Shown here: one piece after another, positions 1-64,000 of the stretch | Position numbering within the stretch: position 1 is the stretch's first letter | Layout: each line of letters opens with the position of its first letter | NCBI RefSeq assembly: GCF_000026545.1 | Contig: NC_011601.1 | Origin: Escherichia coli O127:H6 str. E2348/69 | GTDB lineage: Bacteria; Pseudomonadota; Gammaproteobacteria; Enterobacterales; Enterobacteriaceae | Direction: 5' to 3' (one strand) | DNA length: 64,000 bases | Notes under the pieces: generated by a model | The model's input: the letters and a program-made list of their open reading frames with translations, nothing else | What the model was told of the DNA's origin: nothing | The model's database searches: none | Made by a program: the position numbers and the translations under genes

Positions 1-126
1 TTTTTACCCTGAAATTTCATGTTGCAGGGCGGCAGCAAAATGGAGTGTCCCCAGAAGCTTATATCAATAAGTCGCTGGGGGCCTAATTGCAGCTAACGGC
101 CTGCATCATGAAAAACGGCAGGTAAA

Positions 127-558
127 TTATTTGCCGCGCACCAAAGGCAAGTTTTCGCCAGCCCAGCCAGCGACGCCTTCTTTCAGTACGAATACTTGCG
201 CAAAACCAGCTTTCGTCAGCGCGTTTGCAGGCTCCTGGCACTGCATGCCAGAACCATCTACCACGATAACCGGTTTGTCTTTGTGCTTCTCAAGCTCACC
301 AACATTGTTGGCTTTGATTTCGCTCGGCAACAGGTTGATAGAACCTGCGATATGGCCTTTACGGAAGTCATCACGCTGACGTAAATCCACAACCACAGCG
401 TCTTCTTTGTTGATCAGACGCGTAGCTTCACCACGAGTAATCACCTTCACTTTCGAGGTCAGGCTCTTAAACGTAGTCACAAGAACCGCCACCAGTAACG
501 CGATCCAGGCGATACTCAGTATGGGATGACGGCCAACAAATTGCATAATTTCTTGCAT
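127..558 (-). CDS. yibN: Rhodanese-domain inner membrane protein YibN
   Basis: ORF 127..570 trimmed to the internal Met (MQEIMQF...), 143 aa; recognised YibN sequence; synteny upstream of gpmI. Confidence 0.85.
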
Positions 559-802
559 GGGGGGTAACAACTCCCGACGTAGTGATTAAAAAAACCAGGA
601 AAGGAGTATACCTGCGCAGTGCGGCAAATACAGCCAGCGCGTTAACTGGAATGCAATTTTGCGGGGCGCTACGAAAAAAAAGCGTAAATCTGGCATCTGC
701 TTGCCGCGAGCGGTCGTATATTTTGATCTTCAGGGGCTATTTTATCGATTCAGCTGTAGTAAAATTACGCAAATTTTGACTCTTGAGTATGAGGTTGTCG
801 CA

Positions 803-2347
803 ATGTCGGTTTCTAAAAAACCTATGGTACTGGTGATTCTGGATGGCTATGGCTATCGCGAAGAACAGCAGGATAACGCCATTTTTAGTGCTAAAACCCC
901 GGTAATGGATGCACTGTGGGCCAATCGTCCGCATACCCTGATCGACGCTTCCGGTTTGGAAGTCGGTCTGCCTGACCGTCAGATGGGTAACTCCGAAGTA
1001 GGCCACGTTAACCTGGGTGCCGGCCGCATCGTGTATCAGGACCTGACTCGTCTGGACGTTGAAATCAAAGATCGCGCTTTCTTTGCTAATCCGGTGTTGA
1101 CTGGTGCAGTAGATAAAGCGAAAAACGCAGGCAAAGCAGTACACATTATGGGTCTGCTCTCCGCAGGTGGTGTACACAGCCACGAAGATCACATCATGGC
1201 GATGGTAGAACTGGCAGCTGAACGCGGCGCAGAAAAAATCTACCTACACGCATTCCTTGACGGTCGCGACACTCCGCCGCGCAGTGCTGAATCCTCGCTG
1301 AAAAAATTCGAAGAGAAATTTACCGCGCTGGGTAAAGGCCGCGTAGCGTCCATCATTGGTCGTTACTACGCGATGGACCGCGATAACCGTTGGGATCGCG
1401 TTGAAAAAGCTTATGACCTGCTGACTCTGGCGCAAGGTGAGTTCCAGGCCGATACCGCCGTTGCCGGTTTGCAGGCTGCTTATGCTCGCGACGAAAACGA
1501 CGAGTTCGTGAAAGCGACCGTTATTCGTGCAGAAGGTCAGCCAGATGCGGCAATGGAAGACGGCGATGCACTGATTTTCATGAACTTCCGTGCTGACCGC
1601 GCGCGTGAAATCACTCGTGCATTCGTAAATGCCGATTTTGACGGCTTCGCGCGTAAGAAAGTGGTTAACGTCGATTTCGTGATGCTGACCGAATACGCTG
1701 CCGACATCAAAACCGCAGTGGCTTACCCACCCGCTTCCCTGGTTAACACCTTCGGCGAATGGATGGCGAAAAACGACAAAACTCAGCTGCGTATTTCCGA
1801 AACCGAAAAATATGCCCACGTTACTTTCTTCTTCAACGGTGGCGTAGAAGAGTCGTTCAAAGGCGAAGATCGCATTCTGATCAACTCACCGAAAGTGGCT
1901 ACCTACGATCTGCAACCGGAAATGAGCTCCGCAGAGCTGACCGAAAAACTGGTTGCGGCAATCAAGAGCGGCAAATACGACACCATTATTTGTAACTATC
2001 CGAACGGCGACATGGTAGGTCACACCGGAGTGATGGAAGCGGCGGTTAAAGCGGTTGAAGCGCTGGATCACTGCGTGGAAGAAGTCGCGAAAGCGGTTGA
2101 GTCCGTGGGTGGACAACTGCTGATCACCGCTGACCACGGTAACGCTGAACAGATGCGCGATCCGGCAACGGGTCAGGCACACACAGCACACACCAACCTG
2201 CCAGTTCCGCTGATTTACGTTGGTGATAAGAACGTGAAAGCGGTTGAAGGCGGCAAACTTTCTGACATCGCGCCGACCATGTTGTCGCTGATGGGTATGG
2301 AAATCCCGCAAGAGATGACTGGTAAGCCGCTGTTCATCGTGGAATAA
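803..2347 (+). CDS. gpmI: 2,3-bisphosphoglycerate-independent phosphoglycerate mutase
   Basis: ORF 659..2347 trimmed to ATG at 803 ([19 protein letters not shown]...), 514 aa; recognised iPGM sequence. Confidence 0.93.
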
Positions 2348-2380
2348 TCCCTCCCCATGAGGGGAAAGGCGATTAATACC

Positions 2381-3640
2381 ATGACACGGGCCGTGAAACC
2401 GCGCAGGTTTGCAATCAGGCCCATCATCTACGCCAGCGTTCTGAGCGCTGGCGTATTGTTGTGCGCCTTTTCCGCCCACGCGGATGAGCGTGACCAACTC
2501 AAATCCATTCAGGCCGATATCGCCGCGAAAGAGCGCGCGGTACGCCAAAAGCAACAACAACGCGCAAGCCTGCTCGCACAATTGAAAAAGCAGGAAGAAG
2601 CGATCTCTGAAGCCACTCGCAAACTGCGCGAAACGCAAAATACGCTCAATCAACTGAATAAACAGATTGATGAGATGAACGCGTCGATTGCCAAACTGGA
2701 GCAGCAAAAAGCCGCCCAGGAGCGCAGCCTCGCCGCGCAACTGGATGCCGCGTTTCGTCAGGGTGAACATACCGGTATTCAGCTGATTCTCAGCGGTGAA
2801 GAAAGCCAGCGTGGGCAGCGGTTACAGGCTTATTTCGGCTATCTCAACCAGGCGCGACAAGAAACCATTGCTCAGTTGAAACAAACGCGTGAAGAAGTCG
2901 CTATGCAGCGTGCCGAACTGGAAGAGAAACAAAGCGAGCAACAAACGCTTTTATATGAGCAGCGCGCCCAACAGGCGAAGCTGACCCAGGCGTTGAGCGA
3001 GCGTAAAAAGACGCTGGCAGGGCTGGAGTCTTCCATCCAGCAAGGTCAGCAACAGTTGAGCGAGCTGCGCGCCAACGAATCCCGCCTGCGTAACAGCATT
3101 GCCCGTGCGGAAGCTGCGGCGAAAGCGCGTGCTGAACGTGAAGCCCGCGAAGCCCAGGCGGTTCGCGACCGCCAGAAAGAAGCGACGCGCAAAGGCACCA
3201 CCTACAAGCCGACCGAAAGCGAAAAATCGCTGATGTCCCGTACCGGTGGTCTGGGCGCACCGCGCGGTCAGGCATTCTGGCCAGTTCGCGGGCCGACGCT
3301 GCATCGCTATGGCGAACAGCTACAGGGTGAATTACGCTGGAAAGGGATGGTGATTGGTGCCTCTGAAGGTACTGAAGTTAAAGCGATTGCCGACGGCCGG
3401 GTGATTCTGGCTGACTGGCTGCAAGGCTACGGTCTGGTGGTGGTGGTTGAGCATGGTAAAGGCGACATGAGTCTTTACGGCTATAATCAGAGCGCACTGG
3501 TGAGCGTTGGTTCGCAGGTTCGCGCGGGCCAGCCAATTGCACTGGTGGGCAGCAGTGGCGGTCAGGGTCGGCCTTCACTCTATTTCGAAATTCGCCGCCA
3601 GGGTCAGGCGGTCAATCCACAGCCGTGGTTGGGAAGATAA
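2381..3640 (+). CDS. envC: Murein hydrolase activator EnvC (coiled-coil plus LytM domain)
   Basis: ORF 2357..3640; signal peptide, long Q/A/E-rich coiled coil, C-terminal LytM-like domain; start trimmed to MTRAVKPRRF. Confidence 0.88.
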   Translation: MTRAVKPRRFAIRPIIYASVLSAGVLLCAFSAHADERDQLKSIQADIAAKERAVRQKQQQRASLLAQLKKQEEAISEATRKLRETQNTLNQLNKQIDEMNASIAKLEQQKAAQERSLAAQLDAAFRQGEHTGIQLILSGEESQRGQRLQAYFGYLNQARQETIAQLKQTREEVAMQRAELEEKQSEQQTLLYEQRAQQAKLTQALSERKKTLAGLESSIQQGQQQLSELRANESRLRNSIARAEAAAKARAEREAREAQAVRDRQKEATRKGTTYKPTESEKSLMSRTGGLGAPRGQAFWPVRGPTLHRYGEQLQGELRWKGMVIGASEGTEVKAIADGRVILADWLQGYGLVVVVEHGKGDMSLYGYNQSALVSVGSQVRAGQPIALVGSSGGQGRPSLYFEIRRQGQAVNPQPWLGR

Positions 3641-3643
3641 GTT

Positions 3644-4603
3644 TTGTTTCCATTTCGTCGTAACGTTCTTGCATTTGCCGCTCTGTTGGCGCTCTCCTCC
3701 CCCGTAATTGCTGGCAAACTTGCCATCGTCATTGATGATTTTGGGTATCGCCCGCACAACGAAAACCAGGTGCTGGCGATGCCTTCCGCTATCTCCGTTG
3801 CGGTATTACCCGATTCACCACACGCCAGAGAGATGGCGACCAAAGCACATAACAGCGGTCACGAAGTGTTGATTCATCTACCGATGGCACCACTGAGTAA
3901 ACAGCCGCTGGAGAAAAATACGCTACGCCCGGAGATGAGCAGCGACGAAATTGAGCGCATTATTCGTAGTGCGGTCAATAACGTGCCCTATGCCGTGGGG
4001 ATCAATAACCACATGGGCAGCAAGATGACCTCTAACCTGTTTGGTATGCAGAAAGTGATGCAGGCGCTGGAGCGTTACAATCTTTACTTCCTCGACAGCG
4101 TAACCATCGGTAATACCCAGGCGATGCGCGCCGCGCAAGGCACTGGCGTGAAGGTGATCAAACGGAAGGTGTTCCTCGACGATTCGCAGAACGAAGCGGA
4201 CATCCGTGTGCAATTTAATCGCGCAATTGATCTGGCGCGTCGCAACGGTTCAACCATTGCCATTGGGCATCCTCACCCTTCAACGGTACGCGTGCTACAA
4301 CAGATGGTTTATAACCTGCCGCCAGACATTACGCTGGTGAAAGCCAGCAGCTTGTTGAATGAACCGCAGGTTGATACGTCTACACCGCCGAAAAACACTG
4401 TGCCCGACACACCGCGTAATCCATTCCGTGGCGTGAAGCTGTGCAAACCGAAGAAGCCGCTGGAACCTGTTTATGCTAATCGCTTCTTTGAAGTATTAAG
4501 CGAAAGCATCAGCCAGAGCACGCTGATCGTTTACTTCCAGCATCAGTGGCAAGGCTGGGGCAAACAGCCCGAAGCGGCAAAACTTAACGCTAGCGCAAAT
4601 TAA
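3644..4603 (+). CDS. yibQ: Divergent polysaccharide deacetylase family protein YibQ
   Basis: 319-aa ORF directly downstream of envC with signal peptide; synteny. Confidence 0.82.
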   Translation: MFPFRRNVLAFAALLALSSPVIAGKLAIVIDDFGYRPHNENQVLAMPSAISVAVLPDSPHAREMATKAHNSGHEVLIHLPMAPLSKQPLEKNTLRPEMSSDEIERIIRSAVNNVPYAVGINNHMGSKMTSNLFGMQKVMQALERYNLYFLDSVTIGNTQAMRAAQGTGVKVIKRKVFLDDSQNEADIRVQFNRAIDLARRNGSTIAIGHPHPSTVRVLQQMVYNLPPDITLVKASSLLNEPQVDTSTPPKNTVPDTPRNPFRGVKLCKPKKPLEPVYANRFFEVLSESISQSTLIVYFQHQWQGWGKQPEAAKLNASAN

Positions 4604-5624
4604 AGGCGCTACGCGTAATGCGATGGTGCGACCGCGTTTTGTCGCGCCATTGCCATAAGCGGAAAGACCACAGTAACGCCTGGTAACCCACCTTCACGCT
4701 GCGCACATTAGTAATCAGGCGCTTATACATACCGGAAGTAAATATCTCAGCAATCATCCGTTGGCGGGTAATAATATCCGGCTCTTTGCGCACCGCATGG
4801 CAAACACGCAATGCTTCGTAAGTTATTTGCTGATGAAATTCCGGATAAATCGTAATTTTGTCGGCATAATTTCGATTTAATTTCTCCAGCAGGCGGGTAA
4901 TCTTAATATAGTGACGTTGATAATTAAGGTTTTTATTCCCTTGTCTATGCAACCGACTCACTGACGTATTATGCAGATAATATTTATATAATGATTGCTC
5001 GGTATATCGCGCACGCAGCGCGTTAAACATAAATTCTGTTGTCCAGACAATATCCTGATGATGTAATCCGGCAATAAATTTAATGTTATTTTTAACAATA
5101 ACATCGCGGCGATAAACCCCCATCCAGACCACGTGTGTCCAACGGCGGGAAGAAAGCCCCATCCGCAGCCAGTCCGGACCGGTTAATACACCGGTTGAGC
5201 GAAGGCGATCGGTAGGGATGGATTGCCAGGTTTCACCCGTTTCACGAAAACACCAATCAGCGTTGCACTGCGCCACGTCGAGGTCGTCCTCTAACGCCAT
5301 GGTCATCAGCGTTTCGTACATGGTGGGATAGACCTCATCGTCAGCATCGACAAAAGCGACATATTTTCCCGTTGCTACTTCAATCCCACGATTACGCGCC
5401 ACCGATGCGCCAGCATTCGCCTGATGCAACAAACGAACGTGCGGATAGTTTTCTGCGTAATGCTTTGCTATTTCAACAGAATTATCCGTTGAACCATCGT
5501 TAATAATAATGATTTCCAGAGCAGTCCATGTTTGCGTAATTAAAGATTCCATACAAGTGCGGAAATCATCGCCCGCATTATATAACGGAATAATAACACT
5601 AAGTTTATTGGTGCTGTTCATCAT
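4590..5624 (-). CDS. waaH: Family 2 glycosyltransferase WaaH (YibD)
   Basis: 344-aa ORF; N-terminal GT2 signature (LSVIIPLYNAGDDF ... FVDADDEV); synteny. Confidence 0.85.
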   Translation of the reverse strand: MMNSTNKLSVIIPLYNAGDDFRTCMESLITQTWTALEIIIINDGSTDNSVEIAKHYAENYPHVRLLHQANAGASVARNRGIEVATGKYVAFVDADDEVYPTMYETLMTMALEDDLDVAQCNADWCFRETGETWQSIPTDRLRSTGVLTGPDWLRMGLSSRRWTHVVWMGVYRRDVIVKNNIKFIAGLHHQDIVWTTEFMFNALRARYTEQSLYKYYLHNTSVSRLHRQGNKNLNYQRHYIKITRLLEKLNRNYADKITIYPEFHQQITYEALRVCHAVRKEPDIITRQRMIAEIFTSGMYKRLITNVRSVKVGYQALLWSFRLWQWRDKTRSHHRITRSAFNLR

Positions 5625-5831
5625 AAATTACCGACGACCTCTGAAGTTATCCTGACGTTTTACAGGCTTTGTATTAAGAAACTATTAAGCCTGTGAGATA
5701 TTATTTTTACCGGTGAGAGAGTCACTTCAGGGTAGAGAGATAATGAGAGCAGCTATATAAGAGATCAGCGCAATTACGAACTCTTGATTACACTGACAGG
5801 ATTTTACATATTTAACGGATTATCCTCAGGC

Positions 5832-5853
5832 AAAAGGGCTGGAATACCAGCCC
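5832..5853 (-). terminator. Putative intrinsic terminator downstream of tdh
   Basis: Hairpin GGGCTGG-AATA-CCAGCCC 10 nt past the tdh stop, with an A-run on the plus strand giving a U-tract on the minus-strand transcript. Confidence 0.5.
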
Positions 5854-5862
5854 TTGTTCGTG

Positions 5863-6888
5863 TTAATCCCAGCTCAGAATAACTTTCCCGGACTGGCCCG
5901 AACGCATAGCGTCAAAGCCCTTCTGGAAATCATCGATAGAGAAACGATGGGTAATGATCGGCGAGAGATCGAGGCCAGACTGAATCAGCGCCGCCATCTT
6001 GTACCAGGTTTCAAACATCTCACGACCGTAAATACCTTTAATGAACAAGCCTTTAAAGATTACTTTGGTCCAGTCGATAGACATATCGGACGGTGGAATA
6101 CCCAGCATCGCAATACGACCACCGTGGTTCATGGTGTCGAGCATGGTACGAAACGCTGGCGGCGCACCGGACATTTCCAGACCGACATCAAAGCCTTCGG
6201 TCATGCCCAGTTCTGTCATCACATCATTAAGGTTTTCTTTAGCGACGTTAACCGCACGGGTGATACCCATTTTGCGTGCCAGCTCAAGGCGGTATTCGTT
6301 AACATCAGTGATCACCACATTGCGTGCACCAACGTGTTTCGCCACCGCCGCAGCCATAATACCTATCGGACCTGCACCAGAGACCAGCACATCCTCGCCA
6401 ACCAGATCGAACGACAGCGCGGTATGCACAGCGTTACCGAAGGGATCAAAAATGGAAGCCAGGTCGTCGGAGATATTGTCCGGGATTTTGAAGGCGTTGA
6501 ACGCCGGAATCACCAGATACTCGGCAAAGCAGCCCGGACGGTTAACACCGACGCCGATCGTGTTGCGGCACAGATGGGTACGACCGCCACGACAGTTGCG
6601 ACAGTGACCGCAGGTGATATGGCCTTCGCCAGAAACGCGATCGCCAATCTTGAAGCCTTTCACTTCCTGACCAATACCTACCACTTCACCGACATATTCA
6701 TGGCCCACGACCATCGGCACCGGGATGGTTTTTTGCGACCACTCATCCCAGTTATAGATGTGAACGTCAGTCCCGCAGATGGCTGTTTTACGGATTTTAA
6801 TCAGCAGATCGTTATGCCCGAGTTCCGGTACAGGAACGTCAGTCATCCAGATGCCCTCTTCCGCTTTCAGTTTGGATAACGCTTTCAT
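5863..6888 (-). CDS. tdh: L-threonine 3-dehydrogenase
   Basis: 341-aa ORF; zinc-dependent alcohol dehydrogenase family motifs ([13 protein letters not shown]); recognised Tdh sequence. Confidence 0.95.
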
Positions 6889-6897
6889 CTCACACCC

Positions 6898-8094
6898 TCA
6901 GGCGATAACGCCCAGTTGTTTACCAATACGCGTGAATGCTTCTACTGCACGCGTAATTTGCTCAGGGGTATGCGCCGCAGACATCTGGGTACGAATACGC
7001 GCCTGACCTTTAGGAACGACCGGATAGAAGAAACCGGTGACGTAAATGCCCTCTTTTTGCAGCTCACGGGCAAATTTCTGCGCCACTACCGCATCGCCAA
7101 GCATGACGGGAATAATGGCGTGATCGGCTCCCGCCAGGGTAAAGCCCGCCGCCGACATTTGCTCACGGAACTGACGCGCGTTCGCCCACAGACGGTCACG
7201 CAGCTCGCTACCCGCTTCAACCATCTCCAGCACTTTGATGGACGCGGCGACAATCGCCGGTGCCAACGAGTTGGAGAACAGGTACGGACGAGAACGCTGG
7301 CGCAGCCACTCAACCACTTCTTTGCGCGCCGCCGTGTAGCCGCCAGAAGCGCCACCCAGCGCTTTACCGAGCGTGCCGGTGATAATATCGACCCGGCCCA
7401 TCACATCGCAGTATTCATGGGAACCACGACCGTTTTCACCGACAAAACCGACCGCGTGGGAGTCGTCTACCATCACCAGGGCATCGTATTTATCTGCGAG
7501 ATCGCAAACACCTTTCAGGTTGGCAATCACGCCGTCCATCGAGAACACACCATCGGTGGCAATCAGCACATGACGCGCACCGGCTTCACGCGCTTCTTTC
7601 AGACGTGCTTCCAGCTCCTGCATATCGTTGTTGGCATAACGATAGCGTTTAGCTTTGCACAGACGCACACCATCAATAATAGACGCGTGGTTCAGTGCGT
7701 CGGAGATAATGGCGTCTTCCGCGCCTAACAGCGTTTCGAACAGGCCACCGTTAGCATCAAAGCAGGAAGAGTAGAGAATGGCATCTTCCATCCCCAGGAA
7801 GGCCGCCAGTTTTTGTTCAAGCTCTTTATGGCTGTCCTGAGTGCCGCAAATAAAACGCACCGAAGCCATGCCGAAACCGTGAGAATCCATTCCCGCCTTT
7901 GCCGCCGCAATCAGATCCGGATGATTCGCCAGTCCGAGATAGTTGTTGGCACAAAAGTTAATGACGTGGCTTCCATCAGCCACAGTGATATCTGCTTGCT
8001 GCGCAGACGTAATAATGCGCTCTTCTTTAAACAACCCTTCCGCCCGTGCGGTTTCCAGATCGTTGGTTAACTGCTGATAAAATTCTCCACGCAT
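6898..8094 (-). CDS. kbl: 2-amino-3-ketobutyrate CoA ligase (glycine C-acetyltransferase)
   Basis: 398-aa ORF 9 bp upstream of tdh in the same orientation; PLP-dependent aminotransferase class II pattern; recognised Kbl. Confidence 0.95.
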
Positions 8095-8307
8095 TGCGAT
8101 TCTCCAGACAGGGCAAATTCCAGCACATATTACCCAAACTTATAGGTCGCGACGAGATGACGCGTTAACACTTCTGCAAAATTCAGGATAAATAACGTCC
8201 AGCCCCCTCACTTTTGGTGAATGGCTGAAGCCAACGTCATGTAGTGATATGATAGAAGTATTCGTGTCTGAGATTGTCTCTGACTCCATAATTCGAAGGT
8301 TACAGTT

Positions 8308-9240
8308 ATGATCATCGTTACCGGCGGCGCGGGCTTTATCGGCAGCAACATCGTTAAGGCCCTGAATGATAAAGGCATCACCGATATTCTGGTGGTGGAC
8401 AACCTGAAAGACGGCACCAAGTTTGTGAACCTGGTGGATCTGAATATCGCGGACTATATGGATAAGGAAGACTTCCTGATCCAGATTATGGCTGGCGAAG
8501 AGTTCGGCGATGTCGAAGCGATTTTCCACGAAGGCGCATGCTCTTCCACCACCGAGTGGGATGGCAAGTATATGATGGATAACAACTATCAATACTCCAA
8601 AGAGCTGCTGCACTACTGCCTGGAGCGCGAAATCCCGTTCCTGTATGCATCTTCCGCAGCCACTTACGGCGGACGCACCTCCGACTTTATTGAATCCCGT
8701 GAATACGAAAAACCGCTGAACGTCTACGGTTATTCGAAGTTCCTGTTTGATGAATATGTTCGCCAAATCCTGCCAGAAGCAAACTCACAGATTGTTGGCT
8801 TCCGCTATTTCAACGTTTATGGGCCGCGTGAAGGCCATAAAGGCAGCATGGCGAGCGTCGCTTTCCATCTCAACACCCAGCTTAATAACGGTGAATCACC
8901 GAAGCTGTTCGAAGGTAGCGAGAACTTTAAACGCGACTTCGTCTATGTGGGCGACGTGGCAGATGTAAACCTGTGGTTCCTGGAAAATGGCGTTTCCGGC
9001 ATCTTCAACCTCGGTACTGGTCGTGCGGAATCCTTCCAGGCTGTAGCAGATGCTACGCTTGCTTATCACAAGAAAGGCCAAATCGAATACATTCCGTTCC
9101 CGGATAAACTGAAAGGCCGCTACCAGGCATTCACGCAGGCAGATCTGACGAATCTGCGCGCGGCGGGTTACGATAAACCGTTCAAAACCGTTGCCGAAGG
9201 TGTAACGGAATACATGGCTTGGCTGAATCGTGACGCATAA
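8308..9240 (+). CDS. hldD: ADP-L-glycero-D-manno-heptose 6-epimerase
   Basis: 310-aa ORF; N-terminal Rossmann GGAGFIGS; recognised HldD/RfaD sequence. Confidence 0.95.
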
Positions 9241-9249
9241 GAGCTCTGC

Positions 9250-10296
9250 ATGAAAATACTGGTGATCGGCCCGTCTTGGGTTGGCGACATGATGATGTCG
9301 CAAAGTCTCTATCGCACGCTCCAGGCGCGCTATCCCCAGGCGATAATCGACGTGATGGCACCGGCCTGGTGCCGTCCGTTATTATCGCGGATGCCGGAAG
9401 TTAACGAAGCCATCCCTATGCCCCTCGGTCACGGGGCGCTGGAAATCGGCGAACGCCGCAAGCTGGGTCATAGTCTGCGCGAAAAACGCTACGACCGTGC
9501 CTACGTCTTACCCAACTCCTTCAAATCCGCGTTAGTGCCTTTCTTCGCGGGGATCCCTCATCGCACCGGCTGGCGCGGTGAAATGCGCTACGGTTTACTC
9601 AACGATGTGCGCGTGCTCGATAAAGAAGCCTGGCCGCTAATGGTGGAACGCTATGTTGCGCTGGCCTATGACAAAGGCGTAATGCGTACCGCACAAGATC
9701 TACCAAAACCGCTGTTATGGCCGCAGTTGCAGGTGAGCGAAGGTGAAAAATCATATACCTGTAATCAATTTTCGCTTTCATCAGAACGTCCGATGATTGG
9801 TTTTTGCCCGGGGGCGGAGTTTGGTCCGGCAAAACGCTGGCCACACTACCACTATGCTGAGCTGGCAAAGCAGCTGATTGATGAAGGTTATCAGGTGGTT
9901 CTGTTTGGCTCGGCGAAAGATCATGAAGCGGGCAATGAGATTCTTGCCGCTTTGAATACCGAGCAGCAGGCATGGTGCCGGAACCTGGCGGGGGAAACAC
10001 AGCTTGATCAAGCAGTTATCCTGATTGCAGCCTGTAAAGCCATTGTCACTAACGATTCTGGCCTGATGCACGTTGCGGCGGCGCTCAATCGTCCGCTGGT
10101 TGCCCTGTATGGTCCGAGTAGCCCGGACTTCACACCGCCGCTATCCCATAAAGCGCGTGTGATCCGCCTGATTACCGGCTATCACAAAGTGCGTAAAGGT
10201 GACGCTGCGGAGGGTTATCACCAGAGCTTGATCGACATTACTCCCCAGCGCGTACTGGAAGAACTCAACGCGCTATTGTTACAAGAGGAAGCCTGA
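9250..10296 (+). CDS. waaF: LPS heptosyltransferase II
   Basis: 348-aa ORF; GT9 heptosyltransferase; recognised WaaF. Confidence 0.95.
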   Translation: MKILVIGPSWVGDMMMSQSLYRTLQARYPQAIIDVMAPAWCRPLLSRMPEVNEAIPMPLGHGALEIGERRKLGHSLREKRYDRAYVLPNSFKSALVPFFAGIPHRTGWRGEMRYGLLNDVRVLDKEAWPLMVERYVALAYDKGVMRTAQDLPKPLLWPQLQVSEGEKSYTCNQFSLSSERPMIGFCPGAEFGPAKRWPHYHYAELAKQLIDEGYQVVLFGSAKDHEAGNEILAALNTEQQAWCRNLAGETQLDQAVILIAACKAIVTNDSGLMHVAAALNRPLVALYGPSSPDFTPPLSHKARVIRLITGYHKVRKGDAAEGYHQSLIDITPQRVLEELNALLLQEEA

Positions 10297-10299
10297 CGG

Positions 10300-11259
10300 A
10301 TGCGGGTTTTGATCGTTAAAACATCGTCGATGGGCGATGTTCTCCATACGTTGCCCGCACTCACTGATGCCCAGCAGGCAATCCCGGGGATTAAGTTTGA
10401 CTGGGTGGTGGAAGAAGGGTTCGCACAGATTCCTTCCTGGCACGCCGCCGTTGAGCGAGTTATTCCTGTGGCAATACGTCGCTGGCGTAAAGCCTGGTTC
10501 TCGGCCCCCATAAAAGCTGAACGGAAAGCGTTTCGTGAAGCGCTACAAGCAGAGAACTATGACGCAATTATCGACGCTCAGGGGCTGGTAAAAAGCGCGG
10601 CGCTGGTGACGCGTCTGGCGCATGGCGTAAAGCATGGAATGGACTGGCAAACCGCTCGCGAACCTTTAGCCAGCCTGTTTTACAATCGTAAGCATCATAT
10701 TGCAAAACAGCAGCACGCCGTAGAACGCACCCGCGAACTGTTTGCCAAAAGTCTGGGCTATAGCAAACCGCAAACCCAGGGCGATTATGCTATCGCACAG
10801 CATTTCCTGACGAACCTGCCTACAGATGCTGGCGAATATGCCGTATTTCTTCATGCAACAACCCGAGATGATAAACACTGGCCGGAAGAACACTGGCGAG
10901 AATTGATTGGTTTACTGGCTGATTCAGGAATACGGATTAAACTTCCGTGGGGCGCGCCGCATGAGGAAGAACGGGCGAAACGACTGGCGGAAGGATTTGC
11001 TTATGTTGAAGTATTGCCGAAGATGAGTCTGGAAGGCGTTGCCCGCGTACTGGCCGGGGCTAAATTTGTAGTGTCGGTGGATACGGGGTTAAGCCATTTA
11101 ACGGCGGCACTGGATAGACCCAATATCACGGTTTATGGACCTACCGATCCGGGATTAATTGGTGGGTATGGGAAGAATCAGATGGTTTGTAGGGCTCCGG
11201 ATAAAGATCTTGCTCATCTGGCTGCAGAAACAGTATTTAAAAAAATCAATCCTGATTAA
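10300..11259 (+). CDS. waaC: LPS heptosyltransferase I
   Basis: 319-aa ORF; GT9; recognised WaaC. Confidence 0.95.
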   Translation: MRVLIVKTSSMGDVLHTLPALTDAQQAIPGIKFDWVVEEGFAQIPSWHAAVERVIPVAIRRWRKAWFSAPIKAERKAFREALQAENYDAIIDAQGLVKSAALVTRLAHGVKHGMDWQTAREPLASLFYNRKHHIAKQQHAVERTRELFAKSLGYSKPQTQGDYAIAQHFLTNLPTDAGEYAVFLHATTRDDKHWPEEHWRELIGLLADSGIRIKLPWGAPHEEERAKRLAEGFAYVEVLPKMSLEGVARVLAGAKFVVSVDTGLSHLTAALDRPNITVYGPTDPGLIGGYGKNQMVCRAPDKDLAHLAAETVFKKINPD

Positions 11260-11292
11260 CACGTTCTATATTATTAAGATGGTGGAGAAGCA

Positions 11293-12510
11293 ATGTTAAC
11301 AGCCTCGCTGGCGCTGCGTAATAAAGAGAATTGGAAACCATACTGGAATAGAGTGTTGGTATTCCTTTTTATTGCGACCTTTTTCCTTGATGGTATTACC
11401 CGTTATAAACATATCATATCTGTACTAATGATTATTACGGTAATTTATCAAGTTTTCCGTGCTCCAGGGACATTCAAAGAGCTCTACAAAAATAATCTTT
11501 TTTATAGTGTCTTGGCTCTGTCACTCATTCTTTTATATGCCACTTTCATATCACCAGATCTGAAAATAAGTTTTAAAGAATTCAGTAACACGGTGCTAAA
11601 AGGATTTTTGGCATATAGTTTACTTATACCCGTATTATTAAAAGATGAAGATAATGAAAGCATCGGTAAAGTTGTACTATACTCATTAGTTACCGGGCTT
11701 GGGTTACGTTGTCTTGTTGAAATTATTTCTTATATTCAGGATTATAATAAAGGAATAATGCCATTTTCGACCTATGAACATCGTAGTATTTCCGACTCAA
11801 TGGTGTTTCTATTTCCAGCATTATTAAACCTTTGGCTTATCAAGAAAACCTCTTATAAAATAATATTCATAATTTTTAGCGCAGTTTTCTTGTTTCTGCT
11901 ATTAGGAACGCTCTCTCGTGGTGCATGGCTGGCAGTATTCATAGTGACTCTACTATGGTTAATCTTAAATCGTCAGTGGAAATTATTGATGCTGACCTCT
12001 ATCGTTATTTCTGTTGCAGCAACTTGCGTATTTACCTTTAAAGGTGATCATACCGATGAAGATAGGCTTATTTATAAACTTCAACAGACCGACAGTTCTT
12101 ATCGCTATACCAATGGTACACAAGGTACAGCATGGACATTAATTATGGAGAACCCGCTTAAGGGATATGGCTATGGCGATGATATTTACCATGCAATATA
12201 CAATAAGCGTGTCGTAGATTTTCCATCATGGACTTTCAGACAATCCATTGGACCACACAACATTATTTTATCAATTTGGTTTGCAGCAGGTTTAGCTGGG
12301 CTACTCGCTTTACTTTATCTGTATGGCTCTATTATCAAAGAAACAGCTAACGCAACATTTAAAAAAGTGGTGGTCACTCCTTATAATGGTCAATTACTGC
12401 TATTTTTAACTCTTGTTGGTTTTTATATTATCCGAGGTAATTTCGAGGAAGTTGATCTCAAACCAATTGGCTTGATTGTTGGTTTGCTGTTAGCTATGCG
12501 GAATAAATAA
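11293..12510 (+). CDS. waaL: O-antigen ligase
   Basis: 405-aa polytopic membrane protein in an AT-rich segment; position after waaC. Confidence 0.85.
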   Translation: MLTASLALRNKENWKPYWNRVLVFLFIATFFLDGITRYKHIISVLMIITVIYQVFRAPGTFKELYKNNLFYSVLALSLILLYATFISPDLKISFKEFSNTVLKGFLAYSLLIPVLLKDEDNESIGKVVLYSLVTGLGLRCLVEIISYIQDYNKGIMPFSTYEHRSISDSMVFLFPALLNLWLIKKTSYKIIFIIFSAVFLFLLLGTLSRGAWLAVFIVTLLWLILNRQWKLLMLTSIVISVAATCVFTFKGDHTDEDRLIYKLQQTDSSYRYTNGTQGTAWTLIMENPLKGYGYGDDIYHAIYNKRVVDFPSWTFRQSIGPHNIILSIWFAAGLAGLLALLYLYGSIIKETANATFKKVVVTPYNGQLLLFLTLVGFYIIRGNFEEVDLKPIGLIVGLLLAMRNK

Positions 12511-12515
12511 AAAAA

Positions 12516-12544
12516 AGCCTGCCTGACATTGAGTTCAGGCAGGC
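12516..12544. terminator. Bidirectional intrinsic terminator between convergent waaL and waaU
   Basis: 11-bp perfect stem AGCCTGCCTGA / TCAGGCAGGCT with an A-run upstream. Confidence 0.6.
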
Positions 12545-12563
12545 TCTTCAAATCAAATAATTT

Positions 12564-13706
12564 TTAACCAAACCAGTCTTGCATTTGTGCCTCAAAACAC
12601 TGAGTTACATGTTCCCAGCTATATTTTGAAAAAACGAATTTCTGGGCATTTTCGGCAATTTGTGCTTTATTACTGTCTGCTAAGACCCGGTTGATATCAG
12701 AGAGAATGCTTTCAGACGTCATAGGTTCTGCAAGGTGATATCCTGTTATTCCTTCCAGAACAAACTCGTTTATCCCACCTTTTTGACTTGCAAGAACAGG
12801 TTTACCAGCCGCCATCGCTTCAACTGCTACCATGCAAAAAGCTTCTTCTACCTGGGAAGGAACAACAACTAAATCTGCTAAGCGGTAATATTTATGCATC
12901 TGCTCCGGTGGCTGCCCACCCGCCATAATACATTGCGCGCCAATAGCTTTCGCTTCATCCAGAACCTTATTCTGATATTCAGCTTTTTCACCTTTTTTAC
13001 TGGCAAAAGGATCACCAACAATAACCAATTTAAGATTGTCTCGATCCTTACACAGCTTATTGAAAGCATCCATAAGCATCAGACAGCCTTTATCTGGCGA
13101 TATCCTTCCTGCAAATAATAACACCGTATCATTCGCATCTATGTTAAATTTCTTCCTTAAATTTTCAGTATTATCATGTGAATACGATTCAGAGCAAAAA
13201 CCATTAGGCACAATAGCGATATCTGCATCAGGCATTTTTTCCGAATAGAAATCGAACAGAAACTGGCTAGGAACAATTATCTTTGCATTTTTGTCTAACT
13301 GCCCTGGTTCAAAAGCATTGTGAAGGTGCATGACTAGCTGCGCTTGAGGGCTTCTGCCACGAATCTGTTTATACAGCTTCATACTATTGTGGATAACAAT
13401 AACTGAGTCTTTCGGATCAGCATTTTTAGGTTGAGTATTTAAAATGCGCTGAGAATACGGCACAGGATCAAGTCGAGTCCACTTTTGGAAAAGTCGTTTA
13501 TAGACTCGACTAAAACCAATGTAGTGAATATCACAATTATCATTTACTTTTGTGTAGATAGGGTAGCCGTCGTTTCGAATACATGCGATAGTTGCTGGAA
13601 TCGAAAGTCTTTTGGCGACCTGATAAATCCATGTTTCAACCGCTGCAGCTCCTTTTGGCGGTATAGAAAATATTGGTGTGACGGTAAATATTATCTTTTT
13701 AATCAT
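12564..13706 (-). CDS. waaU: LPS core glycosyltransferase (GT4 family), WaaU/WaaK-like
   Basis: 380-aa ORF with GT4 C-terminal motif (EAFCMVAVEAMAAGKPVL); position in waa cluster; exact start uncertain. Confidence 0.72.
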   Translation of the reverse strand: MIKKIIFTVTPIFSIPPKGAAAVETWIYQVAKRLSIPATIACIRNDGYPIYTKVNDNCDIHYIGFSRVYKRLFQKWTRLDPVPYSQRILNTQPKNADPKDSVIVIHNSMKLYKQIRGRSPQAQLVMHLHNAFEPGQLDKNAKIIVPSQFLFDFYSEKMPDADIAIVPNGFCSESYSHDNTENLRKKFNIDANDTVLLFAGRISPDKGCLMLMDAFNKLCKDRDNLKLVIVGDPFASKKGEKAEYQNKVLDEAKAIGAQCIMAGGQPPEQMHKYYRLADLVVVPSQVEEAFCMVAVEAMAAGKPVLASQKGGINEFVLEGITGYHLAEPMTSESILSDINRVLADSNKAQIAENAQKFVFSKYSWEHVTQCFEAQMQDWFG

Positions 13707-13793
13707 TATTAGCCAACTCCAATATTTTGATAATACGAAATAAAGACATAGAAAATACTAGATTATTTTTTAGCAAACCCAAGATTATAAAAT

Positions 13794-14567
13794 TTATGAC
13801 AGTTCCATAAATGGAATGATATCATATTGAATTGCTGTATCATCCGACAAATTATAAATATTAATATCATCTACATTATCACGCATAAAACGGAAAAATG
13901 GCAAGATTTTGAATAAATCCTTACTCAATTCCGAGGGCATGGGATTATTATTTTCGTCATAGACACGAGAGCAGTTACCCGTTAAATCAAGACCAGAACA
14001 AATAATCCGTGCATACTTAAGTGAATATGCTATTTGAATTGCAGCGAAGGCAATAGTATGGCATGAGCAATAACCAAGACTAATGTCCTTGCAAAATCCA
14101 ACCAGACGACCTTTTTTAGACAACGGTACAGAGATCAGCAGTTCTTTGTGAATCTGGCTCAAAATATTAAATTTAATCTTCTTTATCAAACCGCCTTTTT
14201 CTCGGCGGTAAAAAGATCGTAATACGAGGCAGTTCTGGAGGATATAAAGTTTGTCTTCTTTGGAAGCGTGTTCATAAACGTCAACGTTTACTATGGTATA
14301 ACGACTTCTCTGGCTAAATTTATAAAAATCATCACGACGCTGATGTAAAAAGCGGACATCTGTAAGTACATATATAAAAGGAACGATATTATGACTTAAC
14401 AAATATTGCGCAGAACCATTGACAGCAATAATATCCTTTGTTCGTAATGCTGACAAAGGTGTTTTTTGCGATGTAGGGCCAGAAAGAAAAATAATAACAT
14501 CATCAGATGTTTTATTTTCAATCAGGTTTTCAACATCTTTTTTGTCAATGTATCTAATATTCTTCAT
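13794..14567 (-). CDS. waaZ: LPS core biosynthesis protein WaaZ
   Basis: 257-aa ORF in the AT-rich central waa block; position between waaU and waaY. Confidence 0.72.
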   Translation of the reverse strand: MKNIRYIDKKDVENLIENKTSDDVIIFLSGPTSQKTPLSALRTKDIIAVNGSAQYLLSHNIVPFIYVLTDVRFLHQRRDDFYKFSQRSRYTIVNVDVYEHASKEDKLYILQNCLVLRSFYRREKGGLIKKIKFNILSQIHKELLISVPLSKKGRLVGFCKDISLGYCSCHTIAFAAIQIAYSLKYARIICSGLDLTGNCSRVYDENNNPMPSELSKDLFKILPFFRFMRDNVDDINIYNLSDDTAIQYDIIPFMELS

Positions 14568-14640
14568 GATAAACCTGTGAAATAAATAACTCCGTTTAAA
14601 ACTGTCCTGGTGAAGACATGTAATTGTGGGTATTTCTATT

Positions 14641-15339
14641 TTAGCGCGCTGGTTTCCCTTTCAAACGCCGCATAAAATTGCGCATTTTTTTACGATATAC
14701 TAAAAGATAATAGCCTAGATCTTTAATCTCATTTTTAATACCGTAATGACGCTCTAAGTCAATACGATCTTTCGCTTTACGCTGCGCTGAAGCACGTTTT
14801 CCGGAGAGATCAATAATTCGAACCTCACCATTTTTTATAATGAAGTTACCACGATGGGGGTCGCCAGAAACCATGCCATGTTGATGTAAGGAATTAATTG
14901 ATTGCTGAATTTTATTTTTTAGCACATCATCAATATCAGGTATATCACACAACTCTATGCCATCAATATACTCGATGATCATGATATAAGTATGGACAAA
15001 TCGTAAGGTTTTCCGTTCAGCTAATAAATAAAAATCATTGAGTGTATTTAACCCTTCATTTCTTACTTTTTGGGTTTGCTCAAAAAGGCGTTCGTAATAA
15101 TCACCTTTTAACAGAGACTTAAAGAAACGCTCGTTACGCTTAACTTTCGGAGAAAAAACCTTAAGAATCAATTTACCGTAATCGGTATCAATAAGCATAA
15201 CTTTTGTATCATCAATAGAACGAAAAACCTTGATGATATTTATATTATAAGACAAGAAGTCATTTAATACATTGAGATAGTTTGAATTGTTTTCATCGGT
15301 AAAAACAACCAAGTCTTTGATCTTGCTCTTCTGAATCAT
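14641..15339 (-). CDS. waaY: LPS core heptose(II) kinase WaaY
   Basis: 232-aa ORF with kinase-like motifs (HGMVSGDPHRGNFI); position. Confidence 0.8.
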   Translation of the reverse strand: MIQKSKIKDLVVFTDENNSNYLNVLNDFLSYNINIIKVFRSIDDTKVMLIDTDYGKLILKVFSPKVKRNERFFKSLLKGDYYERLFEQTQKVRNEGLNTLNDFYLLAERKTLRFVHTYIMIIEYIDGIELCDIPDIDDVLKNKIQQSINSLHQHGMVSGDPHRGNFIIKNGEVRIIDLSGKRASAQRKAKDRIDLERHYGIKNEIKDLGYYLLVYRKKMRNFMRRLKGKPAR

Positions 15340-15356
15340 AATAAACCAGTTAAATG

Positions 15357-16373
15357 TTATTTAGGGTAATATTTTCGGCAAAGATAACAGACTCCTGCTA
15401 TAATTCCTGAGATATATTTATGCTGTACTAAAAGATGTTTATATCTTTTTTTAAATTCAATAATTGATTTTGCATCTCGTGGAGAGTCATCTTTCCATGG
15501 TGAATTTTCTAAAGCTATTTTATAGTATTTTACCGATGGATAAATTGCCCATTTGTGCCACGGTTTAGTTGCACCTGTATAGTGAATAAGCAGAGTACTT
15601 TCTGTAATCAGCTTTTTATAGTTTTGATGTGTTTTGTCTTTTAATTCACTTTTAATTGTATAAATTGTATTATATCCACGAGGCAAAAATATTGTCATCC
15701 CTTTCAGTAAGACATTCATAACATCCTGATCAGGGTATTTATACACATTATCTTTACTCATAAGAATAGACAACGCTTTTTCTGTTAGTTTTGCGTTAGC
15801 CCATTTTTTTAAATCTAAATAAACGACACCAGAATTAAAGTACTGCCCAAGTAATTCAGGATCAGACAACCTGGATGCCGCCTTTTCCTGCATTGGGTCA
15901 ACATCTTTAACAACAGCTGCAACCGCTCCGTTTAAATCCAGATGCAATAGTTGGCTAATATCGCCTTTACAAACAACATCTGCATCAAGATAAAGCAAAC
16001 GATCAAGTGTTAAACCCAATAATTGAAATGCAAATAAACGGAAGTACATTGCTCTTGACCAGACCTGTGTACAAGGCAAGCACTGGAGCTTATCAGTGTT
16101 AATTCTATATAATGTGATTCTTAATTGGTATTGCTCTGCAAGCTTTGCAACTTTTTGAAAAAAAGCATCATTATAAACATCAGCAATAATATAAAAATCA
16201 AGATTAATATGTCGATTATTTAGGACAATTGATGTAATGGAAACACCTACACCATCAAGATAATTAGCATCGACACCATAGGCAACATTTAAACATTCAG
16301 AAGTATTTATATTACCCAGCCGAAAATCCCAGGCTTTAACTTTATCTATCTCTATGGCAGAAAATGAGTCCAC
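15357..16373 (-). CDS. waaJ: GT8 LPS alpha-1,2-glucosyltransferase (WaaJ/WaaR)
   Basis: 338-aa GT8 family ORF (DxD-type YLDAD motif); position. Confidence 0.8.
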   Translation of the reverse strand: MDSFSAIEIDKVKAWDFRLGNINTSECLNVAYGVDANYLDGVGVSITSIVLNNRHINLDFYIIADVYNDAFFQKVAKLAEQYQLRITLYRINTDKLQCLPCTQVWSRAMYFRLFAFQLLGLTLDRLLYLDADVVCKGDISQLLHLDLNGAVAAVVKDVDPMQEKAASRLSDPELLGQYFNSGVVYLDLKKWANAKLTEKALSILMSKDNVYKYPDQDVMNVLLKGMTIFLPRGYNTIYTIKSELKDKTHQNYKKLITESTLLIHYTGATKPWHKWAIYPSVKYYKIALENSPWKDDSPRDAKSIIEFKKRYKHLLVQHKYISGIIAGVCYLCRKYYPK

Positions 16374-16412
16374 AATGCTACCCTTATATCATTACTTTAT
16401 TGTTTCTCAGTT

Positions 16413-17432
16413 TTAATGCTTTATCTTTTCAATAAAATAAAAAAGATAGTTGCTAAATCCTTTTAGATATCTATGTTTTTTAAGCATATGTTTTGCGCTA
16501 TATCTTAATTGATTGCTATTGTTCGGTTTCAGCAACGCCGTATTCTTCCATGGCGAAGCATTTTTTGCCTCCATAAAGGCTTGTGATACAGGATAATCCC
16601 AGGCCCAATCATGCCAGGGCTTGGTTGGCCCGATATAATGGATAAAAATAGTATTGTTGGTTACTGGGTTTATAAAGCTTTCTTTTAGTTGATAATTTAA
16701 GCTAAACTGGGTGTTATATTTAATATCAGCGAAAATAAGTTTATCTGCCAGCAACATATTTAATACATCCTGATCAGGATGTGTTATTTTTTTGATTATT
16801 CCTGGCTCATTTAGCATTGCAATGGCTCGTGCAGAAACCTGCTGAGCCGCCCATTTGGCAGTATTAATCAATAAAAAACCGGAGTTAAAGTAACCTTTAG
16901 CAATTCCCGCAACACCTAACGAATGGGCGCGTTTTTCCCACCAGTCAGCTTGTCCTTCTGTAACAACCATTGCGACTTTATCGTCAGGAAATGAGAATTT
17001 AATTAGTGGCTCAATAGTCCCCTGACAAATGATATCTGCATCCAGATAAAGGACTTTAGCCACCTTACTAATAAAGTAATCAGCAATAACAAAACGAAAA
17101 TATATTGCATGGGTCCAGTTCTTTGTGCTAGGCAATGAGCGCAGTCGATCACCATTAATCAGATATATTTTAATTCTGGTTTTATACTGTAATGCCAGGG
17201 CATCAAAATACTTACGATCATTATCACAAAAATAATCAGTAAAAATGTGGAAACACAACCGACTTCCTTCATTATACTTTAATATTGAAGCAATCGAAAT
17301 TCCGCAACCAAATAGAAAGTTTTTGTCAGTTCCATAAGCGATGTCCAGACAAAGATTTTCTGTTTCTACTTTATGATTATAATCAATAACTGAATTTAGA
17401 TACTCAGTTTCCTGGAAAAATACCTGCTGCAT
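16413..17432 (-). CDS. waaO: GT8 LPS alpha-1,3-glucosyltransferase (WaaO/WaaI)
   Basis: 339-aa GT8 family ORF, paralogous to the adjacent waaJ; position. Confidence 0.8.
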   Translation of the reverse strand: MQQVFFQETEYLNSVIDYNHKVETENLCLDIAYGTDKNFLFGCGISIASILKYNEGSRLCFHIFTDYFCDNDRKYFDALALQYKTRIKIYLINGDRLRSLPSTKNWTHAIYFRFVIADYFISKVAKVLYLDADIICQGTIEPLIKFSFPDDKVAMVVTEGQADWWEKRAHSLGVAGIAKGYFNSGFLLINTAKWAAQQVSARAIAMLNEPGIIKKITHPDQDVLNMLLADKLIFADIKYNTQFSLNYQLKESFINPVTNNTIFIHYIGPTKPWHDWAWDYPVSQAFMEAKNASPWKNTALLKPNNSNQLRYSAKHMLKKHRYLKGFSNYLFYFIEKIKH

Positions 17433-18511
17433 TATTTCCTCCGGGAAATAGCAGAAATAATTATATTATGTAATCTATCATAATACTTAGATTGATAAAA
17501 CTTATCGATCGACGCAGGAATTTTTTCATGTTCGATATGAATTTCACCTGCTATATATTTATTTAGAAGAGTAACAAAACCAGCAATATCTCCCGGTTGA
17601 TACAAATGGCCATTGACATCAGGTTGAATAATGTCACCAGGACCGGAGACACAATCGGCACTGATACACGGAATCCCCCATGACATTGATTCAAGTAAGG
17701 TCATTGGAAAACCTTCAAAAGATGAGGTTAATAACAATGCACTGACTTTCTTAATATCCTGACGCACTACCTCCCATGGATGTTTTTGCCAACCATGCCA
17801 GACAATTCGATTATCAATCTTCAATTCTCTACCATATGCCTGGCATTTTTCAAAATCAGAACCATCACCCAGTACATGGAGTTTCCAGTCACCTTGCGCT
17901 TGTGATAAACCATCAAGCAGGTCTTTAACCCTCTTCTGGCCCTCGAATTTCATACGCCCAACATAAATGAACGTTGCCGTTTCACCTTCCTCAGGCCCAG
18001 GAATGACTGTGTCTTTAGCTTCGACTGGATTAAAAATAACATTTATCGTCGATTCTGGTACACCCCGATTAATCATTTGCTGTTTAATGCCAGAGCTGAT
18101 GGCTAAATGATAGTCTGCACAGGTGATATATTCAGCATGTTTTTTGTGATCTAAAGAAAAATGCGGCCATGAAAATACTGGCACATCAATTCCTGATTTT
18201 TTACGTGCTTTGGCCGCATACAAACACGAGATAACGTCAATACAAATAACAACATCTGGCTGATAATCTTGAAGCCATTTGCTTAAAGCATGAATATGTT
18301 TCGCCCGACGCAAAAAACCTAAGCGAATATTGGAAAATGAACACGAGTACTTAATACCTTCCAGCCATCCCTTATCCATTTTATCATTACGACAAAAGAA
18401 AAACATTTCACTATAGATATGTTGTTGCCTGAAGGTAGTAATAACATCACGAATGACCGTTTCCATGCCGCCAAATCCAGAAACAGCTTCGCCGATAAAT
18501 GCTATTTTCAT
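17432..18511 (-). CDS. waaB: LPS alpha-1,6-galactosyltransferase WaaB
   Basis: ORF 17432..18541 trimmed to MKIAFIGEA (359 aa); GT4 family. Confidence 0.85.
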   Translation of the reverse strand: MKIAFIGEAVSGFGGMETVIRDVITTFRQQHIYSEMFFFCRNDKMDKGWLEGIKYSCSFSNIRLGFLRRAKHIHALSKWLQDYQPDVVICIDVISCLYAAKARKKSGIDVPVFSWPHFSLDHKKHAEYITCADYHLAISSGIKQQMINRGVPESTINVIFNPVEAKDTVIPGPEEGETATFIYVGRMKFEGQKRVKDLLDGLSQAQGDWKLHVLGDGSDFEKCQAYGRELKIDNRIVWHGWQKHPWEVVRQDIKKVSALLLTSSFEGFPMTLLESMSWGIPCISADCVSGPGDIIQPDVNGHLYQPGDIAGFVTLLNKYIAGEIHIEHEKIPASIDKFYQSKYYDRLHNIIISAISRRK

Positions 18512-18554
18512 TGAAACTCTCATTAATTGAGTAAAACTCACTGTTTTAACGGTT

Positions 18555-19490
18555 TTATTTTTCTATAAAATCATAAACAATTGTTGACATCATTTTATCA
18601 GGGCTGAATTTATATAAACTATCATAATCCATTGGTTTAACAGATGAATTAATAAAATACTCTAACTTATCCCAATCATCATGACCTATTATAAAAAAGC
18701 GAGACTCACTATAGATTTCCGAACCAAGTACATTTATATTATTAGTAATTAATTTTTTATTGAAAAATAGTGCCTCAAGTATACGAAGAGTCCAGCCAGA
18801 TTGGTTTTCTTTAGTTATATCAACAATTATATTAGCATTTAATGTTCTTCTAATATTCTCTTCATACGGTATTTGTTTTTCAATCAAATACTTTGAAGTC
18901 GGAGATGATGTTTTATCTTTGACAACATTAAAATCTAACTTACATCCTAGTGTTGTTAATCTATCGGCTAATTCATTAATTATTTGAAGACGTCCTTTAT
19001 CACGACCAAGAAAAAAACATATTGGCTGACTGTTATTTTTGTCAGATAAACTATAATTTCTAATTTCATCCATTCCTATAGGAAAAAATTGTTCTATTGC
19101 CTTGATCTTTTCATTCCCTATAAATCTATGCTCAAAATCATAGATAATATCAAAATAATTAGTGTTATCAAAAATAAAATTTTCACTGACAGTATTTCTT
19201 AGAAGTAATACTTTATGACAATTAATATTTTTTAATATTTGCTTGTTAATATTTTTATTAATGACACTGTCATTAAATATAATGATATCATCCTTTTTTA
19301 CAGCATTTAGGTGATGTTTGATAAATAATCGTCCCAACCATGCATTATCCATCCCTAATTTCGAAATTTTCTTATTAACCCAGTTGTATTTTTTTGGTGT
19401 TGTTATATTTTTTATCTTGTGCTTTTTTTTCAAGTACTGGATCATTTTTAATTCATAATCTGCAACCCAGTTTATAAAATAAATAGTCAT
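18555..19490 (-). CDS. waaS: LPS core biosynthesis protein WaaS
   Basis: 311-aa AT-rich ORF between waaB and waaP; K-12-type core marker gene. Confidence 0.72.
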
Positions 19491-19526
19491 AATGAAGTTA
19501 GTTCCAGTACATACTGATTAATATTT

Positions 19527-20324
19527 TTATAATCCTTTGCGTTGTGTTCGCTCTTTAATATGCTCGGCCTTAACACTTGCCATGTTCAATAAATTCCGTT
19601 CAAAAGATAATATCTCACGTAAAGGCATCCCAAAATAAACCTTCATAAATCGCCAGATATCTCTCTGCGTCAGCCCAATATTCATTGATGAAAAATACAA
19701 ACCAATCAAATCTTTATCCCGCCAACGACGCGGTACTTTTGCACGTATCTGCGCCCGGTGCAGGTCAATTACTGAAATTTTTAACTCCTCTTCCTTACCG
19801 GAAAAAGGCAAATGCAGCAGGAAATGACAGATATAACAGTCACGGTGGTTAATGCCCGCAGCATGCATATCGCGCACCATCGTCGCTACACGCTTAATAA
19901 GCATACGCTTTACGCGAACATCTGGTGGGTTGGTTGCCCAGTCAGCACAGTAATCCTCCAGACTAATGGTTGGTGTCAGATCTTCGGTAATAATAAACGA
20001 GGTTCTGGTCAGCGGATTAATACCTTTTTCGCCAAATGCCACCCCATACATAGTATCAACGCCGACATCCCGCAGTCGATGAATCGCATTCCATTCGCGG
20101 TCTGCGCCTAATACTGGCATCCGCAATGAGAGTAAATTTTTGATTATCTCTTTCAGGGTCGTGCCGCGATGCCATTTGAGAAAATAGCTTTTGCCCGCCA
20201 TTTCAAAGCGCAGAGTACGGCGAGTTTCCAGTTCACGAAATACCTCACCCTGCAAAGTTTTAACTTCCTCAAAAGGATCTTTTCCGCGCCATAACGTGGC
20301 AAACGGCTCTTTAAGTTCAACCAT
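19527..20324 (-). CDS. waaP: LPS core heptose(I) kinase WaaP
   Basis: ORF 19527..20333 trimmed to MVELKEPF (265 aa); kinase motifs ([15 protein letters not shown]); recognised WaaP. Confidence 0.9.
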
Positions 20325-21441
20325 CCAGACCACCCGTTATGATATCCGCCGCTTTTTCTGGCAGACTGTATAAATCTTGTGTATCAGCATAATGTCGCGC
20401 ATTTTCCGCCCAGGCCTGGCGCAATGAAAATTGCGTTAACGCTTTGCGTAAAATCTCATTCAATGTTTCCTGGCGGAATGGCTCAGCAATAGCCTCGCCG
20501 CAATTGGCGTCGACAATATAATGCGCATAGCCACAAACGGCTGTTGTTAGTACCGGTAATCCTGCAGTAATCGCTTCCAGCAGCACAATTCCCGCCGCTT
20601 CCTGGTAGGCAGGATGCAGTAATAAATCCGCCGCCGCCATTAATTCCGAGACATCGTTGCGCCCCGAGAAGAAGTGAACATTACTGCGCACGCCGCGTTT
20701 TTCTGCCAGCGCCTCAAATTTTCGCGGTTTATCCTGCCCAACAACATATAGTAATGTGTTGTGGCGCAGCGAATCCGGTAACGAAGCAAGTGCTTCAATG
20801 GAACGATCGACACCTTTACGCGTGAAGTCTGAACCGACCTGCAACAATAAATATTGTTGTTCGGTTATTCCATTCTTCTTACGGAAGATTTCACGGCTAT
20901 TCGCTGGTTGCTGGCTATATTTACGATCAGGATAAATCCCCGGAGGCAGAATATGAAAACGCTCCGCTTCAGTCTGATAATGTTTCTGGAAATCGGCGAT
21001 TTGCTTATCTGTCAGCATCAGCAGCTGTGCCGGCTTGCCCTGTTCGAAGGTTGCCCGCTCAAAGGCGGCATAATGGCGATAACGTGACGTCAGGCGATAG
21101 AAAAAGCCTTTCTCCTGCGCTACTTTCTCGGCATAACAAACATCAGCGGCATAATAAACGTCCAGCCCCGGCATTTTATTAAATCCAACGACTCTATCGA
21201 CGGGGTGTTCACGTAAATGTTTTTGCACCCAGGCAAAATATTCCGCATTGCGCCCGTGATTGGTATGCGATTTAACCGGCACTTTGATCAGTTCAAATAC
21301 ATCAGGGCATTCGCCTTCCCACGACTGGGTATAAACCCGAACATGATGACCTCGGGCGGCGACTGTCTGAGCAATACGCATAAAATCGCGCTGCAAACCG
21401 CCAAAGGGAAAATATTTATATAAACAAAAAGCAACGATCAT
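20317..21441 (-). CDS. waaG: LPS glucosyltransferase I WaaG
   Basis: 374-aa GT4 ORF; recognised WaaG. Confidence 0.95.
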
Positions 21442-22496
21442 AACGACGTACCTGTCGTGGAAGAGGGAAGTAATTTATCGACAGCTGCAATGACATCTGC
21501 CGCCGGAATAACCGAAAGATACATCTCATTTCGGTCACGCTGATCGCGCGTTGGCATTTCCCGGTAATCTCCCGCCCAGAATTGAATCATGTTATTTGAC
21601 CAGGGACGCCAGAAAATATGGTCCGTCGCACCAAACAGCGATATCAGCGGCGTATTAACTGCAGCGGCAATATGCGCCGGTGCGGAATCAACGCCAATAA
21701 ACAGCTGCGCATGATCGATTAACGCACCAAGTTCCGGGAAGGTCACCTTTCCGGCCAGCGCCGTTACTGGTGGCGTCTGGCATCCCTGCGCAATTTCATT
21801 GACGCAGGCCAGATCGTCTTTATCTGGGCCGGACGTCAGAACGACTTCATAACCACGAGCATGTAAGGCATCAATCACAGCGGAAAACTTGGCGTTGTCC
21901 CAGCATTTGAAGATTTGCCGCGCCGTAGGTTGGATAACCACATAATTTTGTCCAACACCAGCGTGATCAAGTTCGCGACGCATACGTTTCCAGCTTGCAG
22001 GCGGGTAACTCATGGTTGTCTGCTTCACCAACGATTCAAGTCCCAATGGCGTCAGCACGGATAAGTTACTTTCCACCACATTTCCACCCTGCAACGGCAC
22101 CAAATGAGTGAAACTATTACGCCAAAAAGCAGACTGCCGATGATGATAATCCTGGGAAATTTTCACACGGGCATTTAATAAGCGAACCAGTATAGCAACC
22201 ATCCATTGATCGGTAAGATTAACGATAAGGTCATACTTATTGGCACGTAATACCTTGATGAGATGAAAAAAGTTGGCAATTTTTTCTGAGGCTTTTGCTT
22301 TTTTATTTTTTATGCCGTAGAGCGCGTTAATCTCTGGATTTTCAGACAGGATCGGGATGGTGTCCTGATAAAGCAGCACATCGATTTTTGCGTCAGGGTA
22401 ATTTTTTTTCAGCGAACTAATGACGGGAGTAGTTAATAACATATCCCCATGAAAACGCATCTTAATGAGCAAAATTCTTCGAAATGGCTTATCCAC
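21438..22496 (-). CDS. waaQ: LPS heptosyltransferase III WaaQ
   Basis: 352-aa GT9 ORF; first gene of the waaQ operon. Confidence 0.9.
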   Translation of the reverse strand: MDKPFRRILLIKMRFHGDMLLTTPVISSLKKNYPDAKIDVLLYQDTIPILSENPEINALYGIKNKKAKASEKIANFFHLIKVLRANKYDLIVNLTDQWMVAILVRLLNARVKISQDYHHRQSAFWRNSFTHLVPLQGGNVVESNLSVLTPLGLESLVKQTTMSYPPASWKRMRRELDHAGVGQNYVVIQPTARQIFKCWDNAKFSAVIDALHARGYEVVLTSGPDKDDLACVNEIAQGCQTPPVTALAGKVTFPELGALIDHAQLFIGVDSAPAHIAAAVNTPLISLFGATDHIFWRPWSNNMIQFWAGDYREMPTRDQRDRNEMYLSVIPAADVIAAVDKLLPSSTTGTSL

Positions 22497-22545
22497 AAGT
22501 AACTCTTTTTGTTGAGATTATCCGATTAAGGTGAAGCAGAAAAAG

Positions 22546-22557
22546 CACGCTACCGCC
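22546..22557 (-). promoter_or_regulatory. ops element (RfaH recruitment site) in the waaQ leader
   Basis: Plus strand reads CACGCTACCGCC, so the non-template strand of the waaQ transcript reads GGCGGTAGCGTG, ~50 nt upstream of the waaQ start. Confidence 0.8.
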
Positions 22558-22909
22558 CCAGGCTCAACAGCTACCTGAATACTGATACCGCACTGATATT
22601 GACGCGCTAGTGTATCACTTCTTTCGCGGCAATCCGACCCGAATGATTTTTAAGCACATTGTTGATTTTCAATAAAGAAATCAATCAAATAAAATCATTA
22701 GCAACCATATTCTTTTTACTGTTGCTCTGCGATTCCTTCCTGCACGTACTGCAGAAATCAATGAATCGCATAAAAATACAAAAAAAGTATAGATGTTCAG
22801 CAAGAATTGGCGGGTAAATTGCTATTTAAGTCAAAAACGGGAAAAGTAATGGTAAAGCCACAGCTAAATACATAGAATCCCCAGCACATCCATAAGTCAG
22901 CTATTTACT

Positions 22910-24674
<1,765 letters not shown>

Positions 24675-24712
24675 CGTTTATGCCGGATGGTATGCCATCC
24701 GGCGCGCATCAA

Positions 24713-25522
24713 TTACTTCTGGCACTGCCGACAATAAAACGTTGCCCGCTGCGCATGTTTAGTCGCCACAATCGGCGTACCGCACACCCGACACGGCTCA
24801 CCTTTTCGCCCGTAAACCTGCAATTCCTGAGCGAAATAGCCCGGTTTACCATCACTTTGCAGAAAATCTTTCAGCGTTGTACCGCCCTGCTCAATCGAAC
24901 GCAGCAACACCGCTTTAATCACCCGAGCTAACAATTCACACTCCGCCAGCGACAGTGATGACGCCAGCCGATCCGGATGGATCCCCGCCGCAAACAGCGA
25001 TTCGCTGGCATAGATATTCCCTACGCCTACCACCAGCTTGTTATCCATCAGCCACGGTTTAATCGCCGTTTTTTTCTTCGCGCACTTCTGATGCAGGTAC
25101 TCACCGTTGAAATCGTCACTAAGCGGCTCCGGTCCAAGATGGGCCAGCACGTTGTGCCCTTCCAGCTCTTTGGTCCATAGCCAGGCACCAAAGCGGCGCG
25201 GATCGGTGTAGCGCAGCACTTTGCCGTTGCTCATCACCAAATCCACATGGTCATGCTTTTCAGGGGGAAGTTCTTCTGGAAGGATGCGCAGGCTGCCAGA
25301 CATCCCCAAATGAATGATAATCCAGCCCTCAGGCAGCTCCAGCAGCAGATATTTAGCCCGGCGCTGCACGCTAAGCACTGGTTGGTCGCTTAAACGGTAG
25401 ATCTCTTCTGAAACCGGCCAGCGCAAGCGTCCGTTGCGCACCACCGCATGAAGAATGGTTGCACCAACGAGATGCGGTTCTATGCCGCGACGGCTGGTTT
25501 CAACTTCGGGTAATTCAGGCAT
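24713..25522 (-). CDS. mutM: Formamidopyrimidine-DNA glycosylase
   Basis: 269-aa ORF starting MPELPEVE; C-terminal zinc finger CRVCGTPI...CRQCQ. Confidence 0.95.
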
Positions 25523-25572
25523 AGCATCTCCAGGAATGAACAGATGCAGTCAATATGGGGGCAAGCAGATAA

Positions 25573-25603
25573 CAAAAAACCCCGCCGGGGCGAGGTTTTT
25601 TGT
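25573..25603 (-). terminator. Putative intrinsic terminator of rpmB-rpmG
   Basis: GC-rich hairpin (CCCCGCCGGGG) followed by a T/U-run on the minus-strand transcript, just downstream of rpmG. Confidence 0.5.
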
Positions 25604-25619
25604 TACATCAAAGCGAGAA

Positions 25620-25790
<171 letters not shown>

Positions 25791-25807
25791 TTATTTCCTC
25801 TAAGTAC

Positions 25808-26065
<258 letters not shown>

Positions 26066-26260
26066 TTAGCTCGAGCTTCGTATGGGGTATTGGCGCCTCG
26101 TCAGGCTTTACAGCCCGGTCATCGCAGTTCTATGTGAACTCTCGATTGCCAGGCCCAAATGCCAAACCCGAGATTCTCAAAGGTGGCGTAGTATACGCTG
26201 ACTCAGCGATGTGCTCAAGTCCCGAACAGACAAAGATCCCGAAGGATCGCGCATAGCGGG

Positions 26261-26935
26261 TTAAATCCAGCCGCGTTCGGCAAAAGAAACATACTCTCCA
26301 CGCCCAATCACGATATGGTCGAGCACGCGTAAATCCATGAACTGACAACTCTTTATTATCCGTTCAGTAATGAGTTTATCCGCTTTACTGGGTTCAGCAC
26401 AACCCGAAGGGTGATTATGCGCAAGGATCAGCGCCGAGGCGTTTATTTTTATCGCTTCGCGGATAATTTCCCGAGGATGGACTTCAACATGGTTTAGCGT
26501 GCCGGAAAAAAGACGGCTATGCGTTATAACTCTGTGTTGGGAGTCGAGAAAGATCACCATAAAGATCTCCCGCTCCTCGCCCGTGAGCTGGCTTTGTAAA
26601 AATTCCCTCGTCATCTCCGGGCTGAGTAAAGGGCTTTCTTCACGCATCCGTACGTTGTAGTAACGCCGCGCCAGTTCGGCAATCCCCTTTAACTGGGCGA
26701 ATTTCGCCACGCCAATTCCATGAACGCCACTAAATTGCTCATATTCAGAGGTTAACAAGCCATAAAGAGAGCCGAAATTCTCCAGCATCTCTTTTGCCAG
26801 GGTTAATACATCTTTACCGCGCGTTCCGGTACGCAGAAATAGCGCCAGCAGCTCGACATCCGTTAAGGCGCTAATACCAAACTTCAGCATTTTTTCGCGC
26901 GGCATCAACAGCTGTGCATTGTTTTTCACCTTCAC
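26261..26935 (-). CDS. yicR: UPF0758 / RadC-like JAMM protein YicR
   Basis: 224-aa ORF with JAMM-like HNHPSG motif; synteny. Confidence 0.88.
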
Positions 26936-27100
26936 CTCCTTTGTGGTGCTCGCATCCTGTCATAGCCGTTCCTTTAAATCGACGGCCAGTTTTCAATCCT
27001 GGAAAGCGCCTCGCAAAGTGAATCTCAGGTGAAGGCACGACAACAAAAGTATTGTGATAAAATCGCCAACTTCTGGTGTCACCCAACAGGAAAAATCATC

Positions 27101-28321
27101 ATGAGCCTGGCCGGTAAAAAAATCGTTCTCGGCGTTAGCGGCGGTATTGCTGCCTATAAAACCCCTGAACTGGTGCGTCGTTTGCGCGATCGCGGGGCCG
27201 ATGTCCGCGTAGCCATGACCGAAGCGGCAAAAGCCTTTATCACCCCACTTAGCTTGCAGGCGGTTTCTGGTTATCCCGTTTCCGACAGTCTGCTGGACCC
27301 GGCAGCCGAAGCCGCTATGGGCCATATTGAGCTGGGAAAATGGGCTGATTTAGTGATTCTCGCCCCTGCCACGGCAGATTTAATTGCCCGTGTTGCAGCC
27401 GGAATGGCGAATGACCTGGTATCGACGATTTGTCTGGCTACACCTGCGCCTGTAGCCGTGCTCCCCGCCATGAACCAGCAGATGTACCGTGCCGCTGCCA
27501 CGCAGCATAATTTAGAGGTGCTTGCCTCGCGTGGTTTGCTCATCTGGGGGCCAGACAGCGGCAGTCAGGCTTGTGGTGATATCGGCCCAGGGCGAATGCT
27601 CGATCCGTTAACCATTGTGGATATGGCGGTAGCGCATTTTTCGCCCGTCAACGACCTGAAACATCTGAACATTATGATTACCGCCGGTCCGACGCGTGAA
27701 CCGCTCGATCCCGTGCGTTATATCTCTAATCACAGCTCCGGCAAGATGGGTTTTGCTATCGCCGCCGCCGCAGCCCGTCGTGGCGCGAACGTCACGCTGG
27801 TATCAGGTCCGGTTTCACTACCGACGCCACCGTTTGTTAACCGTGTTGATGTGATGACCGCGCTGGAAATGGAAGCCGCCGTGAATGCTTCTGTACAGCA
27901 GCAAAATATTTTTATCGGTTGCGCCGCCGTGGCGGATTATCGCGCAGCTACCGTGGCCCCAGAAAAAATCAAAAAGCAGGCCACGCAGGGTGATGAATTA
28001 ACAATAAAAATGGTTAAAAACCCCGATATCGTCGCAGGCGTTGCCGCACTAAAAGACCATCGACCCTACGTCGTTGGATTTGCCGCCGAAACAAATAATG
28101 TGGAAGAATACGCCCGGCAAAAACGTATCCGTAAAAACCTTGATCTGATCTGCGCGAACGATGTTTCCCAGCCAACTCAAGGATTTAACAGCGACAACAA
28201 CGCATTACACCTTTTCTGGCAGGACGGAGATAAAGTCTTACCGCTTGAGCGCAAAGAGCTCCTTGGCCAATTATTACTCGACGAGATCGTGACCCGTTAT
28301 GATGAAAAAAATCGACGTTAA
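27101..28321 (+). CDS. dfp: Bifunctional phosphopantothenoylcysteine decarboxylase / synthetase
   Basis: ORF 27029..28321 trimmed to ATG 27101 ([20 protein letters not shown]), 406 aa. Confidence 0.95.
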
Positions 28322-28757
28322 GATTCTGGACCCGCGCGTTGGGAAGGAATTTCCGCTCCCGACTTATGCCACCTCTGGCTCTGCCGGACTTGACCTGCGT
28401 GCCTGTCTCGACGACGCCGTAGAACTGGCTCCGGGTGACACTACGCTAGTTCCGACCGGGCTGGCGATTCATATTGCCGATCCTTCACTGGCGGCAATGA
28501 TGCTGCCGCGCTCCGGATTGGGACATAAGCACGGTATCGTGCTTGGTAACCTGGTAGGATTGATCGATTCTGACTATCAGGGCCAGTTGATGATTTCCGT
28601 GTGGAACCGTGGTCAGGACAGCTTCACCATTCAACCTGGCGAACGCATCGCCCAGATGATTTTTGTTCCGGTAGTACAGGCTGAATTTAATCTGGTGGAA
28701 GATTTCGACGCCACCGACCGCGGTGAAGGCGGCTTTGGTCACTCTGGTCGTCAGTAA
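28299..28757 (+). CDS. dut: dUTP diphosphatase
   Basis: 152-aa [18 protein letters not shown]...; overlaps the dfp 3' end. Confidence 0.95.
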
Positions 28758-28863
28758 CACATACGCATCCGAATAACGTCATAACATAGCCGCAAACATT
28801 TCGTTTGCGGTCATAGCGTGGGTGCCGCCTGGCAAGTGCTTATTTTCAGGGGTATTTTGTAAC

Positions 28864-29460
28864 ATGGCAGAAAAACAAACTGCGAAAAGGAACCGTCGCG
28901 AGGAAATACTTCAGTCTCTGGCGCTGATGCTGGAATCCAGCGATGGAAGCCAACGTATCACGACGGCAAAACTGGCCGCCTCTGTCGGCGTTTCCGAAGC
29001 GGCACTGTATCGCCACTTCCCCAGTAAGACCCGCATGTTCGATAGCCTGATTGAGTTTATCGAAGATAGCCTGATTACTCGCATCAATCTGATTCTGAAA
29101 GATGAGAAGGACACCACAGCGCGCCTGCGTCTGATCGTGTTGTTGCTCCTCGGTTTTGGTGAGCGTAATCCTGGCCTGACTCGCATCCTCACTGGTCATG
29201 CGCTAATGTTCGAACAGGATCGTCTGCAAGGGCGCATCAACCAGCTGTTCGAGCGTATTGAAGCGCAGTTGCGTCAGGTATTGCGTGAAAAGAGAATGCG
29301 TGAGGGTGAAGGTTACACCACCGATGAAACCCTGCTGGCAAGCCAGTTGCTGGCATTTTGTGAAGGTATGCTGTCACGATTTGTCCGCAGCGAGTTTAAA
29401 TACCGCCCGACGGATGATTTTGACGCCCGCTGGCCGCTAATTGCCGCACAGTTGCAGTAA
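28864..29460 (+). CDS. slmA: Nucleoid occlusion factor SlmA (TetR family)
   Basis: ORF 28822..29460 trimmed to ATG 28864 ([16 protein letters not shown]...), 198 aa. Confidence 0.93.
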
Positions 29461-29503
29461 TTCTCCCAAACGTTCAGGCAGAAACGTCTGCCTGACGCTT
29501 TTC

Positions 29504-30463
29504 TTACCATACCACCAGCATTCGCTTTACACCCTCCCTCGCCTGTTTAAAACCCTCATCCTCAGGATTGATTTGCAATAACCAGTTTATTCTTCCCTGC
29601 AAAGCATAAAGATACGCCGTTGCCTGTGCATGAAGATCGCCAGAAGAATCAAGCTCACCACGACGACTAAGATGCGAAATGACGCCATATTTTTGGCACA
29701 AATGTACTTCCTGACGCAGTGCCCTCCGCACTTCGCGGGCGAGTTGTGGTTTGTGATTAACAACAATCCCGGTTACTTGCTGGCGCTTACAGGCCGCGAC
29801 CAGGCAGCTTTTGCGTTGATTGAGGTTCAGGCCCAGCTCCGCTAACAATCCGCACACTTTATTTTTAACCAGGCGGGCATTGAAGTGACCGGAAAAGGTC
29901 ATGTCATCGCAGTAGCGGGTGTAGGTAATTCCCCGAGCCTGACACCATTCCCCTATGCGCTCATCAAAACGGCACATCACAAGATTGGAAATGGCAGGCG
30001 AAGTTGGTGCCCCCTGCGGTAACGCGTCGTTATAGCAACAAAGCCAGGTCAGCATGCTTACCACATTGCGTGGCAACTGGGCCTGGCGAAACACACGCCA
30101 GACCTGTAACCAGCTAATGCTATCGAAAAAGTTTTCGATATCGAGTTTCAGGATCTGCGGCTGTTGGCAGTGAGGCTGCGCATTGCTGACGATTGGGCAA
30201 CCCGGCCGGTAGGCGGTAGCAAAAGGGGAAAGAGGGAATTGTGAAAGGACGTTCTTAAGAATGTTGCGCTGTACGGTTTTGAGCAAGTAATTAGGGGCTA
30301 ACACCACCCGCTGACCGCCGTGACGCTTAGAAAGAATAATCCGTCGGTAATGGCGTGCGGCATGATTACTGAGCGCATACAGCCGCTGTATTTCTTTATC
30401 GGCGCTCCAGCCCGGCGAGCCGAACAAATCAAGCGCCAGAAGGGTTATCCGGGTAGCATCCAT
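29504..30463 (-). CDS. Retron-type reverse transcriptase
   Basis: 319 aa from ATG (ORF track gives 323 aa from an upstream GTG); RT motifs YCDDMTFSG (YxDD) and QGAPTSPAISNL; retron-typical VTG motif (QVTGIVVN); between slmA and pyrE, where K-12 has only a short intergenic palindrome. Confidence 0.85.
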   Translation of the reverse strand: MDATRITLLALDLFGSPGWSADKEIQRLYALSNHAARHYRRIILSKRHGGQRVVLAPNYLLKTVQRNILKNVLSQFPLSPFATAYRPGCPIVSNAQPHCQQPQILKLDIENFFDSISWLQVWRVFRQAQLPRNVVSMLTWLCCYNDALPQGAPTSPAISNLVMCRFDERIGEWCQARGITYTRYCDDMTFSGHFNARLVKNKVCGLLAELGLNLNQRKSCLVAACKRQQVTGIVVNHKPQLAREVRRALRQEVHLCQKYGVISHLSRRGELDSSGDLHAQATAYLYALQGRINWLLQINPEDEGFKQAREGVKRMLVVW

Positions 30464-30469
30464 TCCACT

Positions 30470-30755
30470 CTCCACATCACGGCGACCAAAAGAGGCACCA
30501 ACAGCGGCAATACCCTCAAACTATCCCGAAGGCGCGTAACTGTACTGAGCGCGTCAGCGCGACGTACGCGAAGCGTACTTAAGTACAATGGAGCGACTTT
30601 GGGTATCTGGACAAACTACTGGCGTTAAGTCGGCGACTCGCCGACCCTCCCGGCACAAAAGGCCGGAAACGCTATTGCCACTGCTGGCGAAAGCAGATTA
30701 ACACGATATCTTAAACCGCATCACGCTGCGCACAGTAAAAACCTGCGCAGCGCAT
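30470..30755 (-). ncRNA. Putative retron msr/msd template RNA (boundaries approximate)
   Basis: ~290 bp non-coding region directly upstream of the RT on the same strand, dense in perfect hairpins/palindromes (GTACGCGAAGCGTAC, GTCGGCGACTCGCCGAC, CGCTGCGCA...TGCGCAGCG). Confidence 0.5.
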
Positions 30756-30759
30756 ATTT

Positions 30760-31401
30760 TTAAACGCCGAACTCTTCGCGATAGGCCTTAACCGCCGCCA
30801 GATGTTCCGCCATTTCCGGCTTCTCTTCAAGGTAAGCAATCAGGTCTTTCAGGGTGATGATAGAGATCACTTTGCAGTTGTAATCACGCTCAACTTCCTG
30901 AATCGCCGAAATCTCGCCGCGCCCGCGCTCCTGACGATCGAGCGAAATCAATACGCCAGCAAGCGTCGCGCCATTGGCCTGAATAATTTCCATCGACTCG
31001 CGAATCGCCGTTCCGGCGGTGATCACATCATCCACCAGCATTACGCGTCCTTGTAATGCGCTACCGACCAGATTGCCGCCTTCACCGTGATCTTTTGCTT
31101 CTTTGCGGTTAAAGCAGTACGGCAGGTCCAGGTCATGATGCTCCGCCAGCGCTACAGCGGTAGTAGTGGCAATTGGGATCCCTTTGTAAGCAGGGCCAAA
31201 CAGCAGATCGAACTCAATGCCGGAATCCACTAACGCTTCAGCGTAAAAACGGCCTAACAGTGCCAGATCGCGCCCGGTATTAAACAGCCCGGCGTTGAAG
31301 AAATAGGGGCTTTTGCGCCCGGACTTCAGCGTAAACTCGCCAAACTTTAACACCTGCTTGCTAAGCGCAAATTCAATAAACTGGCGCTGATATGGTTTCA
31401 T
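30760..31401 (-). CDS. pyrE: Orotate phosphoribosyltransferase
   Basis: ORF 30760..31416 trimmed to [11 protein letters not shown] (213 aa); PRPP-binding motif [13 protein letters not shown]. Confidence 0.95.
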
Positions 31402-31466
31402 GCCTTCGCTCCTCATCTTACTTTTCTACAGACAAAAAAAAGGCGACTCATCAGTCGCCTTAAAAA

Positions 31467-32183
31467 TCAGTTTGCCAGCGCCGCCTTCTGCGTCGCTACA
31501 ATGGATTCGATTCCCCCTCGGGCCAGCGCCAACAAGGTGAGTAGCTCTTCATGGGTAAACGGCTCGCCTTCTGCCGTTCCCTGAACTTCAATGATGCGCC
31601 CGTCTTCGGTCATCACCACGTTCATGTCCGTTTCAGCGGCAGAGTCTTCAACGTATTCCAGATCGCAAACCGCTTCGCCGTTCACAATACCAACAGAAAC
31701 CGCGGCTACCATCCCTTTCATCGGGTTGGTTTTCAGCTTGCCATTTTCAACCAGTTTATTCAGGGCATCGGCCAGTGCAACACAAGCACCGGTAATCGAA
31801 GCGGTACGCGTGCCACCATCAGCCTGAAGCACGTCGCAGTCCAGCGTAATGGTGAACTCACCCAGCGCTTTCAAATCTACTGCCGCGCGAAGAGCACGGG
31901 CGATCAGACGCTGGATTTCCATTGTGCGTCCCCCCTGCTTACCTTTCGCCGCTTCACGGGCATTACGGGTATGAGTAGAACGCGGCAGCATACCGTATTC
32001 TGCGGTGATCCAGCCCTGGCCCTGACCTTTCAGGAAGCGCGGCACGCCTTCTTCAATAGAGGCGGTACACAACACTTTGGTATCGCCAAATTCGACCAGC
32101 ACCGAGCCTTCTGCATGTTTTGTATAGTTACGAGTCAGGGTAACGGGACGCACCTGATTATTGCTACGGCCTGCTGGACGCAT
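31467..32183 (-). CDS. rph: Ribonuclease PH (full length)
   Basis: ORF 31467..32207 trimmed to [15 protein letters not shown] (238 aa); C-terminus intact. Confidence 0.95.
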
Positions 32184-32309
32184 ATTGAAATCTCCGGCTT
32201 GAAACAAATGTGGCTGCGCATTATACGGACTTCCGGCGGTTATTCCTATCCTGACAAGGCATCGATGGCTATAATCCTTCCACCTCTCCTTTTATAAACA
32301 GGAACGTCT

Positions 32310-33173
32310 ATGATCCGCAGTATGACCGCCTACGCCCGGCGTGAAATCAAGGGTGAATGGGGGAGCGCAACCTGGGAAATGCGCTCGGTAAACCAGCGTT
32401 ATCTGGAAACTTACTTTCGTCTGCCGGAGCAGTTCCGTAGCCTTGAACCTGTCGTTCGTGAGCGTATTCGTTCTCGCCTGACGCGCGGTAAAGTGGAATG
32501 TACCCTGCGCTATGAGCCCGATGTCAGCGCGCAAGGTGAGCTGATCCTCAACGAAAAACTGGCTAAACAGCTGGTAACTGCCGCGAACTGGGTAAAAATG
32601 CAGAGTGACGAAGGGGAAATCAACCCGGTTGATATTCTCCGCTGGCCAGGCGTGATGGCGGCCCAGGAACAGGATCTCGACGCGATTGCCGCTGAAATTC
32701 TCGCGGCGCTGGATGGTACGCTGGACGACTTTATCATCGCGCGCGAAACCGAAGGTCAGGCGCTGAAAGCATTGATCGAGCAGCGTCTGGAAGGCGTGAC
32801 CGCCGAAGTGGTCAAAGTCCGCGCCCACATGCCGGAAATCCTGCAATGGCAGCGTGAGCGTCTGGTGGCTAAGCTGGAAGACGCCCAGGTGCAACTGGAA
32901 AACAACCGTCTGGAGCAGGAGTTGGTTCTGCTGGCACAACGAATTGACGTTGCCGAAGAGTTGGACCGCCTCGAAGCGCATGTTAAAGAGACCTACAACA
33001 TTCTGAAGAAAAAAGAAGCCGTTGGTCGTCGTCTGGACTTTATGATGCAGGAGTTCAACCGCGAGTCGAACACCCTGGCCTCGAAGTCTATCAATGCCGA
33101 AGTGACTAACTCCGCCATTGAGCTGAAAGTGTTGATCGAGCAGATGCGCGAGCAGATTCAGAATATTGAATGA
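32310..33173 (+). CDS. yicC: YicC family stress-induced protein
   Basis: 287-aa ORF; synteny with rph. Confidence 0.9.
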   Translation: MIRSMTAYARREIKGEWGSATWEMRSVNQRYLETYFRLPEQFRSLEPVVRERIRSRLTRGKVECTLRYEPDVSAQGELILNEKLAKQLVTAANWVKMQSDEGEINPVDILRWPGVMAAQEQDLDAIAAEILAALDGTLDDFIIARETEGQALKALIEQRLEGVTAEVVKVRAHMPEILQWQRERLVAKLEDAQVQLENNRLEQELVLLAQRIDVAEELDRLEAHVKETYNILKKKEAVGRRLDFMMQEFNRESNTLASKSINAEVTNSAIELKVLIEQMREQIQNIE

Positions 33174-33212
33174 TTTTGCATGCTGTCGCATGAAATTGCA
33201 AAAATCCATCAT

Positions 33213-33237
33213 AGCCCGCATTTTGCGGGCTTTTTTA
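33213..33237 (+). terminator. Intrinsic terminator of yicC
   Basis: Hairpin AGCCCGC-ATTTT-GCGGGCT followed by a T-run, 40 nt past the yicC stop. Confidence 0.65.
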
Positions 33238-33281
33238 TTTTCATACTGTCGCATATGATTGCATAGCATCGCGCAAAACAT

Positions 33282-33300
33282 TTGTACCCAAGACTGTACC
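33282..33300. repeat. attL core (left copy of the 19-bp direct repeat)
   Basis: TTGTACCCAAGACTGTACC, identical to 44406..44424; 61 bp upstream of the integrase start. Confidence 0.75.
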
Positions 33301-33360
33301 TTTAATAATTTATCCAATTCATTTTGGGTACAAAATGATAGTCAATATTCAGGTGAAACT

Positions 33361-34620
33361 ATGGCAAAGCTGACAGATATCCAAATCAAGTCATGGATTA
33401 AGGCAGGAGAACGCTTCGAGGGGCGCTCTGACGGCAACGGGCTATACCTTCGCTATCGAGTGGGGGATAAAGTGCCTGTATGGCGTTTTCGATATCAGTT
33501 CGCTGGGAAATCACGGGTAATGCTTATTGGATCTTATAGCGAAATATCCCTTTCCAAAGCACGGGAAATAGCCAAGGAATTATCCGCACGTGTAGCCCTG
33601 GGCTTCGATGTCGCCGGGGAAAAGAAAGCGCGAAAAGCGGCTGCTATAGAAAAGATGGAGCGGGAGAAAAACGCGCTTCGCGTGTCAGAGCTAGCAACCG
33701 AGTATTTCGAACGGCAGATTTTGGGACGCTGGAAACATCCCGATCTTCTGCGCCGGAGAATCGATAAGGATATCAACCCACATATTGGCAACATGAAGAT
33801 AGAGGACGTAAAACCCCGTCATATTGATGCGATGCTACAGAGCGTTGTTGATCGTGGCGCTCCAACCGTAGCTAATGACGTTCTGCGCTGGACTAAACGC
33901 ATATTCGATTATGCTATCAAGCGTCATGCACTGGAATTAAACCCAGCTGGAGCATTTGATCTGTCAGACGCTGGCGGGCAGGAAAGTAGCCGTATGCGCT
34001 GGCTGACCCGTGAAGAACTTATACGTTTTTTCCAAGCTATGCGCACTGCAAAAGGATTCAGCCGCGAGAACGAGCTGACCATGAAGCTAATCCTCTGCCT
34101 GTGTTGTCGCAAAATGGAGCTGTGCGGTGCTCAGTGGGATGAATTCGACCTTGATGAAGCAGTGTGGCATCTACCAGCAGAACGCGTTAAAAACGGCGAC
34201 GCTATTGATATACCACTACCTCCACCTGCGGTTGGTTGGTTGAGAGAGCTTCGCACTATCGCGGGCAGTGGGAGTAAATGGGTTCTCCCCGCGCGGAAGA
34301 TGCAACACCGCATGATTCCCCACATTCAGGAAAGCACACTCCCAGTGGCGCTGGCAAAAGTACGCCGCGAAATGCCAGAAGTACCAAACTTCACAATTCA
34401 CGATTTCAGGCGTACCGCCCGCACCCATTTAGCGGCGTTGGGTGTCGATCCCGTAGTCGCAGAACGTTGCCTGAATCACCGCATTAAAGGCGTTGAGGGT
34501 ATCTACAACCGCCACCAGTACTTTGAAGAACGACGGGCAGCCCTGGAACTGTGGGCGGGGCTTCTGGTTTCGCTTGAACGAGGGGAAAACTACAATGTTA
34601 TTCCTTTATCTAAAATATAA
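33361..34620 (+). CDS. int: Tyrosine-type site-specific integrase (P4-like)
   Basis: ORF 33259..34620 trimmed to MAKLTDIQIKSW (419 aa); catalytic region HDFRRTARTHL and C-terminal Tyr region (GIYNRHQY). Confidence 0.9.
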   Translation: MAKLTDIQIKSWIKAGERFEGRSDGNGLYLRYRVGDKVPVWRFRYQFAGKSRVMLIGSYSEISLSKAREIAKELSARVALGFDVAGEKKARKAAAIEKMEREKNALRVSELATEYFERQILGRWKHPDLLRRRIDKDINPHIGNMKIEDVKPRHIDAMLQSVVDRGAPTVANDVLRWTKRIFDYAIKRHALELNPAGAFDLSDAGGQESSRMRWLTREELIRFFQAMRTAKGFSRENELTMKLILCLCCRKMELCGAQWDEFDLDEAVWHLPAERVKNGDAIDIPLPPPAVGWLRELRTIAGSGSKWVLPARKMQHRMIPHIQESTLPVALAKVRREMPEVPNFTIHDFRRTARTHLAALGVDPVVAERCLNHRIKGVEGIYNRHQYFEERRAALELWAGLLVSLERGENYNVIPLSKI

Positions 34621-34636
34621 AAGTTTTGTTTGAAGG

Positions 34637-34739
34637 TATTCACCCTATTCACCTTTTTAATTAACTTCATGATTTTAAATAATAAAAAAGGGTGAATACT
34701 TACAGTAAAACTAATCACCTTAGTATTCACCTGTTCACC
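34637..34739. repeat. Cluster of five TATTCACC/TGTTCACC 8-mers (putative recombinase arm-type or regulator sites)
   Basis: TATTCACC at 34637, 34646 and 34724; TGTTCACC at 34732; inverted copy GGTGAATA at 34691; directly downstream of int. Confidence 0.5.
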
Positions 34740-34817
34740 TTCTAAAGCTGCTGTGGCTGCTCCCCTTGCCCGAAAACACGCCAGCCACCAGCGTTAAAAA
34801 AAACTACAAAAATCATC

Positions 34818-34839
34818 ATCGTACAGATCTGTACGATGA
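34818..34839. promoter_or_regulatory. Perfect 22-bp palindrome, putative operator
   Basis: CATCGTACAGATCTGTACGATG in the non-coding region between int and the cargo operon. Confidence 0.4.
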
Positions 34840-35123
34840 CGCCAGCACTCACCCTACAAAACAACCTAACTTATTGATTTCAAAAGTAGAGAAAATCTGC
34901 TTTATGCCACTAGCTCGCACCCGTCCCCAAAAAGAAAAAGCCCGCGCTGGAGACGCACGGGCTTTTGGGTACCGATAACCATGTTTGGAATCAACTCATT
35001 GAGTTCTGACCTCAATTTGCATGTTATCACAAGAAAAACACATTGTAATAATTGCAACAACGAATATCATCATTGCATATAATGAAACATAAATATCCGA
35101 TAGAACATACTGAGGTCTGACCG

Positions 35124-35675
35124 ATGCAAGATATTACAAACATCGCAGTGACTGGCGAAGATGGCGTGGTGACGTATGCCGACGGCAGTAAAGAGGAGTT
35201 CCAGTGCAGCGGAACCGTTGCGACCATCATTGCAAGTCTTGCAACGACACTCGAGAAAGAACGCAAAATGCGCATCGCCACCGGCGACCGCCTGCGCCGC
35301 ATGTACACCCGCGACAGTGATATGATTTCCCGCGGTTTGAATGGCACGTCTGCTACTTCCACGGCACCGACAGCAATGAATGCTGAGTTCATGCGTCTGG
35401 TACGTGCCGTAGCGCCGAAATACGATTCAGCACTGCCCGACGCCGACCCGCGCATCGTTGCGCTCGATGTGCTGCGCTACGCCCCTGCTGAGGCGTTCAG
35501 CGCCGTACACCCTACCCCAATGTCAGAAATCCAGCTGGATCAGGCTATCGATATACTCGAGCAGGTTGGCGACTACATGAAAGCAAACAATATCGCTCCG
35601 AAAATAATTTCTACAGGAGACGCAATCCGCAGCATCAATGCTGACAACGCCACCTTCTGGGGCAAAAAACACTAA
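35124..35675 (+). CDS. Hypothetical protein (island cargo, operon gene 1)
   Basis: 183-aa ORF with no recognised domain; first of four co-directional, tightly spaced ORFs. Confidence 0.6.
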   Translation: MQDITNIAVTGEDGVVTYADGSKEEFQCSGTVATIIASLATTLEKERKMRIATGDRLRRMYTRDSDMISRGLNGTSATSTAPTAMNAEFMRLVRAVAPKYDSALPDADPRIVALDVLRYAPAEAFSAVHPTPMSEIQLDQAIDILEQVGDYMKANNIAPKIISTGDAIRSINADNATFWGKKH

Positions 35676-35688
35676 AGAGATATGAAGC

Positions 35689-35877
35689 ATGTCTATCTAT
35701 GACCCGAAATTAGCCGCAGGCAACCCACAGCGCGCCCACCGCCCAATGCTGACCCGTCAGGATCTTGAAACGGCAAAGGCACGCAATAACTTCGATCGCC
35801 AGAGTCGCAACCTGCAGCAACTCAACGAATCAAATGCACGGTTCTGGAGTGAACAGAATGAGAAAGCCAAACGTTAA
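35689..35877 (+). CDS. Hypothetical small protein (operon gene 2)
   Basis: 62-aa ORF 14 bp after gene 1. Confidence 0.45.
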   Translation: MSIYDPKLAAGNPQRAHRPMLTRQDLETAKARNNFDRQSRNLQQLNESNARFWSEQNEKAKR

Positions 35878-36034
35878 GCCGGTCCTGCTGTCCGCCGAGC
35901 AGATGCAGGCCATACGCAACATTCAGGAACGTGAACGCCAGCGCTCCAATCTCGGCGTCGCTCCCACCGTTCACCAGATTGCCCGCGGCCTCATGGCTAA
36001 GGCTCTGGCCTCACTGGCAAGCGAGGGCGCGTAA
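35858..36034 (+). CDS. Hypothetical small protein (operon gene 3; start uncertain)
   Basis: ORF track gives 35765..36034; trimmed to ATG 35858, which has GGAG 9 nt upstream; stop overlaps the next start (TAATG). Confidence 0.35.
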   Translation: MRKPNVKPVLLSAEQMQAIRNIQERERQRSNLGVAPTVHQIARGLMAKALASLASEGA

Positions 36035-36765
36035 TGGGCGCCATTCACCAGATATATGAGCAGGAAATGTTCTATAACTGGATAGGCGATGGTAAACGAT
36101 GTGTAGCATTCCACGAAGCGGGCCATGCAGTAGCCGCATGGCTTATTCGCTTAGATATGCAGGTTATCGCCATTATGGATGAATCCGGCTACGTTGCTGG
36201 CGAACATGTACATGAAGCCCAGTGTTTGGGCGTTGTTAAACACGGCATAATCCACAGCCACGATCTCAGGCGTTTGCGGGAGAGTAAATCTGGTGTAGTT
36301 GGGCACGATGGCAAAGTTATCCCTTTCATACGCTACTACGCGGAAGGTATAAAGCGCGATGCAACAAAGGCCGCTTTTGTAGCCCTCGCTGGACCAGTAA
36401 GCGAAGCCATTTACGAAAATAACGAAATTTTCAATATAAAGTATTCACTCCCTCACCGCTATGACATGGCTAACGTAAATGACATGCTCGATTTAATATG
36501 TGCCACGGATAAGCGAATTAACAGGAAGTTAATGCTTTCTAAACTTGTTGAAAAGACCAAATTCCTCATGACTCAATACTGGCCGGAAGTAGGAAAAATA
36601 GCGCATTTGCTTGAGCGGGATAACATTGTTAATGGCCGCGATGTTAGCTCGCTAATCGGCCTCAACGTCATTGACCGGGCAACGCCATTTTTGGTATCTG
36701 ACTTGAGCAGTACATTTGCTCATCTCCCGTACTCGTCCCTGCCTCCGAATGAATTAGCAACTTGA
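36034..36765 (+). CDS. FtsH-like (M41-type) zinc metallopeptidase-domain protein lacking ATPase and membrane modules
   Basis: 243 aa; HEAGH zinc-binding motif (AFHEAGHAVAAW) and downstream LAGPVSEAIY segment resembling the FtsH protease domain; no Walker motifs. Confidence 0.65.
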   Translation: MGAIHQIYEQEMFYNWIGDGKRCVAFHEAGHAVAAWLIRLDMQVIAIMDESGYVAGEHVHEAQCLGVVKHGIIHSHDLRRLRESKSGVVGHDGKVIPFIRYYAEGIKRDATKAAFVALAGPVSEAIYENNEIFNIKYSLPHRYDMANVNDMLDLICATDKRINRKLMLSKLVEKTKFLMTQYWPEVGKIAHLLERDNIVNGRDVSSLIGLNVIDRATPFLVSDLSSTFAHLPYSSLPPNELAT

Positions 36766-36776
36766 AGACAGTAAAG

Positions 36777-36803
36777 TAGCCATGCATTTAACACGCATGG
36801 CTA
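36777..36803. terminator. Hairpin between convergent cargo operons (putative bidirectional terminator)
   Basis: 9-bp perfect stem TAGCCATGC / GCATGGCTA with a 9-nt loop, between the stops at 36765 (+) and 36813 (-). Confidence 0.45.
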
Positions 36804-36812
36804 TGTGAACAT

Positions 36813-38036
36813 TTAAGAATTAGAGCGCTTAGGCGATCGCGTAAATTGCACTAAAGCCCCTTTATGATCGTTAGCCTGCACATCACGATGCTCAACCAAC
36901 ATAGATTTTAATTTTGCCAGATGCACAACAGCAGCCTTCTTGCCAGTCAGGTACCCCTCGGGCAAACCAGCAATCATTTCCACATCAATAGCAGATAAAC
37001 CTGCGAATGCAGCAAGCCGTTCAACTGAAATGATTCCAGACGATGCCAGCAATTCAATAGTACGTTTCAACAAACGTGGTTTTTCAGGCTCACGATAATC
37101 ATCTCCCGGCTCTGATTTCGCTCCCCAACGTGCTGAACGACGCTTATAAAGATTTTGTTTCTCTTCTTCCGTAATAATATGCAGCACATGTAAACGCATG
37201 ATACTTGCCGCAACGGAAATACCATAGCGTTGTTTAATTAAAAGCAAGCTATCTAATGTTACCGGGGTCCTAATTTCTTCGGCAAATGTCTCAGCAGGAA
37301 GCAGCAGTGCTCCCGCAAATTTATGAGCCTGACTTTCCTTCAGCTTATAACGTTCGGCTTCGAGTTCGTTGCCAACATAGCGGTGAAGGATCAGATGACC
37401 AATTTCGTGAGCAAGGTCAAATCTGCTACGAAAAGCATTACCTTTATCTGAAGAGAGGAGAACAAAAGGAACACCTAAAGTCTCACTCCAGGCAGAAAGC
37501 CCTTCAATCTGCGCAACGCCTGTTTCTTCTCTAATAACGATAATACCATTACTCTCTGCGGCTAAAGCAAGATCCGGTATTTCCTTTGTACCAAGATTCC
37601 AAAGAGCACGGCACTCATTAGCAGCGTCTTCAATATCTGCATCACTAATTTCATCAATGTTTGTAAAGCTACGACGCGGTAGTTTTAGCTCCGGCAGATC
37701 TACAAACTCAGTCAGCTTAGTAACTAACTCATTAGCCCAATGGATTCGAGTTTCTAACATTGCTCGTGCAGCTACATGAGCTGATGCATTGCTTCTGAAC
37801 AGAGGCTTTGACATCCCCTTCAACAGAGGGCGCGTAAACCATTCAGGTGTAACATTTACGACAGTGGCCAGACGTTCTAAAGCCTCAGACTCTGGAGCCT
37901 GTTGACCGGAACGCCATTTGCTAATGGTTGCTGGTGATACACCCACCATAGTAGCTAATTGAGTTTGTGATAGCCGCCGGGCGGCTAGTACCTGTGCTAA
38001 CCTGCCCGGTTGAAATTCGGCGACGCCTCGGCTCAT
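36813..38036 (-). CDS. Fused HTH-XRE / ImmA-IrrE-type (M78-like) zinc metallopeptidase protein
   Basis: 407 aa; N-terminal XRE helix-turn-helix (LSQTQLATMVGVSPATISKWRSG); central HExxH motif (LAHEIGHLILH); start overlaps the upstream gene stop by 4 bp. Confidence 0.8.
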   Translation of the reverse strand: MSRGVAEFQPGRLAQVLAARRLSQTQLATMVGVSPATISKWRSGQQAPESEALERLATVVNVTPEWFTRPLLKGMSKPLFRSNASAHVAARAMLETRIHWANELVTKLTEFVDLPELKLPRRSFTNIDEISDADIEDAANECRALWNLGTKEIPDLALAAESNGIIVIREETGVAQIEGLSAWSETLGVPFVLLSSDKGNAFRSRFDLAHEIGHLILHRYVGNELEAERYKLKESQAHKFAGALLLPAETFAEEIRTPVTLDSLLLIKQRYGISVAASIMRLHVLHIITEEEKQNLYKRRSARWGAKSEPGDDYREPEKPRLLKRTIELLASSGIISVERLAAFAGLSAIDVEMIAGLPEGYLTGKKAAVVHLAKLKSMLVEHRDVQANDHKGALVQFTRSPKRSNS

Positions 38037-38680
38037 ACATTATCTTCCTCGGTTCCATCTTTTCTGATAATGCCCCTTTTGAGCCCAGGGAATGCATTAT
38101 CTTCTTGGGACGGAACTACATCATATCGGGTTAAAAAAAGTTCAAGTGGCTCATGAAAAACCCAGCGCTTCCCATCAGAACTTGGTACAACAAGCTCTAT
38201 AGACATCGGAGCTTCAGGCTGAATCTGCAACGAACCGGAAAAACGGCATACTACGAACAGTGTAGCTTTTGGCACATCAGAACCATCGGAGAATAAATCC
38301 GGTTGCACCATTTTTTCCACAAACACGTTCTCAGAAATGAGTTCTTGCTTACGTTTGCTACGGAATAATCTCTTCCACTGGTTATCATTGTAGCTTTCAC
38401 GAACAATCGTGAATATACCACTATGGCCTTCTACAATACGGTTACCACGCAGCTTTCCAGGATTACAACCGTTGGCCTCAAACACCTCATAAATAGTTTC
38501 ATTCAGGTTTAAATGACGATCATAACCAAGCGCGGTCGATCTGTGATCTAGCTTCTTCTTTTGAGCATAATCGTAAGAACGCTTTGATGCCGCGTAAATC
38601 GCGTCAGAAAGGGCCATGAAGAGTTGTTTTGAAACATTCTGAACGATGAGATCTGCCACTTTGGATTTTTTCACGACCAT
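38033..38680 (-). CDS. Hypothetical protein, co-operonic with the HTH-peptidase gene
   Basis: 215-aa ORF; AGGAA just upstream of the ATG; no recognised domain. Confidence 0.65.
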   Translation of the reverse strand: MVVKKSKVADLIVQNVSKQLFMALSDAIYAASKRSYDYAQKKKLDHRSTALGYDRHLNLNETIYEVFEANGCNPGKLRGNRIVEGHSGIFTIVRESYNDNQWKRLFRSKRKQELISENVFVEKMVQPDLFSDGSDVPKATLFVVCRFSGSLQIQPEAPMSIELVVPSSDGKRWVFHEPLELFLTRYDVVPSQEDNAFPGLKRGIIRKDGTEEDNV

Positions 38681-39209
38681 TTCCTATCACTGTCACTGAT
38701 AGCCGTGATTTTATATCAGTATTTTTTCGTGTGTCCATAACGCAATCAATTATTTTTTCCTTTGTCAGCAAGAATTATATAAAAAGCACTATCATGACAG
38801 GATTTGGGCCACTAACCTTTCACAGACTCTTGAAGTCCTAGAAAAAAGCAATGGCACAAGGTGTCCTTGCCGGGAGAAAAATCATCTGGCTACCAGCAAC
38901 CTTATAGATTCCAGATCAACGTAATATCAAAGTAAAACGTCCATTTCCGGTACCATATTTGGTCATTACGACGGGGGAAACTTATACCCACTGCTGCCCC
39001 ATCGTCAGCGCCGACAGGGACCTATGCCGCAAGGTATAAGGCAAAATTGGCATTTTCGCTATTCCCCCTGCCCGTATTTTTTGGCTTACTGGAATTTCTC
39101 TATCTAACACAATGAACTTGAGGCTATTCCGACAGGGAGAAAAGCGATCTACGCCTGACCGCCTGCCTCAGCAATCATCCAGGCAAGTACGTGTGTAAGG
39201 CTAACGCGA

Positions 39210-39890
39210 ATGAGTGATTTTTATTCCCCTCTACCAAGCTATGATCTTGTCCGGGCAGCGGAGATGCTGACTGATAAGGGGGCAAATTGTACCGGTAACG
39301 ATTTATTGGAACTATGGAACCAAGGCGTTATCGAGTTGTGTTTTTCTCTGCCGGACTACATTGCTTGTGAAGATGTTAATTTTCCCGGGCATGGTCACAG
39401 CATTTTGTTATCCGTGGATCCGATTAGCTTCAACCTTTTCTGGCTAAATGTTGATTACCCACCGAACTTAAATGCTAACTTTTCTGTGAAAGAATATGGC
39501 TCAGATAGTGAATTCCATGAGCAGTCCCTATGGATACCAACAGAACCGCACTACAACACTCACCATGATAACGGGGAAGGGCTTTGCGAAGCGTTAAGGA
39601 ATACTTATGGCCGGGAAAATTTACGAATACCAGGTGTCGAATTGCAAAAGGTTTGGCGCTTTTTGATCGGTCAGCCTTATGAAAAAAAGCCAACGCCTGA
39701 GCGTATCACCGCTAAGCAATGCCGCTTTATCGTCGCATTACTCAGATCGTATAACCTGACTGACGATGATTTTAAGGGGAGCATTAGGGACCTGAGAATT
39801 AAGATATCTAACCGGATCCCTTCAATCGGTGATCCTGAAATCGATGATAATACCCTTACTGACTGGCTGAAGAAGGGAGGGGTTCGGTAG
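39210..39890 (+). CDS. Hypothetical protein (island cargo, orphan)
   Basis: 226-aa ORF with no recognised domain; divergent from the 38680 operon. Confidence 0.6.
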   Translation: MSDFYSPLPSYDLVRAAEMLTDKGANCTGNDLLELWNQGVIELCFSLPDYIACEDVNFPGHGHSILLSVDPISFNLFWLNVDYPPNLNANFSVKEYGSDSEFHEQSLWIPTEPHYNTHHDNGEGLCEALRNTYGRENLRIPGVELQKVWRFLIGQPYEKKPTPERITAKQCRFIVALLRSYNLTDDDFKGSIRDLRIKISNRIPSIGDPEIDDNTLTDWLKKGGVR

Positions 39891-39992
39891 CTGAGTTTTC
39901 ATAACTCCGATGAGTTTTCAATAACTCCCCCACCCGTAACCACCTACCCCGTAGCCTTGCGATTACCTTCTCACTCAATAGCAGGTAATCGC

Positions 39993-40205
39993 ATGAAATC
40001 GCAAACTTTCACCTTTCCTACCAATGGCAACGCACGAGCCAAACAAGTGGCGCACTATCTTGGAGTGCATATCAGCACCGTATGGCGCTATGCAAAACGT
40101 CCTGATTTTCCAAAACCCCACCAGTTAACCGACGGCGTGACCGTCTTTGACGCCGCAGCTATTCGCCAATGGAACAAGCAAAAAACCGGGGGTGAGAATG
40201 CTTAA
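39993..40205 (+). CDS. alpA: AlpA-family phage transcriptional regulator / excisionase-like protein
   Basis: ORF 39957..40205 trimmed to MKSQTFTF (70 aa); HTH segment AKQVAHYLGVHISTVWRYAKRPDFPKP typical of AlpA/Vis. Confidence 0.7.
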   Translation: MKSQTFTFPTNGNARAKQVAHYLGVHISTVWRYAKRPDFPKPHQLTDGVTVFDAAAIRQWNKQKTGGENA

Positions 40206-40259
40206 CGCGACCGTGAGCACACCCTGCACGACAGCCGTTCGATCTCCATTGTTGGCGGG

Positions 40260-40454
40260 TCAGGCTTTCGGCTCAATACCCAGCCGCTGGAGTTCTTTGC
40301 GCCCCAAGGTTTTCATCCAATTAGCTAAACTCATACCTGCATCTCGTGCGGCGGCCTCGAATTGCTCTTTCAATTCTGGGGCGATCCTCACTTGGAAAGC
40401 TGGTGCCTTTCCCCTGCCTTTGGGCTGTTTATCACGCTGTATTACTGTTGACAT
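40260..40454 (-). CDS. Putative ribbon-helix-helix DNA-binding protein
   Basis: ORF 40260..40547 trimmed to MSTVIQRD (64 aa); beta-strand plus two-helix pattern (FQVRIAPELKEQFEAAARDAGMSLANWM). Confidence 0.45.
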   Translation of the reverse strand: MSTVIQRDKQPKGRGKAPAFQVRIAPELKEQFEAAARDAGMSLANWMKTLGRKELQRLGIEPKA

Positions 40455-40588
40455 GTATGTACCTATTAAACTAAGATTCAAATCAATAGGTACGCACCTT
40501 AACATGTTAAGGTCAGAAAAGACAACGCCCCGTAGTGCTCGCAACACATACGGGGCGTCTAACCAACAACGTTACGGAGACTAACGCT

Positions 40589-40789
40589 ATGGCTAAGCCG
40601 CAGTGTACCCAAACTCACCCCAAATATCAGTATCGTTTTATGGCGCTCGATCGCGCTGACCGCCAGGCAAAACCCTGCAAAATCATTGTTGAGGCCACCA
40701 GCGAGCATGAAGCACGTAAGGTGTTGGCACCTCACTACATCCTGTCACTGTCCGCCGTTTTGCCAGTTCAGGAGGTGAGCCATGTTTAA
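40589..40789 (+). CDS. Hypothetical protein (replication-module operon)
   Basis: ORF 40535..40789 trimmed to ATG 40589, which follows GGAGA; 66 aa. Confidence 0.4.
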   Translation: MAKPQCTQTHPKYQYRFMALDRADRQAKPCKIIVEATSEHEARKVLAPHYILSLSAVLPVQEVSHV

Positions 40790-40976
40790 TGTCATTGTCA
40801 CGGTCACCTATCACTTTTCGGGAACGATCCGTCGTTTTGCTATTCCGGAACGTTTCAATAATCGTGAGCTCGCAGAGAAAGCGGCGCAGCAGTTAACCCA
40901 TACCAGCTATCTGGATGATGGAGTGAGCAGAATTGTGACCCACGCGGCGGAAGTAGTGGAGGTGCGCCATGTATGA
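40782..40976 (+). CDS. Hypothetical protein (replication-module operon)
   Basis: 64-aa ORF whose start overlaps the upstream stop. Confidence 0.4.
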   Translation: MFNVIVTVTYHFSGTIRRFAIPERFNNRELAEKAAQQLTHTSYLDDGVSRIVTHAAEVVEVRHV

Positions 40977-41157
40977 CGCCTACCTGAACCCAAAGGACGC
41001 ACTCCGTCCGATCGCCGTTGCACTCGAGGCTGCGCAGTTTATCGCGCTTGACCCGGAGAATACCGATTTAGCCCATGAGCTGATCGCCTGGGCACTTGAA
41101 ACAGCCGCGCGTGCCTCAGCTGCGCAACGTAACACCCCGGAGGTGGACAATGCTTAA
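40969..41157 (+). CDS. Hypothetical protein (replication-module operon)
   Basis: 62-aa ORF whose start overlaps the upstream stop. Confidence 0.4.
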   Translation: MYDAYLNPKDALRPIAVALEAAQFIALDPENTDLAHELIAWALETAARASAAQRNTPEVDNA

Positions 41158-41458
41158 TCTCAATACATGGAATCTTTTCACGCTGCCGCTGAACGGTGGC
41201 GCAGCTGAGACAGCGCCGGACGATCTGCGTCTGCTGGCCGCTGTGGGGGACGAGGCTCGCAACAACTACCTGCGCGGTGTAAGCGCCATCGGCAATCTGA
41301 TCTTCTGGGCATGTGATAACCCCAACTACACCGACCATCAAGCTGACCTGCCAGCGCTGGGCGCATTCCTGAAACATACCGCTGATATGGCGCGCGCTGC
41401 CGAATTCATGGCAGGACATCTGGACTCACTGGCTGACGGCAAAGAGGGAGGCAAATAA
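41150..41458 (+). CDS. Hypothetical protein (replication-module operon)
   Basis: ORF 41096..41458 trimmed to ATG 41150, which follows GGAGGTGG; 102 aa. Confidence 0.45.
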   Translation: MLNLNTWNLFTLPLNGGAAETAPDDLRLLAAVGDEARNNYLRGVSAIGNLIFWACDNPNYTDHQADLPALGAFLKHTADMARAAEFMAGHLDSLADGKEGGK

Positions 41459-41679
41459 TGCCACGCAAACATCGCTCATCAAGCAACCTGATCAAATTAA
41501 TGGAACGCCAGAAAGGTATAGGGCGCGACGATATCCAGATCGCAGATAATCGCCCTACATTCATGCCGTACGAGCCGAACGGAACCTACGCTACAAACCG
41601 CCATACCCGCCGTATGCTACGCAAGCTCCACGGCATCCAGGCAAAAAGAATGTGTGATCTGAAAGGAGGTCAGAAATGA
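41458..41679 (+). CDS. Hypothetical protein (replication-module operon)
   Basis: 73-aa ORF; stop overlaps the primase start. Confidence 0.45.
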   Translation: MPRKHRSSSNLIKLMERQKGIGRDDIQIADNRPTFMPYEPNGTYATNRHTRRMLRKLHGIQAKRMCDLKGGQK

Positions 41680-44090
41680 GTGGATTCGATCACCTGATGG
41701 AGCAGGGGCAGAAACGCACCCCTGCTCGTTTTACTGCAAATAGCTTTTCTGACCTGTGCAACGCTATTCTATCGCATCGTGTGCAAATTTCCATCACACA
41801 GGAAATGACGGATGAAGAACGGCGCAAAGAAAAGCAGAAACTGTACTGGTTCTCGGCAACTACCCAGCAGGACGGGCAGCGACGTAAACCCGAAAACATG
41901 GCACCGTGTGCTTTCGGTATGCTGGACATTGACGGCAGCACTCCCGGTGCAATCACAGCACTTGTACAGGTGTTCCGGCGATACTCAATGCTGGTGTACC
42001 AGACGGCCAGCTATACGACGGATGAACCTCGTCTGCGTATTGTGTGCGAGCTTTCCCGAGCGGTTGAATCTGACTACCGCCGAGCGACAGGCGAATCCAT
42101 AGAAACTTTGTTGATGCAGGAGGCTGGATTCTCATTCGCCAGCCTGGCGGATAAGAAAGCACGCTGGGAGAACGGCAGCGATTATGTTGTCTTTGACCGC
42201 AATGTATACGGCGCTCAAAGCTATTGCTACTGTCCACACACTGGAGCGAAAGCCCAGAATTACGCGGGCGCGGTAATCGACGTAGGGGCGTTACCGGAAC
42301 CCGCCCAGCCACCAGCGAAGGCGGCCAAAAGCAAGGCAAAGAAACAGCGCCAGCGTGACGCCGCGGCGGTAATAGATGCTGATTTTGACGATCTGAGCGC
42401 CGGACCGGATAACTTCCTTATCGCCGACCTGCGCAGCGCACTCTGGTTTCCCTCCATGCTGCAAAAGGCATGGGACAATGGGGCGTGGATTGAGCAGGGC
42501 TACCGCCTTGCATCTCTCAAAGGCACCGATTTTGAGGACGACGCGCGGCAACTGTGGGTCGAGTGGTCATTGACCGCAGCGGATGGCTGGCCTGATGAAG
42601 AACTTGATGAAGTCGCGGCACAACGCTGGAATGGTCTCGCCCCTGACAAAACCAGCTATAAAGCTATTTTTACTGATGCTCAGGCGCAGGGGTGGAATAA
42701 TCCGGGCAAATGGCGAGCAAAGGCCGCGTACATTGAGAAAATGGCCCCCAGCACACGCGGTGAACTGCTGGCGCAATATTACGGCAACGTATGCCTGAAA
42801 GCTGATGGCAACATGGTTTATCACTATACCGGGCAGGTGTGGGAGCACATCGCCGATGCCGAGTTGCGCCGCCAGCTTTCGCAGATTTTCAAAGATAACG
42901 GGGTCCCCTTTACACCGTACGAGGTTAAAAGCGCGATTGAGGCTATGGGAATGCTTCTGCCTTTAATGGGAGAAACTCCTCGTAACCTGATTGGCTTTGC
43001 CAACGGCGTTTATGATCTCGAGGCGCAGCGATTCCGCCCCCACTGCCCAGACGATTGGCTGACCAGCCATAACGGCGTTGAATACACGCAGCCGGTTAAA
43101 GGCGAAACCCTGAAAAACAATGCCCCAAACTTCTGGCGCTGGCTGCATCATTCCGCAGGGGGCGACTTCGACAAAATGGAGAGAATCAAAGCCGCTCTGT
43201 ATATGGTGCTGGCAAACCGCTACGACTGGCAACTGTTCATCGAGGTTACCGGTGCTGGTGGCAGTGGTAAAAGCGTGTTCACGGGTATTGCACGTATGCT
43301 GACGGGCGAACTACACGCCACCAGCGGCACAATGGAGGACATGGACACCGCGCGCGAACGCGCATCTTTTGTCGGCAAAAGCCTGATCACCCTACCCGAC
43401 CAAGCAACATATACGGGTTCCGGGCCGGGTATCAAGGCTATAACGGGCGGCGACGTGGTAAGGATCGACCCAAAGCACGAAAAGCCATTCCATACGGTTA
43501 TTCGCGCCGTTGTCATCGCAACAAACAACGAACCTATGCGTTTCACCGAACGACAAGGCGGGATATCGCGGCGCCGGGTTATTTTCCCGTTTAACCATGA
43601 AGTGCCGGAGGCGGAACGTGATCCCCATCTGCTCGATAAAATTAAAGCCGAACTGCCGGTAATCGTCCGTGGTCTGCTGATTGACTTCGAACAGCCAGGC
43701 AAAGCCAAATCGCTACTTATCGCGCAGCGTGATTCAGCGGAAGCGCTGCAGGTGAAGAACGATAACGACCCGATGTATGGCTTTTGCTCTTACCTGCTAG
43801 GTTTGCCGAATCCCGAGGGCATGTACATGGGCGATGGGCGCATGGCGCGAGAGCCACGCATCTACCTCTATCATGCTTATCTGGCCTATCTGGAAGCCTA
43901 CGGTTATCAGAGAACCCCCACCCTACCGAAGTTCAGCGGAGATTTACGGGACACGCTCAAAGCCTTTGGTATTACTCTGGACAGTAAAAAGAGTAAAAAG
44001 GGCAAAAGATATAACGTCAATTTGTCTGACAGGGCACAAGAATGGCTGGGAGAAGACGAACTCTCAGCTGTGCCCGACACATTGCAGTAA
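41676..44090 (+). CDS. P4 alpha-like primase-helicase
   Basis: 804 aa; Walker A GAGGSGKS in the C-terminal half (SF3/D5-type helicase); last gene of a translationally coupled operon. Confidence 0.85.
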   Translation: MSGFDHLMEQGQKRTPARFTANSFSDLCNAILSHRVQISITQEMTDEERRKEKQKLYWFSATTQQDGQRRKPENMAPCAFGMLDIDGSTPGAITALVQVFRRYSMLVYQTASYTTDEPRLRIVCELSRAVESDYRRATGESIETLLMQEAGFSFASLADKKARWENGSDYVVFDRNVYGAQSYCYCPHTGAKAQNYAGAVIDVGALPEPAQPPAKAAKSKAKKQRQRDAAAVIDADFDDLSAGPDNFLIADLRSALWFPSMLQKAWDNGAWIEQGYRLASLKGTDFEDDARQLWVEWSLTAADGWPDEELDEVAAQRWNGLAPDKTSYKAIFTDAQAQGWNNPGKWRAKAAYIEKMAPSTRGELLAQYYGNVCLKADGNMVYHYTGQVWEHIADAELRRQLSQIFKDNGVPFTPYEVKSAIEAMGMLLPLMGETPRNLIGFANGVYDLEAQRFRPHCPDDWLTSHNGVEYTQPVKGETLKNNAPNFWRWLHHSAGGDFDKMERIKAALYMVLANRYDWQLFIEVTGAGGSGKSVFTGIARMLTGELHATSGTMEDMDTARERASFVGKSLITLPDQATYTGSGPGIKAITGGDVVRIDPKHEKPFHTVIRAVVIATNNEPMRFTERQGGISRRRVIFPFNHEVPEAERDPHLLDKIKAELPVIVRGLLIDFEQPGKAKSLLIAQRDSAEALQVKNDNDPMYGFCSYLLGLPNPEGMYMGDGRMAREPRIYLYHAYLAYLEAYGYQRTPTLPKFSGDLRDTLKAFGITLDSKKSKKGKRYNVNLSDRAQEWLGEDELSAVPDTLQ

Positions 44091-44108
44091 CTTGTAAAAA
44101 ATCACCAA

Positions 44109-44133
44109 GAACCCCGTAAATCGGGGTTTTTGT
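44109..44133 (+). terminator. Intrinsic terminator after the primase gene
   Basis: Hairpin ACCCCG-TAAAT-CGGGGT followed by TTTTT, 20 nt past the stop. Confidence 0.6.
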
Positions 44134-44150
44134 CTATTTATTAGTCTGAA

Positions 44151-44255
44151 AGGGTGAACAGGTGCGCATACCTTAACAAAGCTGTTCACTCTAATAATTT
44201 TCTTTAATATCAGTACACTACCCGCAATAAGTGAACAGATGGACGGGGTGAACAC
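44151..44255. repeat. Cluster of GTGAACA motifs near the right island end
   Basis: GGTGAACA at 44153 and 44248, GTGAACAG at 44231, inverted copy TGTTCAC at 44183; related to the left-end TGTTCACC/TATTCACC cluster. Confidence 0.45.
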
Positions 44256-44405
44256 TTCACACCTATAGCGCGAAATATTTTAATATTTGCAGTTGAATTG
44301 CAATCCTTGAAAACAGAAACGCGTAGCAAAACGTAGAGTGCTGAAAAAATTTTGTTGGGGAGCAGTTCAAACTGCATGAGCAATTTTCAAGCACTCCTCT
44401 TTGTC

Positions 44406-44424
44406 TTGTACCCAAGACTGTACC
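44406..44424. repeat. attR core (right copy of the 19-bp direct repeat)
   Basis: TTGTACCCAAGACTGTACC, identical to 33282..33300. Confidence 0.75.
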
Positions 44425-44655
44425 CAATAGAAAAAATAGAAAATAAAAACTCAGCAATAGCAGCGATTGGTTACACTACTCAACATTCAGATTCAACTCG
44501 TAACGCCAATTCTTACTTTTCAGCCTTCACAAATGCCGCCCACTCAAACAGAGCGGCATTTTTCTTCCCCGCAACTTCAATTCTGTTTTGCGTGCCTGCT
44601 CCAGATTTTGCGATGTTTTTTTGCCCAGCGCAGTGAGAACGTGAGATACTCACAA

Positions 44656-44671
44656 CTGTATATAAACACAG
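44656..44671 (+). promoter_or_regulatory. LexA (SOS) box in the dinD promoter
   Basis: CTGTATATAAACACAG matches CTGT-N8-ACAG, ~45 bp upstream of dinD. Confidence 0.75.
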
Positions 44672-44716
44672 TTGTAGACTTACTTTCCTTGCAATCGATA
44701 TCACATGGAGTGGGCA

Positions 44717-45541
44717 ATGAACGAACATCATCAACCTTTTGAAGAGATAAAGCTGATTAATGCAAACGGAGCAGAACAATGGTCAGCAAGACAACTTGGG
44801 AAACTACTGGGTTATTCAGAGTATCGTCACTTTATACCTGTATTAACGCGCGCCAAAGAAGCTTGTCTGAATAGTGGTCACACAATTGATGACCATTTCG
44901 AGGAGATCCTCGATATGATCAAAATTGGCTCAAATGCCAAAAGAGCATTAAAAGACATCGTACTCTCCCGCTATGCCTGTTACCTGGTAGTACAAAACGG
45001 CGACCCTGCGAAACCGGTTATTGCGGCAGGGCAAACTTATTTTGCTATCCAGACCCGACGGCAGGAGCTGGCTGACGATGAAGCTTTCAGGCAACTTCGT
45101 GAAGACGAAAAGCGTCTTTTTCTGAGAAATGAGTTGAAAGAACATAACAAACAATTAGTTGAGGCAGCGCAGCAAGCTGGGGTAGCGACAGCTATCGATT
45201 TCGCCATATTTCAGAATCATGGTTACCGGGGGCTGTATGGTGGATTAGATCAGAAAGCCATCCATCAGCGGAAGGGGCTGAAAAAGAGTCAGAAGATCCT
45301 GGATCATATGGGTTCAACAGAACTGGCGGCTAATCTCTTTCGAGCTACCCAAACAGAAGAAAAACTCAAGCGGGATGGCGTGAATTCAAAACAGCAAGCT
45401 AACACCACACACTTTGACGTGGGTCGCAAGGTGAGGCAAACCATTCAGGAACTTGGCGGAACCATGCCTGAGGAGTTGCCGACCCCGCAGGTCAACATCA
45501 AGCAGTTGGAAAACAGTGTAAAAATTACAGAGAAGAAATAG
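44717..45541 (+). CDS. dinD: DNA damage-inducible protein D
   Basis: ORF 44705..45541 trimmed to MNEHHQPFEE (274 aa); LexA box upstream. Confidence 0.85.
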   Translation: MNEHHQPFEEIKLINANGAEQWSARQLGKLLGYSEYRHFIPVLTRAKEACLNSGHTIDDHFEEILDMIKIGSNAKRALKDIVLSRYACYLVVQNGDPAKPVIAAGQTYFAIQTRRQELADDEAFRQLREDEKRLFLRNELKEHNKQLVEAAQQAGVATAIDFAIFQNHGYRGLYGGLDQKAIHQRKGLKKSQKILDHMGSTELAANLFRATQTEEKLKRDGVNSKQQANTTHFDVGRKVRQTIQELGGTMPEELPTPQVNIKQLENSVKITEKK

Positions 45542-45832
45542 CAGAAACTAAAAACTCTTTTTGTTGATTGAGATACCCGATGCGTAAGCCAAAGTCCAGG
45601 TGCGGTGAACACAATGGCTAAACATTGCACCTTTCTTTTCCACCCCTCAATTTTAACCTATTTTTTCTTATGCATTCTCTCAGACAAGAAGTCAGAAGAA
45701 TGCATCTACGCTACAGAAAATAGCGATTTCACATAACTACAAGTTATCAATTTCCTCTCACCTTAAAAAATCTCAATCGTGACAATACGCACAAATCGCT
45801 ACCCTGCCAGACAGATTTTTAGGGAGAGAACC

Positions 45833-48224
<2,392 letters not shown>

Positions 48225-48225
48225 G

Positions 48226-48265
<40 letters not shown>

Positions 48266-48266
48266 T

Positions 48267-49013
<747 letters not shown>

Positions 49014-49067
49014 ACCTGATTTCAGTATCATGCCCAGTCATTTCTTCACCTGTGGAGCTTTTTAAGT

Positions 49068-49343
49068 ATGGCACGCGTAACTGTTCAGGACGCTGTAGAG
49101 AAAATTGGTAACCGTTTTGACCTGGTACTGGTCGCCGCGCGTCGCGCTCGTCAGATGCAGGTAGGCGGAAAGGATCCGCTGGTACCGGAAGAAAACGATA
49201 AAACCACTGTAATCGCGCTGCGCGAAATCGAAGAAGGTCTGATCAACAACCAGATCCTCGACGTTCGCGAACGCCAGGAACAGCAAGAGCAGGAAGCCGC
49301 TGAATTACAAGCCGTTACCGCTATTGCTGAAGGTCGTCGTTAA
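49068..49343 (+). CDS. rpoZ: RNA polymerase omega subunit
   Basis: 91-aa [24 protein letters not shown]... Confidence 0.95.
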
Positions 49344-49361
49344 TCACAAAGCGGGTCGCCC

Positions 49362-51470
49362 TTGTATCTGTTTGAAAGCCTGAATCAACTGATTCAAACC
49401 TACCTGCCGGAAGACCAAATCAAGCGTCTGCGGCAGGCGTATCTCGTTGCACGTGATGCTCACGAGGGGCAAACACGTTCAAGCGGTGAACCCTATATCA
49501 CGCACCCGGTGGCGGTTGCCTGCATTCTGGCCGAGATGAAACTCGACTATGAAACGCTTATGGCGGCGCTGCTGCATGACGTGATTGAAGATACTCCCGC
49601 CACCTACCAGGACATGGAACAGCTTTTTGGTAAAAGCGTCGCCGAGCTGGTAGAGGGGGTGTCGAAACTTGATAAACTCAAGTTCCGCGATAAGAAAGAG
49701 GCGCAGGCCGAAAACTTTCGCAAGATGATTATGGCGATGGTGCAGGATATCCGCGTCATCCTCATCAAACTTGCCGACCGTACCCACAACATGCGCACGC
49801 TGGGCTCACTTCGCCCGGACAAACGTCGCCGCATCGCACGTGAAACTCTCGAAATTTACAGCCCGCTGGCGCACCGTTTAGGTATCCACCACATTAAAAC
49901 CGAACTCGAAGAGCTGGGTTTTGAGGCGCTGTATCCCAACCGTTATCGCGTAATCAAAGAAGTGGTGAAAGCCGCGCGCGGCAACCGTAAAGAGATGATC
50001 CAGAAGATTCTTTCTGAAATCGAAGGGCGTTTGCAGGAAGCGGGAATACCGTGCCGCGTCAGTGGTCGCGAAAAGCATCTTTATTCGATTTACTGCAAAA
50101 TGGTGCTCAAAGAGCAGCGTTTTCACTCAATCATGGACATCTACGCTTTCCGCGTGATCGTCAATGATTCTGACACCTGTTATCGCGTGCTGGGCCAGAT
50201 GCACAGCCTGTACAAGCCGCGTCCGGGCCGCGTGAAAGACTATATCGCCATTCCAAAAGCGAACGGCTATCAGTCTTTGCACACCTCGATGATTGGCCCG
50301 CACGGCGTGCCGGTTGAGGTCCAGATCCGTACCGAAGATATGGATCAGATGGCGGAGATGGGTGTTGCCGCGCACTGGGCTTATAAAGAGCACGGCGAAA
50401 CCAGCACTACCGCGCAAATACGCGCCCAGCGCTGGATGCAAAGCCTGCTGGAGCTGCAACAGAGTGCCGGTAGCTCGTTTGAATTTATCGAGAGCGTTAA
50501 ATCCGATCTCTTCCCGGATGAGATTTACGTTTTCACACCAGAAGGGCGCATTGTCGAACTGCCTGCCGGTGCAACGCCCGTCGACTTCGCTTATGCGGTG
50601 CATACCGATATCGGTCATGCCTGCGTGGGCGCACGCGTCGACCGCCAGCCTTACCCGCTGTCGCAGCCGCTTACCAGCGGTCAAACCGTTGAAATTATTA
50701 CCGCACCGGGCGCTCGCCCGAATGCCGCGTGGCTGAACTTTGTCGTTAGCTCGAAAGCGCGCGCCAAAATTCGTCAATTGCTGAAAAACCTCAAGCGTGA
50801 TGATTCTGTAAGCCTGGGCCGTCGTCTGCTCAACCATGCGTTGGGTGGCAGCCGCAAGCTCAATGAAATCCCGCAGGAAAATATTCAGCGCGAGCTGGAC
50901 CGCATGAAGCTGGCAACGCTTGACGATCTGCTGGCTGAAATCGGCCTTGGTAACGCAATGAGCGTGGTGGTCGCGAAAAATCTGCAACATGGGGACGCCT
51001 CCATTCCACCGGCAACCCAAAGTCACGGACATCTGCCCATTAAAGGTGCCGATGGCGTGCTGATCACCTTTGCGAAATGCTGCCGCCCTATTCCTGGCGA
51101 CCCGATTATCGCCCACGTCAGCCCCGGTAAAGGTCTGGTGATCCACCATGAATCCTGCCGTAACATCCGTGGCTACCAGAAAGAGCCAGAGAAGTTTATG
51201 GCTGTGGAATGGGATAAAGAGACGGCGCAGGAGTTCATCACCGAAATCAAGGTGGAGATGTTCAATCATCAGGGTGCGCTGGCAAACCTGACGGCGGCAA
51301 TTAACACCACGACCTCGAATATTCAAAGTTTGAATACGGAAGAGAAAGATGGTCGCGTCTACAGCGCCTTTATTCGTCTGACCGCTCGTGACCGTGTGCA
51401 TCTGGCGAATATCATGCGCAAAATCCGCGTGATGCCAGACGTGATTAAAGTCACCCGAAACCGAAATTAA
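49362..51470 (+). CDS. spoT: Bifunctional (p)ppGpp synthetase / hydrolase SpoT
   Basis: 702-aa ORF; HD domain (HDVIEDT), RelA/SpoT synthetase, TGS and ACT regions. Confidence 0.95.
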   Translation: MYLFESLNQLIQTYLPEDQIKRLRQAYLVARDAHEGQTRSSGEPYITHPVAVACILAEMKLDYETLMAALLHDVIEDTPATYQDMEQLFGKSVAELVEGVSKLDKLKFRDKKEAQAENFRKMIMAMVQDIRVILIKLADRTHNMRTLGSLRPDKRRRIARETLEIYSPLAHRLGIHHIKTELEELGFEALYPNRYRVIKEVVKAARGNRKEMIQKILSEIEGRLQEAGIPCRVSGREKHLYSIYCKMVLKEQRFHSIMDIYAFRVIVNDSDTCYRVLGQMHSLYKPRPGRVKDYIAIPKANGYQSLHTSMIGPHGVPVEVQIRTEDMDQMAEMGVAAHWAYKEHGETSTTAQIRAQRWMQSLLELQQSAGSSFEFIESVKSDLFPDEIYVFTPEGRIVELPAGATPVDFAYAVHTDIGHACVGARVDRQPYPLSQPLTSGQTVEIITAPGARPNAAWLNFVVSSKARAKIRQLLKNLKRDDSVSLGRRLLNHALGGSRKLNEIPQENIQRELDRMKLATLDDLLAEIGLGNAMSVVVAKNLQHGDASIPPATQSHGHLPIKGADGVLITFAKCCRPIPGDPIIAHVSPGKGLVIHHESCRNIRGYQKEPEKFMAVEWDKETAQEFITEIKVEMFNHQGALANLTAAINTTTSNIQSLNTEEKDGRVYSAFIRLTARDRVHLANIMRKIRVMPDVIKVTRNRN

Positions 51471-51476
51471 TGTTTT

Positions 51477-52166
51477 ATGAACCCAACACGTTATGCACGC
51501 ATCTGCGAAATGCTCGCCAGGCGGCAGCCTGATCTGACCGTCTGCATGGAGCAGGTCCACAAACCTCATAACGTTTCTGCGATTATTCGTACCGCAGATG
51601 CCGTTGGCGTACATGAAGTTCATGCTGTCTGGCCTGGCAGCCGGATGCGCACCATGGCTTCGGCAGCTGCGGGTAGTAACAGCTGGGTACAGGTGAAAAC
51701 GCACCGCACCATTGGCGATGCCGTCGCTCATCTGAAAGGCCAGGGCATGCAGATTCTGACAACCCATCTTTCTGATAACGCTGTTGATTTCCGCGAAATT
51801 GATTACACTCGCCCGACCTGTATTTTGATGGGACAGGAGAAAACGGGCATCACGCAGGAAGCGTTGGCCCTGGCGGATCAGGATATCATCATTCCGATGA
51901 TCGGCATGGTGCAGTCGCTGAATGTTTCCGTTGCCTCAGCCCTCATTCTTTACGAAGCCCAGCGCCAGCGGCAAAATGCGGGCATGTACCTGCGTGAAAA
52001 CAGCATGTTGCCGGAAACCGAGCAACAACGCCTGCTGTTTGAAGGTGGCTATCCGGTGCTGGCGAAAGTCGCAAAACGCAAAGGTCTGCCCTACCCCCAC
52101 GTTAATCAGCAAGGCGAGATTGAAGCCGATGCTGACTGGTGGTCCACCATGCAGGCCGCAGGGTAA
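51477..52166 (+). CDS. trmH: tRNA (guanosine18-2'-O)-methyltransferase TrmH
   Basis: 229-aa SpoU-family methyltransferase ORF. Confidence 0.9.
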   Translation: MNPTRYARICEMLARRQPDLTVCMEQVHKPHNVSAIIRTADAVGVHEVHAVWPGSRMRTMASAAAGSNSWVQVKTHRTIGDAVAHLKGQGMQILTTHLSDNAVDFREIDYTRPTCILMGQEKTGITQEALALADQDIIIPMIGMVQSLNVSVASALILYEAQRQRQNAGMYLRENSMLPETEQQRLLFEGGYPVLAKVAKRKGLPYPHVNQQGEIEADADWWSTMQAAG

Positions 52167-52171
52167 GCGCG

Positions 52172-54253
52172 ATGAAAGGTCGCCTGTTAGATGCTGTCCC
52201 GCTCAGTTCCCTAACGGGCGTTGGCGCAGCGCTTAGTAACAAGCTGGCGAAAATCAACCTGCATACCGTACAGGATTTGCTCTTACACCTTCCTCTGCGC
52301 TACGAAGATCGCACACATCTCTACCCCATCGGTGAACTACTGCCGGGTGTTTATGCCACGGTGGAAGGCGAAGTGCTGAACTGCAATATCTCCTTCGGCA
52401 GTCGGCGGATGATGACCTGCCAGATCAGCGACGGTTCCGGCATTCTCACTATGCGCTTTTTCAACTTCAATGCGGCAATGAAAAATAGCCTGGCGACAGG
52501 CCGCCGCGTGCTGGCCTATGGCGAAGCAAAGCGCGGCAAATATGGTGCGGAGATGATCCACCCGGAATACCGCGTACAGGGCGATCTCAGCACGCCAGAG
52601 TTACAGGAAACGCTCACACCGGTTTATCCAACTACGGAAGGCGTAAAGCAGGCTACGCTGCGTAAATTAACCGACCAGGCGCTGGATCTGCTCGACACAT
52701 GCGCCATTGAAGAACTCCTGCCGCCGGAACTGTCACAAGGAATGATGACGCTACCGGAAGCGTTGCGCACTTTGCACCGCCCGCCGCCGACGCTACAGCT
52801 TAGCGATCTCGAAACCGGGCAGCATCCGGCACAACGCCGTCTGATTCTGGAAGAACTACTGGCGCACAACCTCAGCATGTTGGCGTTACGTGCCGGTGCA
52901 CAACGTTTTCATGCTCAGCCGCTGAGCGCCAATGACGCGCTGAAAAATAAACTCCTCGCCGCCTTACCGTTCAAGCCAACGGGCGCACAGGCACGCGTAG
53001 TGGCGGAGATCGAGCGCGATATGGCGCTGGATGTGCCGATGATGCGCCTGGTGCAGGGCGATGTAGGTTCCGGTAAAACGCTGGTCGCCGCCCTCGCCGC
53101 GTTGCGTGCGGTTGCCCACGGCAAACAGGTGGCCCTGATGGCACCAACCGAATTACTCGCCGAGCAGCACGCCAATAACTTCCGTAACTGGTTTGCACCA
53201 CTCGGTATCGAAGTAGGCTGGCTCGCCGGAAAACAGAAAGGTAAAGCACGACTGGCTCAGCAAGAAGCCATCGCCAGCGGTCAGGTGCAGATGATTGTTG
53301 GTACGCACGCCATTTTCCAGGAACAGGTGCAGTTTAACGGCCTGGCGCTGGTGATTATCGACGAACAGCATCGTTTTGGCGTGCATCAGCGTCTGGCGTT
53401 ATGGGAGAAAGGTCAGCAGCAGGGCTTCCATCCGCATCAGTTGATCATGACCGCCACGCCCATCCCCCGCACGCTGGCGATGACTGCGTATGCCGATCTC
53501 GATACCTCGGTGATAGATGAGCTGCCACCAGGCCGCACGCCAGTGACTACGGTCGCTATTCCTGATACCCGCCGTATCGATATCATTGACCGCGTGCGCC
53601 ACGCCTGTATGACTGAAGGGCGTCAGGCGTACTGGGTTTGTACGTTGATTGAAGAGTCGGAATTACTGGAAGCGCAGGCGGCGGAAGCGACCTGGGAAGA
53701 GTTGAAACTGGCGCTACCAGAGTTGAATGTTGGCCTGGTACACGGACGGATGAAACCCGCAGAGAAACAGGCGGTGATGACATCGTTTAAACAAGGCGAG
53801 CTACACCTGCTGGTTGCCACTACTGTCATTGAAGTCGGTGTTGATGTACCCAATGCCAGTCTGATGATTATCGAAAACCCGGAGCGTCTGGGTCTGGCGC
53901 AGTTGCACCAGTTACGTGGCCGCGTGGGCCGTGGCGCGGTGGCTTCTCACTGCGTGCTGCTCTACAAAACGCCGCTCTCCAAAACCGCGCAAATCCGCCT
54001 GCAGGTACTACGCGACAGCAACGATGGTTTTGTGATTGCACAGAAAGATCTGGAAATTCGCGGCCCTGGCGAATTGTTAGGTACACGTCAGACGGGTAAT
54101 GCTGAATTTAAAGTGGCGGATTTACTGCGCGATCAGGCGATGATCCCGGAAGTTCAGCGCCTGGCGCGACATATTCACGAACGTTACCCACAACAGGCAA
54201 AAGCCCTGATAGAACGCTGGATGCCGGAAACGGAACGTTACTCGAATGCGTAA
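52172..54253 (+). CDS. recG: ATP-dependent DNA helicase RecG
   Basis: ORF 52139..54253 trimmed to MKGRLLDAVPLSS (693 aa); Walker A GDVGSGKT and DEQH motif. Confidence 0.95.
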   Translation: MKGRLLDAVPLSSLTGVGAALSNKLAKINLHTVQDLLLHLPLRYEDRTHLYPIGELLPGVYATVEGEVLNCNISFGSRRMMTCQISDGSGILTMRFFNFNAAMKNSLATGRRVLAYGEAKRGKYGAEMIHPEYRVQGDLSTPELQETLTPVYPTTEGVKQATLRKLTDQALDLLDTCAIEELLPPELSQGMMTLPEALRTLHRPPPTLQLSDLETGQHPAQRRLILEELLAHNLSMLALRAGAQRFHAQPLSANDALKNKLLAALPFKPTGAQARVVAEIERDMALDVPMMRLVQGDVGSGKTLVAALAALRAVAHGKQVALMAPTELLAEQHANNFRNWFAPLGIEVGWLAGKQKGKARLAQQEAIASGQVQMIVGTHAIFQEQVQFNGLALVIIDEQHRFGVHQRLALWEKGQQQGFHPHQLIMTATPIPRTLAMTAYADLDTSVIDELPPGRTPVTTVAIPDTRRIDIIDRVRHACMTEGRQAYWVCTLIEESELLEAQAAEATWEELKLALPELNVGLVHGRMKPAEKQAVMTSFKQGELHLLVATTVIEVGVDVPNASLMIIENPERLGLAQLHQLRGRVGRGAVASHCVLLYKTPLSKTAQIRLQVLRDSNDGFVIAQKDLEIRGPGELLGTRQTGNAEFKVADLLRDQAMIPEVQRLARHIHERYPQQAKALIERWMPETERYSNA

Positions 54254-54286
54254 AAAGCGGCGGTGAGAAGACCGCCGCTTCATCGG

Positions 54287-55492
54287 TTAACCGGCAAAAA
54301 TCGGCAACATCAAATACAGCTTAATCACCAGCGCATTGACGATATCGATAAAGAACGCACCGACCATCGGCACGACCAGGAACGCCATGTGCGACGGGCC
54401 AAAGCGTTCAGTGATCGCCTGCATGTTGGCGATTGCTGTTGGCGTTGCACCGAGGCCAAAACCACAGTGACCCGCAGCCAGCACTGCCGCATCGTAGTTT
54501 TTGCCCATCATGCGCCAGGTAACGAAGATGGCATACAACGCCATGAAGATGGTCTGTACCACCAGAATCGCCAGCATCGGCAACGCCAGCGAAGCCAGCT
54601 CCCACAGTTTCAGCCCCATCAGCGCCATCGCCAGGAACAACGACAGGCTTACGTTACCCAGCACGGATACCGCACGCTCAAAGACGCGGTAAAAGCCCAT
54701 CATTGACAGACCGTTGCTCAGAATCACGCCAACAAATAGTACACAGACGAAGGTCGGTAGTTCAAAAGCAGTACCAGCCAAAAGTTGCGCAACAATTTTC
54801 CCCACCGTCAGGCAGATAGCAATCAGCGCGATAGTTTCAATCAGCACCAGCGAGGTGATCATGCGGCCCACATCCGGCTTTTCGAACGCCGTCGGAACTT
54901 CCTGGTCATCCGGAATACCGTTCGGTGTGGTGGAGTGTTTCACCAGATAGCGCGCCACCGGACCGCCAATCAAGCCGCCCAGCACCAAACCGAACGTTGC
55001 ACAGGCCATCGCCACTTCTGTCGCGTTGGTGAAACCATAACGTTCAATGAACAATTTACTCCATGCAGCACCCGTACCGTGACCGCCGGAAAGCGTAATA
55101 GAACCGGCCAGCAGCCCCATCAGCGGATCAAGCCCTAACAGGCTAGCCATACCAATGCCAATGGCATTTTGCATCACCAACAGGCCAACAACCACAATCA
55201 GGAAAACCCCCACCACACGCCCACCAGCTCGCAGACTGGCAAGGTTGGCGTTCAGGCCAATGGTGGCGAAGAAAGCCAGCATCAACGGATCGCGCAGGGA
55301 CATATCAAAGTTGACTTCCCAGCCCATGCTTTTTTTCAGTATCAGCAGCGCCAGCGCCACTAATAAACCACCCGCAACAGGTTCCGGTATGGTGTATTTT
55401 TTCAAAAAGGAGACGGAATGGACCAACTTGCGCCCGAGCAGCAACGTCAGCGTTGCGGCAACAAGCGTTGCTAAAGTATCGAGATGAAACAT
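54287..55492 (-). CDS. gltS: Sodium/glutamate symporter
   Basis: 401-aa polytopic membrane protein; recognised GltS. Confidence 0.9.
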   Translation of the reverse strand: MFHLDTLATLVAATLTLLLGRKLVHSVSFLKKYTIPEPVAGGLLVALALLILKKSMGWEVNFDMSLRDPLMLAFFATIGLNANLASLRAGGRVVGVFLIVVVGLLVMQNAIGIGMASLLGLDPLMGLLAGSITLSGGHGTGAAWSKLFIERYGFTNATEVAMACATFGLVLGGLIGGPVARYLVKHSTTPNGIPDDQEVPTAFEKPDVGRMITSLVLIETIALIAICLTVGKIVAQLLAGTAFELPTFVCVLFVGVILSNGLSMMGFYRVFERAVSVLGNVSLSLFLAMALMGLKLWELASLALPMLAILVVQTIFMALYAIFVTWRMMGKNYDAAVLAAGHCGFGLGATPTAIANMQAITERFGPSHMAFLVVPMVGAFFIDIVNALVIKLYLMLPIFAG

Positions 55493-55762
55493 AGTTACTC
55501 CTTTGTGTCCGCATCACTCTTTCATACTCGTCATACTTCATCGCGCATTTGCAGTAAGGCGAAATATGACGAGTATCGAGTCATGCTTTCCTGGTTCGAA
55601 TTCTTAGCTGAAACTAGAAAAATGGCATGGATTTTAAGCAGAAAACAACTAAAAGTTATATAAAAAAGTACATTTATCTCATTTAAATATTTAGATGAGG
55701 ATGTGGCAAACGTTTGCTTTTCTCTTTCGGTCAGCTAAAATGCCCGCTTTGCTACCACGGGA

Positions 55763-57163
55763 TTGTTTTCGATGTCTGTTTCCACCCTCGAGTCAGAAAA
55801 TGCGCAACCGGTTGCGCAGACTCAAAACAGCGAACTGATTTACCGTCTTGAAGATCGTCCGCCGCTTCCTCAAACCCTGTTTGCCGCCTGTCAGCATTTG
55901 CTGGCGATGTTCGTTGCGGTGATCACGCCAGCGCTATTAATCTGCCAGGCGCTGGGTTTACCGGCACAAGACACGCAACACATTATTAGTATGTCGCTGT
56001 TTGCCTCCGGTGTGGCATCGATTATTCAAATTAAGGCCTGGGGTCCGGTTGGCTCCGGGTTGTTGTCTATTCAGGGCACCAGCTTCAACTTTGTTGCTCC
56101 GCTGATTATGGGCGGCACAGCGCTGAAGACCGGTGGTGCTGATGTTCCTACCATGATGGCAGCTTTGTTCGGCACGTTGATGCTGGCAAGTTGTACCGAG
56201 ATGGTGATCTCCCGCGTTCTGCATCTGGCGCGCCGCATTATTACGCCGCTGGTTTCTGGCGTTGTGGTGATGATTATCGGCCTGTCGCTAATTCAGGTTG
56301 GGCTGACCTCCATTGGCGGCGGTTACGCAGCCATGAGCGATAACACCTTCGGCGCACCGAAAAATCTGCTGCTGGCAGGCGTGGTCTTAGCCTTAATTAT
56401 CCTGCTTAACCGTCAACGTAACCCTTACTTACGCGTGGCCTCACTGGTGATTGCGATGGCGGCCGGATATGCGCTGGCGTGGTTTATGGGCATGTTGCCA
56501 GAAAGCAACGAACCGATGACACAAGAACTGATTATGGTGCCAACGCCGCTCTATTATGGTCTTGGCATTGAATGGAGTCTGCTGCTGCCGCTGATGCTGG
56601 TCTTTATGATCACTTCGCTGGAAACCATTGGCGATATCACGGCGACCTCTGACGTTTCCGAACAGCCAGTTTCCGGTCCGCTGTACATGAAACGTCTGAA
56701 AGGCGGCGTGCTGGCAAACGGCCTGAACTCGTTTGTCTCGGCGGTATTTAATACCTTCCCGAACTCCTGCTTCGGACAGAACAACGGGGTGATCCAGTTA
56801 ACCGGTGTTGCCAGCCGCTATGTCGGTTTTGTCGTCGCGCTGATGTTGATCGTGCTGGGTCTGTTCCCGGCAGTGAGCGGTTTTGTACAACACATTCCAG
56901 AACCGGTTCTGGGCGGCGCAACGCTTGTAATGTTTGGCACCATCGCCGCCTCCGGTGTGCGTATCGTTTCTCGTGAGCCGCTGAACCGCCGGGCGATTCT
57001 GATTATCGCGCTGTCGCTGGCGGTCGGTCTGGGCGTGTCTCAGCAGCCGCTGATTTTGCAGTTTGCTCCTGAATGGCTGAAAAACCTGCTCTCCTCCGGG
57101 ATTGCCGCGGGCGGTATTACTGCCATCGTGCTGAATCTGATTTTCCCACCAGAAAAACAGTAA
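55763..57163 (+). CDS. xanP: Xanthine permease (NCS2 family)
   Basis: 466-aa membrane transporter ORF; recognised XanP/YicE. Confidence 0.85.
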
Positions 57164-57283
57164 TTCACTGGCGGCGGTAAGATAATTACCGCCGCAGTCT
57201 CACCTCTTTCACCATTCCCGCCTTGAGGATTGCGCGTAAATCGTGCATAACTCCCTTATGTGCATTTCACGGGATGGAAGACC

Positions 57284-58993
57284 ATGAAATTTATTGGGAA
57301 GCTGCTTCTCTACATTCTCATCGCTCTGTTAGTGGTGATCGCTGGCCTCTATTTTCTTCTGCAAACTCGCTGGGGAGCAGAACATATCAGCGCATGGGTT
57401 TCCGAGAATAGCGACTATCATCTGGCCTTCGGGGCGATGGATCACCGTTTTTCCGCGCCATCTCATATCGTGCTGGAGAACGTCACGTTTGGCCGTGATG
57501 GCCAGCCCGCGACCCTGGTGGCAAAAAGTGTCGACATTGCGCTAAGCAGTCGGCAACTGACCGAACCACGCCATGTCGATACCATCCTGCTGGAAAACGG
57601 GACGCTGAATCTCACCGACCAGACCGCGCCGCTACCGTTCAAAGCCGATCGTCTGCAACTGCGTGATATGGCGTTTAATAGCCCGAATAGCGAATGGAAA
57701 CTGAGCGCGCAGCGGGTAAATGGCGGCGTGGTTCCGTGGTCACCAGAAGCCGGTAAAGTGCTGGGTACGAAGGCACAGATTCAGTTTAGTGCCGGATCGC
57801 TTTCGCTCAATGATGTTCCTGCCACCAATGTACTGATTGAAGGCAGTATTGATAACGATCGCGTTACGCTGACTAACCTGGGTGCCGACATCGCCCGCGG
57901 GACATTAACCGGAAACGCGCAGCGTAACGCTGACGGCAGCTGGCAAGTGGAAAACCTGCGCATGGCGGATATCCGTCTACAAAGCGAAAAATCGCTAACC
58001 GACTTCTTTGCACCATTACGCTCTGTCCCGTCGTTGCAGATTGGTCGCCTGGAAGTCATCGACGCTCGTTTGCAAGGTCCGGACTGGGCGGTGGCCGACC
58101 TCGATCTCAGCTTGCGCAACATGACCTTCAGTAAAGATGACTGGCAGACACAGGAAGGTAAACTGTCGATGAACGCCAGCGAGTTTATTTATGGCTCGCT
58201 GCATTTATTTGATCCGATTATAAACGCGGAATTTTCCCCGCAGGGCGTAGCACTGCGCCAGTTCACCAGCCGCTGGGAAGGGGGTATGGTCAGAACGTCA
58301 GGAAACTGGCAACGCGACGGGAAAACGCTGATCCTCGATGATGCGGCAATTGCCGGACTGGAATATACCTTGCCCAAAAACTGGCAACAGTTGTGGATGG
58401 AAACGACACCCGGTTGGTTAAACAGCCTGCAACTGAAGAGATTTAGCGCCAGCCGCAATCTGATCATTGATATCGACCCTGACTTCCCGTGGCAGCTCAC
58501 CGCGCTCGATGGTTACGGTGCCAATCTGACGCTGGTTACCGATCATAAATGGGGCGTCTGGAGTGGCTCGGCGAATCTGAATGCCGCCGCCGCAACGTTT
58601 AATCGTGTTGATGTCCGTCGTCCGTCGCTGGCGCTAACTGCCAACAGCAGCACGGTGAATATCAGCGAACTGAGTGCATTTACTGAAAAAGGCATTCTGG
58701 AAGCCACCGCCAGTGTTTCACAAACGCCACAACGTCAGACCCATATCAGCCTGAATGGACGCGGTGTGCCGGTGAATATTTTGCAACATTGGGGATGGCC
58801 TGAATTACCGTTGACTGGCGACGGCAATATTCAGCTTACCGCCAGTGGCGATCTTCAGGTCAATGTCCCGCTGAAACCTACGGTTAGCGGGCAATTGCAT
58901 GCCGTGAATGCCGCAAAGCAGCAAGTGACTCAAACCATGAATGCGGGCGTAGTTTCCAGTGGTGAAGTTACGTCGACGGAGCCGGTGCAGTAA
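57284..58993 (+). CDS. yicH: AsmA-family protein YicH
   Basis: ORF 57260..58993 trimmed to MKFIGKLLLYIL (569 aa); N-terminal TM anchor. Confidence 0.85.
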   Translation: MKFIGKLLLYILIALLVVIAGLYFLLQTRWGAEHISAWVSENSDYHLAFGAMDHRFSAPSHIVLENVTFGRDGQPATLVAKSVDIALSSRQLTEPRHVDTILLENGTLNLTDQTAPLPFKADRLQLRDMAFNSPNSEWKLSAQRVNGGVVPWSPEAGKVLGTKAQIQFSAGSLSLNDVPATNVLIEGSIDNDRVTLTNLGADIARGTLTGNAQRNADGSWQVENLRMADIRLQSEKSLTDFFAPLRSVPSLQIGRLEVIDARLQGPDWAVADLDLSLRNMTFSKDDWQTQEGKLSMNASEFIYGSLHLFDPIINAEFSPQGVALRQFTSRWEGGMVRTSGNWQRDGKTLILDDAAIAGLEYTLPKNWQQLWMETTPGWLNSLQLKRFSASRNLIIDIDPDFPWQLTALDGYGANLTLVTDHKWGVWSGSANLNAAAATFNRVDVRRPSLALTANSSTVNISELSAFTEKGILEATASVSQTPQRQTHISLNGRGVPVNILQHWGWPELPLTGDGNIQLTASGDLQVNVPLKPTVSGQLHAVNAAKQQVTQTMNAGVVSSGEVTSTEPVQ

Positions 58994-59036
58994 AAATAAG
59001 GACGCTAGCGGATATCAGCGCTAGCGTTCCCCGTTA

Positions 59037-59717
59037 TTAGCGCAAAATTCCATACTCACTGCACAATAACCATTTCACCGGTTCATCTTCTTCTATCGCC
59101 GGAAAACGTCCTCCCGGCTCAAGAAAATAATTATCGTGTTGGTCATCATTTACCATCGAGATTTCCCAGCCGAGAACAAACGCTTTTTCCGCCCAGAAGC
59201 GATGATACAGACGCGGCGGCAGGCAAATGCCCTGCCCCGGCTTTAGCACCAGCGTTTCACCAGGTTTCATGGTACGCCGCTGACCATCAACACTCACGGT
59301 AATGACTCGTTGATCATCACAGAGATTGGCTTCGTTGGCCCAGGCCAACTGCATGCATAAGTCTCCACCGCCCCGATTGAGGATATCTTCCATTTTGTGG
59401 GTGTGAAAATGCCAGGGAGTCTGCTGATCTTGTTGGATCTGCAACATTTTCTCAGCATACGGTTTTGGATATGCCGCCGACCCCAGCGCGCCGTTGCGCA
59501 TCGTTAGCAGTGTTAGTCCCGTTTGGTTGAAATCACCACGACCAAAATCGGTGATATCCCAACCGAGCTGTAAGTCGACCACTTCTTGCCAGTTATCCCG
59601 TTCCCGCTGCAGCCAGTCATCCACCGTAAAATAGGCGAACTCTGGCAAACAAACGCGGAAGGTCTGCGCAATGGCATGTGCTTTATCAATAACATAATTA
59701 ATTTGTGAACGTTTCAT
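59037..59717 (-). CDS. Cupin-superfamily sugar isomerase-like protein (frz-like cluster)
   Basis: ORF 59037..59756 trimmed to MKRSQINYV; cupin-like His/Glu pattern (WHFHTHKMED); last gene of the minus-strand cluster. Confidence 0.55.
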   Translation of the reverse strand: MKRSQINYVIDKAHAIAQTFRVCLPEFAYFTVDDWLQRERDNWQEVVDLQLGWDITDFGRGDFNQTGLTLLTMRNGALGSAAYPKPYAEKMLQIQQDQQTPWHFHTHKMEDILNRGGGDLCMQLAWANEANLCDDQRVITVSVDGQRRTMKPGETLVLKPGQGICLPPRLYHRFWAEKAFVLGWEISMVNDDQHDNYFLEPGGRFPAIEEDEPVKWLLCSEYGILR

Positions 59718-60630
59718 TGGCTTCTCCGTTGCGCATAGCAAGCCAGGCAGCGCCACGCATTCCGCTACTGTCGCCGTGCTGTGCTTTTACAATGGGAGTG
59801 GTGAATTGATCGGTGAAAACCAGTGGAGCGACTTCTGCGTTCAGATCGGTGATAAGCAGTTCCACATTCGAAAGCCCGCCGCCGATCACAATCACGCCAG
59901 GGTCAACAACGTTAACGATGGTTGCCAGCGTGCGGGCAAGCTGTTGGCGAAAACGTGCCACCTGCTGCATGGCACAAGCATCACCACGTTGTGCCAGGGT
60001 GACAATCGCCGCAGGAGTGAGCAAGTTACCAGTCATCTGTTGATAGCGTTCACTAAAACCGCTGCCGGAAACAAACGACTCCACGCAGTTGTGTTTGCCG
60101 CAATAGCAACTGACTGATGGACCATCTTCCTGCTCCGTATAGCCTGGCAACGTGATATGACCGCATTCGGCAGCATTTCCCCAGGCCCCTATAAACGGTC
60201 GTTGCTTGATGGCAATGCCACCGCCGCAGCCCGTACCAAGCGTAATACCAAATACCACGTCATAATCTTGCCCGGCACCGTCGCAAGCTTCTGATAGCGC
60301 GAAACAGTTACCATCATTGGCTATCACCACCGGTTGCCCAAGCAATTGCTGCAAATCAGCCTGTAACGCATGACCGTTAATCACCTGAATATTCGCGTTT
60401 TTAATCAGGCCAGTGAGTGGCGAGATACTGCCGGGTAAGGCGATCCCTGTCAGCATCGGTCGTTGAACGTCCCGCCTAATCTGCTCGATAAGCGCCACAA
60501 CGCATGAGACAAATTGTTGATATGTCGACTTTTGCGTCGGGCAGCGGTAACGGCGAATCTCCCAGCCATGCGCATCCATGACAACGGCGGCGATTTTGGT
60601 CCCACCAATATCCAACCCCAGATAGTGCAT
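59698..60630 (-). CDS. ROK-family sugar kinase (frz-like cluster)
   Basis: ORF 59698..60663 trimmed to MHYLGLDIGGTKIAAVV; ROK signature including the Cys-rich CYCGKHNC segment. Confidence 0.65.
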   Translation of the reverse strand: MHYLGLDIGGTKIAAVVMDAHGWEIRRYRCPTQKSTYQQFVSCVVALIEQIRRDVQRPMLTGIALPGSISPLTGLIKNANIQVINGHALQADLQQLLGQPVVIANDGNCFALSEACDGAGQDYDVVFGITLGTGCGGGIAIKQRPFIGAWGNAAECGHITLPGYTEQEDGPSVSCYCGKHNCVESFVSGSGFSERYQQMTGNLLTPAAIVTLAQRGDACAMQQVARFRQQLARTLATIVNVVDPGVIVIGGGLSNVELLITDLNAEVAPLVFTDQFTTPIVKAQHGDSSGMRGAAWLAMRNGEANETFTN

Positions 60631-60677
60631 ATCTCGTTCCTTGTTGCGTAAAAGGCGGGTCACCCCGCCCTTCTGGC

Positions 60678-61538
60678 TTAGTACAGTGATGCTTTACCGA
60701 ACGAACCGAACAGTTTCATTTTGTGGCGAATGACTTCCCGCGCCGCGTTAATCGCATCCGGATAGATGACGTTCGGGTCCCACCAGCTCTCTTTAGCGAG
60801 AATTTCACGCACTTTCTGGAAATAGGCGTATTTCATATCGCTGGAGATATTGATTTTGCCGACGCCGAGCGTAACTGATTCAGCAATCTCCGCGTCCGGG
60901 TTTGCCGAACCACCGTGTAGTACCAGCGGAATATCAATACGTCCGGCAATGTCGCGCAAAATGTCCATTTGCAGCTTCGGCTGCATCCCTTTAGGATAGA
61001 TGCCATGCGCTGTACCAATCGCCACAGCCAGTGTGTCAGCACCTGTACGAGCAATAAAATCGGCGGCCTGCGCCGGATCTGTGTAGGTCACTTGTGAAAC
61101 ACCACCTTCTACCGACGTTCCTGTTTGTCCGATGGTTCCCAGTTCACCCTCAACCGACACGCCAACCGCGTGAGCGAGGCGAACCACTTCTGCGGTCAGC
61201 GCCACGTTTTCTTCATACGGCAGCAGCGAACCGTCGATCATTACTGAGGTAAATCCGCAGCGAATCGCACGCAAAACATGCTCTACAGAGGCACCATGAT
61301 CGAGGTGCAGTACAAACGGGACCGGACTACGCTGGGTAATTTCGCGAACGTGAGCGAAAAAGGCATCGCCCACAAAATCATGTTCGCTGGGATGGATGGC
61401 AATAATCGCCGGAGTATTTGTCGCTTCTGCTTCATCCACGACTGCGCGAAGGAAACAGTTATCCGCCACATTAAATGCGCCAATGGCAAAGCCGTGCTGG
61501 CGGGTAGGTTGCAGTAATTCTTTCATCGAAACTAACAT
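60678..61538 (-). CDS. Class II ketose-bisphosphate aldolase family protein
   Basis: 286 aa; FBA-II/tagatose-bisphosphate aldolase motifs (HLDHG, LHGGSANP). Confidence 0.75.
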   Translation of the reverse strand: MLVSMKELLQPTRQHGFAIGAFNVADNCFLRAVVDEAEATNTPAIIAIHPSEHDFVGDAFFAHVREITQRSPVPFVLHLDHGASVEHVLRAIRCGFTSVMIDGSLLPYEENVALTAEVVRLAHAVGVSVEGELGTIGQTGTSVEGGVSQVTYTDPAQAADFIARTGADTLAVAIGTAHGIYPKGMQPKLQMDILRDIAGRIDIPLVLHGGSANPDAEIAESVTLGVGKINISSDMKYAYFQKVREILAKESWWDPNVIYPDAINAAREVIRHKMKLFGSFGKASLY

Positions 61539-61618
61539 GTTAAATCTCCAGTTTCAGCGTGTAGTCCGCCCTGCCGGTGCGTTATTGCACTGGCATAAAG
61601 GCCATGACAGAAAATGAA

Positions 61619-62470
61619 TCAGGCTTTGCCAATAGCGCCGCTCGCCTGTAAATACGGTGTAATCGCTTCTTCGAAGGCCAGTTCCATAGCTTTCAGCGCG
61701 TCCACCAGTTCAATGGATATATCGTGACAGAGGGTATGCAGGAGCGCGGATTTCCCCCGTTCAAAAATGGCCGCCCCCACGTTGATTTTTGCTACCCCCA
61801 GAGTCGTACAGAGCTGGAGCTGATCGAACGGCGTACCGCTACCGCCATGTAATGCCAGAGGCACGCTCGAGCAGTGGAAAATCTCCGCCAGACGCTGAAA
61901 ATCAATAGCAGGTACAACACCAGGCGCGTACATGCCGTGCGCCGTGCCTACCGAGACGGCCAGTAGATCAATGCCTGTCTGCGCGATAAACGGTTCCACA
62001 TCAGTGGGTTGCGTCATCAGGTCTGCATTGGCGGCCTGGTCGTAACGCGGCGCATCTGCCAGATGGCCCAGTTCGCCTTCCACGCAGAGCTGCGCGCTGG
62101 CGGCGAGTTCCACCACCGCCCTGGTCTGGCGCACGTTTTCCTCCAGGGGAAAAGCAGAAGCATCAATCATTAATCCGCTGAAACCAGCACGAAACGCCTG
62201 ACGAATACAGTCCGGATTTTTGCCATGATCAAGCGCCAGAGTGACCGGTACTGAGGCAGATTCCGCGAGCGTTTTAACCACTGCCGCCGCGACGGGTGCA
62301 GGAAAATGCGCCAGATGCCCCTGATAGAGATTGAGAATGATCGGAGCGCGATTCTTCTCCGCCACGCGGATAGCTGCGTGAGCACTTTCCAGATTCATAC
62401 AGTTGATCGCCAGCAAGGCGTAATGTTCATGCCAGGCTTTCATCACCATACTTTTCATATCGGCAAACAT
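61619..62470 (-). CDS. Class II ketose-bisphosphate aldolase family protein (second copy)
   Basis: 283 aa; paralogous to the adjacent aldolase (LDHG, LHGGSGTP). Confidence 0.7.
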   Translation of the reverse strand: MFADMKSMVMKAWHEHYALLAINCMNLESAHAAIRVAEKNRAPIILNLYQGHLAHFPAPVAAAVVKTLAESASVPVTLALDHGKNPDCIRQAFRAGFSGLMIDASAFPLEENVRQTRAVVELAASAQLCVEGELGHLADAPRYDQAANADLMTQPTDVEPFIAQTGIDLLAVSVGTAHGMYAPGVVPAIDFQRLAEIFHCSSVPLALHGGSGTPFDQLQLCTTLGVAKINVGAAIFERGKSALLHTLCHDISIELVDALKAMELAFEEAITPYLQASGAIGKA

Positions 62471-62481
62471 AGGGCCTCCGG

Positions 62482-63573
62482 TTATTCGAGGGTGAAAGTG
62501 ATCTCTTCATCTTTCAGCTTTTGATCGCTCAGTTCGTCAAACTCTTCGTCGCGTTCCGTTACCGGTTTCTTCCAGAGTGAAAGCATCACGCCACAAATCA
62601 CCGTGCCTATACCCAGCGCCAGGCAAAACAGCAGAGGATGGGTGAACAGAGGCACAACAAACATGCCGCCATGCGGAACCGGACTCTCCACGCCCCACAC
62701 CATGATTAAGCCGCCCGCGACCGCCGATGCCACCACACAAGATCCCACTACTCGCAGCAGGTCACGCGCGGCGATCGGAATGACTCCTTCAGTGATCATG
62801 CAGATCCCCATCGGAAACGCGGCTTTCAGCGCCTCGCGCTCCGCACGGGTGTATTTATGGCGTGTCAGTAAGAACGAAAGTGTGATGCCAAACGGAGGGA
62901 TGATTGAGCCGACAAATTTCACGGCTTCTGGTCCGTAGACGCCACTGACCAGCAAGCCATCGGAAAACAGCGACATGGTTTTGTTGACCGGACCACCGAA
63001 ATCGAAGGTTGCCATCGCGCCAAGTATGGCCCCCATCAGGAAGCGCGATCCGCCCTGCATCGACTCGAGCAAATGAATCAGTGCTTCTTGTAACCAGGCG
63101 ATGGGTTTACCAATCAGCGTCATCATTAACAGCCCACCGATAATGGTGCTTAATACCGGCAACACCATGATTGGCATGAGTCCTTGCATCGACTGCGGCA
63201 GGCGGATATAGCGTTTAAGTAGCAAAATGGTGTAGCCCACCAGGAAACCACCCAACATACCGCCAATAAATCCGGTATGGATTTGCCCGCAGAGAAAGCC
63301 GACAATCAGGCCTGGGGCAAATCCGGGACGATCGGCAATAGAATAGGCAATTGCCGCGCTAATCAGCGGCACAATCAGCCCCATTCCCCAGCCGCCAATC
63401 TGATTAAGCATCCACGGGATTGTTCCTGTTTTTTCACCAACATCTGTACCGCCAAGAACTTGCCCCAACGCAATACATATCCCGGCGGCCACAATAAGGG
63501 GTATCATCCACGAGATGCCGGTTAATAAATGTTTTTTAATTTCCTGTGAAACCGGAATTTTATTGTCTTTCAT
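62482..63573 (-). CDS. PTS fructose-family EIIC component
   Basis: 363-aa polytopic membrane ORF with PTS EIIC fructose-subfamily character. Confidence 0.8.
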   Translation of the reverse strand: MKDNKIPVSQEIKKHLLTGISWMIPLIVAAGICIALGQVLGGTDVGEKTGTIPWMLNQIGGWGMGLIVPLISAAIAYSIADRPGFAPGLIVGFLCGQIHTGFIGGMLGGFLVGYTILLLKRYIRLPQSMQGLMPIMVLPVLSTIIGGLLMMTLIGKPIAWLQEALIHLLESMQGGSRFLMGAILGAMATFDFGGPVNKTMSLFSDGLLVSGVYGPEAVKFVGSIIPPFGITLSFLLTRHKYTRAEREALKAAFPMGICMITEGVIPIAARDLLRVVGSCVVASAVAGGLIMVWGVESPVPHGGMFVVPLFTHPLLFCLALGIGTVICGVMLSLWKKPVTERDEEFDELSDQKLKDEEITFTLE

Positions 63574-63597
63574 ATTAAGATCCCTCCAGTATAAGGA

Positions 63598-63912
63598 TCA
63601 TTTGTTTCCCAGTGATTTTTCGACCTTTTCAAGAAATTGAACGGGCGATTTAATGACGATCTCTGTCTTTACTCGCACAATACGTTTATTGGTGAAGCGT
63701 TCTTCTCCTTTTATTTTCACATCTACAGCAAGAATCACGACGTCAGCAGCAGAGATATCTGCCGCCTGTAATTCATTTTCTGTACCAATGGTTCCCTGGG
63801 TTTCAACTTTAATGGTATGACCCAGAGCTTTTGCTCCTTTGATTAACTTTTCACGAGCAATATAGGTATGAGCAATACCCGCCGTACAGGCGGCAACACA
63901 GACAATATTCAT
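63598..63912 (-). CDS. PTS fructose-family EIIB component
   Basis: 104-aa ORF with the EIIB active-site cysteine context (VCVAACTAGIAHTYIA). Confidence 0.8.
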   Translation of the reverse strand: MNIVCVAACTAGIAHTYIAREKLIKGAKALGHTIKVETQGTIGTENELQAADISAADVVILAVDVKIKGEERFTNKRIVRVKTEIVIKSPVQFLEKVEKSLGNK

Positions 63913-64000
63913 GACATACTCCCTGTTATTTAGCAGACATCGGATTGTGCATACTGACTAAAGAGATCAATGATTTTTTGCGGACTCGTCTCAACTAACA

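Follow-up and report, generated by a model that had tools for sequence, protein, structure and literature searches.

Octamer clusters in a yicC-associated island of Escherichia coli E2348/69 probably form a P4-style bipartite replication origin

Results

The island and its genes

We analysed a 64,000-nt window of the Escherichia coli O127:H6 str. E2348/69 chromosome (contig NC_011601.1), which contains an island of ∼11.3 kb at the 3′ end of yicC, between this gene and dinD (Table 1). Compared with an E. coli strain in which the site is empty, the inserted DNA spans positions 33174-44496, and homology resumes at 44497. The island is carried by 17 of 5,426 complete E. coli genomes and supplies the last codons of yicC together with its TGA stop and terminator. 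A tRNA scan found no tRNA gene, and the island is therefore not tRNA-associated.

From left to right, the island encodes a tyrosine integrase (Int), a Rosmer-type anti-phage pair, a small AlpA-family helix-turn-helix protein, whose orthologues carry the Pfam domain Phage_AlpA, and a primase/helicase. It also has an Icd-like gene and several genes without a family match. Within the anti-phage pair, a 407-aa HTH/M78-peptidase protein matched RmrA in PADLOC (E = 3.5e-125), and the 215-aa protein upstream of it matched RmrT (E = 8e-16); the same pair is found in Raoultella and metagenome relatives (L086, L087). An Rfam search returned the int-alpA RNA motif RF02996 (39.4 bits; gathering score 35.8), just upstream of a 226-aa ORF that precedes alpA, and no P4 CI-type RNA. 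Elsewhere in the window, a reverse transcriptase between slmA and pyrE matched the PADLOC retron model RT_Ec107-like (E = 6e-131); the pyrE-ttk site is a known location of retron Ec107. A JUMPstart RNA (RF01707, 55 bits) upstream of the waaQ operon is expected and ordinary.

The primase/helicase combines parts of different affinity. It shares 43.7% identity with P4 alpha over residues 314-791, and Pfam recognised D5_N, DUF5906 (the SF3 helicase region) and Pox_D5 in the protein. At the C-terminus, the protein matches the solved origin-binding domain of P4 alpha (PDB 1KA8). The N-terminal ∼350 aa had no Pfam match and are not P4-like. As Pfam recognised no primase domain in this N-terminal third, the name 'primase' goes back to the annotation and to weak PHROG hits. 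The same region is 54-71% identical to the N-termini of DUF927 proteins from Klebsiella and Salmonella prophages and ∼31% identical to APSE phage P3. Being common to these proteins and unrelated to the primase domain of P4 alpha, it points to domain shuffling between initiator families.

Table 1. Positions of the features discussed in the text. Positions are those of the window unless another source is named
Feature	Sequence	Position	Strand	Remarks
yicC		32310-33173		left neighbour
dinD		44717-45541		right neighbour
Tyrosine integrase gene int, 419 aa		33361..34620	+	26% identical to P4 Int
Rosmer-type anti-phage pair RmrT/RmrA		36813-38680	-	PADLOC
Small helix-turn-helix gene, AlpA family, excisionase/regulator		39993..40205	+	PHROG 66, E = 1.7e-8
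Primase/helicase gene, 804 aa		41676..44090	+	'DNA primase family'; residues 314-791 P4 alpha-like
N-terminal ∼350 aa of primase/helicase		41676-42725		not P4-like
C-terminal winged-helix origin-binding domain, aa 696-791 (by homology)		43761..44048	+	phmmer to PDB 1KA8, E = 6.4e-16
Left cluster, octamer	TATTCACC	34637-34644	+	letters read
Left cluster, octamer	TATTCACC	34646-34653	+	letters read
Left cluster, tandem pair	TATTCACC c TATTCACC	34637..34653	+	begins 16 nt past int stop
Left cluster, spacer, 37 nt		34654..34690	.	89% A+T, read directly
Left cluster, inverted octamer	GGTGAATA on + strand	34691-34698	-	letters read
Left cluster, degenerate octamer	TAATCACC	34712-34719	+	one mismatch; newly added here
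Left cluster, octamer	TATTCACC	34724-34731	+	letters read
Left cluster, octamer	TGTTCACC	34732-34739	+	letters read; abuts the preceding TATTCACC
Right cluster, octamer	GGTGAACA, i.e. TGTTCACC on - strand	44153-44160	-	
Right cluster, octamer	TGTTCACT	44183-44190	+	
Right cluster, A+T-rich spacer		44191-44229		
Right cluster, octamer	AGTGAACA, i.e. TGTTCACT on - strand	44230-44237	-	
Right cluster, octamer	GGTGAACA, i.e. TGTTCACC on - strand	44247-44254	-	
Conserved element	CCCYTGCCYG(A/G/T)AAA	34759-34795		directly after left cluster
Same element in relatives	CCCYTGCCYG(A/G/T)AAA	L084 2700-2740; L005 2290-2320; L088 285-310; L089 955-975; L090 4520-4540		locus coordinates
Terminator-like hairpin		34814-34841	-	T-tail
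Terminator-like hairpin		34936-34966	-	T-tail
Tandem 12-mers, int-proximal candidate arm	TTGTACCCAAGA CTGTACCTTTAA	33282..33305	+	∼108 nt from yicC stop
Inverted 12-mer, candidate arm	TTTGGGTACAAA on + strand	33323..33334	-	26 nt ahead of int ATG
Tandem 12-mers, other candidate arm	TTGTACCCAAGA CTGTACCCAATA	44406..44429	+	∼55 nt before candidate core
Candidate crossover identity, attL	CAGATTCA	33152..33159	+	3′ end of yicC
Candidate crossover identity, attR	CAGATTCA	44487..44494	+	
19-bp direct repeat, left copy		33282-33300		rejected as att core
19-bp direct repeat, right copy		44406-44424		rejected as att core
TGCA-spacer-TGCA words, left att arm		33174-33262		
TGCA-spacer-TGCA words, right att arm		44285-44390		
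TGCA-spacer-TGCA 17-mer		39989-40005		overlaps alpA start
int-alpA RNA motif, RF02996		39117-39184	+	Rfam
Retron-type reverse transcriptase		29504-30475	-	PADLOC
JUMPstart RNA, RF01707		22546-22584	-	
P4 crr, 'cis required region for replication'		4291-4590 (X51522)		just downstream of alpha, beside attP
P4 origin (ori)		9310-9413 (X51522)		

Two clusters of octamers

The first-pass annotation of this DNA had listed five octamers within ∼100 bp of each other just downstream of int. We found all five and added a degenerate sixth copy, to which full iterons correspond when P4 and relatives are aligned. The tandem pair that opens this left cluster is kept in register in 6 taxa. It is followed by a strongly A+T-rich spacer whose length is conserved among relatives while its sequence drifts, and which we regard as a candidate DNA-unwinding region. 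A second cluster, which the annotation had placed at the right end, is equally real, with four copies at 44153-44254; it lies 62 nt past the primase stop, after a terminator hairpin and ahead of an att arm, and is kept in register in 9 relatives. The accompanying claim that the two clusters sit just inside both junctions needs qualification: the right one is ∼230-340 bp from the right junction, and the left one is ∼1.47 kb from its junction and separated from it by the whole int gene.

The enrichment of the motif was borne out by counting. With 2.9 matches to TRTTCACC expected in the window, 14 were counted, a number not attained in any of 100 shuffles. For a group of five inside 103 bp, the window-wide Poisson probability is ∼1e-9, and 200,000 random placements produced no such group. 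With the relaxed 7-mer [TC][GA]TTCAC, the left and right clusters were the only ones of at least three copies in the 64-kb window.

Further elements were seen around the left cluster. Directly after it, a small G/C hairpin of variable sequence leads into a conserved short element, CCCYTGCCYG(A/G/T)AAA. The element is present in six taxa, even in those with an altered iteron word; it could represent an RNA, a site bound by a protein or a signal for single-strand initiation. Two strong terminator-like hairpins on the minus strand are located between the left cluster and the first annotated cargo gene, a place without annotated genes on that strand. Their role could be to end an unannotated leftward transcript or to shield an origin against read-through transcription.

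Comparison with phage P4

P4 alpha reportedly binds type I iterons via its C-terminal domain. By homology, the winged-helix domain of the island primase would be the part of the protein that reads the octamers.

The P4 entry X51522 annotates 8-mers as 'ori type 1 repeat' both in the origin (ori) and in crr. Their words are TGTTCACC and close variants, TATTCACC among them, and, judged by its letters, the island octamer is this same word. The layout of the left cluster also agrees with P4. Written as strand and offset, its copies lie at +0, +9, -54, +75 (the degenerate copy), +87 and +95, and those of P4 ori, taken in alpha orientation, at +0, +10, -53, +75, +86 and +96, that is, within 1-2 nt. 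Where the left cluster has its 37-nt spacer, P4 ori has an A+T-rich one of 35 nt. The arrangement of two 8-mers with a 1-nt spacer between them recurs in P4 crr, the corresponding spacer in P4 ori being 2 nt. For the right cluster the series is -0, +30, -77 and -94, and for a P4 crr unit -0, +14, +32, -75 and -84.

Both clusters were scored by global alignment against P4 ori and each of the two crr units in all orientations. The left one aligned best with the reverse-complemented P4 ori (score 91, z 7.6), while the best crr unit scored 75. The right cluster gave z values of 3-5 in every comparison, for ori and crr alike; its sequence thus shows no clear preference, and its assignment to crr comes from position and orientation. 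The opposite pairing, left with crr and right with ori, had been our first one and its alignments also looked reasonable; it was dropped after the scoring of all combinations and the comparison of offsets. The better-supported assignment is therefore that the left cluster is, by architecture, the counterpart of P4 ori and the right one corresponds to a single crr unit. It is no more than probable, because the ori and crr modules are all built on one core pattern, with a pair of iterons, an A+T spacer and an iteron in inverted orientation.

The backbone of the island is collinear with the integration/replication half of P4, in the order ori, cargo, alpA and icd, alpha, crr, attP, int, ori. As in P4, the order alpha, crr, attP, int is kept, and one cluster follows the terminator of the alpha gene and abuts an att arm, which is the position of crr. 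There are also differences. P4 crr consists of two 120-bp repeats with 5 iterons each, whereas the island has one crr-like unit with 4. P4 ori lies between vis and sid; the island lacks what P4 has from cII to sid, so that its ori-like cluster directly follows int. P4 'type 2' repeats were not seen in the island, and tblastn with P4 proteins detected no counterpart of Cnr, which regulates copy number in P4; the missing Cnr speaks against a P4-type origin. The sequence features of such an origin are nevertheless present: clustered octamers of one family in both orientations (six on the left, four on the right), an A+T-rich spacer of ∼35-37 nt within a cluster at P4-like spacing, two separate candidate cis elements, one of them 3′ of the alpha gene beside an att arm, and a putative initiator with an SF3 helicase and a C-terminal winged helix homologous to P4 alpha.

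Integrase and attachment sites

The first-pass annotation had preferred to read the paired clusters as arm-type binding sites for a tyrosine recombinase or excisionase. On this reading, Int or AlpA would bind the octamers and shape the attL/attR or attP complex. Arm sites should indeed exist somewhere, since Int has an N-terminal arm-binding domain (Arm-DNA-bind_3 in its Salmonella orthologue). The clusters are found towards the two ends of the island and, as with the arm-type sites of lambda (P/P′) and of P4 attP, their repeats are short, mixed in orientation and close to where the integrated element ends; one annotated arm repeat of P4 even lies ∼450 bp from the core, inside int. However, arm-type sites fall within ∼200 bp of the core and track the integrase family, and the octamers do neither: the left cluster is past the whole int gene and the right one lies outside an arm pair of another kind.

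That pair belongs to a set of TGTACC 12-mers, which, by their sequence and placement, are the likely arm-type sites of Int. The 'attP arm sequence repeats' of P4 in X51522 are 12-mers of the form TTGGGGGCATAA, unlike the octamers, which equal the P4 replication iteron instead. In P4, the att region consists of a pair, 54 nt, a 20-bp core, 113 nt, a second pair, 15 nt and an inverted copy overlapping the int start codon. The 12-mers of the island already fill this geometry, with a pair, ∼54-55 nt, the core, ∼108-110 nt, a pair, ∼18 nt and an inverted copy before the int ATG. Comparison with the arm sites of related integrases, a check suggested together with the arm-site reading, does not support it.

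The two kinds of repeat also part company among relatives. Islands of Erwinia and Tatumella (L039, L041) have an Int 79% identical to that of the island, are inserted at the 3′ end of yicC and carry GTGTACC-type pairs, but have no TRTTCAC cluster after int. Conversely, Xenorhabdus L005 and Providencia L090, whose Int proteins are 72% and 71% identical to P4 Int and 26% to the island Int, are located in tRNA-Leu with GGGGCA-type pairs in P4 geometry, and do have the cluster. In Salmonella L089, Int is 64% identical to the island Int and the iteron word is changed. The arm motif thus follows the Int family, and the octamer cluster does the opposite. This double dissociation and the 1.47-kb distance rule out the arm-site reading for practical purposes, and we regard it as extremely unlikely.

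P4 Int targets tRNA-Leu, whereas the island Int targets the 3′ end of yicC. The crossover is inferred to take place at CAGATTCA, which is found at both junctions; in the Salmonella island both copies of the candidate read CAGATCCA. A simple crossover at CAGATTCA predicts 12 further bases (GAACATTGAATA) at attR, which are absent there. A perfect 19-bp direct repeat was also considered as att core and rejected: the insertion spans 33174-44496, the two Salmonella copies disagree at 3 of the 19 positions, and the repeat is made up of two TGTACC units with a period of 12 nt, laid out as the P4 arm pairs are.

Both att arms contain TGCA-spacer-TGCA words, for example TCGCATGAAATTGCAAA and GCAGTTGAATTGCAA, and a 17-mer that agrees in 16 of 17 bases lies across the start of alpA. 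These words are possible AlpA/Vis-type binding sites, which would link excision control with autoregulation of alpA.

Iterons and primases across relatives

In a scan of one genome per species, we collected 80 loci encoding alpha-like helicase/origin-binding regions. Most of those with enough downstream sequence have 4-11 copies of a lineage-specific 7-mer within ∼300 bp after the primase gene, the types including GTGAACA, GTGAATA, GTATACA, GTAGATA, GTAGGGA, GTGGAGA, CTGAACA and GTGCACA, among others. Identity of the C-terminal 110 aa averaged 71% in pairs of the same iteron type and 42% in pairs of different types, a difference reached in none of 2000 label permutations and uncorrected for shared ancestry. 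Since one cluster always accompanies the primase gene, the protein that reads the iterons would be the primase.

The int-downstream cluster was present in every full-length primase relative with a readable int region, a count that covers the loci whose int region falls within the 10-kb flank (for L086, L087 and L091 it lies beyond). In the Salmonella yicC island (L084, L085), both clusters are identical in layout. The int-downstream cluster was also found in Serratia L088, Xenorhabdus L005, Providencia L090 and Salmonella L089. Salmonella L089 has TGTATACC/TGTACACC in both clusters, and Providencia L090 a mix of TGTGCAC and TGTTCAC in both. The word thus changes in the two clusters together, which suggests that one protein with lineage-specific specificity reads both. 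As to the presence of the motif cluster in related islands, on which the first-pass annotation had made its reading depend, several relatives keep both clusters, and those of Erwinia and Tatumella carry all 11-12 iterons after the primase gene and none after int.

This last arrangement indicates that an int-downstream cluster is not universally required, and it is a point for a rival reading, in which the primase-helicase binds the clusters without their being an origin. The left cluster would then be a copy-number or incompatibility locus, as P1 incA is, that titrates or handcuffs the initiator, or an operator, with int or adjacent cargo genes under the control of the initiator or of another regulator. 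Plasmid copy-control systems typically have two iteron clusters that are set apart. The iteron plasmids P1 (incC/incA), F and R6K share with the island a single initiator and two separated clusters that could pair, but their initiators are of the Rep/RepA type, whereas that of the island is an SF3 helicase fusion. The location of the left cluster between the 3′ end of int and the cargo, with the two minus-strand hairpins after it, is a further point for this reading. Against this, the cluster has the full layout of P4 ori including the A+T-rich spacer, it is kept in register with co-varying iterons in six taxa, and P4 ori and crr are both annotated as replication elements. We therefore consider a copy-control or operator role unlikely and retain the origin as the preferred function.

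Classification of the island

A tblastn search with all P4 proteins gave matches in the island to Int (26%), to the C-terminal portion of alpha (44%) and to the cI/Icd region (45%), and to nothing else; among those without a match were psu, sid, delta, epsilon and cnr. PHROGs likewise returned no sid, delta, psu or epsilon in the larger ORFs, with the small ORFs at 40782-41679 covered partly. P4-like satellites are defined by seven components, int, psu, delta, sid, alpA and epsilon together with alpha (PMC8628076). With int, alpA and alpha (Pox_D5) as the only ones found, the island has fewer than five of the seven and thus falls outside this definition (PMC8628076).

These absences, together with the small number of E. 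coli genomes that carry the island, could mean that a P4-like element has decayed and left the repeats behind as non-functional relics. However, the open reading frames of the primase, of int and of alpA are intact. The E. coli and Salmonella copies of the island differ by ∼9-12% overall, and every iteron has been retained in both clusters. The architecture also persists across genera with compensating iteron changes. We accordingly give the relic explanation very little chance and continue to regard the repeats as probably functional iterons.

For phage-inducible chromosomal islands (PICIs) of Gram-negative bacteria, Fillol-Salom et al. (2018, PMC6092414) describe an ori 3′ of rep, with two iteron sets that flank a region rich in A+T. 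The island has the corresponding layout of int, alpA, pri-rep and, directly 3′ of the replicase gene, an iteron/A+T-rich cluster, and it shares with these PICIs a size of ∼11 kb and the presence of accessory genes. It differs from them by a second, larger iteron cluster after int, and by an iteron sequence and a binding domain that are specifically P4-type. No cos-like similarity to P4 was found by blastn, and neither packaging genes nor cos/pac sites were recognised in the island.

Two relatives carry phage structural genes between the ori-like cluster and alpA, namely homologues of gp7, gp20 and gp16, which are ejection proteins of P22, in Serratia L088 (2161-6667), and tail genes, tape-measure-like and Dit-like, in the metagenomic island L091 (946-5994). 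Such cargo is unusual for satellite-like islands of ∼12 kb.

Discussion

The octamers after int and at the right end of the island are very probably iterons of the island's own initiator and together form its replication origin. The first-pass annotation had offered iterons of an island replication protein as its second choice, and it is this alternative that the data favour: the octamer is the P4 iteron word, the left cluster has the P4 ori architecture, the primase carries a domain homologous to 1KA8, and the clusters co-vary with each other independently of Int.

On the chromosome, the clusters lie at opposite ends of the island; on the excised circle, they would be ∼1.7 kb apart and flank attP and int. 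By analogy with P4, the 804-aa primase/helicase would bind both clusters through its C-terminal winged-helix domain, bridge the left and the right one, melt an A+T-rich spacer, load as an SF3 helicase and prime theta replication. As to the start site, either cluster is about as good a candidate as the other. As the clusters bracket attP and int after excision, the initiator could do more than start replication: by bridging them, it might also join attL and attR and promote excision, or loop out and regulate int on the circle. We consider this additional role quite improbable; if true, the bridging would couple replication initiation mechanically to site-specific recombination.

The kind of element is already known: it is a P4-type ori/crr origin, here in an island family without Sid and Psu, and models of replication and recombination are unchallenged by it. 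For the island of this enteropathogenic E. coli (EPEC) strain, the annotation is corrected, in that the octamers are read as a P4-style bipartite origin and the TGTACC 12-mers as integrase arm sites. More generally, a widespread family of small enterobacterial islands that lack Sid, Psu and Delta appears to retain the ori/crr logic of P4, with the ori placed directly after int and an iteron sequence that shifts in step at both sites. This yields predictions for minimal replicons and for the specificity of their initiators.

What the first reader, a model, noticed from the sequence alone, without database searches (positions are those of the whole stretch)
35124..36765. Four-gene cargo operon ending in a stand-alone FtsH-like (M41) peptidase-domain protein
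Four co-directional ORFs of 183, 62, ~58 and 243 aa are tightly packed; the last start overlaps the preceding stop (TAATG). The 243-aa product has the HEAGH zinc motif and following segments that resemble the C-terminal protease domain of FtsH, but lacks the AAA+ ATPase and membrane anchor. The three upstream proteins have no recognisable domains. The operon sits where P4-type satellites carry variable defence cargo, next to the integrase. I do not recognise an ATPase-less FtsH-type protease with three small partners as a named system.
Basis: partly seen in the sequence, partly recalled or inferred. Interest (0 to 1): 0.75.

Follow-up and report, generated by a model that had tools for sequence, protein, structure and literature searches.

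The report
Satellite-borne FtsH-like protease gene block
The four genes are real and end in a stand-alone FtsH-type zinc protease, but they are a recurring, uncharacterised module of a family of phage-parasitising islands (PICI satellites), not a one-off defence cargo, and what the protease cuts is unknown.

Summary
Observation confirmed. Four co-directional, tightly packed ORFs (183, 62, 58 and 243 aa) lie at 35124-36765 of E. coli E2348/69, and all are under purifying selection.

The 243-aa product is a cytosolic M41 (FtsH-type) protease domain. HEAGH and the third-ligand Asp are intact, and it has no AAA+ module or membrane anchor. Profile, AlphaFold and Foldseek results agree on this.

- The element is an 11.1-kb PICI-type satellite, not a P4-type one. 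It has 19-bp att repeats, int, int-alpA RNA, AlpA and a P4-family primase.
- In about 20 related loci (E. coli, Salmonella, Hafnia, Klebsiella, Rahnella, viral contigs) the block sits directly after the primase, at the start of the PICI "late zone" and among captured phage morphogenesis genes. Only in the yicC-dinD lineage has it moved next to int, beside an RmrTA swap site.
- The block is modular. ORF1-ORF2 (shared C-terminal NxxNxxFW motif), ORF3 and M41 each occur apart, and M41 is often followed by an exported or lipoprotein gene that E2348/69 has lost.
- Nothing matches PADLOC, PHROGs or sequenced phages or plasmids.

Most likely this is a satellite life-cycle or helper-interference module built around an ATP-independent protease. 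The substrate is unknown. Moderately interesting and uncharacterised.

The parts
33282..33300 (.). attL: 19-bp direct repeat TTGTACCCAAGACTGTACC (left end of the 11.1-kb island between yicC and dinD)
   Evidence: Perfect repeat of 44406-44424, spacing 11,124 bp. The island is flanked by yicC and dinD.
33361..34620 (+). Tyrosine integrase of the satellite
   Evidence: RefSeq annotation. phrog_1 integrase, E=3.7e-66.
34936..34966 (.). GC-rich hairpin (bidirectional terminator-like) that marks the left edge of the transposable block. The same hairpin follows the primase or perC in other satellites.
   Evidence: Terminator scan. blastn shows that block homology starts at 34930/34935, with the hairpin conserved in L004, L008 and L058.
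35024..35070 (+). Two overlapping sigma-70-like promoter matches upstream of ORF1 (weak evidence)
   Evidence: Consensus scan: 4 sites found against 3.3 expected, so not significant on its own.
35124..35675 (+). ORF1, 183 aa. Variable N-terminal beta/long-helix part and a conserved C-terminal helical domain ending in ...NADNATFWGKKH. No known domain.
35689..35877 (+). ORF2, 62 aa, charged. Carries the same NxxNxxFW motif near its C-terminus. Always follows ORF1.
   Evidence: The motif is found only in ORF1 and ORF2 across all fetched loci, apart from one antisense chance hit. Homologues occur in Salmonella, Hafnia, Klebsiella and Rahnella. dN/dS 0.26.
35858..36034 (+). ORF3, 58 aa. Its strand-helix-helix pattern (VKPVLL...) suggests a ribbon-helix-helix protein, which is an inference. 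Its stop overlaps the M41 start.
   Evidence: 27 homologues. Alignment A5. No Pfam or PDB support, and hhalign against CopG and Arc is not significant. dN/dS 0.10-0.14.
36034..36765 (+). Stand-alone M41 (FtsH-type) zinc metallopeptidase domain, 243 aa. H27-E28-x-x-H31 and D144. An insertion of about 40 aa that extends the beta-sheet. The last ~23 residues are strain-specific: homology to the 223-aa relatives ends at 36693.
36777..36803 (.). Hairpin between the convergent M41 and RmrA genes
   Evidence: Terminator-like site.
36813..38680 (-). RmrA (HTH + ImmA/IrrE-type peptidase, 407 aa) and RmrT (215 aa). A neighbouring, separate toxin-antitoxin/defence-candidate pair. A different RmrTA subtype occupies this position in the sister island L033.
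   Evidence: PADLOC RmrA E=3.5e-125 and RmrT E=8e-16. L033 variants.
39117..39184 (+). int-alpA RNA motif (RF02996). Marks the native int-to-alpA junction, so the four-gene block and RmrTA lie between int and this motif.
   Evidence: Rfam gathering-threshold hit, 39.4 bits.
39993..40205 (+). AlpA-type excisionase/regulator
   Evidence: phrog_66 excisionase/transcriptional regulator. RefSeq HTH regulator.
41676..44090 (+). P4-family DNA primase (replication zone). In most relatives the ORF1...M41 block starts right after this gene.
   Evidence: phrog_864 DNA primase, E=8e-104. Contexts.
44406..44424 (.). attR (second copy of the 19-bp repeat)

Best explanation
The block (window 34935-36693) is a recurrent late-zone module of Gram-negative PICI-type phage satellites. 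In the E2348/69, O45:H2 and O55:H7 lineage of a yicC-dinD island it has been relocated to the int-alpA interval.

**Shown:**
- Four real genes, transcriptionally insulated by an upstream hairpin.
- The last gene encodes a soluble M41 (FtsH-type) zinc protease domain with the catalytic HEAGH...D intact and no unfoldase.

**Inferred:**
- Lacking an AAA+ motor, the enzyme can only cut unfolded or flexible polypeptides, or targets handed to it.
- Its usual position is between the primase and captured head/neck/tail genes and DUF2280/DUF5681 genes.
- It is absent from phages themselves.
- From these three points, it most likely acts during the satellite's helper-dependent cycle. It would process or destroy a helper or satellite late protein (interference with, or redirection of, helper morphogenesis or packaging).
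- ORF3 would be a translationally coupled small partner (adaptor or DNA-binding regulator).
- ORF1-ORF2 would be a separate, conserved pair whose shared C-terminal FW motif marks a common docking or cleavage site.
For: **M41 identity.** Profile versus PDB FtsH, E=3e-24, with the HEAGH, LAGxxAE and third-ligand Asp columns aligned. AF2 model pLDDT 82. Foldseek hits are exclusively FtsH, AFG3L2 and YME1. D144, H27, E28 and H31 are near-invariant in 123 sequences.

**Satellite identity.** att repeats, int, AlpA and primase, int-alpA RNA.

**Conserved position after the primase:**
- E. coli EC02 and ECONIH5.
- Salmonella.
- Hafnia.
- Klebsiella and Rahnella.
- IMG/VR contigs.

**Co-divergence.** ORF1 and M41 identities to the window copies are 72/77, 62/62, 47/47, 46/45 and 43/23 %.

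**Neighbours.** Phage morphogenesis genes: Neck1/tail-completion between ORF3 and M41, then DUF2280/DUF5681, cement and major capsid downstream. PICI zone model and the late zone: PMC10111431. Morphogenesis genes lie between pri-rep and terS: PMC10085698.

**Other points.**
- No copies in 50,697 phage or 72,556 plasmid records.
- Purifying selection on all four ORFs.
- The FW motif is specific to ORF1 and ORF2.
Against: - No experiment or substrate is known.
- The module is present in only 57 of 5,426 complete E. coli genomes, so it is accessory within PICIs, not core.
- The E2348/69 island has no capsid or packaging genes on which the protease could act in cis.
- M41 also occurs without ORF1/ORF2 (Dickeya, ETEC, L029-31). 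ORF1/ORF2 occur without M41 (Klebsiella L009, L011).
- In this strain the block does sit in an accessory-gene interval beside RmrTA.
- Distant stand-alone M41 proteins occur in very different contexts, for example next to trigger factor and DnaE in jumbo phages. Context therefore gives no single function for the fold.
- I recall DUF2280 and DUF5681 as small-terminase candidates, but PHROGs lists them as unknown.
Confidence: 0.42

Rival explanations
1. Anti-phage defence or abortive-infection cargo. The protease would be held inactive by the small proteins and, on infection, would cleave an essential host or phage protein (Lit-like logic), protecting the population.
For: - In E2348/69 and L033 the block lies in the int-alpA accessory interval, next to RmrTA variants that swap. 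PICIs are known to carry defence genes (PMC10085698).
- The genes are tightly coupled small genes plus an effector-like enzyme.
- The module is patchily distributed, in about 1% of E. coli genomes.
- M41 and ORF1-3 have discordant dS, showing cassette-like exchange.
Against: - No PADLOC model hits any of the four proteins at E<=1, and no literature was found.
- The usual location is the late zone after the primase, among morphogenesis genes, not a defence hotspot.
- The block co-diverges with the satellite backbone rather than alternating with unrelated systems at one site.
- The components are separable.
Confidence: 0.2
2. Regulatory switch. ORF3 would be a small ribbon-helix-helix repressor of the late zone or of the block itself. 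M41 would be its dedicated anti-repressor protease, analogous to ImmR/ImmA or XRE/COG2856 pairs, firing on a helper-derived signal.
For: - The ORF3 stop overlaps the M41 start.
- The ORF3+M41 pair exists on its own in about 30 E. coli genomes.
- ORF3 has a beta-alpha-alpha pattern with invariant VKPVL and a G-x-x-P-T turn.
- Repressor-plus-metalloprotease pairs are common in mobile elements; RmrA next door combines both.
Against: - The RHH assignment has no statistical support.
- Klebsiella, Rahnella, Dickeya and L029-31 M41 genes have no ORF3.
- A Serratia ORF3 homologue precedes an unrelated 109-aa gene and a tape-measure gene.
- M41 is not an M78/COG2856 peptidase.
Confidence: 0.15
3. Mimic or modulator of host FtsH. 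The free protease domain would either join or poison FtsH hexamers, or duplicate FtsH's specificity for flexible tails (lambda CII, CIII and Xis; sigma32; LpxC). This would bias the helper's lysis-lysogeny decision or host physiology.
For: - The closest solved relatives are FtsH-family protease domains, including the C-terminal helices that build the hexameric protease ring.
- From established lambda biology (my own knowledge), FtsH controls CII, CIII and Xis stability.
Against: - Only 13-15% identity to FtsH in structural alignments, and a 40-aa insertion.
- Conservation of the catalytic residues argues against a pure decoy.
- Oligomer state could not be tested with these tools.
- The helpers implied by the embedded copies are E217-like myoviruses, not lambdoid phages.
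Confidence: 0.08

Closest known systems
FtsH / AFG3L2 / YME1 (MEROPS family M41, AAA+ membrane proteases)
   Same: - HEAGH zinc motif, LAGxxAE segment and third-ligand Asp.
- Overall protease-domain fold, including the C-terminal helices.
   Different: - No transmembrane anchor and no AAA+ unfoldase.
- Only 243 aa, with an insertion of about 40 aa after the HEAGH helix.
- Encoded by a phage satellite.
- The single sequence is below Pfam and NCBIfam thresholds.
Uncharacterised stand-alone M41-domain proteins of phages and mobile elements (e.g. UniProt A0A6J5RJ76, 'Peptidase M41 domain-containing protein', uncultured Caudovirales)
   Same: Same domain-only architecture of 150-250 aa. There are 281 clusters at 50% identity in the 1.84-billion-protein library. 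The best viral structural match is such a protein.
   Different: - Most lack the insertion.
- Their contexts differ: between TerL and portal; beside trigger factor and DnaE in jumbo phages; beside serine recombinase and ParB.
- None has a described function.
Late-zone / morphogenesis-interference genes of Gram-negative PICIs (Rpp of EcCICFT073; four-zone model of Tommasini et al. 2023)
   Same: Same kind of element (int, AlpA, P4-family primase). Same usual position immediately downstream of the primase.
   Different: - No sequence similarity to Rpp: RppC is in the PDB, and ORF1-3 give no PDB hit.
- No protease has been described among PICI interference factors.
- In E2348/69 the block is displaced to the int side.
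ImmA/IrrE (M78, COG2856) anti-repressor proteases with their HTH repressors; the adjacent RmrA is of this type
   Same: A small putative DNA-binding protein, translationally coupled to an HExxH metalloprotease, in a mobile element.
   Different: - Different peptidase family (M41, not M78).
- The partner is not an XRE HTH.
- The pairing is not universal.
Lit protease of prophage e14 (HExxH abortive-infection protease cleaving EF-Tu)
   Same: A mobile-element-encoded, ATP-independent zinc protease. This is the conceptual model for the defence reading.
   Different: No sequence or profile similarity detected (no PADLOC hit). Lit is a single gene activated by the T4 Gol peptide (my own knowledge).

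Membership tests
Peptidase family M41 (FtsH-type protease domain) | HExxH zinc-binding motif on the active-site helix | tested here: met
   HEAGH at residues 27-31. H27, E28 and H31 are at least 90% conserved in 123 family members.
Peptidase family M41 (FtsH-type protease domain) | Third zinc ligand: Asp in the helix after the LAGxxAE segment | tested here: met
   D144 is near-invariant. The corresponding profile column aligns with the Asp of T. thermophilus FtsH '...GAENDFRQAT'. That this Asp ligates zinc comes from published FtsH structures (my own knowledge). The geometry in the model was not measured.
Peptidase family M41 (FtsH-type protease domain) | M41 protease-domain fold | tested here: met
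   AF2 pLDDT 82, pTM 0.82. The top 46 Foldseek PDB hits are all FtsH, AFG3L2, YME1 or FtsHi, with probability 1.0 and TM(query) about 0.5.
Peptidase family M41 (FtsH-type protease domain) | Curated profile thresholds (Pfam PF01434, TIGR01241) | tested here: not met
   - Pfam i-E 0.0015 over residues 21-44 only.
- TIGR01241 scores 15.5 bits against a cutoff of 600.
- 74 of 123 family members match PF01434 at E<=0.001.
FtsH proper (ATP-dependent zinc metalloprotease) | N-terminal transmembrane segments and AAA+ ATPase module | tested here: not met
   The protein is 243 aa and the match starts at residue ~20. There is no AAA hit in Pfam or NCBIfam. It is therefore not an FtsH orthologue.
P4-type satellite | psu, delta and sid capsid-size and late-control genes | tested here: not met
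   The 11.1-kb island contains only int, the block, RmrTA, a 226-aa orphan, alpA, an icd-like gene, small ORFs and the primase. The orphan and small ORFs give no PHROG hit to such genes.
Gram-negative PICI (phage-inducible chromosomal island) | Inward-pointing integrase, AlpA regulator, primase-replicase, ~10-15 kb, att repeats, no structural or lysis genes | tested here: met
   The organisation matches the zones of PMC10111431.
Gram-negative PICI (phage-inducible chromosomal island) | Induction and packaging by a helper phage | not testable with these tools
   Needs experiments. No helper has been identified for the E2348/69 island.
Known anti-phage defence systems (PADLOC-DB v2) | Profile match of at least one component | tested here: not met
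   No families at E<=1 for any of the four proteins. The neighbours hit RmrA and RmrT strongly.
Ribbon-helix-helix (CopG/Arc/MetJ) DNA-binding proteins (for ORF3) | Beta-alpha-alpha fold with an N-terminal DNA-reading strand | tested here: inconclusive
   The pattern in alignment A5 is compatible. However, Pfam gives nothing, the PDB profile gives nothing, and hhalign against CopG and Arc gives probability <1%. No structure-prediction quota was left.
ImmA/IrrE (M78/COG2856) anti-repressor protease pairs | M78 peptidase domain adjacent to or fused with an XRE HTH repressor | tested here: not met
   The M41 protein has no M78 hit. The real member of that family here is RmrA, at 36813-38036.

The most novel reading that the evidence does not exclude
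A new class of satellite weapon. An ATP-independent FtsH-type protease would recognise a short C-terminal tag-like motif (NxxNxxFW, carried by ORF1 and ORF2). Triggered by the helper phage, it would cleave a helper morphogenesis or regulatory protein, or its own partners to release an effector. This would be the first proteolytic interference or immunity mechanism described for PICI satellites, and the first function for the widespread stand-alone M41 family.
Probability: 0.2. Interest if true: 0.7.

Novelty: new variant of a known kind. Interest (0 to 1): 0.45.

Why it matters
**Unstudied protease family.** FtsH-type protease domains are known only as parts of AAA+ machines. A broad family of domain-only versions exists in phages and satellites: at least 281 clusters at 50% identity. 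It has no described role.

**A tractable entry point.** The family appears here as a conserved, purifying-selected module of PICI satellites in pathogenic E. coli, Salmonella, Klebsiella and Hafnia. That makes it accessible to experiment.

**Link to satellite biology.** Known satellite interference factors act by binding (Rpp, Ppi, Sid, CpmB), not by proteolysis. Finding the substrate would show how a motor-less M41 domain selects targets. It could also add a new mechanism to satellite-helper conflict.

**If it has no such role.** The result still corrects the annotation: 'hypothetical' or 'XRE family regulator' becomes a defined PICI late-zone block.

Tried and rejected
- **Defence-system identity.** PADLOC gave nothing for the four proteins. 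Three full-text literature searches for M41 or FtsH-like terms with anti-phage or prophage terms found nothing relevant. The one 'FtsH-like' mention concerns IetA.
- **Phage structural or lysis module.** tblastn of M41 and ORF1 found no match in 50,697 phage genomes. M41 found none in 72,556 plasmids. PHROGs has no family for them.
- **ORF1 as Rpp.** Rejected: Rpp is a 144-153-aa wHTH protein with PDB entries, and ORF1 has no PDB sequence hit.
- **ORF3 as RHH.** Not demonstrable.
- **Mimicry of a helper protein.** The FW motif is absent from all flanking prophage late genes in the fetched loci. TerL, portal and scaffold were mostly outside those loci.
- **Structured RNA upstream of ORF1.** Only sub-threshold Rfam hits, caused by the terminator hairpin.
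- **Lipoprotein downstream of M41 in relatives.** No Pfam, PHROG or PADLOC hit.
- **Tommasini et al. supplements.** No M41 or FtsH entry.
- **Promoter scan.** Not above shuffled expectation.
Full report
**1. What is in the sequence**

The window is E. coli O127:H6 E2348/69 (100% identity). The ORF list and raw sequence show four + strand ORFs:
- 35124-35675 (183 aa)
- 35689-35877 (62 aa)
- 35858-36034 (58 aa; ATG preceded by GGAG)
- 36034-36765 (243 aa)

Spacings are 13 nt, a 20-nt overlap, and a TAATG stop/start overlap. RefSeq annotates exactly these four CDSs as hypothetical proteins. All four have homologues. dN/dS against the Salmonella, Hafnia and other E. coli copies is 0.08-0.26, so they are genuine genes.

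**2. The 243-aa protein**

On its own the sequence matches Pfam M41 and TIGR01241 only around HEAGH. It matches human AFG3L2 over residues 20-210 at E=3e-4.

An exhaustive profile search found 281 clusters of short (about 150-250 aa) relatives. No full-length FtsH appeared among the best 150. A 123-sequence alignment keeps H27, E28, H31, G120, D144 and W183 at 90% or more. Its profile hits FtsH structures at E=3e-24. HEAGH, LAGxxAE and the Asp of the FtsH 'ND' motif fall in the same columns.

The AlphaFold model is confident (pLDDT 82, pTM 0.82). Foldseek returns only FtsH, AFG3L2, YME1 and FtsHi protease domains. The best viral hit is a 214-aa 'Peptidase M41 domain' protein.

This is an M41 protease domain without a membrane anchor or AAA+ motor. 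It carries an insertion of about 40 residues after the active-site helix.

The E2348/69 copy differs from its 223-aa relatives only in a strain-specific C-terminal tail. Nucleotide homology stops at 36693.

**3. The element**

The island is bounded by a perfect 19-bp direct repeat (33282-33300 and 44406-44424) between yicC and dinD. It encodes:
- an integrase;
- the four genes;
- a convergent RmrA/RmrT pair (PADLOC E=3.5e-125 and 8e-16);
- an int-alpA RNA motif;
- a 226-aa orphan;
- an AlpA-type regulator, an Icd-like gene and small ORFs;
- a P4-family primase.

There is no psu, delta or sid. This is the int-AlpA-(Bro)-replication-late organisation of Gram-negative PICIs (PMC10111431), not a P4-type satellite.

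**4. Where the block lives elsewhere**

In every other lineage I could retrieve, the block lies directly downstream of the primase.

| Source | Arrangement |
|---|---|
| E. coli EC02 | primase-ProQ-PerC-ORF1-ORF2-ORF3-M41-lipoprotein |
| Salmonella | primase-ORF1-ORF2-ORF3-M41-DUF2280-cement-major capsid-neck-sheath-tube |
| Hafnia | same, followed by DUF5681 and a split capsid gene, i.e. a helper-embedded PICI |
| E. coli ECONIH5 and IMG/VR contigs | a Neck1/tail-completion gene between ORF3 and a 43%-identical M41 |
| Klebsiella, Rahnella | primase-ORF1-ORF2-M41 at 23-47% identity, no ORF3 |
| A metagenomic contig | ORF1-like, 52 aa, Neck1-like, 57 aa, M41 |

ORF1 and M41 identities to the window copies fall together: 72/77, 62/62, 47/47, 46/45 and 43/23 %. 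This behaviour fits a lineage-specific backbone or late-zone module. It does not fit a hotspot in which unrelated systems alternate.

According to PMC10085698 and PMC11773190, the region after the primase is where PICIs encode morphogenesis, packaging and interference functions.

blastn shows the shared unit starts at a conserved GC-rich hairpin (34936-34966). That hairpin follows the primase or perC elsewhere. The unit ends at 36693.

In the yicC-dinD lineage (E2348/69, and O45:H2 FWSEC0003 at 99% identity) this unit sits between int and the int-alpA RNA. In FWSEC0003 it is followed by a 352-aa lipoprotein gene and a different RmrTA subtype. E2348/69 has lost the lipoprotein gene and the last codons of M41 to an RmrTA exchange.

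**5. The block is modular**
- The ORF1-ORF2 pair occurs without M41 in Klebsiella L009 and L011.
- ORF3+M41 occurs without ORF1-2 in about 30 E. coli genomes.
- An ORF3 homologue in Serratia precedes an unrelated 109-aa gene and a tape-measure gene.
- M41 alone follows SSB or a ProQ-like gene in Dickeya and in other PICI-like contigs.
- Between E2348/69 and EC02, ORF1-3 are almost identical (dS 0.008-0.03) while M41 has dS 0.21. This places a recombination breakpoint at the ORF3/M41 junction.
- M41 is frequently followed by an exported protein: a 352-368-aa lipoprotein or a 112-116-aa signal-peptide protein.

In 5,426 complete E. coli genomes, 57 carry part of the block and 20 carry all four genes.

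**6. The small proteins**

None has a Pfam, NCBIfam, PHROG, PADLOC or PDB match.

*Shared motif.* ORF1 and ORF2 share a C-terminal motif, [NQ]xxNxx[FY]W. Across roughly 0.5 Mb of fetched loci, in all six frames, it occurs only in these two proteins, apart from one antisense chance hit.

*ORF3.* It has an invariant VKPVL strand followed by two helices. This is compatible with a ribbon-helix-helix protein, but I could not support that statistically.

**7. Mechanism**

*Shown:* a soluble M41 protease with an intact catalytic site, no unfoldase, conserved in satellites, absent from sequenced phages and plasmids.

*Inferred:* without a motor it must act on flexible or unfolded substrates, or on tails presented by partners. 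Its habitual place is among satellite late genes. This makes a role in the helper-dependent phase the best-supported reading (confidence about 0.4): processing or destroying a helper or satellite late protein.

*Rivals:*
- A defence/abortive-infection cargo (about 0.2). This is favoured by the local context in this strain, but not by the comparative data or PADLOC.
- An ORF3-M41 repressor/anti-repressor switch (about 0.15).
- An FtsH mimic or modulator (about 0.08).

Distant stand-alone M41 proteins sit in heterogeneous phage contexts: between TerL and portal, and next to trigger factor and DnaE in jumbo phages. The fold alone does not fix the function.

**8. Comparison and novelty**

The protein passes the M41 tests (motif, third ligand, fold). 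It fails the FtsH test (no AAA+ or TM) and the curated profile thresholds. The island passes the PICI tests and fails the P4 test. No defence family matches.

NCBI already labels many orthologues 'peptidase M41 family protein'. I found no paper describing this module or any stand-alone M41 protein.

I rate it a new variant of known kinds: an M41 protease without its motor, serving as a PICI late-zone module. It is of moderate interest (0.45). It is a clean, testable lead rather than a demonstrated new system.

Noticed in passing
window 29504-30475 (- strand): A retron reverse transcriptase of the Ec107 type sits alone between slmA and pyrE (PADLOC RT_Ec107-like, E=6.5e-131). As I recall, this is the classical Ec107 insertion site. 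The Rfam gathering scan of 28000-46000 did not report an msr RNA.
   Followed up: partly
window 36813-38680 (- strand): RmrA (HTH + ImmA/IrrE-type peptidase) and RmrT pair, convergent with the M41 gene. The sister island in O45:H2 (L033 14983-16824) has a different RmrTA subtype at the same place. This is therefore a local swap site, and the swap removed the lipoprotein gene and the M41 3' end in E2348/69.
   Followed up: partly
window 39117-39184 (+): int-alpA RNA motif (RF02996, 39.4 bits). It lies 4.5 kb from int because the four-gene block and RmrTA are inserted between them. It is followed by a 226-aa orphan (39210-39890) with no hit in PHROGs or PADLOC.
   Followed up: partly
window 33282-33300 and 44406-44424: Perfect 19-bp direct repeats, TTGTACCCAAGACTGTACC. 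They delimit an 11.1-kb PICI-type island in the yicC-dinD intergenic region.
   Followed up: yes
L011 1-2322, L019/L020 9036-10392, L004 8789-16705: Related satellites in Klebsiella, Hafnia and Salmonella are embedded in, or fused to, late genes of an E217/XM1-like myovirus prophage. I saw a split major-capsid gene, cement, sheath, tube and tape measure. These are helper-embedded or 'elongated late zone' PICIs of the kind described in PMC10111431.
   Followed up: partly
L033 13782-14840; L008 13785-14837; L002 8795-9853; L031 8638-9744; L014 3807-4145; L029/L030 8603-8956: M41 genes in satellites are often followed by an exported protein: a 352-368-aa lipoprotein (LTGC lipobox) or a 112-116-aa signal-peptide protein. 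None matches any family. They might be a functional partner or a separate exclusion gene.
   Followed up: partly
L044, L048, L054, L056 (around 2000-8200 of each locus): In jumbo-phage contigs (150-359 kb), a 222-227-aa stand-alone M41 protein lies in a conserved row: trigger-factor-like gene, two small genes, M41, DnaE-like polymerase. This looks like a phage protein-quality-control cluster.
   Followed up: no
L043 282-2279; L047 143-4166; L049 1720-5950: A 172-aa stand-alone M41 gene sits between a terminase-large-like gene and a portal-like gene in small viral contigs (gene roles judged by size and order only).
   Followed up: no
L034 3247-4528: Two stand-alone M41 genes in tandem on one viral contig.
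   Followed up: no
window 35124-36034 versus 36034-36693, compared with L008: Synonymous divergence jumps from 0.008-0.03 (ORF1-3) to 0.21 (M41) between E2348/69 and strain EC02. This places a recombination breakpoint exactly at the overlapping ORF3/M41 junction.
   Followed up: yes
L012 8518-8724: The Rahnella ORF2 homologue carries the FW motif twice (…NKKFWEKKNEDSDKFWTERN). The metagenomic ORF1 homologue (L014 1503-2120) has an ORF2-like tail fused to it. This suggests that ORF2 and the ORF1 C-terminus are evolutionarily interchangeable.
   Followed up: partly

Follow-up and report, generated by a model that had tools for sequence, protein, structure and literature searches.

A predicted RosmerTA toxin–antitoxin pair in a swappable island slot of Escherichia coli E2348/69

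RosmerTA was named and validated as an anti-phage system by Millman et al. (2022), who described it as system SG158 of E. coli OLC-716 and in whose hands a deletion of rmrA was unobtainable. The RosmerTA of Gordonia phage Kita provides narrow anti-phage defence, and RmrA is described as a hub antitoxin paired with diverse toxins (Ernits et al. 2023). According to Tn-seq data sets of three Pectobacteriaceae strains, rmrA is essential and rmrT is not, and a link to ClpX was reported; in E. coli E101, a related toxin/antidote module with no known domain made clpP essential. Some RosmerTA homologues show little or no defence in S. thermophilus. Fused Xre–COG2856 proteins located beside toxins had already been described, and predicted to be the antitoxin/regulator half of toxin–antitoxin (TA) loci (Makarova et al. 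2009). Related domains are found in ImmR/ImmA of ICEBs1, DdrO/IrrE of Deinococcus, and CapH/CapP of CBASS, each of which combines an XRE helix-turn-helix (HTH) repressor with an M78/COG2856 Zn-peptidase that inactivates the repressor by cleavage.

The window analysed here, i.e., the whole stretch of 64,000 nt from contig NC_011601.1 of E. coli O127:H6 str. E2348/69, contains two adjacent genes that RefSeq labels "hypothetical protein" and "helix-turn-helix domain-containing protein" in this EPEC reference strain. The main value of the analysis lies in annotation, as these two vaguely labelled genes are recognisable as a RosmerTA defence/TA module. The pair is a RosmerTA-type two-gene TA module that probably works as an abortive-infection anti-phage system and would incidentally stabilise its island.

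Gene identity and operon layout

The two genes and their putative control elements have the following window coordinates:

38033..38680, minus strand: rmrT, 215 aa, predicted toxin (ORF list and PADLOC RmrT model)
36813..38036, minus strand: rmrA, 407 aa, predicted antitoxin and regulator (ORF list and PADLOC RmrA model)
38708..38737, minus strand: sigma-70-like promoter (TGGACA, 18-nt spacer, TAAAAT; 10/12 matches in a consensus scan)
38684..38702, no strand assigned: 19-bp near-perfect palindrome CTATCAGTGaCAGTGATAG, candidate operator for the HTH of RmrA (clade conservation)
36777..36803, minus strand: hairpin with an 11-bp stem, possible terminator, just past the rmrA stop and between convergent genes

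The ORF list agrees with the first-pass annotation, which had described a 215-aa ORF without a recognisable domain, overlapping a 407-aa ORF by 4 bp; Pfam and NCBIfam are both blank for the former. At the junction GTATGAGC, the ATG of rmrA shares 4 bp (ATGA) with the TGA of rmrT. This overlap couples the two genes translationally into a single unit, which has a promoter of its own. Both are considered genuine genes because homologues, at 50–93% identity, are found in six other genera (Serratia, Salmonella, Citrobacter, Pectobacterium, Photorhabdus, and Aeromonas).

The element at 38708..38737, which probably serves as the operon promoter, is located 28 nt upstream of the rmrT ATG. Conservation over 8 loci, taken from different hosts, extends about 55 nt upstream of this ATG and includes the promoter; the sequence farther upstream diverges. 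The palindrome lies between the −10 box and the rmrT ATG, overlapping the ribosome-binding site, and is kept in the close clade (loci L007, L011, L012, and L017–L020); more distant loci have CGAAA-type boxes flanking the −10 box on both sides in its place. As for the hairpin, its function as a terminator is uncertain because its T-run (CTTTACTGTC) is weak.

According to PADLOC, the 407-aa protein matches the RmrA model PDLC03951 with E 3.5e-125 (residues 1–399 against model positions 1–397 of 400), as well as 13 further RmrA models. The 215-aa protein, hereafter RmrT-215, matches the RmrT model PDLC03937 with E 8.1e-16 (residues 5–213 against positions 4–220 of 221) and PDLC03942 with E 2.4e-7, and P0125, a distant member of its family, matches PDLC03937 with 2.7e-46. 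Because both proteins match the RmrA and RmrT models full-length, the pair is assigned to RosmerTA (Millman et al. 2022); judging by these models, it is an ordinary member of that family and not an unnamed system, so the novelty proposed in the first-pass annotation does not stand.

Three regions are distinguished in RmrA:

37836..37997, minus strand: XRE-type HTH, residues 14–67 (Pfam HTH_3, E 4.8e-12)
37191..37559, minus strand: M78/ImmA/IrrE-type Zn-peptidase domain, residues 160–282 (Pfam Peptidase_M78, E 1.6e-17)
36816..37190, minus strand: C-terminal region past the peptidase domain, residues 283–407 (~125 residues)

The fusion of an XRE HTH with an ImmA-type peptidase, to which the first-pass annotation added a C-terminal extension, is recovered by Pfam. 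The peptidase motif LAHEIGHLILH supplies H210, E211, and H214 (HEIGH at 37395–37409), and the peptidase domain matches CapP in the PDB (7t5t, E 3.6e-8). RSRFD, H210, E211, H214, and E234 are invariant across 7 RmrA proteins, including the verified RmrA of OLC-716, and from the invariant RSRFD, HExxH, and E234 the Zn-peptidase is predicted to be catalytically competent. The C-terminal region belongs to the family and is no add-on, because the RmrA profile covers it; it is conserved among RmrAs partnered with relatives of RmrT-215. RmrA also has the same fused architecture as the spr1629 family repressor/antitoxin (NCBIfam NF052239, residues 13–352, E 1.4e-46), but is not its equivalog because the 159.3 bits are far under the curated cut-off of 335.

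For RmrT-215, in turn, Pfam is blank even with the threshold relaxed to E<=10, and NCBIfam gives no match either, HigB/RelE included. Pfam gives no match for any member of the 57-sequence family alignment either, and a PDB sequence/profile search with the family returns only noise (E>=0.34). The family is small and has a confident predicted structure: clustering at 50% identity leaves 97 clusters in a set of 1.84 billion representatives; a scan of GTDB species-representative genomes gives one locus only, and tblastn against INPHARED phages and PLSDB plasmids gives no match. The AF2 model (pLDDT 93.3) is alpha/beta and weakly resembles restriction-endonuclease folds, and all its close structural neighbours in a Foldseek search against AFDB50 are uncharacterised proteins. 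A canonical PD-(D/E)xK nuclease, with its alpha-beta-beta-beta-alpha-beta core and D...(D/E)xK catalytic residues, finds no support in the conserved residues of the family. RmrT-215 is predicted to be soluble and without a transmembrane segment because its highest 19-residue hydropathy is 0.86, and for lack of a hydrophobic segment a membrane toxin by analogy with phage Kita is rejected. The target of RmrT-215 might be nucleic acid and not the membrane, a best guess made with low confidence. One further element stands out in the family alignment:

38078..38107, minus strand: C-terminal linear motif Q192-x-D-x-A-x-P-x-L-K201 of RmrT (conservation in 57 family members)

Among these 57 members, D194 and L200 are each conserved in 93% and K/R201 in 100%. 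The motif is coil, and the pLDDT of the model falls over the tail. Speculatively, the tail could be an RmrA-contact site, a cleavage site, or a degron. A more specific reading, to which only a small probability is given, is that RmrT-215 represents a toxin class without a characterised relative, soluble and with a restriction-endonuclease-like core and a non-canonical active site, and that the tail QxDxAxPxLK is a substrate or pseudosubstrate of the RmrA peptidase. If this were true, RosmerTA would be a protease-gated effector, and the yicC–dinD island would represent in-place swapping of unrelated effectors on one conserved, phage-sensing HTH-peptidase chassis.

The island slot and its two cargos

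The pair is housed in an 11.1-kb island between yicC and dinD, with the following landmarks:

33282..33300, plus strand: attL, left-hand member of a perfect 19-nt direct repeat, TTGTACCCAAGACTGTACC
44406..44424, plus strand: attR, right copy of the same repeat
36694..39948, no strand assigned: swappable cargo slot, or hotspot (blastn against the island of E. coli FWSEC0003)
39117..39184, plus strand: int-alpA RNA motif (Rfam RF02996, 39.4 bits vs a gathering score of 35.8), right boundary of the RosmerTA cargo

The repeats bracket the genes from the integrase to the primase, and the integrase gene (33361–34620) begins 60 nt downstream of attL. The earlier description of the pair as co-transcribed cargo of an integrated island was right. 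The island genes include those for a P4-type integrase, AlpA-like, Arc-like, and Icd-like proteins, and a primase. A tRNA-gene integration site is ruled out, as no tRNA is found within 32000–46000. The larger backbone ORFs have no match in PHROG, with no Psu seen, and the six neighbouring island proteins checked have no CBASS or other match in PADLOC except for a weak HTH.

According to blastn, the backbone is 99.0% identical to the FWSEC0003 island at 33001–36693 and 98.5% at 39949–44719, whereas no similarity is detected between these flanks except at 39118–39221. The slot contains rmrA, rmrT, the int-alpA RNA motif, and a variable 226-aa ORF. The RNA motif aligns at 78% identity with the beginning of the fragment cloned from OLC-716, and this clone in turn matches 10 E. 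coli genomes at 100% identity.

In E. coli, the island slot has two alternative cargos, the E2348/69 pair and the verified RosmerTA. Both consist of two co-stranded genes with the toxin first, occupy the same slot between yicC and dinD in the same orientation within island backbones 98.5–99% identical, and are bounded by the int-alpA RNA motif. Their antitoxins are homologous, sharing the HTH, the M78 peptidase, and the invariant RSRFD/HExxH/E motifs. However, they are only 27% identical (over 330 aa, E 3e-26), and the alignment ends at about residue 335, after which the two diverge. The toxins differ in length (215 aa in E2348/69 and 239 aa in OLC-716) and in the PADLOC RmrT models they match (PDLC03937/42 and PDLC03935/32, respectively). 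No sequence or profile similarity is found between them, and remote homology is rejected on a BLASTP E of 0.095 and an hhalign probability of 1.2%. The alleles also differ in promoter and operator sequences and in the gene junction, which is a 4-bp overlap in E2348/69 and a 9-nt gap in OLC-716. E2348/69 does not appear in the accessible part of the supplementary tables of Millman et al., nor in Rousset 2021. The slot offers two naturally occurring RosmerTA alleles, their toxins unrelated and their backbone near-identical, and is well suited to studying how different effectors are controlled by one antitoxin chassis.

As for the SOS connection suggested in the first-pass annotation, no support is found for it. 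A scan for CTGT-N8-ACAG gives no site in the promoter region of the module and a sole site in the window, the LexA-box-like sequence CTGTATATAAACACAG (44656–44671) upstream of dinD. This box belongs to dinD and lies just outside the island, beyond attR, about 6 kb away from the operon and on the other strand, and SOS/LexA control of rmrT–rmrA is rejected.

Across the compared loci, RmrA directly follows RmrT in 10/10 cases with enough flank and in five shorter contigs as well (L003, L004, L010, L013, and L014); several metagenomic contigs are too short for their context to be read. The adjacency holds down to ~25% toxin identity. The pair is found in related satellite-type islands (L008 and L017), in a prophage tail module (L009 and L020), in a prophage with RecET on one side and the integrase on the other (L019), in an ICE-like island with a relaxase (L012–14), and at a plain chromosomal site (L011). 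The promoter region moves together with the genes, so that rmrT–rmrA and promoter form a mobile block among satellites, prophages, the ICE-like island, and chromosomal sites. Confinement to prophage regulatory regions, which the first-pass annotation had named as evidence against a defence module, is not what is seen: the pair occupies accessory positions of several different mobile elements.

Proposed mechanism and rival explanations

By analogy with published work on other RosmerTA members, RmrT would be toxic and RmrA neutralising. The anatomy of the locus suggests that the HTH of RmrA represses the operon at the promoter-proximal candidate operator and that RmrA keeps RmrT inactive, probably via its toxin-specific C-terminal part. 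Once RmrA senses a cue derived from the phage, its intact HExxH Zn-peptidase would be switched on and might cleave either RmrA itself or the conserved RmrT tail, a step that would parallel the action of ImmA on ImmR, IrrE on DdrO, and CapP on CapH. Freed RmrT would then arrest the cell, and ClpXP may help to limit the level of free RmrT, a role reported in other RosmerTA systems. Anti-phage protection by the E2348/69 pair would be expected from the sister allele in the slot and from phage Kita. The general idea of the first-pass annotation, namely, a toxin curbed by an HTH-peptidase protein in defence or addiction, agrees with this reading.

A purely addiction-based role, in which post-segregational killing stabilises the island or other mobile elements without any anti-phage function, would explain just as well why the locus has a TA layout and why rmrA was reported to be essential. 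Carriage of the pair on mobile elements and the little defence obtained from some RosmerTA homologues also agree with it. However, anti-phage protection is conferred both by the sister allele of the slot and by the RosmerTA of phage Kita, and addiction and defence are compatible with each other; addiction as the only role seems rather unlikely. The polarity of the two proteins is not guaranteed, because the Xre-peptidase of PD-lambda-2 is itself toxic: when overexpressed alone it was harmful, an effect rescued by the upstream gene. The HTH-peptidase protein would then be the toxin and the 215-aa protein its neutraliser. Ernits et al. note that, near the ImmA/Rosmer node, it is sometimes uncertain which protein is the toxin and which the antitoxin. 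Against such a reversal, the rmrA deletion was unobtainable in the verified RosmerTA, rmrA and not rmrT is essential in the three Tn-seq data sets, and RmrT is not HigB-like, which makes it quite improbable.

RmrA might also be the master switch of the island, a fused ImmR/ImmA-like protein that reacts to a helper phage or to DNA damage by controlling excision or replication; RmrT would be an accessory. An HTH joined to an M78 peptidase follows the logic of ImmR/ImmA, DdrO/IrrE, and CapH/CapP, each of the two slot alleles encountered among complete E. coli genomes has an RmrA-type gene, and the pair lies close to an integrase in L008 and L019. The pair, however, sits in a swappable slot outside the conserved alpA/Arc-like/Icd-like/primase regulatory block, and occurs at 82–95% identity in unrelated elements (prophage tail module, ICE-like island, and plain chromosomal site), with the promoter and candidate operator moving along. 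In addition, RmrA alleles 27% identical on backbones 99% identical are hard to reconcile with shared backbone operators, and control of the island by RmrA is considered very unlikely. A CapH/CapP-type regulator pair acting on a neighbouring defence operon after DNA damage is more improbable still, to the point of being nearly discounted. It could appeal to weak PADLOC similarity to capP (E 1.7e-18) and capH (E 1.3e-6) and to dinD with its LexA-like box nearby, but the match to RmrA models is better by ~100 orders of magnitude, PADLOC gives nothing beyond the weak HTH for the six neighbouring proteins checked, and the box is outside the island.

Comparison with related systems

In its behaviour, the E2348/69 slot resembles the P4-satellite defence hotspot (Rousset 2022). 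The hotspot in P4 satellites is, however, flanked by psu and int, whereas the slot in E2348/69 has another gene and the int-alpA RNA motif as its borders.

Among the systems with similar proteins, PD-lambda-2 (Vassallo et al. 2022) has three genes, of which the first is HigB-like and the third P4-antitoxin-like, and its peptidase fusion is toxic; the E2348/69 pair, in contrast, has two genes, and RmrT has no HigB similarity. The partner toxins of Makarova et al. (2009) are mostly RelE or PIN, and RmrT-215 has no such match. The RosmerTA of phage Kita, like the pair in E2348/69, combines an ImmA-type RmrA with a toxin without a known domain. The Kita RmrT, however, has predicted transmembrane regions and depolarises the membrane, while RmrT-215 is free of hydrophobic segments, its predicted form being soluble and alpha/beta.

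Finally, the M78/COG2856 peptidase domain of RmrA, with its HExxH, is homologous to the ImmA/IrrE/CapP type, as the capP match in PADLOC indicates. ImmR/ImmA, DdrO/IrrE, and CapH/CapP are each made up of two separate proteins, whereas RmrA carries both domains in one 407-aa ORF. In those three systems, DNA damage or some other signal lifts the repression of a regulon or operon; RmrA is instead partnered with a predicted toxin, with no regulated downstream operon among the six neighbouring proteins checked.

Composition and family of the gene pair

Both genes of the pair lie on the minus strand, and RmrA carries two recognisable domains:

38033-38680, minus strand: rmrT, ORF of 215 aa encoding RmrT-215 (ORF list)
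36813-38036, minus strand: rmrA, ORF of 407 aa encoding RmrA (ORF list)
RmrA residues 14-67: HTH_3 (Pfam, E 4.8e-12)
RmrA residues 160-282: Peptidase_M78 / IrrE-like (Pfam, E 1.6e-17)

The junction reads GTATGAGC, so that the rmrA ATG overlaps the rmrT TGA by 4 bp; the genes are co-transcribed and translationally coupled. The peptidase motif of RmrA is intact (HEIGH, residues 210-214), and 125 residues are situated C-terminal to the peptidase domain. The ORF list and Pfam bear out the first-pass annotation, which described ORFs of 215 and 407 aa with a 4-bp overlap, an HTH and an HExxH motif. RmrT-215 gives no hit in Pfam, even at E<=10, or in NCBIfam; RefSeq labels rmrT 'hypothetical protein' and rmrA 'helix-turn-helix domain-containing protein'.

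According to PADLOC-DB, the pair is RosmerTA, a toxin–antitoxin anti-phage family named by Millman et al. 2022 (toxin RmrT, antitoxin RmrA), and is detected by current defence-finder models. RmrA matches 14 RmrA models, the best being PDLC03951 (E 3.5e-125, residues 1-399 vs model positions 1-397 of 400), and RmrT-215 matches RmrT model PDLC03937 (E 8.1e-16, residues 5-213 vs positions 4-220 of 221) and, as a second, PDLC03942. Far weaker scores are obtained with the models for CapP and CapH. As for the NCBIfam equivalog 'spr1629 family repressor/antitoxin', RmrA reaches 159 bits, below the cut-off of 335, which makes it a relative of that family and not a member. ImmA-type RmrA is a hub antitoxin, partner of many different RmrT toxins (Ernits et al. 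2023), and in over half of cases COG2856 is fused to Xre, with toxins as frequent neighbours (Makarova et al. 2009). Thus, the HTH-peptidase fusion and the C-terminal extension of RmrA are standard features of the named family. The first reading, a novel defence or addiction module with an HTH-peptidase controller, was right as to kind, but its novelty does not survive the PADLOC matches.

Structure prediction, proposed at first pass, gives a confident AlphaFold2 model of RmrT-215 (pLDDT 93.3, pTM 0.85, 57-sequence alignment), in which three N-terminal helices precede a five-stranded alpha/beta core. Polar positions conserved in the family are R55, H56, N60, E61, R94, S108, R/K111, N118 (invariant), D128, E177, Y186, D194, and K201. 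These residues give no recognisable PD-(D/E)xK pattern and so lend no support to a canonical nuclease of that type. No hydrophobic segment was found in the sequence, and RmrT-215 is therefore unlike the RmrT of Gordonia phage Kita, a further validated RosmerTA member, which depolarises the membrane (Ernits et al. 2023). A linear motif, QxDxAxPxLK (residues 192-201), is conserved in the flexible C-terminal tail and might, speculatively, serve for contact, for cleavage or as a degron. Our best guess, made with low confidence, is that RmrT-215 is a nucleic-acid-targeting enzyme.

Conservation and mobility of the pair

Relatives of RmrT-215 form 40 clusters at >=50% identity in Enterobacterales and Aeromonas (word-indexed search) and 97 clusters among 1.84 billion representatives (full HMM search), the stronger HMM matches being mostly stand-alone proteins of about 210-220 aa. 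Only one match occurs among 100,044 species-representative genomes, and none was found in INPHARED phages or PLSDB plasmids. The 2.6-kb region with the pair is rare in E. coli (7 of 5,426 complete genomes).

A search for co-occurrence, also suggested at first pass, finds the pair kept together: an RmrA gene directly follows rmrT-215 in all 10 loci with enough flank (tblastn), and likewise follows the toxin in L003 and L004 (toxins ~25-30% identical to RmrT-215) and in L010, L013, and L014. The contexts of the pair are diverse.

Genomic contexts of the pair in compared loci
L008: Serratia fonticola, related satellite-type island adjoining yicC
L017: another related satellite-type island
L009: Aeromonas prophage, between tail genes and the tape-measure gene
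L020: after a tail protein gene
L019: between RecE/RecT-like genes and an integrase
L012-14: Salmonella, ICE-like island with relaxase, near fljB
L011: S. plymuthica, otherwise ordinary chromosomal site

Two of these loci have further genes of note. L008 carries P22_gp7, Inj_translocase, and Phage_P22_gp16 as cargo between rmrT and alpA (4033-9029), and such P22-type ejection-protein genes are unusual for a small satellite-type island. In L011 the gene for a 427-aa RelA_SpoT-domain protein (12841-14124), possibly a further toxin or defence gene, lies ~1 kb from rmrTA.

A predicted promoter (TGGACA, 18-nt spacer, TAAAAT) lies within the ~55 nt 5' of the rmrT ATG, and a 19-bp palindrome, a candidate operator, covers the rmrT ribosome-binding site. 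This ~55-nt stretch is kept along with the genes while sequence further upstream is not; the mobile unit therefore consists of promoter, candidate operator, rmrT, and rmrA.

The island and its alternative cargo

The 11.1-kb island of E. coli E2348/69 (EPEC O127:H6) lies between yicC and dinD and is flanked by a perfect direct repeat of 19 nt (33282-33300 and 44406-44424); no tRNA gene is involved in its integration (32000-46000 scanned). The gene order is tyrosine integrase; four small or unknown genes; rmrA and rmrT; a 226-aa ORF; AlpA-like HTH, Arc-like repressor, and Icd-like genes; small ORFs; and a P4-type primase. Two further features are:

39117-39184, plus strand: int-alpA RNA motif (Rfam RF02996, 39.4 bits), between rmrT and the 226-aa ORF, upstream of alpA
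44656-44671, plus strand: LexA-box-like site CTGTATATAAACACAG (CTGT-N8-ACAG), 46 nt upstream of dinD

The LexA-box-like site is the only CTGT-N8-ACAG in the window and lies 232 nt outside attR, ~6 kb from the rmrTA operon and on the other strand. The SOS promoter that had been linked to the pair is thus dinD's, and no functional link is seen.

Several neighbouring elements deserve mention. A perfect 34-nt inverted repeat (40525-40558, within 40514-40572) just upstream of the Icd-like gene belongs to a ~55-nt segment common to 430 of 5,426 E. coli genomes at 90-94% identity and possibly represents a conserved element of the immunity region in P4-like satellites; 40514-40572 has no Rfam family at gathering score. 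The window holds one more defence-type element, 3 kb away from the island: a retron Ec107-like reverse transcriptase (~29504-30463, minus strand; 4905-5864 of L001; PADLOC PDLC03739, E 6e-131) inserted between slmA and pyrE, a site empty of it in E. coli FWSEC0003. The low-GC stretch at ~11000-20000 (32-39% GC) is the ordinary waa/rfa LPS-core biosynthesis cluster, rfaL to rfaP.

The experimentally verified RosmerTA comes from E. coli OLC-716, as a fragment of 2,192 bp encoding a 239-aa RmrT and a 370-aa RmrA (Millman et al. 2022, supplementary table). The 399 nt listed for it have a 100% match in each of 10 complete E. coli genomes, including FWSEC0003, where the fragment resides in an island at the yicC-dinD site with the gene order of E2348/69 and with rmrA and rmrT at matching position and orientation. 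The two backbones share 99.0% identity at 33001-36693 and 98.5% at 39949-44719 (blastn), and between these arms only a 106-nt block (39118-39221) is similar. This block is the int-alpA RNA motif, the only one kept between both hotspot alleles and the right edge of the RosmerTA cargo, which is why the start of Millman's clone aligns upstream of E2348/69 rmrT. Among 17 genomes with this backbone junction, 7 have the E2348/69 allele and 10 the OLC-716 allele. The shared slot and backbone make the E2348/69 pair an alternative allele of the verified locus.

At the left edge, a 243-aa backbone gene (36034-36765, plus strand), convergent with rmrA, has its last ~23 codons inside the swapped region, and the hotspot breakpoint therefore falls within it. 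It has a HEAGH motif, a 'peptidase M41 family' label in one genome, and no PHROG or PADLOC match. The 226-aa ORF (39210-39890, plus strand), between the int-alpA motif and alpA, is variable too: FWSEC0003 has a 275-aa ORF there, alike only over the first ~48 residues, while copies in L008 and L017 are 58-65% identical. A family match for it was sought and none found.

Proposed mode of action and comparison with known RosmerTA systems

In other RosmerTA members the toxicity of RmrT is neutralised by RmrA (Millman et al. 2022; Ernits et al. 2023). In E. coli E101, clpP became essential through a related toxin/antidote module of the no-domain kind. In the E2348/69 pair, the HTH of RmrA would repress its own operon at the promoter-proximal candidate operator, and the C-terminal part of RmrA, which is toxin-specific, would neutralise RmrT. 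A phage cue may activate the peptidase, as an analogy with ImmA/ImmR, IrrE/DdrO, and CapP/CapH suggests, with cleavage of RmrA or of the RmrT tail presumably followed by growth arrest.

Among other explanations, an addiction module without a defence role is the least improbable, though still unlikely, and addiction is itself compatible with defence. Reversed polarity of toxin and antitoxin, as in PD-lambda-2, is possible at rather long odds: it runs counter to the essentiality of rmrA in three Pectobacteriaceae strains, the only ones in which ClpX is essential as well. Transformation with the rmrA deletion of the verified system did not succeed, 'possibly due to toxicity' (Millman et al. 2022). 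It is similarly unlikely, perhaps slightly more so, that the pair is the island's own ImmR/ImmA-like switch, since it sits in a swappable slot, moves to unrelated elements with its own candidate operator, and has two RmrA alleles only 27% identical on 99% identical backbones. Control of a neighbouring operon of the CapH/CapP type is highly improbable, no such operon having been found among the six neighbouring island proteins compared with PADLOC.

The new content is modest; it includes the RmrT-215 toxin type with its confidently predicted structure. The modular mobility of the pair and its allelic relationship with a verified defence system are observed directly. In comparison with OLC-716, RmrA is homologous (27% identity over 330 aa, E 3e-26), and RSRFD, H210, E211, H214, and E234 are invariant in the alignment that includes the verified RmrA. 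In contrast, no relationship was detected between the toxins (BLASTP E 0.095; hhalign probability 0.06% profile vs sequence and 1.2% profile vs profile), which match different PADLOC RmrT models. The E2348/69 pair and the verified OLC-716 system thus make a neat natural allele pair.

Follow-up and report, generated by a model that had tools for sequence, protein, structure and literature searches.

The chromosome of Escherichia coli O127:H6 str. E2348/69 carries, in an island at the yicC-dinD site, two divergent genes that are separated by an unusually long stretch of DNA. The question raised by this locus is what the extra length contains. We addressed it within a window of 64,000 nucleotides (the whole stretch of DNA that was analysed) and by comparison with related elements.

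38681-39209: the gap, 529 bp, between the ATG of a 215-aa ORF (minus strand) and the ATG of a 226-aa ORF (plus strand)

A preliminary description of the locus had remarked on the length of this gap and on its lack of ORFs of 60 codons or more, and both remarks were borne out. The longest internal ORFs encode 42 aa (38982-39110, minus strand) and 36 aa (38731-38841, plus strand), and RefSeq places no feature inside the interval in E. coli E2348/69. Among the 56 intergenic gaps of the surrounding 50 kb (RefSeq annotation) it is the largest, followed by one of 503 bp that separates int from the first cargo gene in the same island and by one of 413 bp (waaA/rfaQ). In L002 and L003, two sister islands that occupy this site, the equivalent divergent gap measures 206 bp; it measures 271 bp in L011, a Salmonella island with the same left cassette, and in canonical islands the corresponding gap between int and the next ORF, which holds the RNA motif described below, is only 95-115 bp. 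These comparisons make the gap long both locally and relative to homologous islands; across the E. coli genome, about 500 bp between divergent genes is unexceptional.

Comparison with related elements split the gap into three parts: about 100 bp on the left, a middle stretch, and about 90 bp on the right, the last being kept ahead of the first core ORF in every related island. Our preferred reading, to which we assign a probability of roughly 0.55, is that the gap is a composite junction made of the promoter of a toxin-antitoxin cassette, non-functional filler, and a cis-acting leader of the int-alpA family. Such a junction would arise if cargo was inserted between int and the int-alpA leader of an island of the PICI/P4-primase type.

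The left part belongs to the following features.

36813-38036, minus strand: rmrA, Rosmer antitoxin, 407 aa (PADLOC RmrA PDLC03951, E 3.5e-125)
38033-38680, minus strand: rmrT, Rosmer toxin-position gene of 215 aa that flanks the gap on the left (PADLOC RmrT PDLC03937, E 8.1e-16)
38708-38737, minus strand: sigma-70-like promoter of rmrTA, with -35 TGGACA, an 18-nt spacer and -10 TAAAAT (10/12 consensus matches)
38684-38702, minus strand: imperfect palindrome CTATCACTG-T-CACTGATAG (inverted repeat I11), between the -10 and the rmrT Shine-Dalgarno sequence

RosmerTA systems, toxin-antitoxin pairs with an anti-phage role, have been published (PMC10440598). The cassette agrees with them in the order rmrT-rmrA (here with a 4-nt overlap), in its matches to both PADLOC models, and in the family architecture of RmrA, which consists of a helix-turn-helix and an ImmA/IrrE protease domain (HTH_3 of the XRE type and Peptidase_M78 in Pfam). 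The two genes are found as a pair in Serratia, Salmonella, Citrobacter, Aeromonas and E. coli, where their contexts are unrelated, and the sequence from 38681 to about 38780 accompanies the leftward cassette across such contexts, the first 57-100 bp of the gap being kept upstream of rmrT in all these genera, other E. coli contexts included. Both promoter hexamers keep their positions there, and the block ATCAGTGACAGTGATAGG upstream of rmrT is invariant in 9/9 sequences compared, Aeromonas included. The palindrome at 38684-38702 is therefore a likely operator, through which the helix-turn-helix antitoxin RmrA would regulate its own synthesis. Of the whole cassette, only this promoter region of about 100 bp with its putative operator falls inside the gap.

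The right part lies at the entry to the core operon of the island.

39117-39184, plus strand: int-alpA RNA motif (Rfam RF02996; score 39.4 bits, gathering score 35.8, E 2.4e-5)
39210-39890, plus strand: 226-aa ORF that comes first after the motif and flanks the gap on the right; no known family
39993-40205, plus strand: alpA, regulator of the Phage_AlpA family (Pfam PF05930, E 5.2e-7)

The match to RF02996 is full-length (model positions 1-71), and conservation around the motif runs on to the ATG at 39210. In the canonical layout int is followed, about 10 nt past its stop codon, by the motif, then by an ORF and by alpA; the gap between int and the motif core is 22-45 nt, and where a locus extends far enough, alpA is seen on the motif's strand, 640-1100 nt downstream of it. 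The window retains this order with all three elements on the plus strand and alpA starting about 0.7-0.8 kb downstream of the motif. Only the distance to int, which ends 4.5 kb upstream, is atypical, because the Rosmer genes and other cargo are inserted between. The int-to-motif gap thus behaves as a cargo slot whose length varies between 22 nt and 5.3 kb.

The ORF start is found about 35-50 nt past the CCGCCTG element in nearly all instances, and what follows is highly variable. Mean column identity among 52 first ORFs after the motif was 9%, which marks the stretch from motif to alpA as a hypervariable slot. The 226-aa protein matched nothing in Pfam, PHROGs or PADLOC, and only 12 homologous clusters of it were found. 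Both flanking genes had at first been taken for divergent cargo. This description fits the left one, which is the RmrT gene of a Rosmer cassette, whereas the right one fills the fixed slot between motif and alpA.

The island itself shares with Gram-negative PICIs and P4-like satellites a tyrosine integrase, AlpA, an Icd-like protein, a P4-family primase and a fixed site (yicC-dinD). It differs from them in having no annotated psu, sid, delta, packaging or capsid-remodelling genes; for psu, sid and delta this refers to gene names in the RefSeq annotation. The components described for P4-like satellites are int, psu, delta, sid, alpA, epsilon as well as alpha (PMC8628076).

The motif folds into a three-way junction, in which P1 pairs 39117-39124 with 39165-39172, P2 pairs 39127-39130 with 39135-39138, and P3 pairs 39144-39147 with 39159-39162. 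The window copy forms 7/8 pairs of P1, 4/4 of P2 and 3/4 of P3, the last bearing an A-C mismatch, and it has the conserved elements CUA, GAAAAG and CCGCCUG. Over 63 instances, the window included, 95.5% of the cells in P1-P3 were paired and covariation was 0.586, compared with 0.14 in shuffled alignments (0/500) and at most 0.11 in slid controls. In P1, 7/8 pairs show changes on both sides, and P1 and P2 covary strongly. The instances were gathered by a sequence pattern that fixed the junction and the P3 stem, so that the set is biased to that subtype, the conservation of the junction and of the P3 stem is given by construction, and P3 is invariant.

The family is already known, and reportedly first came from the screen of Weinberg and colleagues in 2017. 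The name int-alpA is absent from the main text of Weinberg et al. 2017 (PMC5737381). Relative to the Rfam family, the window copy shares the junction, the three conserved elements, a score above threshold and a placement on the strand of int and alpA, between the two; it differs in lying 4.5 kb instead of about 10 nt from int, in having lost the U-run that follows P1, and in its weakened P3. Our analysis carries the element past the 71-nt model, through a second box and a hairpin that presents the Shine-Dalgarno sequence, as far as the start codon.

39153-39157, plus strand: pentamer GCCUG of the P3 loop, complementary to all of box 1 and to 4/5 positions of box 2
39180-39184, plus strand: box 1 (CAGGC), pseudoknot or decoy partner of the P3 loop, equivalent to the conserved 3'-terminal 'AgGG' of the Rfam model
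39190-39208, plus strand: hairpin P4 (CGUGU / ACGCG; minimum-free-energy fold), whose loop GUAAGGCUA contains the Shine-Dalgarno sequence and box 2
39197-39201, plus strand: box 2 (AAGGC), overlapping the ribosome-binding site, in the P4 loop

Thirty-five distinct loop heptamers occur in the 63 instances. The longest Watson-Crick match between a P3 loop and its own downstream sequence averaged 5.73, against 4.50 +/- 0.12 for permuted loops (0/1000). When the 35 distinct loops were compared with the two boxes separately, the match was 5.34 versus 3.42 permuted for box 1 and 4.71 versus 3.84 permuted for box 2 (0/2000 each). In the window and in L005, a related locus on a viral contig, GCCUG faces CAGGC where relatives have GCCUU facing AAGGC, which is a compensatory change. 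Both boxes are likewise present with loops unlike an anti-Shine-Dalgarno sequence (UCAACGA, UCAUUAA, AGUCCA). Complementarity of the P3 loop to distal sites of the operon showed no excess (5.97 against 5.91 permuted), and distal operon targets were rejected.

A single nucleotide separates hairpin P4 from the ATG. Of the P4 cells, 75% were paired on alignment A2, covariation was 0.437 versus 0.256 (0/500), and the best stem averaged 5.10 in length compared with 4.55 +/- 0.14 in shuffles. The folding energy of the leader was no better than that of shuffled sequences (z = +1.18), so that the case for structure in the leader rests on covariation.

These pairings, shown by covariation, are the basis on which we take the rightmost 93 bp (39117-39209) for a 5' leader that acts in cis, with the junction P1-P3 followed by P4, which would display the Shine-Dalgarno sequence immediately ahead of the ATG. 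We infer a two-state switch, along with whatever flips it. In one state the P3 loop would form a pseudoknot with box 1 and leave the Shine-Dalgarno sequence free; in the other it would pair with box 2 and block ribosome binding. Through this choice between two states, the leader would gate how the core operon's first gene is translated.

One alternative places the motif at the end of the gene before it, as a terminator or stabiliser in the 3'-UTR of the int transcript, with P1 and the U-run ending int and the window copy a relic. P1 starts about 10 nt past the int stop codon in about 24 loci, and a U-rich run follows P1 in the Rfam consensus and in many canonical instances, as expected of such an element. 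On the other hand, the U-run is missing from many instances, Pseudomonas ones among them, and where int is 0.5-5 kb away or the adjacent upstream genes are divergent (the window, L002, L005, L011), the motif is kept with both its boxes, with P4 and with its distance to the ATG. The covariation of loop and boxes, moreover, concerns the downstream ribosome-binding site and not int. We regard this alternative as quite unlikely.

Another alternative takes the Rfam type of RF02996 ('Gene; sRNA') at its word. The RNA would be a free trans-acting sRNA of about 70 nt, transcribed or processed, that acts on other mRNAs or on copies of the leader, its position before an ORF being incidental or reflecting processing from the leader. 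The P1 C4 RNA, with a closing stem and two hairpins, is processed from a leader and has a gross topology like that of int-alpA, and the int-alpA loops and boxes covary in the manner of immunity specificities. A free sRNA would not, however, account for the nearly fixed distance to the ORF start or for two complementary boxes in the same leader and no excess of complementarity elsewhere in the operon. Nor did consensus scans, from which all our promoter and terminator results derive, find the promoter and intrinsic terminator that would flank the structure in a stand-alone sRNA gene. On the plus strand, no sigma-70-like promoter was recognised in 38400-39500 at 9/12 or more consensus matches, or in 38740-39130 at 8/12 or more, and no terminator-like site was present in 38400-39500, hence no intrinsic terminator after the motif.

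The family is also listed as a putative sRNA in PMC12370729. Because the element extends past the 71-nt model to box 2, P4 and the start codon, and because its loop pairs with boxes one of which lies at the ribosome-binding site, we favour the cis-acting translational switch over the sRNA label, and consider a free sRNA unlikely. The expectation that the gap holds a small RNA or a regulatory structure was accordingly correct as to a structured regulatory RNA, which we read as a cis leader.

The same scans bear on the expectation that the gap contains two divergent promoters, of which only the leftward one (10/12 consensus match) was seen; with no rightward sigma-70-like promoter recognisable, that expectation is half shown. 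The invisibility of a constitutive rightward promoter fits the helper-phage-dependent activation reported for alpA operons, alpA expression being helper-phage-induced in E. coli PICIs (PMC11773190).

An analogy with the immunity RNAs of P4-like elements had also been drawn. Searches for the C4 family gave no match in 33000-45000 at E <= 1, in 38600-39300 at E <= 10, or anywhere in the window at the gathering score, and a homologue of P4 CI or P1 C4 in the gap was rejected as a family member at these permissive thresholds. The analogy therefore does not hold as a relation to the C4 family, though the logic of a loop that meets a ribosome-binding site resembles theirs. The P1/P7 C4 and P4 CI RNAs are embedded in leaders and have a loop complementary to two sites of the same transcript, one of them where ribosomes bind ahead of the first gene; from element to element the loop changes together with its targets, and the target boxes flank the RNA. 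RNase P processing from the leader, action in trans that confers immunity, and control of termination also belong to that class. The P3 loop of int-alpA is likewise complementary to two sites of its operon, one at the ribosome-binding site, and the operon here also carries an Icd-like gene. The resemblance is functional only, as both int-alpA boxes lie downstream of the RNA instead of flanking it and there is no similarity in sequence or covariance model. Translational leaders and riboswitches that sequester the Shine-Dalgarno sequence, by means of an anti-SD and an anti-anti-SD element, likewise combine a junction 'sensor' fold, an anti-Shine-Dalgarno-like loop, a decoy box and the true Shine-Dalgarno sequence; in contrast to metabolite riboswitches, the genes after int-alpA are hypervariable.

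A broader proposal, which we offer as speculative and rather improbable, makes the int-alpA leader a switch for immunity or commitment in the very widespread integrase-alpA islands, Gram-negative PICIs included. It would be a functional analogue of the C4/CI RNAs without sequence relationship to them. The junction would sense a signal or be processed to act in trans, the island-specific loop would choose the decoy box or the ribosome-binding site, and covariation of loop and boxes would set specificity between islands. The signal, in this proposal, would come from the host or the helper phage.

What remains is the middle of the gap, which is the source of its excess length.

38781-39116: orphan spacer, about 336 bp, no detectable function

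The spacer occurs in 7/5,426 E. coli genomes, in one IMG/VR contig (about 83-92% identical) and in one identical gut metagenome contig; blastn against plasmid and phage collections gave no match. Exact-word scans led to L005/L009 among viral contigs, to nothing among genome contigs, and to the identical copy L083 among metagenome contigs. With this yield, covariation analysis of the spacer is impossible. Since the spacer is known in two sequence versions only, weak constraint is possible.

The preliminary description had allowed for an RNA or a regulatory structure in this extra length, and a functional spacer could take the form of an sRNA, a small protein or a regulatory structure, for example an activator-dependent promoter with a long leader of the rightward operon. 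The rightward promoter must come from some sequence, and none is recognisable; the window and L005 share identical runs of up to 34-35 nt in the spacer; and a hydrophobic ORF of 22 codons (39047-39115), with AAGG 5 nt upstream, is retained in L005.

The remaining evidence is against function. Fold z-scores were -0.99 (plus strand) and -1.52 (minus strand), Rfam at E <= 10 returned only chance snoRNA-like matches for the spacer, and a custom covariance model (R1), run with filters off over 38681-39116, found no match; a second structured RNA was rejected on these grounds. Small protein genes were rejected as well, as no conserved small ORF was found. In L005 a 10-nt indel breaks the 36-aa ORF and the 42-aa ORF is truncated, while the 22-codon ORF differs by 3 non-synonymous and 2 synonymous codon changes, which is not a purifying pattern. 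Divergence of the spacer from L005 is of the order of that at rmrT third codon positions (14%), and not below that at third positions of the neighbouring genes. Sister islands, finally, manage without the spacer DNA. Fold, Rfam, R1, ORF and divergence results together do not bear out an RNA or regulatory structure in 38781-39116, and we hold a functional spacer to be distinctly doubtful.

Two further candidates were set aside. A pairing between the spacer and the tail of the motif (inverted repeat I3, 38863-38875 with 39178-39190) falls from 11 to 9 of 13 pairs in L005, according to a hand comparison of the aligned sequences, and was treated as chance. A gene remnant or an IS/MITE was rejected, as blastn (E. 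coli genomes, plasmids, phages) gave nothing and tblastx of the spacer against all fetched loci and the rest of the 64-kb window showed no similarity.

The spacer may still carry a trace of its origin.

38952-39072, plus strand: possible decayed copy of motif, leader and first codons (colinear alignment to 39109-39235, 64% identity)

The alignment scored 49, compared with 26.7 +/- 4.8 in dinucleotide shuffles (0/1000), and 2/784 real windows reached this score. Pieces common to this segment and the leader are CCGACAGGGA, GTATAAGGCAAA / GTGTAAGGCTAA and ATTCCCC. The excess length might thus be a recombination scar, with 38952-39072 a decayed duplicate of motif, leader and ORF start left by cargo exchange at the motif boundary; the variable length of the cargo slot between int and motif agrees with such exchange. 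Other tests point the opposite way. An nhmmer profile of related leaders, with a working positive control, did not match 38952-39072, model R1 was negative, the same self-comparison in L005 gave a score of 35 that 47/500 shuffles reached and was not significant, and 38781-38951 contains no similar duplicate signal. Given this mixed evidence, the duplicate itself is weakly suggested, and we see a scar as a tentative possibility, somewhat short of an even chance. This possibility is about how the spacer arose and does not conflict with the composite junction, in which these 336 bp would be non-functional filler, possibly with a decayed leader copy left by recombination.

The message for this gap is modest: orphan filler makes up most of its unusual length, and the regulatory RNA that it contains is already catalogued. 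For the annotation of such islands a simple rule follows, in that whatever lies between int and the motif occupies a cargo slot (here filled by a Rosmer cassette) and the motif marks the start of the core operon. A deeply conserved structured leader sits right at the entry to the alpA operon, which a helper phage switches on in otherwise silent Gram-negative PICI-type islands. Because its covarying loop and box pairings give a specific mutational test, the int-alpA leader is an obvious candidate for part of the control of the alpA operon.

The 529-bp gap at 38681-39209 lies inside an island of about 11 kb that sits between yicC and dinD and contains, besides cargo genes and an Icd-like gene, the following genes:

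up to 34620, tyrosine integrase (int)
39993-40205, alpA
41676-44090, P4-family primase

The edges of the gap are the start codons of a 215-aa ORF on the minus strand and a 226-aa ORF on the plus strand. As the preliminary description had stated, an ORF scan found none of 60 codons or more between them, and RefSeq annotates nothing there either. The unusual length was also confirmed: of the 56 intergenic gaps annotated within 50 kb around it, this one is the longest. The homologous divergent gap measures 206 bp in sister islands at the same site, and a Salmonella island with the same left cassette has 271 bp there. The whole 529 bp were found in 7 of 5,426 complete E. coli genomes, and the last ~90 bp alone were matched in 10 further ones (78-79% identity). 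Comparison with loci retrieved via the flanking genes split the gap into three parts, and its length is most readily accounted for by filler at the junction of a mobile Rosmer cassette on the left with a conserved leader of the island on the right.

The second-longest intergenic gap of the same 50 kb (34621-35123, 503 bp) runs from int to the first cargo gene and has a 500-bp counterpart in the sister islands L002 and L003. On its minus strand (about 34898-34962), a GC hairpin plus U-run resembles a terminator and scored weakly both as Leu_leader and with our custom covariance model R1. Between pyrE and slmA, a RefSeq "reverse transcriptase family protein" (29504-30463, minus strand) is preceded by an unannotated gap of 296 bp (30464-30759). 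This arrangement looks like a retron, its non-coding RNA being expected in that gap, where Rfam gave no gathering-level match.

The genes to the left of the gap matched RmrT (E = 8e-16) and RmrA (E = 3.5e-125) in PADLOC, which by sequence identifies them as a Rosmer toxin-antitoxin defence cassette. RmrA combines an HTH with Peptidase_M78, an architecture described for RosmerTA systems (PMC10440598). The first 57-100 bp of the gap are conserved ahead of left-gene homologues in the Salmonella island, a Serratia chromosome, an Aeromonas prophage, a Citrobacter contig and CP4-57-like E. coli islands. Two control elements were located here:

minus strand, -35 TGGACA at 38737-38732 and -10 TAAAAT ending at 38708, sigma-70-like promoter of rmrTA (10/12 matches) in the conserved upstream block
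38684-38702, imperfect palindrome CTATCACTG-T-CACTGATAG, located after the -10 element and before the Shine-Dalgarno sequence

The palindrome was unchanged in all nine sequences compared, while the remaining upstream region diverges; its position and conservation suggest a putative operator through which the HTH antitoxin would regulate its own cassette. Together with its ~100 bp of promoter and putative operator (36813-38780), rmrTA is a mobile cassette in its own right. Copies that are nearly identical (80-88% protein identity, loci L010-L018) have as neighbours recT/dam/int in the Aeromonas prophage, IS66 genes in the Citrobacter contig and cbtA/cbeA in the CP4-57-like islands, and one copy lies in the Serratia chromosome.

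The middle part of ~336-380 bp has just two other occurrences, one in an IMG/VR contig (L005/L009) with about 83-92% identity across the entire gap, the other in a gut metagenome contig that is identical. The excess length is explained by the ~336 bp at 38781-39116, in which nothing functional was shown. They gave no Rfam or custom-model match, no small ORF kept intact with a coding pattern, and no other nucleotide or translated similarity in the sequences searched; fold z-scores were -0.99 and -1.52. Their divergence from L005 is similar to the third-codon-position divergence of the neighbouring genes (rmrT 14%, rmrA 32%). One segment, 38952-39072, is colinear with 39109-39235, which comprises the motif, leader and first codons, at 64% identity, and the alignment score of 49 was reached by 2 of 784 real windows and by no dinucleotide shuffle out of 1000. 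The segment is possibly, though less likely than not, a decayed copy of the leader that an exchange of cassettes at the edge of the motif left behind, a reading that the nhmmer profile, the covariance model and a self-test on L005 did not support.

The preliminary description had also proposed a small RNA or regulatory structure in the gap. This was partly right, since a regulatory RNA is present; it is, however, confined to the last 93 bp and belongs to an already catalogued family, int-alpA (RF02996), with a match at 39117-39184 on the plus strand (39.4 bits, gathering score 35.8, Rfam release 15). Only one other gathering-level match was obtained in the 64-kb window, an ordinary JUMPstart RNA (RF01707, 22546-22584, minus strand, 55.2 bits) in the waaA/rfaQ divergent region. 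All related islands carry the last ~90 bp of the gap ahead of their first rightward ORF. When the Rfam consensus was used as a BLAST query, 220 E. coli genomes matched. Three canonical islands were opened; in each, the motif occupies a gap of 95-115 bp between the int stop codon and a hypothetical ORF of ~300 aa, and alpA comes after that ORF. Scanning one genome per species with a sequence pattern yielded 63 loci from Pseudomonas, Nitrosomonas, Thiomonas, Enterobacterales and several MAGs. The leader comprises:

39117-39124 with 39165-39172, P1
39127-39130 with 39135-39138, P2
39144-39147 with 39159-39162, P3, with one A-C mismatch
39153-39157, P3-loop GCCUG
39180-39184, box 1 CAGGC
39190-39194 with 39204-39208, P4
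39197-39201, Shine-Dalgarno sequence/box 2 AAGGC
39210, ATG

Covariation shows the pairings of the leader. In the alignment of 63 instances, including that of the window and gathered with a pattern that fixed the junction and the P3 stem, 95.5% of cells were paired in P1, P2 and P3. Covariation of P1-P3 was 0.586, compared with 0.14 in shuffles (0/500) and at most 0.11 with the partners slid. Conservation runs past the 71-nt Rfam model as far as the start codon. Downstream of the P3 loop lie two boxes complementary to it, box 1 at 5-14 nt after P1 and box 2 at about 20-25 nt after P1, where it overlaps the Shine-Dalgarno sequence. The longest Watson-Crick match of a loop to its own leader averaged 5.73 nt, versus 4.50 +/- 0.12 nt after permutation (0/1000). 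With one representative for each of the 35 distinct loops, box 1 gave 5.34 versus 3.42 and box 2 gave 4.71 versus 3.84 (0/2000 each). The complementarity is not just similarity to an anti-Shine-Dalgarno sequence: loops unlike one (UCAACGA, UCAUUAA, AGUCCA) have both boxes too. A compensatory change distinguishes the window and L005, with GCCUG/CAGGC, from relatives, with GCCUU/AAGGC. Box 2 lies in the loop of the short hairpin P4, which ends 1-6 nt before the start codon; 75% of its cells were paired, with covariation of 0.437 versus 0.256 (0/500, raw alignment), and its stem length also exceeded that of shuffles. The folding energy of the leader was unremarkable (z = +1.18). Many instances have a terminator-like run of 5-8 U right after the GC-rich P1 stem (L006, L007, L011, L028, L053, L054, L059), and such versions may also act on transcription; the run is missing in the window, L005 and most Pseudomonas instances.

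A cis-acting leader is favoured over a free small RNA because the ORF starts at a near-constant distance after the motif, the terminator scan found no terminator after the motif in the window, complementarity of the P3 loop to the rest of the operon is not above that of permuted controls, and both boxes lie within the same leader. The P3 loop would pick either the decoy (box 1) or the ribosome-binding site (box 2); we infer this switching, its direction and its trigger. In the P1 C4 and P4 CI RNAs, two sites are complementary to a loop, and one of these sites is at the ribosome-binding site of the first gene. The proposed logic of the int-alpA leader resembles this, but the suggested likeness to P4-type immunity RNAs does not extend to family membership, as the Rfam search of the window detected no C4/CI-type RNA.

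Of the two divergent promoters anticipated, the leftward one has a sigma-70-like candidate, whereas consensus scans found no sigma-70-like rightward promoter in the gap. This is compatible with the helper-phage-dependent induction of alpA reported in E. coli PICIs (PMC11773190), and the leader transcript is putative. In the IMG/VR island L004, a T-run hairpin that looks like an intrinsic terminator (about 3023-3058, GGTGGTG...CACCACCTTTTTT) ends ~16 nt before P1, and so leaves no room for a conventional promoter before the motif.

Among loci with sufficient flanks, about 24 have 22-45 nt between the end of int and the motif core, and about 24 others have 65-1843 nt; the window has 4.5 kb and L002 has 5.3 kb. 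Downstream, alpA follows the motif after 640-1100 nt. The int-to-motif stretch is therefore a variable cargo slot, and the core operon starts at the motif. Accordingly, the right-flank gene fills a fixed slot before alpA and is not cargo, so that of the "divergent cargo genes" only the left one, rmrT of the Rosmer cassette, clearly fits the term. The slot before alpA is hypervariable: its 52 ORFs have a mean column identity of 9%, only four have a Pfam match, and the 226-aa protein of the window has only 12 homologous clusters.

Several further observations concern these slots. The int stop-to-motif distances fall into classes of about 22-45 nt, 65-250 nt, 0.5-1.8 kb and 4.5-5.3 kb (window 33259-39116; loci L019-L081). 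The cargo slot holds different Rosmer variants in the window and L002 (RmrA 27% identical, proteins at the RmrT position unrelated). A cargo ORF at 36034-36765 (plus strand, 243 aa), which comes after three small ORFs, has a HEAGH zinc-metalloprotease-like motif and a weak Peptidase_M41 match (E = 4.5e-4, below the Pfam cut-off). PADLOC gave no match for it, and it may represent a further uncharacterised module of this cargo slot, with a defence or accessory role. Mosaicism is seen in the ORF that follows the motif (window 39210-39890; L005 3134-3904; L002 8092-8910): the L005 protein resembles that of the window over roughly the first 155 residues and then has an L002-like C-terminus. A subset of first ORFs shares the N-terminal segment KLFKLK.WLTL.EAA..L.

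The regulatory RNA of the gap was thus already known as a family. What is added here is evidence that int-alpA would act as a leader with a loop, decoy and Shine-Dalgarno architecture, and that it marks the boundary of the cargo slot.

Follow-up and report, generated by a model that had tools for sequence, protein, structure and literature searches.

A hypothetical protein encoded between the int-alpA motif RNA and alpA is a possible regulator of alpA in satellite islands of Enterobacterales

AlpA is the activator that is induced by the helper phage in Gram-negative PICIs (PMC6092414). How the helper induces alpA in these elements and in the PICMIs, and whether a repressor exists, have been stated to be unknown (PMC6092414, PMC10803314). 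The Gram-negative PICIs were reported without an identified repressor (PMC6092414), and the PICMI study raises the question of how the early regulon is activated by the helper (PMC10803314). In EcCIMP1, the promoter region of alpA responds to the helper phage of this element (PMC11773190). The PICMIs of Vibrio carry between int and alpA a gene, iolg/icg, which falls into 13 families and is needed for excision (PMC10803314). A structured RNA, the int-alpA RNA motif, was found by comparative genomics (Weinberg et al. 2017, PMC5737381). Rfam files it, under RF02996, as an sRNA gene, and a search of the literature by the name of the RNA found no published function for it.

The DNA analysed here, which we call the window, is a stretch of 64,000 nucleotides of Escherichia coli O127:H6 str. 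E2348/69 (NC_011601.1). It contains an island in which a single ORF on the plus strand (39210-39890, ATG start) encodes a protein of 226 amino acids. The ORF listing and the RefSeq CDS agree on this gene, the product of which is the hypothetical protein WP_001279444.1; we refer to this protein and to its family as X. The preliminary description of the locus placed the gene upstream of alpA, and alpA (39993-40205), annotated in RefSeq as an AlpA-family regulator/excisionase, is indeed found downstream of X on the same strand. The divergent operon that had been described on the other side of X is also present: it consists of two minus-strand genes, which PADLOC identifies as RmrT (38033-38680, E=8e-16) and RmrA (36813-38036, 413.6 bits) of the Rosmer system. 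The upstream region of about 530 bp that had been attributed to X as its own exists as a gap of 529 bp (38681-39209), but it is not empty, since it holds an RF02996 RNA (39117-39184) and a conserved non-coding block of 285 bp (38833-39116, plus strand) that is 85% identical in two related loci, L007 and L009. This block has no integrase similarity by tblastn, which rules it out as an integrase relic; it is possibly the promoter region of X. A scan of the plus strand for consensus sigma-70 promoters and terminators found nothing useful. The stretch 38681-40210 is 100% identical to NZ_CP059840.2.

According to RefSeq, the island of E2348/69 is bounded by yicC and dinD. Its left end, adjoining yicC, is formed by the gene of a P4-type tyrosine integrase (33361-34620, plus strand), which is followed by four small cargo genes (35124-36765, plus strand) and by the Rosmer pair; 3' of alpA, the annotation continues with a small gene on the minus strand, an Icd-like gene, small ORFs and the gene of a P4-type primase. 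With int, alpA and the primase gene in one orientation, an Icd-like gene and chromosomal flanks on both sides, the island is of the Gram-negative PICI type; in EcCICFT073, int, alpA, the small gene on the minus strand, the Icd-like gene and the primase gene come in the same order. In the window, 4.5 kb of cargo separates int from the RNA, X and alpA, with the order kept. The usual order is int, RNA, X and alpA, and it is compact in four other loci (L011, L013, L019 and L020), where int abuts the RNA directly, ending about 30 nt before it, and is followed by X and alpA. Such compact loci are often found at the same yicC site, and L019 and L020 share the int-yicC junction. The cargo hotspot of this island family is the interval from int to the RNA and not the position of X, a displacement that matters for the mining of defence islands.

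In every context examined, X lies directly upstream of alpA and on the same strand. These contexts include Salmonella islands with a P4-type primase, elements with DUF927 primases, one element in which alpA is followed by Ogr/Delta, and Aeromonas-type elements with AntA; the slot between the RF02996 RNA and alpA is kept across different primases, integration sites and hosts. Among loci collected via the RNA, and not via the X protein, an ORF matching the AlpA profile begins 96-169 nt past the X stop codon at all 16 loci with enough sequence, compared with 4 of the 50 loci in which another gene lies downstream of the RNA. The preliminary description had put X in a variable cargo position of the island and offered a defence or exclusion function for it. 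This does not agree with a protein that has no match in PADLOC, is locked between the RF02996 RNA and alpA, and lies outside the interval between int and the RNA where the cargo is found. The same description had raised strict conservation in this position, which would make X a backbone gene. The slot is indeed fixed wherever X occurs, but X itself is absent from the model PICIs EcCICFT073 and EcCIMP1, which have int and alpA, and it is consequently an optional module in a fixed place rather than a universal part of the backbone. Within E. coli, the X region is present in only 7 of 5,426 complete genomes (99.8-100% identical), and the exact protein was seen on 408 contigs. Ten further complete E. 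coli genomes share alpA; a short way upstream of this gene, at about 39949-39955, they part from the sequence of the window, and the same slot holds a different gene of 272-275 amino acids, which is a relative of X.

The lack of any recognisable domain in X was borne out by Pfam, PHROGs, NCBIfam, PADLOC and the PDB sequences. No match was found in Pfam even at E<=10, in PHROGs and NCBIfam, among the defence families of PADLOC-DB 2.0 at E<=1 (0 families), or in a profile search of the PDB sequences. The same was true of a tblastn search of 50,697 phage records, of a Foldseek comparison with viral structures and of a Pfam search with 65 relatives of X. A literature search with the accessions of X-family proteins found no functional information. 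X is an orphan as far as annotated domains are concerned, but it does belong to a family: among 1.84 billion representatives, the X profile matches 137 clusters (50% identity) at E<=1e-3, all of their members being annotated as hypothetical. The family ranges over the Enterobacterales and Aeromonas; the genera named, besides Aeromonas, are Escherichia, Klebsiella, Enterobacter, Citrobacter, Salmonella, Serratia, Edwardsiella, Morganella and Xenorhabdus, and one truncated Xenorhabdus copy was recovered in a profile scan of genome contigs.

Comparison with orthologues of 92% identity from other genera gave an overall dN/dS of 0.11-0.13 for X. Orthologues of the same length, 226 amino acids, were found in Klebsiella and Enterobacter (dN/dS of about 0.12). 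By segment, the ratio is 0.04 in the N-terminal domain, 0.18-0.20 in the middle and 0.06-0.08 in the C-terminal domain. These values indicate that X is under purifying selection. Together with the 137 clusters of the deep profile search, they show X to be a genuine gene and not a chance ORF, and, judged by its sequence, X is functional and conserved.

Three segments can be distinguished in X: an acidic N-terminal domain (residues 1-48), predicted to be a MerR/Xis-like winged helix, a divergent, beta-rich middle (residues 49-160), and a basic, four-helix C-terminal domain (residues 161-226), which in the window is of type A. Two AlphaFold models, of the window protein and of a 307-amino-acid relative from L020, agree. 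They contain a confident strand-helix-helix-strand unit at the N-terminus, a poorly defined beta-rich middle and a C-terminal domain of four helices (pLDDT 93-97). The homologues of X are mosaic, two types of N-terminal and middle segments (1 and 2) being combined with two types of C-terminal domain (A and B) in all four ways, and longer relatives of about 320 amino acids share only both ends. The median pI is 9.4 for the C-terminal domain, about 5.1 for the N-terminal domain (4.05 in the window) and about 5.3 for the whole protein. In the helix of the N-terminal domain, which reads E-x-E-D-I-F-H-W, the usual basic residues of a recognition helix are replaced; AlpA proteins, with a pI of 8.9-10.9, are unlike this acidic domain. 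The MerR, HTH_17 and Phage_AlpA profiles (PF13411, PF12728 and PF05930) found no match in X at E<=10 or in its 65 relatives. Alignment of the N-terminal domain with the AlpA alignment by hhalign was weak (probability of 23%), and the C-terminal domain aligned by this method neither with AlpA nor with the N-terminal domain of X.

The coding sequence of X is followed on the plus strand by two imperfect dyad repeats, identified by repeat finding and pattern matching: O1 (CTGAGTTTTCATAACTCCG, 39891-39909), which begins at the X stop, and O2 (TGAGTTTTCAATAACTCCCCC, 39911-39931). Tandem repeats are present after the stop codon in every X locus compared, and their sequence differs with the type of the C-terminal domain. 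Domains of type A are accompanied by GGAGTTTT..AACTCC dyads, those of type A' by CGGAATTAT..ATAATTCCG, and those of type B by CGCCGGAATATTC..GTTCCGGCG plus GGAATAT; with other types, the repeats are GATAGTAAA..TTTACTATC, direct repeats of CACCGGTAA, or GGATTT..AAATCC. Over 16 loci, the distance between repeats correlates with that between the C-terminal domains of X (Mantel r 0.77, p=2e-4), and shows no significant correlation with the distance between AlpA proteins (r 0.07) or between the 45 nt proximal to alpA (r 0.055), although the repeats physically adjoin both of their flanks. The A and B types of repeat are found with the alpA types in all four combinations (the window, L004, L002/L009 and L007), and AlpA is ruled out as the binder of the repeats by this independence.

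Several variants of the repeats (L150, L185) are direct repeats without a stem. This argues against RNA hairpins, and sites in the DNA fit better. We infer that the C-terminal domain of X confers specificity in DNA binding, with the repeats as its candidate sites. The main caveat is plain physical linkage, which could explain the co-variation because the repeats begin 0-5 nt past the X stop.

Between the repeats and alpA, an inverted repeat on the plus strand (39958-39993) forms a hairpin that encloses the Shine-Dalgarno sequence of alpA together with the first base of its ATG. Its arms of 14 nt (39958-39971 and 39980-39993) are 93% complementary, and its folding energy of -17.5 kcal/mol (z = -4.1) was equalled by none of 200 shuffled sequences. 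Equivalent hairpins, with several different arm sequences, are present in all 11 X loci examined (-12 to -23 kcal/mol), and the same region in two PICIs without X folds weakly (-9 kcal/mol). Immediately upstream of the hairpin, the weakly conserved hexamer TAGCCT (39952-39957, plus strand) is a candidate -10 element of an alpA promoter. In the window and in L004, the sequence TA(G/A)CCT is found 21 nt after O2; in L002, L007 and L009, its distance from the last half-site of type B is 14 nt. The promoter scan did not call the hexamer at 39952-39957. If TAGCCT is the -10 element, the centres of O2 and O1 would fall near -44 and -65, respectively, and transcription would start inside the 5' arm of the hairpin. 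Sites near -44 and -65 are more typical of activators.

On the other side of X, the RF02996 RNA (39117-39184, plus strand) was detected by cmscan with 39.4 bits, against a gathering threshold of 35.8, as a full-length match (model positions 1-71) to an element of 68 nt. It ends 25 nt before the ATG of X and forms the 5' leader of this gene. The element consists of a closing stem and two internal hairpins, the stems of which are reproduced by the MFE fold, and its genomic context in the window, with int upstream and alpA downstream, is that of the motif. RF02996 is likewise found just upstream of X in L002, L004, L007, L008, L009, L013 and L015, and weakly in L011; it was not detected in EcCIMP1, which lacks X. 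The window RNA is a weak copy (39.4 bits compared with 50.9 in L007), with an A.C mismatch in hairpin 2. The thermodynamic z-score of the X leader is not significant, and support for the RNA is comparative. An ungapped core pattern of 16 bases retrieved more than 100 further instances of RF02996 from IMG/VR contigs; a looser first DNA pattern had been dropped, as it gave mostly chance matches. In the IMG/VR set, X follows the RNA in 19 of 72 cases and diverse genes take its place in the others, and since many unrelated genes are also preceded by the RNA, it is not specific to X. On sequence criteria, the RNA is a member of RF02996, and X stands outside any defined protein family.

Alignment of these instances revealed that two stretches farther downstream are complementary to the loop of hairpin 2 and change along with it. 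For example, the loop GAAUCC pairs with GGAUUC and GAUUC, the loop UCUCAUCAC with GUGAUGA and UGAUGAGA, and the loop AUAUACCG with CGGUAU and GGUAUAU. We compared 40 distinct loops, one representative each, with 500 permutations of the loop-to-downstream pairings. The best complementary run was 6.03 nt on average, compared with 3.75 +/- 0.28 in the permuted controls (maximum 4.44), and a second, non-overlapping run was 4.75 nt, compared with 2.08 +/- 0.33 (maximum 3.05). The first of the two target sequences (box 1) lies about 7 nt past the closing stem, and the second (box 2) about 22 nt past it. The end of box 2 is separated from the start codon by a median of 7 nt (interquartile range 4.5-10; 31 loop types) and by 15 nt or less in 30 of the 31 cases, which is the position of a Shine-Dalgarno sequence.

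In the window, loop 2 (about 39149-39158) is complementary over 5 nt to box 1, CAGGC (39180-39184). Box 2, AAGGC (39197-39201), is the Shine-Dalgarno sequence of X; here the match to the loop, AGGC, is only 4 nt long and lies within the Shine-Dalgarno sequence. In the MFE fold, a hairpin CGUGU/ACGCG (39190-39208) presents the X Shine-Dalgarno; like loop 2 and both boxes, it is on the plus strand. One loop with two mutually exclusive partners, one of them a ribosome-binding site, looks like the logic of a translational switch. A cis-regulatory role for RF02996 is suggested by this locus, and the two-target complementarity is spread across many unrelated mobile elements.

The locus thus has the form of a control cassette, in the order RF02996 leader, X, two tandem repeats, ribosome-binding-site hairpin and alpA. 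Because X always lies between a structured RNA and alpA, it is probably part of the alpA switch, and not cargo or a defence gene. The explanation that we prefer, and to which we give a little less than an even chance, is that X is an RNA-gated, site-specific regulator of alpA. Translation of X would be gated by the leader: a pseudoknot of loop 2 with box 1 would leave the ribosome-binding site free, and the alternative pairing of loop 2 with box 2 would cover the X Shine-Dalgarno. The basic helical C-terminal domain of X would then bind the repeats at its own stop codon and so set the activity of the downstream alpA promoter. We slightly favour activation over repression, as the repeats would lie near -44 and -65 of a promoter without a -35 element. 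Since the hairpin buries the alpA ribosome-binding site, transcripts reading through from upstream (from int or X) would yield no AlpA, and those starting inside the 5' arm of the hairpin would escape this block. The acidic N-terminal domain and the fast-evolving middle would probably bind a partner or a signal, such as a helper-phage protein, Int or AlpA. A life-cycle regulator of the island was among the roles proposed at the outset for this gene, and it fits the putative RNA-gated ribosome-binding site, the repeats that co-vary with the C-terminal domain and the hairpin over the alpA ribosome-binding site.

It is tempting to extend this proposal to a helper-sensing switch used by a subset of Gram-negative satellites, in which the middle of X would sense a helper product, the C-terminal domain would turn on alpA via the operators, and the RNA, as an antisense-like gate, would keep X untranslated until infection. 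We consider this extension unlikely as it stands; if true, it would explain concretely how alpA is switched on in these elements. As a general explanation X fails, because EcCICFT073 and EcCIMP1 induce alpA without X or the RNA (PMC6092414, PMC11773190).

Other roles for X can be imagined. X could be an excision cofactor, the counterpart of iolg/icg of the PICMIs, acting on DNA in a complex with Int and AlpA rather than on transcription. This seems to us improbable to a similar degree: the N-terminal domain is acidic and devoid of the basic recognition-helix residues, the repeats that track X adjoin alpA, at a distance from the attachment site of at least 1.3 kb (in the window, about 6 kb), and int is separated from X by the RNA and, here, by the 4.5 kb of cargo.

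Rather less probable is a role as an early effector directed against the helper phage or the host, by an antirepressor or interference activity, and silenced by an antisense-like immunity RNA. X would then precede alpA merely as the first gene of the early operon, and another protein would bind the repeats. Neither the adjacency of X and alpA (16/16 against 4/50) nor the co-variation of C-terminal domain and repeats would be explained in this way. Moreover, the repeats vary in step with no other candidate binder, neither with AlpA nor with the small gene on the minus strand 3' of alpA, of which the window and L002 have identical copies.

We regard it as very unlikely that X is cargo, with a defence or exclusion function of its own. 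Such a role would fit its proximity to the Rosmer system in the window, L002 and L004, the variability of its middle domain and the fact that satellites are known to carry defence genes. However, no defence family of PADLOC matches X, its N- and C-terminal domains are under strong purifying selection, and cargo is inserted upstream of the RNA and not at X. In addition, the slot with the RNA and alpA is kept in loci without adjacent defence genes (L008, L011, L013, L019 and L020). Finally, we give hardly any credence to the idea that X of the window is the remnant of a decaying cassette in a degraded island, without current function: it is the shortest member of a family of otherwise 250-330 amino acids, its RNA has a mismatch and the lowest score, and the RefSeq annotation of the island lacks packaging genes, but its ORF is intact, the 7 complete genomes are 99.8-100% identical, the protein occurs on 408 contigs, and orthologues of 226 amino acids with a dN/dS of about 0.12 exist in Klebsiella and Enterobacter.

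With X as a regulator of alpA for the best explanation, what would be new here is a satellite life-cycle switch made from an undescribed protein family and an RNA motif without assigned function. The putative target, AlpA, acts as master activator in both the PICMIs and the Gram-negative PICIs; the cassette, of about 900 bp, is directly testable.

The RNA component of the cassette resembles RF02996 as described, since the window element has the three-stem architecture of the Rfam model and lies between int and alpA. It differs in being, here, the 5' leader of a specific protein family, with a loop 2 whose complementarity extends beyond box 1, where the Rfam model ends, to the box at the ribosome-binding site. 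X is the positional counterpart of iolg/icg in the Enterobacterales: it too is co-oriented between int and alpA (L011, L013, L019 and L020, and the window with cargo intervening). However, X has a structured RNA in front of it, and iolg an overlap of 1-13 nt with int; neither an RNA leader nor operator repeats are reported for the PICMIs (PMC10803314). From the MerR/excisionase superfamily (Xis, AlpA, TorI) X differs in the absence of a profile match and in an acidic N-terminal domain without a basic recognition helix. This superfamily of winged-helix proteins includes CbpM, which does not bind DNA.

The immunity RNAs c4 of phages P1 and P7 and CI of satellite P4 are released from a leader by cleavage, and their loops pair with target sites around the ribosome-binding site of the gene that follows; in P1, c4 RNA silences icd/ant. 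The X leader is similar in that its loop is complementary to two sites in its own transcript, of which one falls on the ribosome-binding site of the first early gene, and in that it occurs in elements of the P4/PICI type. In the X leader, however, both targets are downstream of the RNA. The C4 model (RF01695) found no match at E<=1 in the region 33000-45000, and copies of C4 and isrK are found elsewhere in the related elements L010, L013 and L016.

In Gram-positive PICIs (SaPIs), the master repressors are Stl and Rpr. Like these proteins, X is encoded by the satellite beside an activation or excision gene, is proposed to combine a DNA-binding module with cognate sites, and contains a segment of high divergence as a possible sensor of a helper protein. 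It has no relationship to them in sequence or fold, and its arrangement is different: X and alpA are read in the same direction instead of diverging, the repeats are downstream of X, and the candidate sites are placed no less suitably for an activator than for a repressor.

The int-alpA RNA (Rfam RF02996), which forms the 5' leader of the 226-aa gene X in this island, is also frequent in viral and satellite contigs (IMG/VR loci L144-L258, e.g. L148, L157, L164, L178 and L233). The first genes behind it in these loci are many and mutually unrelated, yet throughout the set a single loop is complementary to both boxes, with box 2 lying on the ribosome-binding site. Because of this combination, we regard RF02996 as a general putative gate that is not specific to X. 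By eye, the N-termini encoded behind the RNA include DUF1376-like and zinc-finger 'GKRFG.LTV' types, among others.

Immediately 5' of the RNA lies a 285-bp non-coding block (38833-39116, plus strand), conserved at 85% identity in L007 and L009, elements that otherwise differ. A promoter scan detected no consensus promoter in this block, and its interpretation as an integrase relic was rejected by tblastn. Further upstream, the 'HTH-peptidase operon' of the preliminary description, adjoining X, is, by its PADLOC matches, a Rosmer defence system, RmrA/RmrT (36813-38680, minus strand; RmrA 413.6 bits, RmrT E=8e-16). In related islands (L002, L004, L009, L259 and L260), different RmrA/RmrT-like pairs or split HTH_3 and Peptidase_M78 gene pairs occupy this interval 5' of the RNA. 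The four-gene block following int recurs in related islands (L002, L003 and L004); it includes a 243-aa ORF (36034-36765, plus strand) with a metalloprotease-type HEAGH motif, for which PADLOC gave no match. Upstream of the island, adjoining pyrE, a reverse transcriptase family protein, a candidate retron or defence-associated reverse transcriptase, is annotated in RefSeq (~29681-30463, minus strand).

In Xenorhabdus yunnanensis (L010 8004-8399), X is truncated to 131 aa of its C-terminal part, and 3' of it one GGAGTTTTTAAAAACTCC dyad, the hairpin at the alpA ribosome-binding site and alpA itself are all retained, in that order. Downstream of alpA, adjoining C4 antisense (RF01695) and isrK (RF01394) RNAs are present in this element (9753-9974), in L013 (10720-10947) and in L016 (16600-16827), overlapping Ash-family genes in the latter two; the island in the window carries neither RNA.

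Within 40260-40588, a small minus-strand gene (40260-40454), ribbon-helix-helix-like in appearance, is divergent from the Icd-like/primase operon. In the intergenic region shared by the two, the palindromes GTACCTATT...AATAGGTAC and TTAACATGTTAA were noticed by eye. The gene product and the palindromes could act as repressor and operator of the replication operon. The counterpart of the small gene in EcCICFT073, a PICI devoid of X, is annotated as a member of the YlcI/YnfO family.
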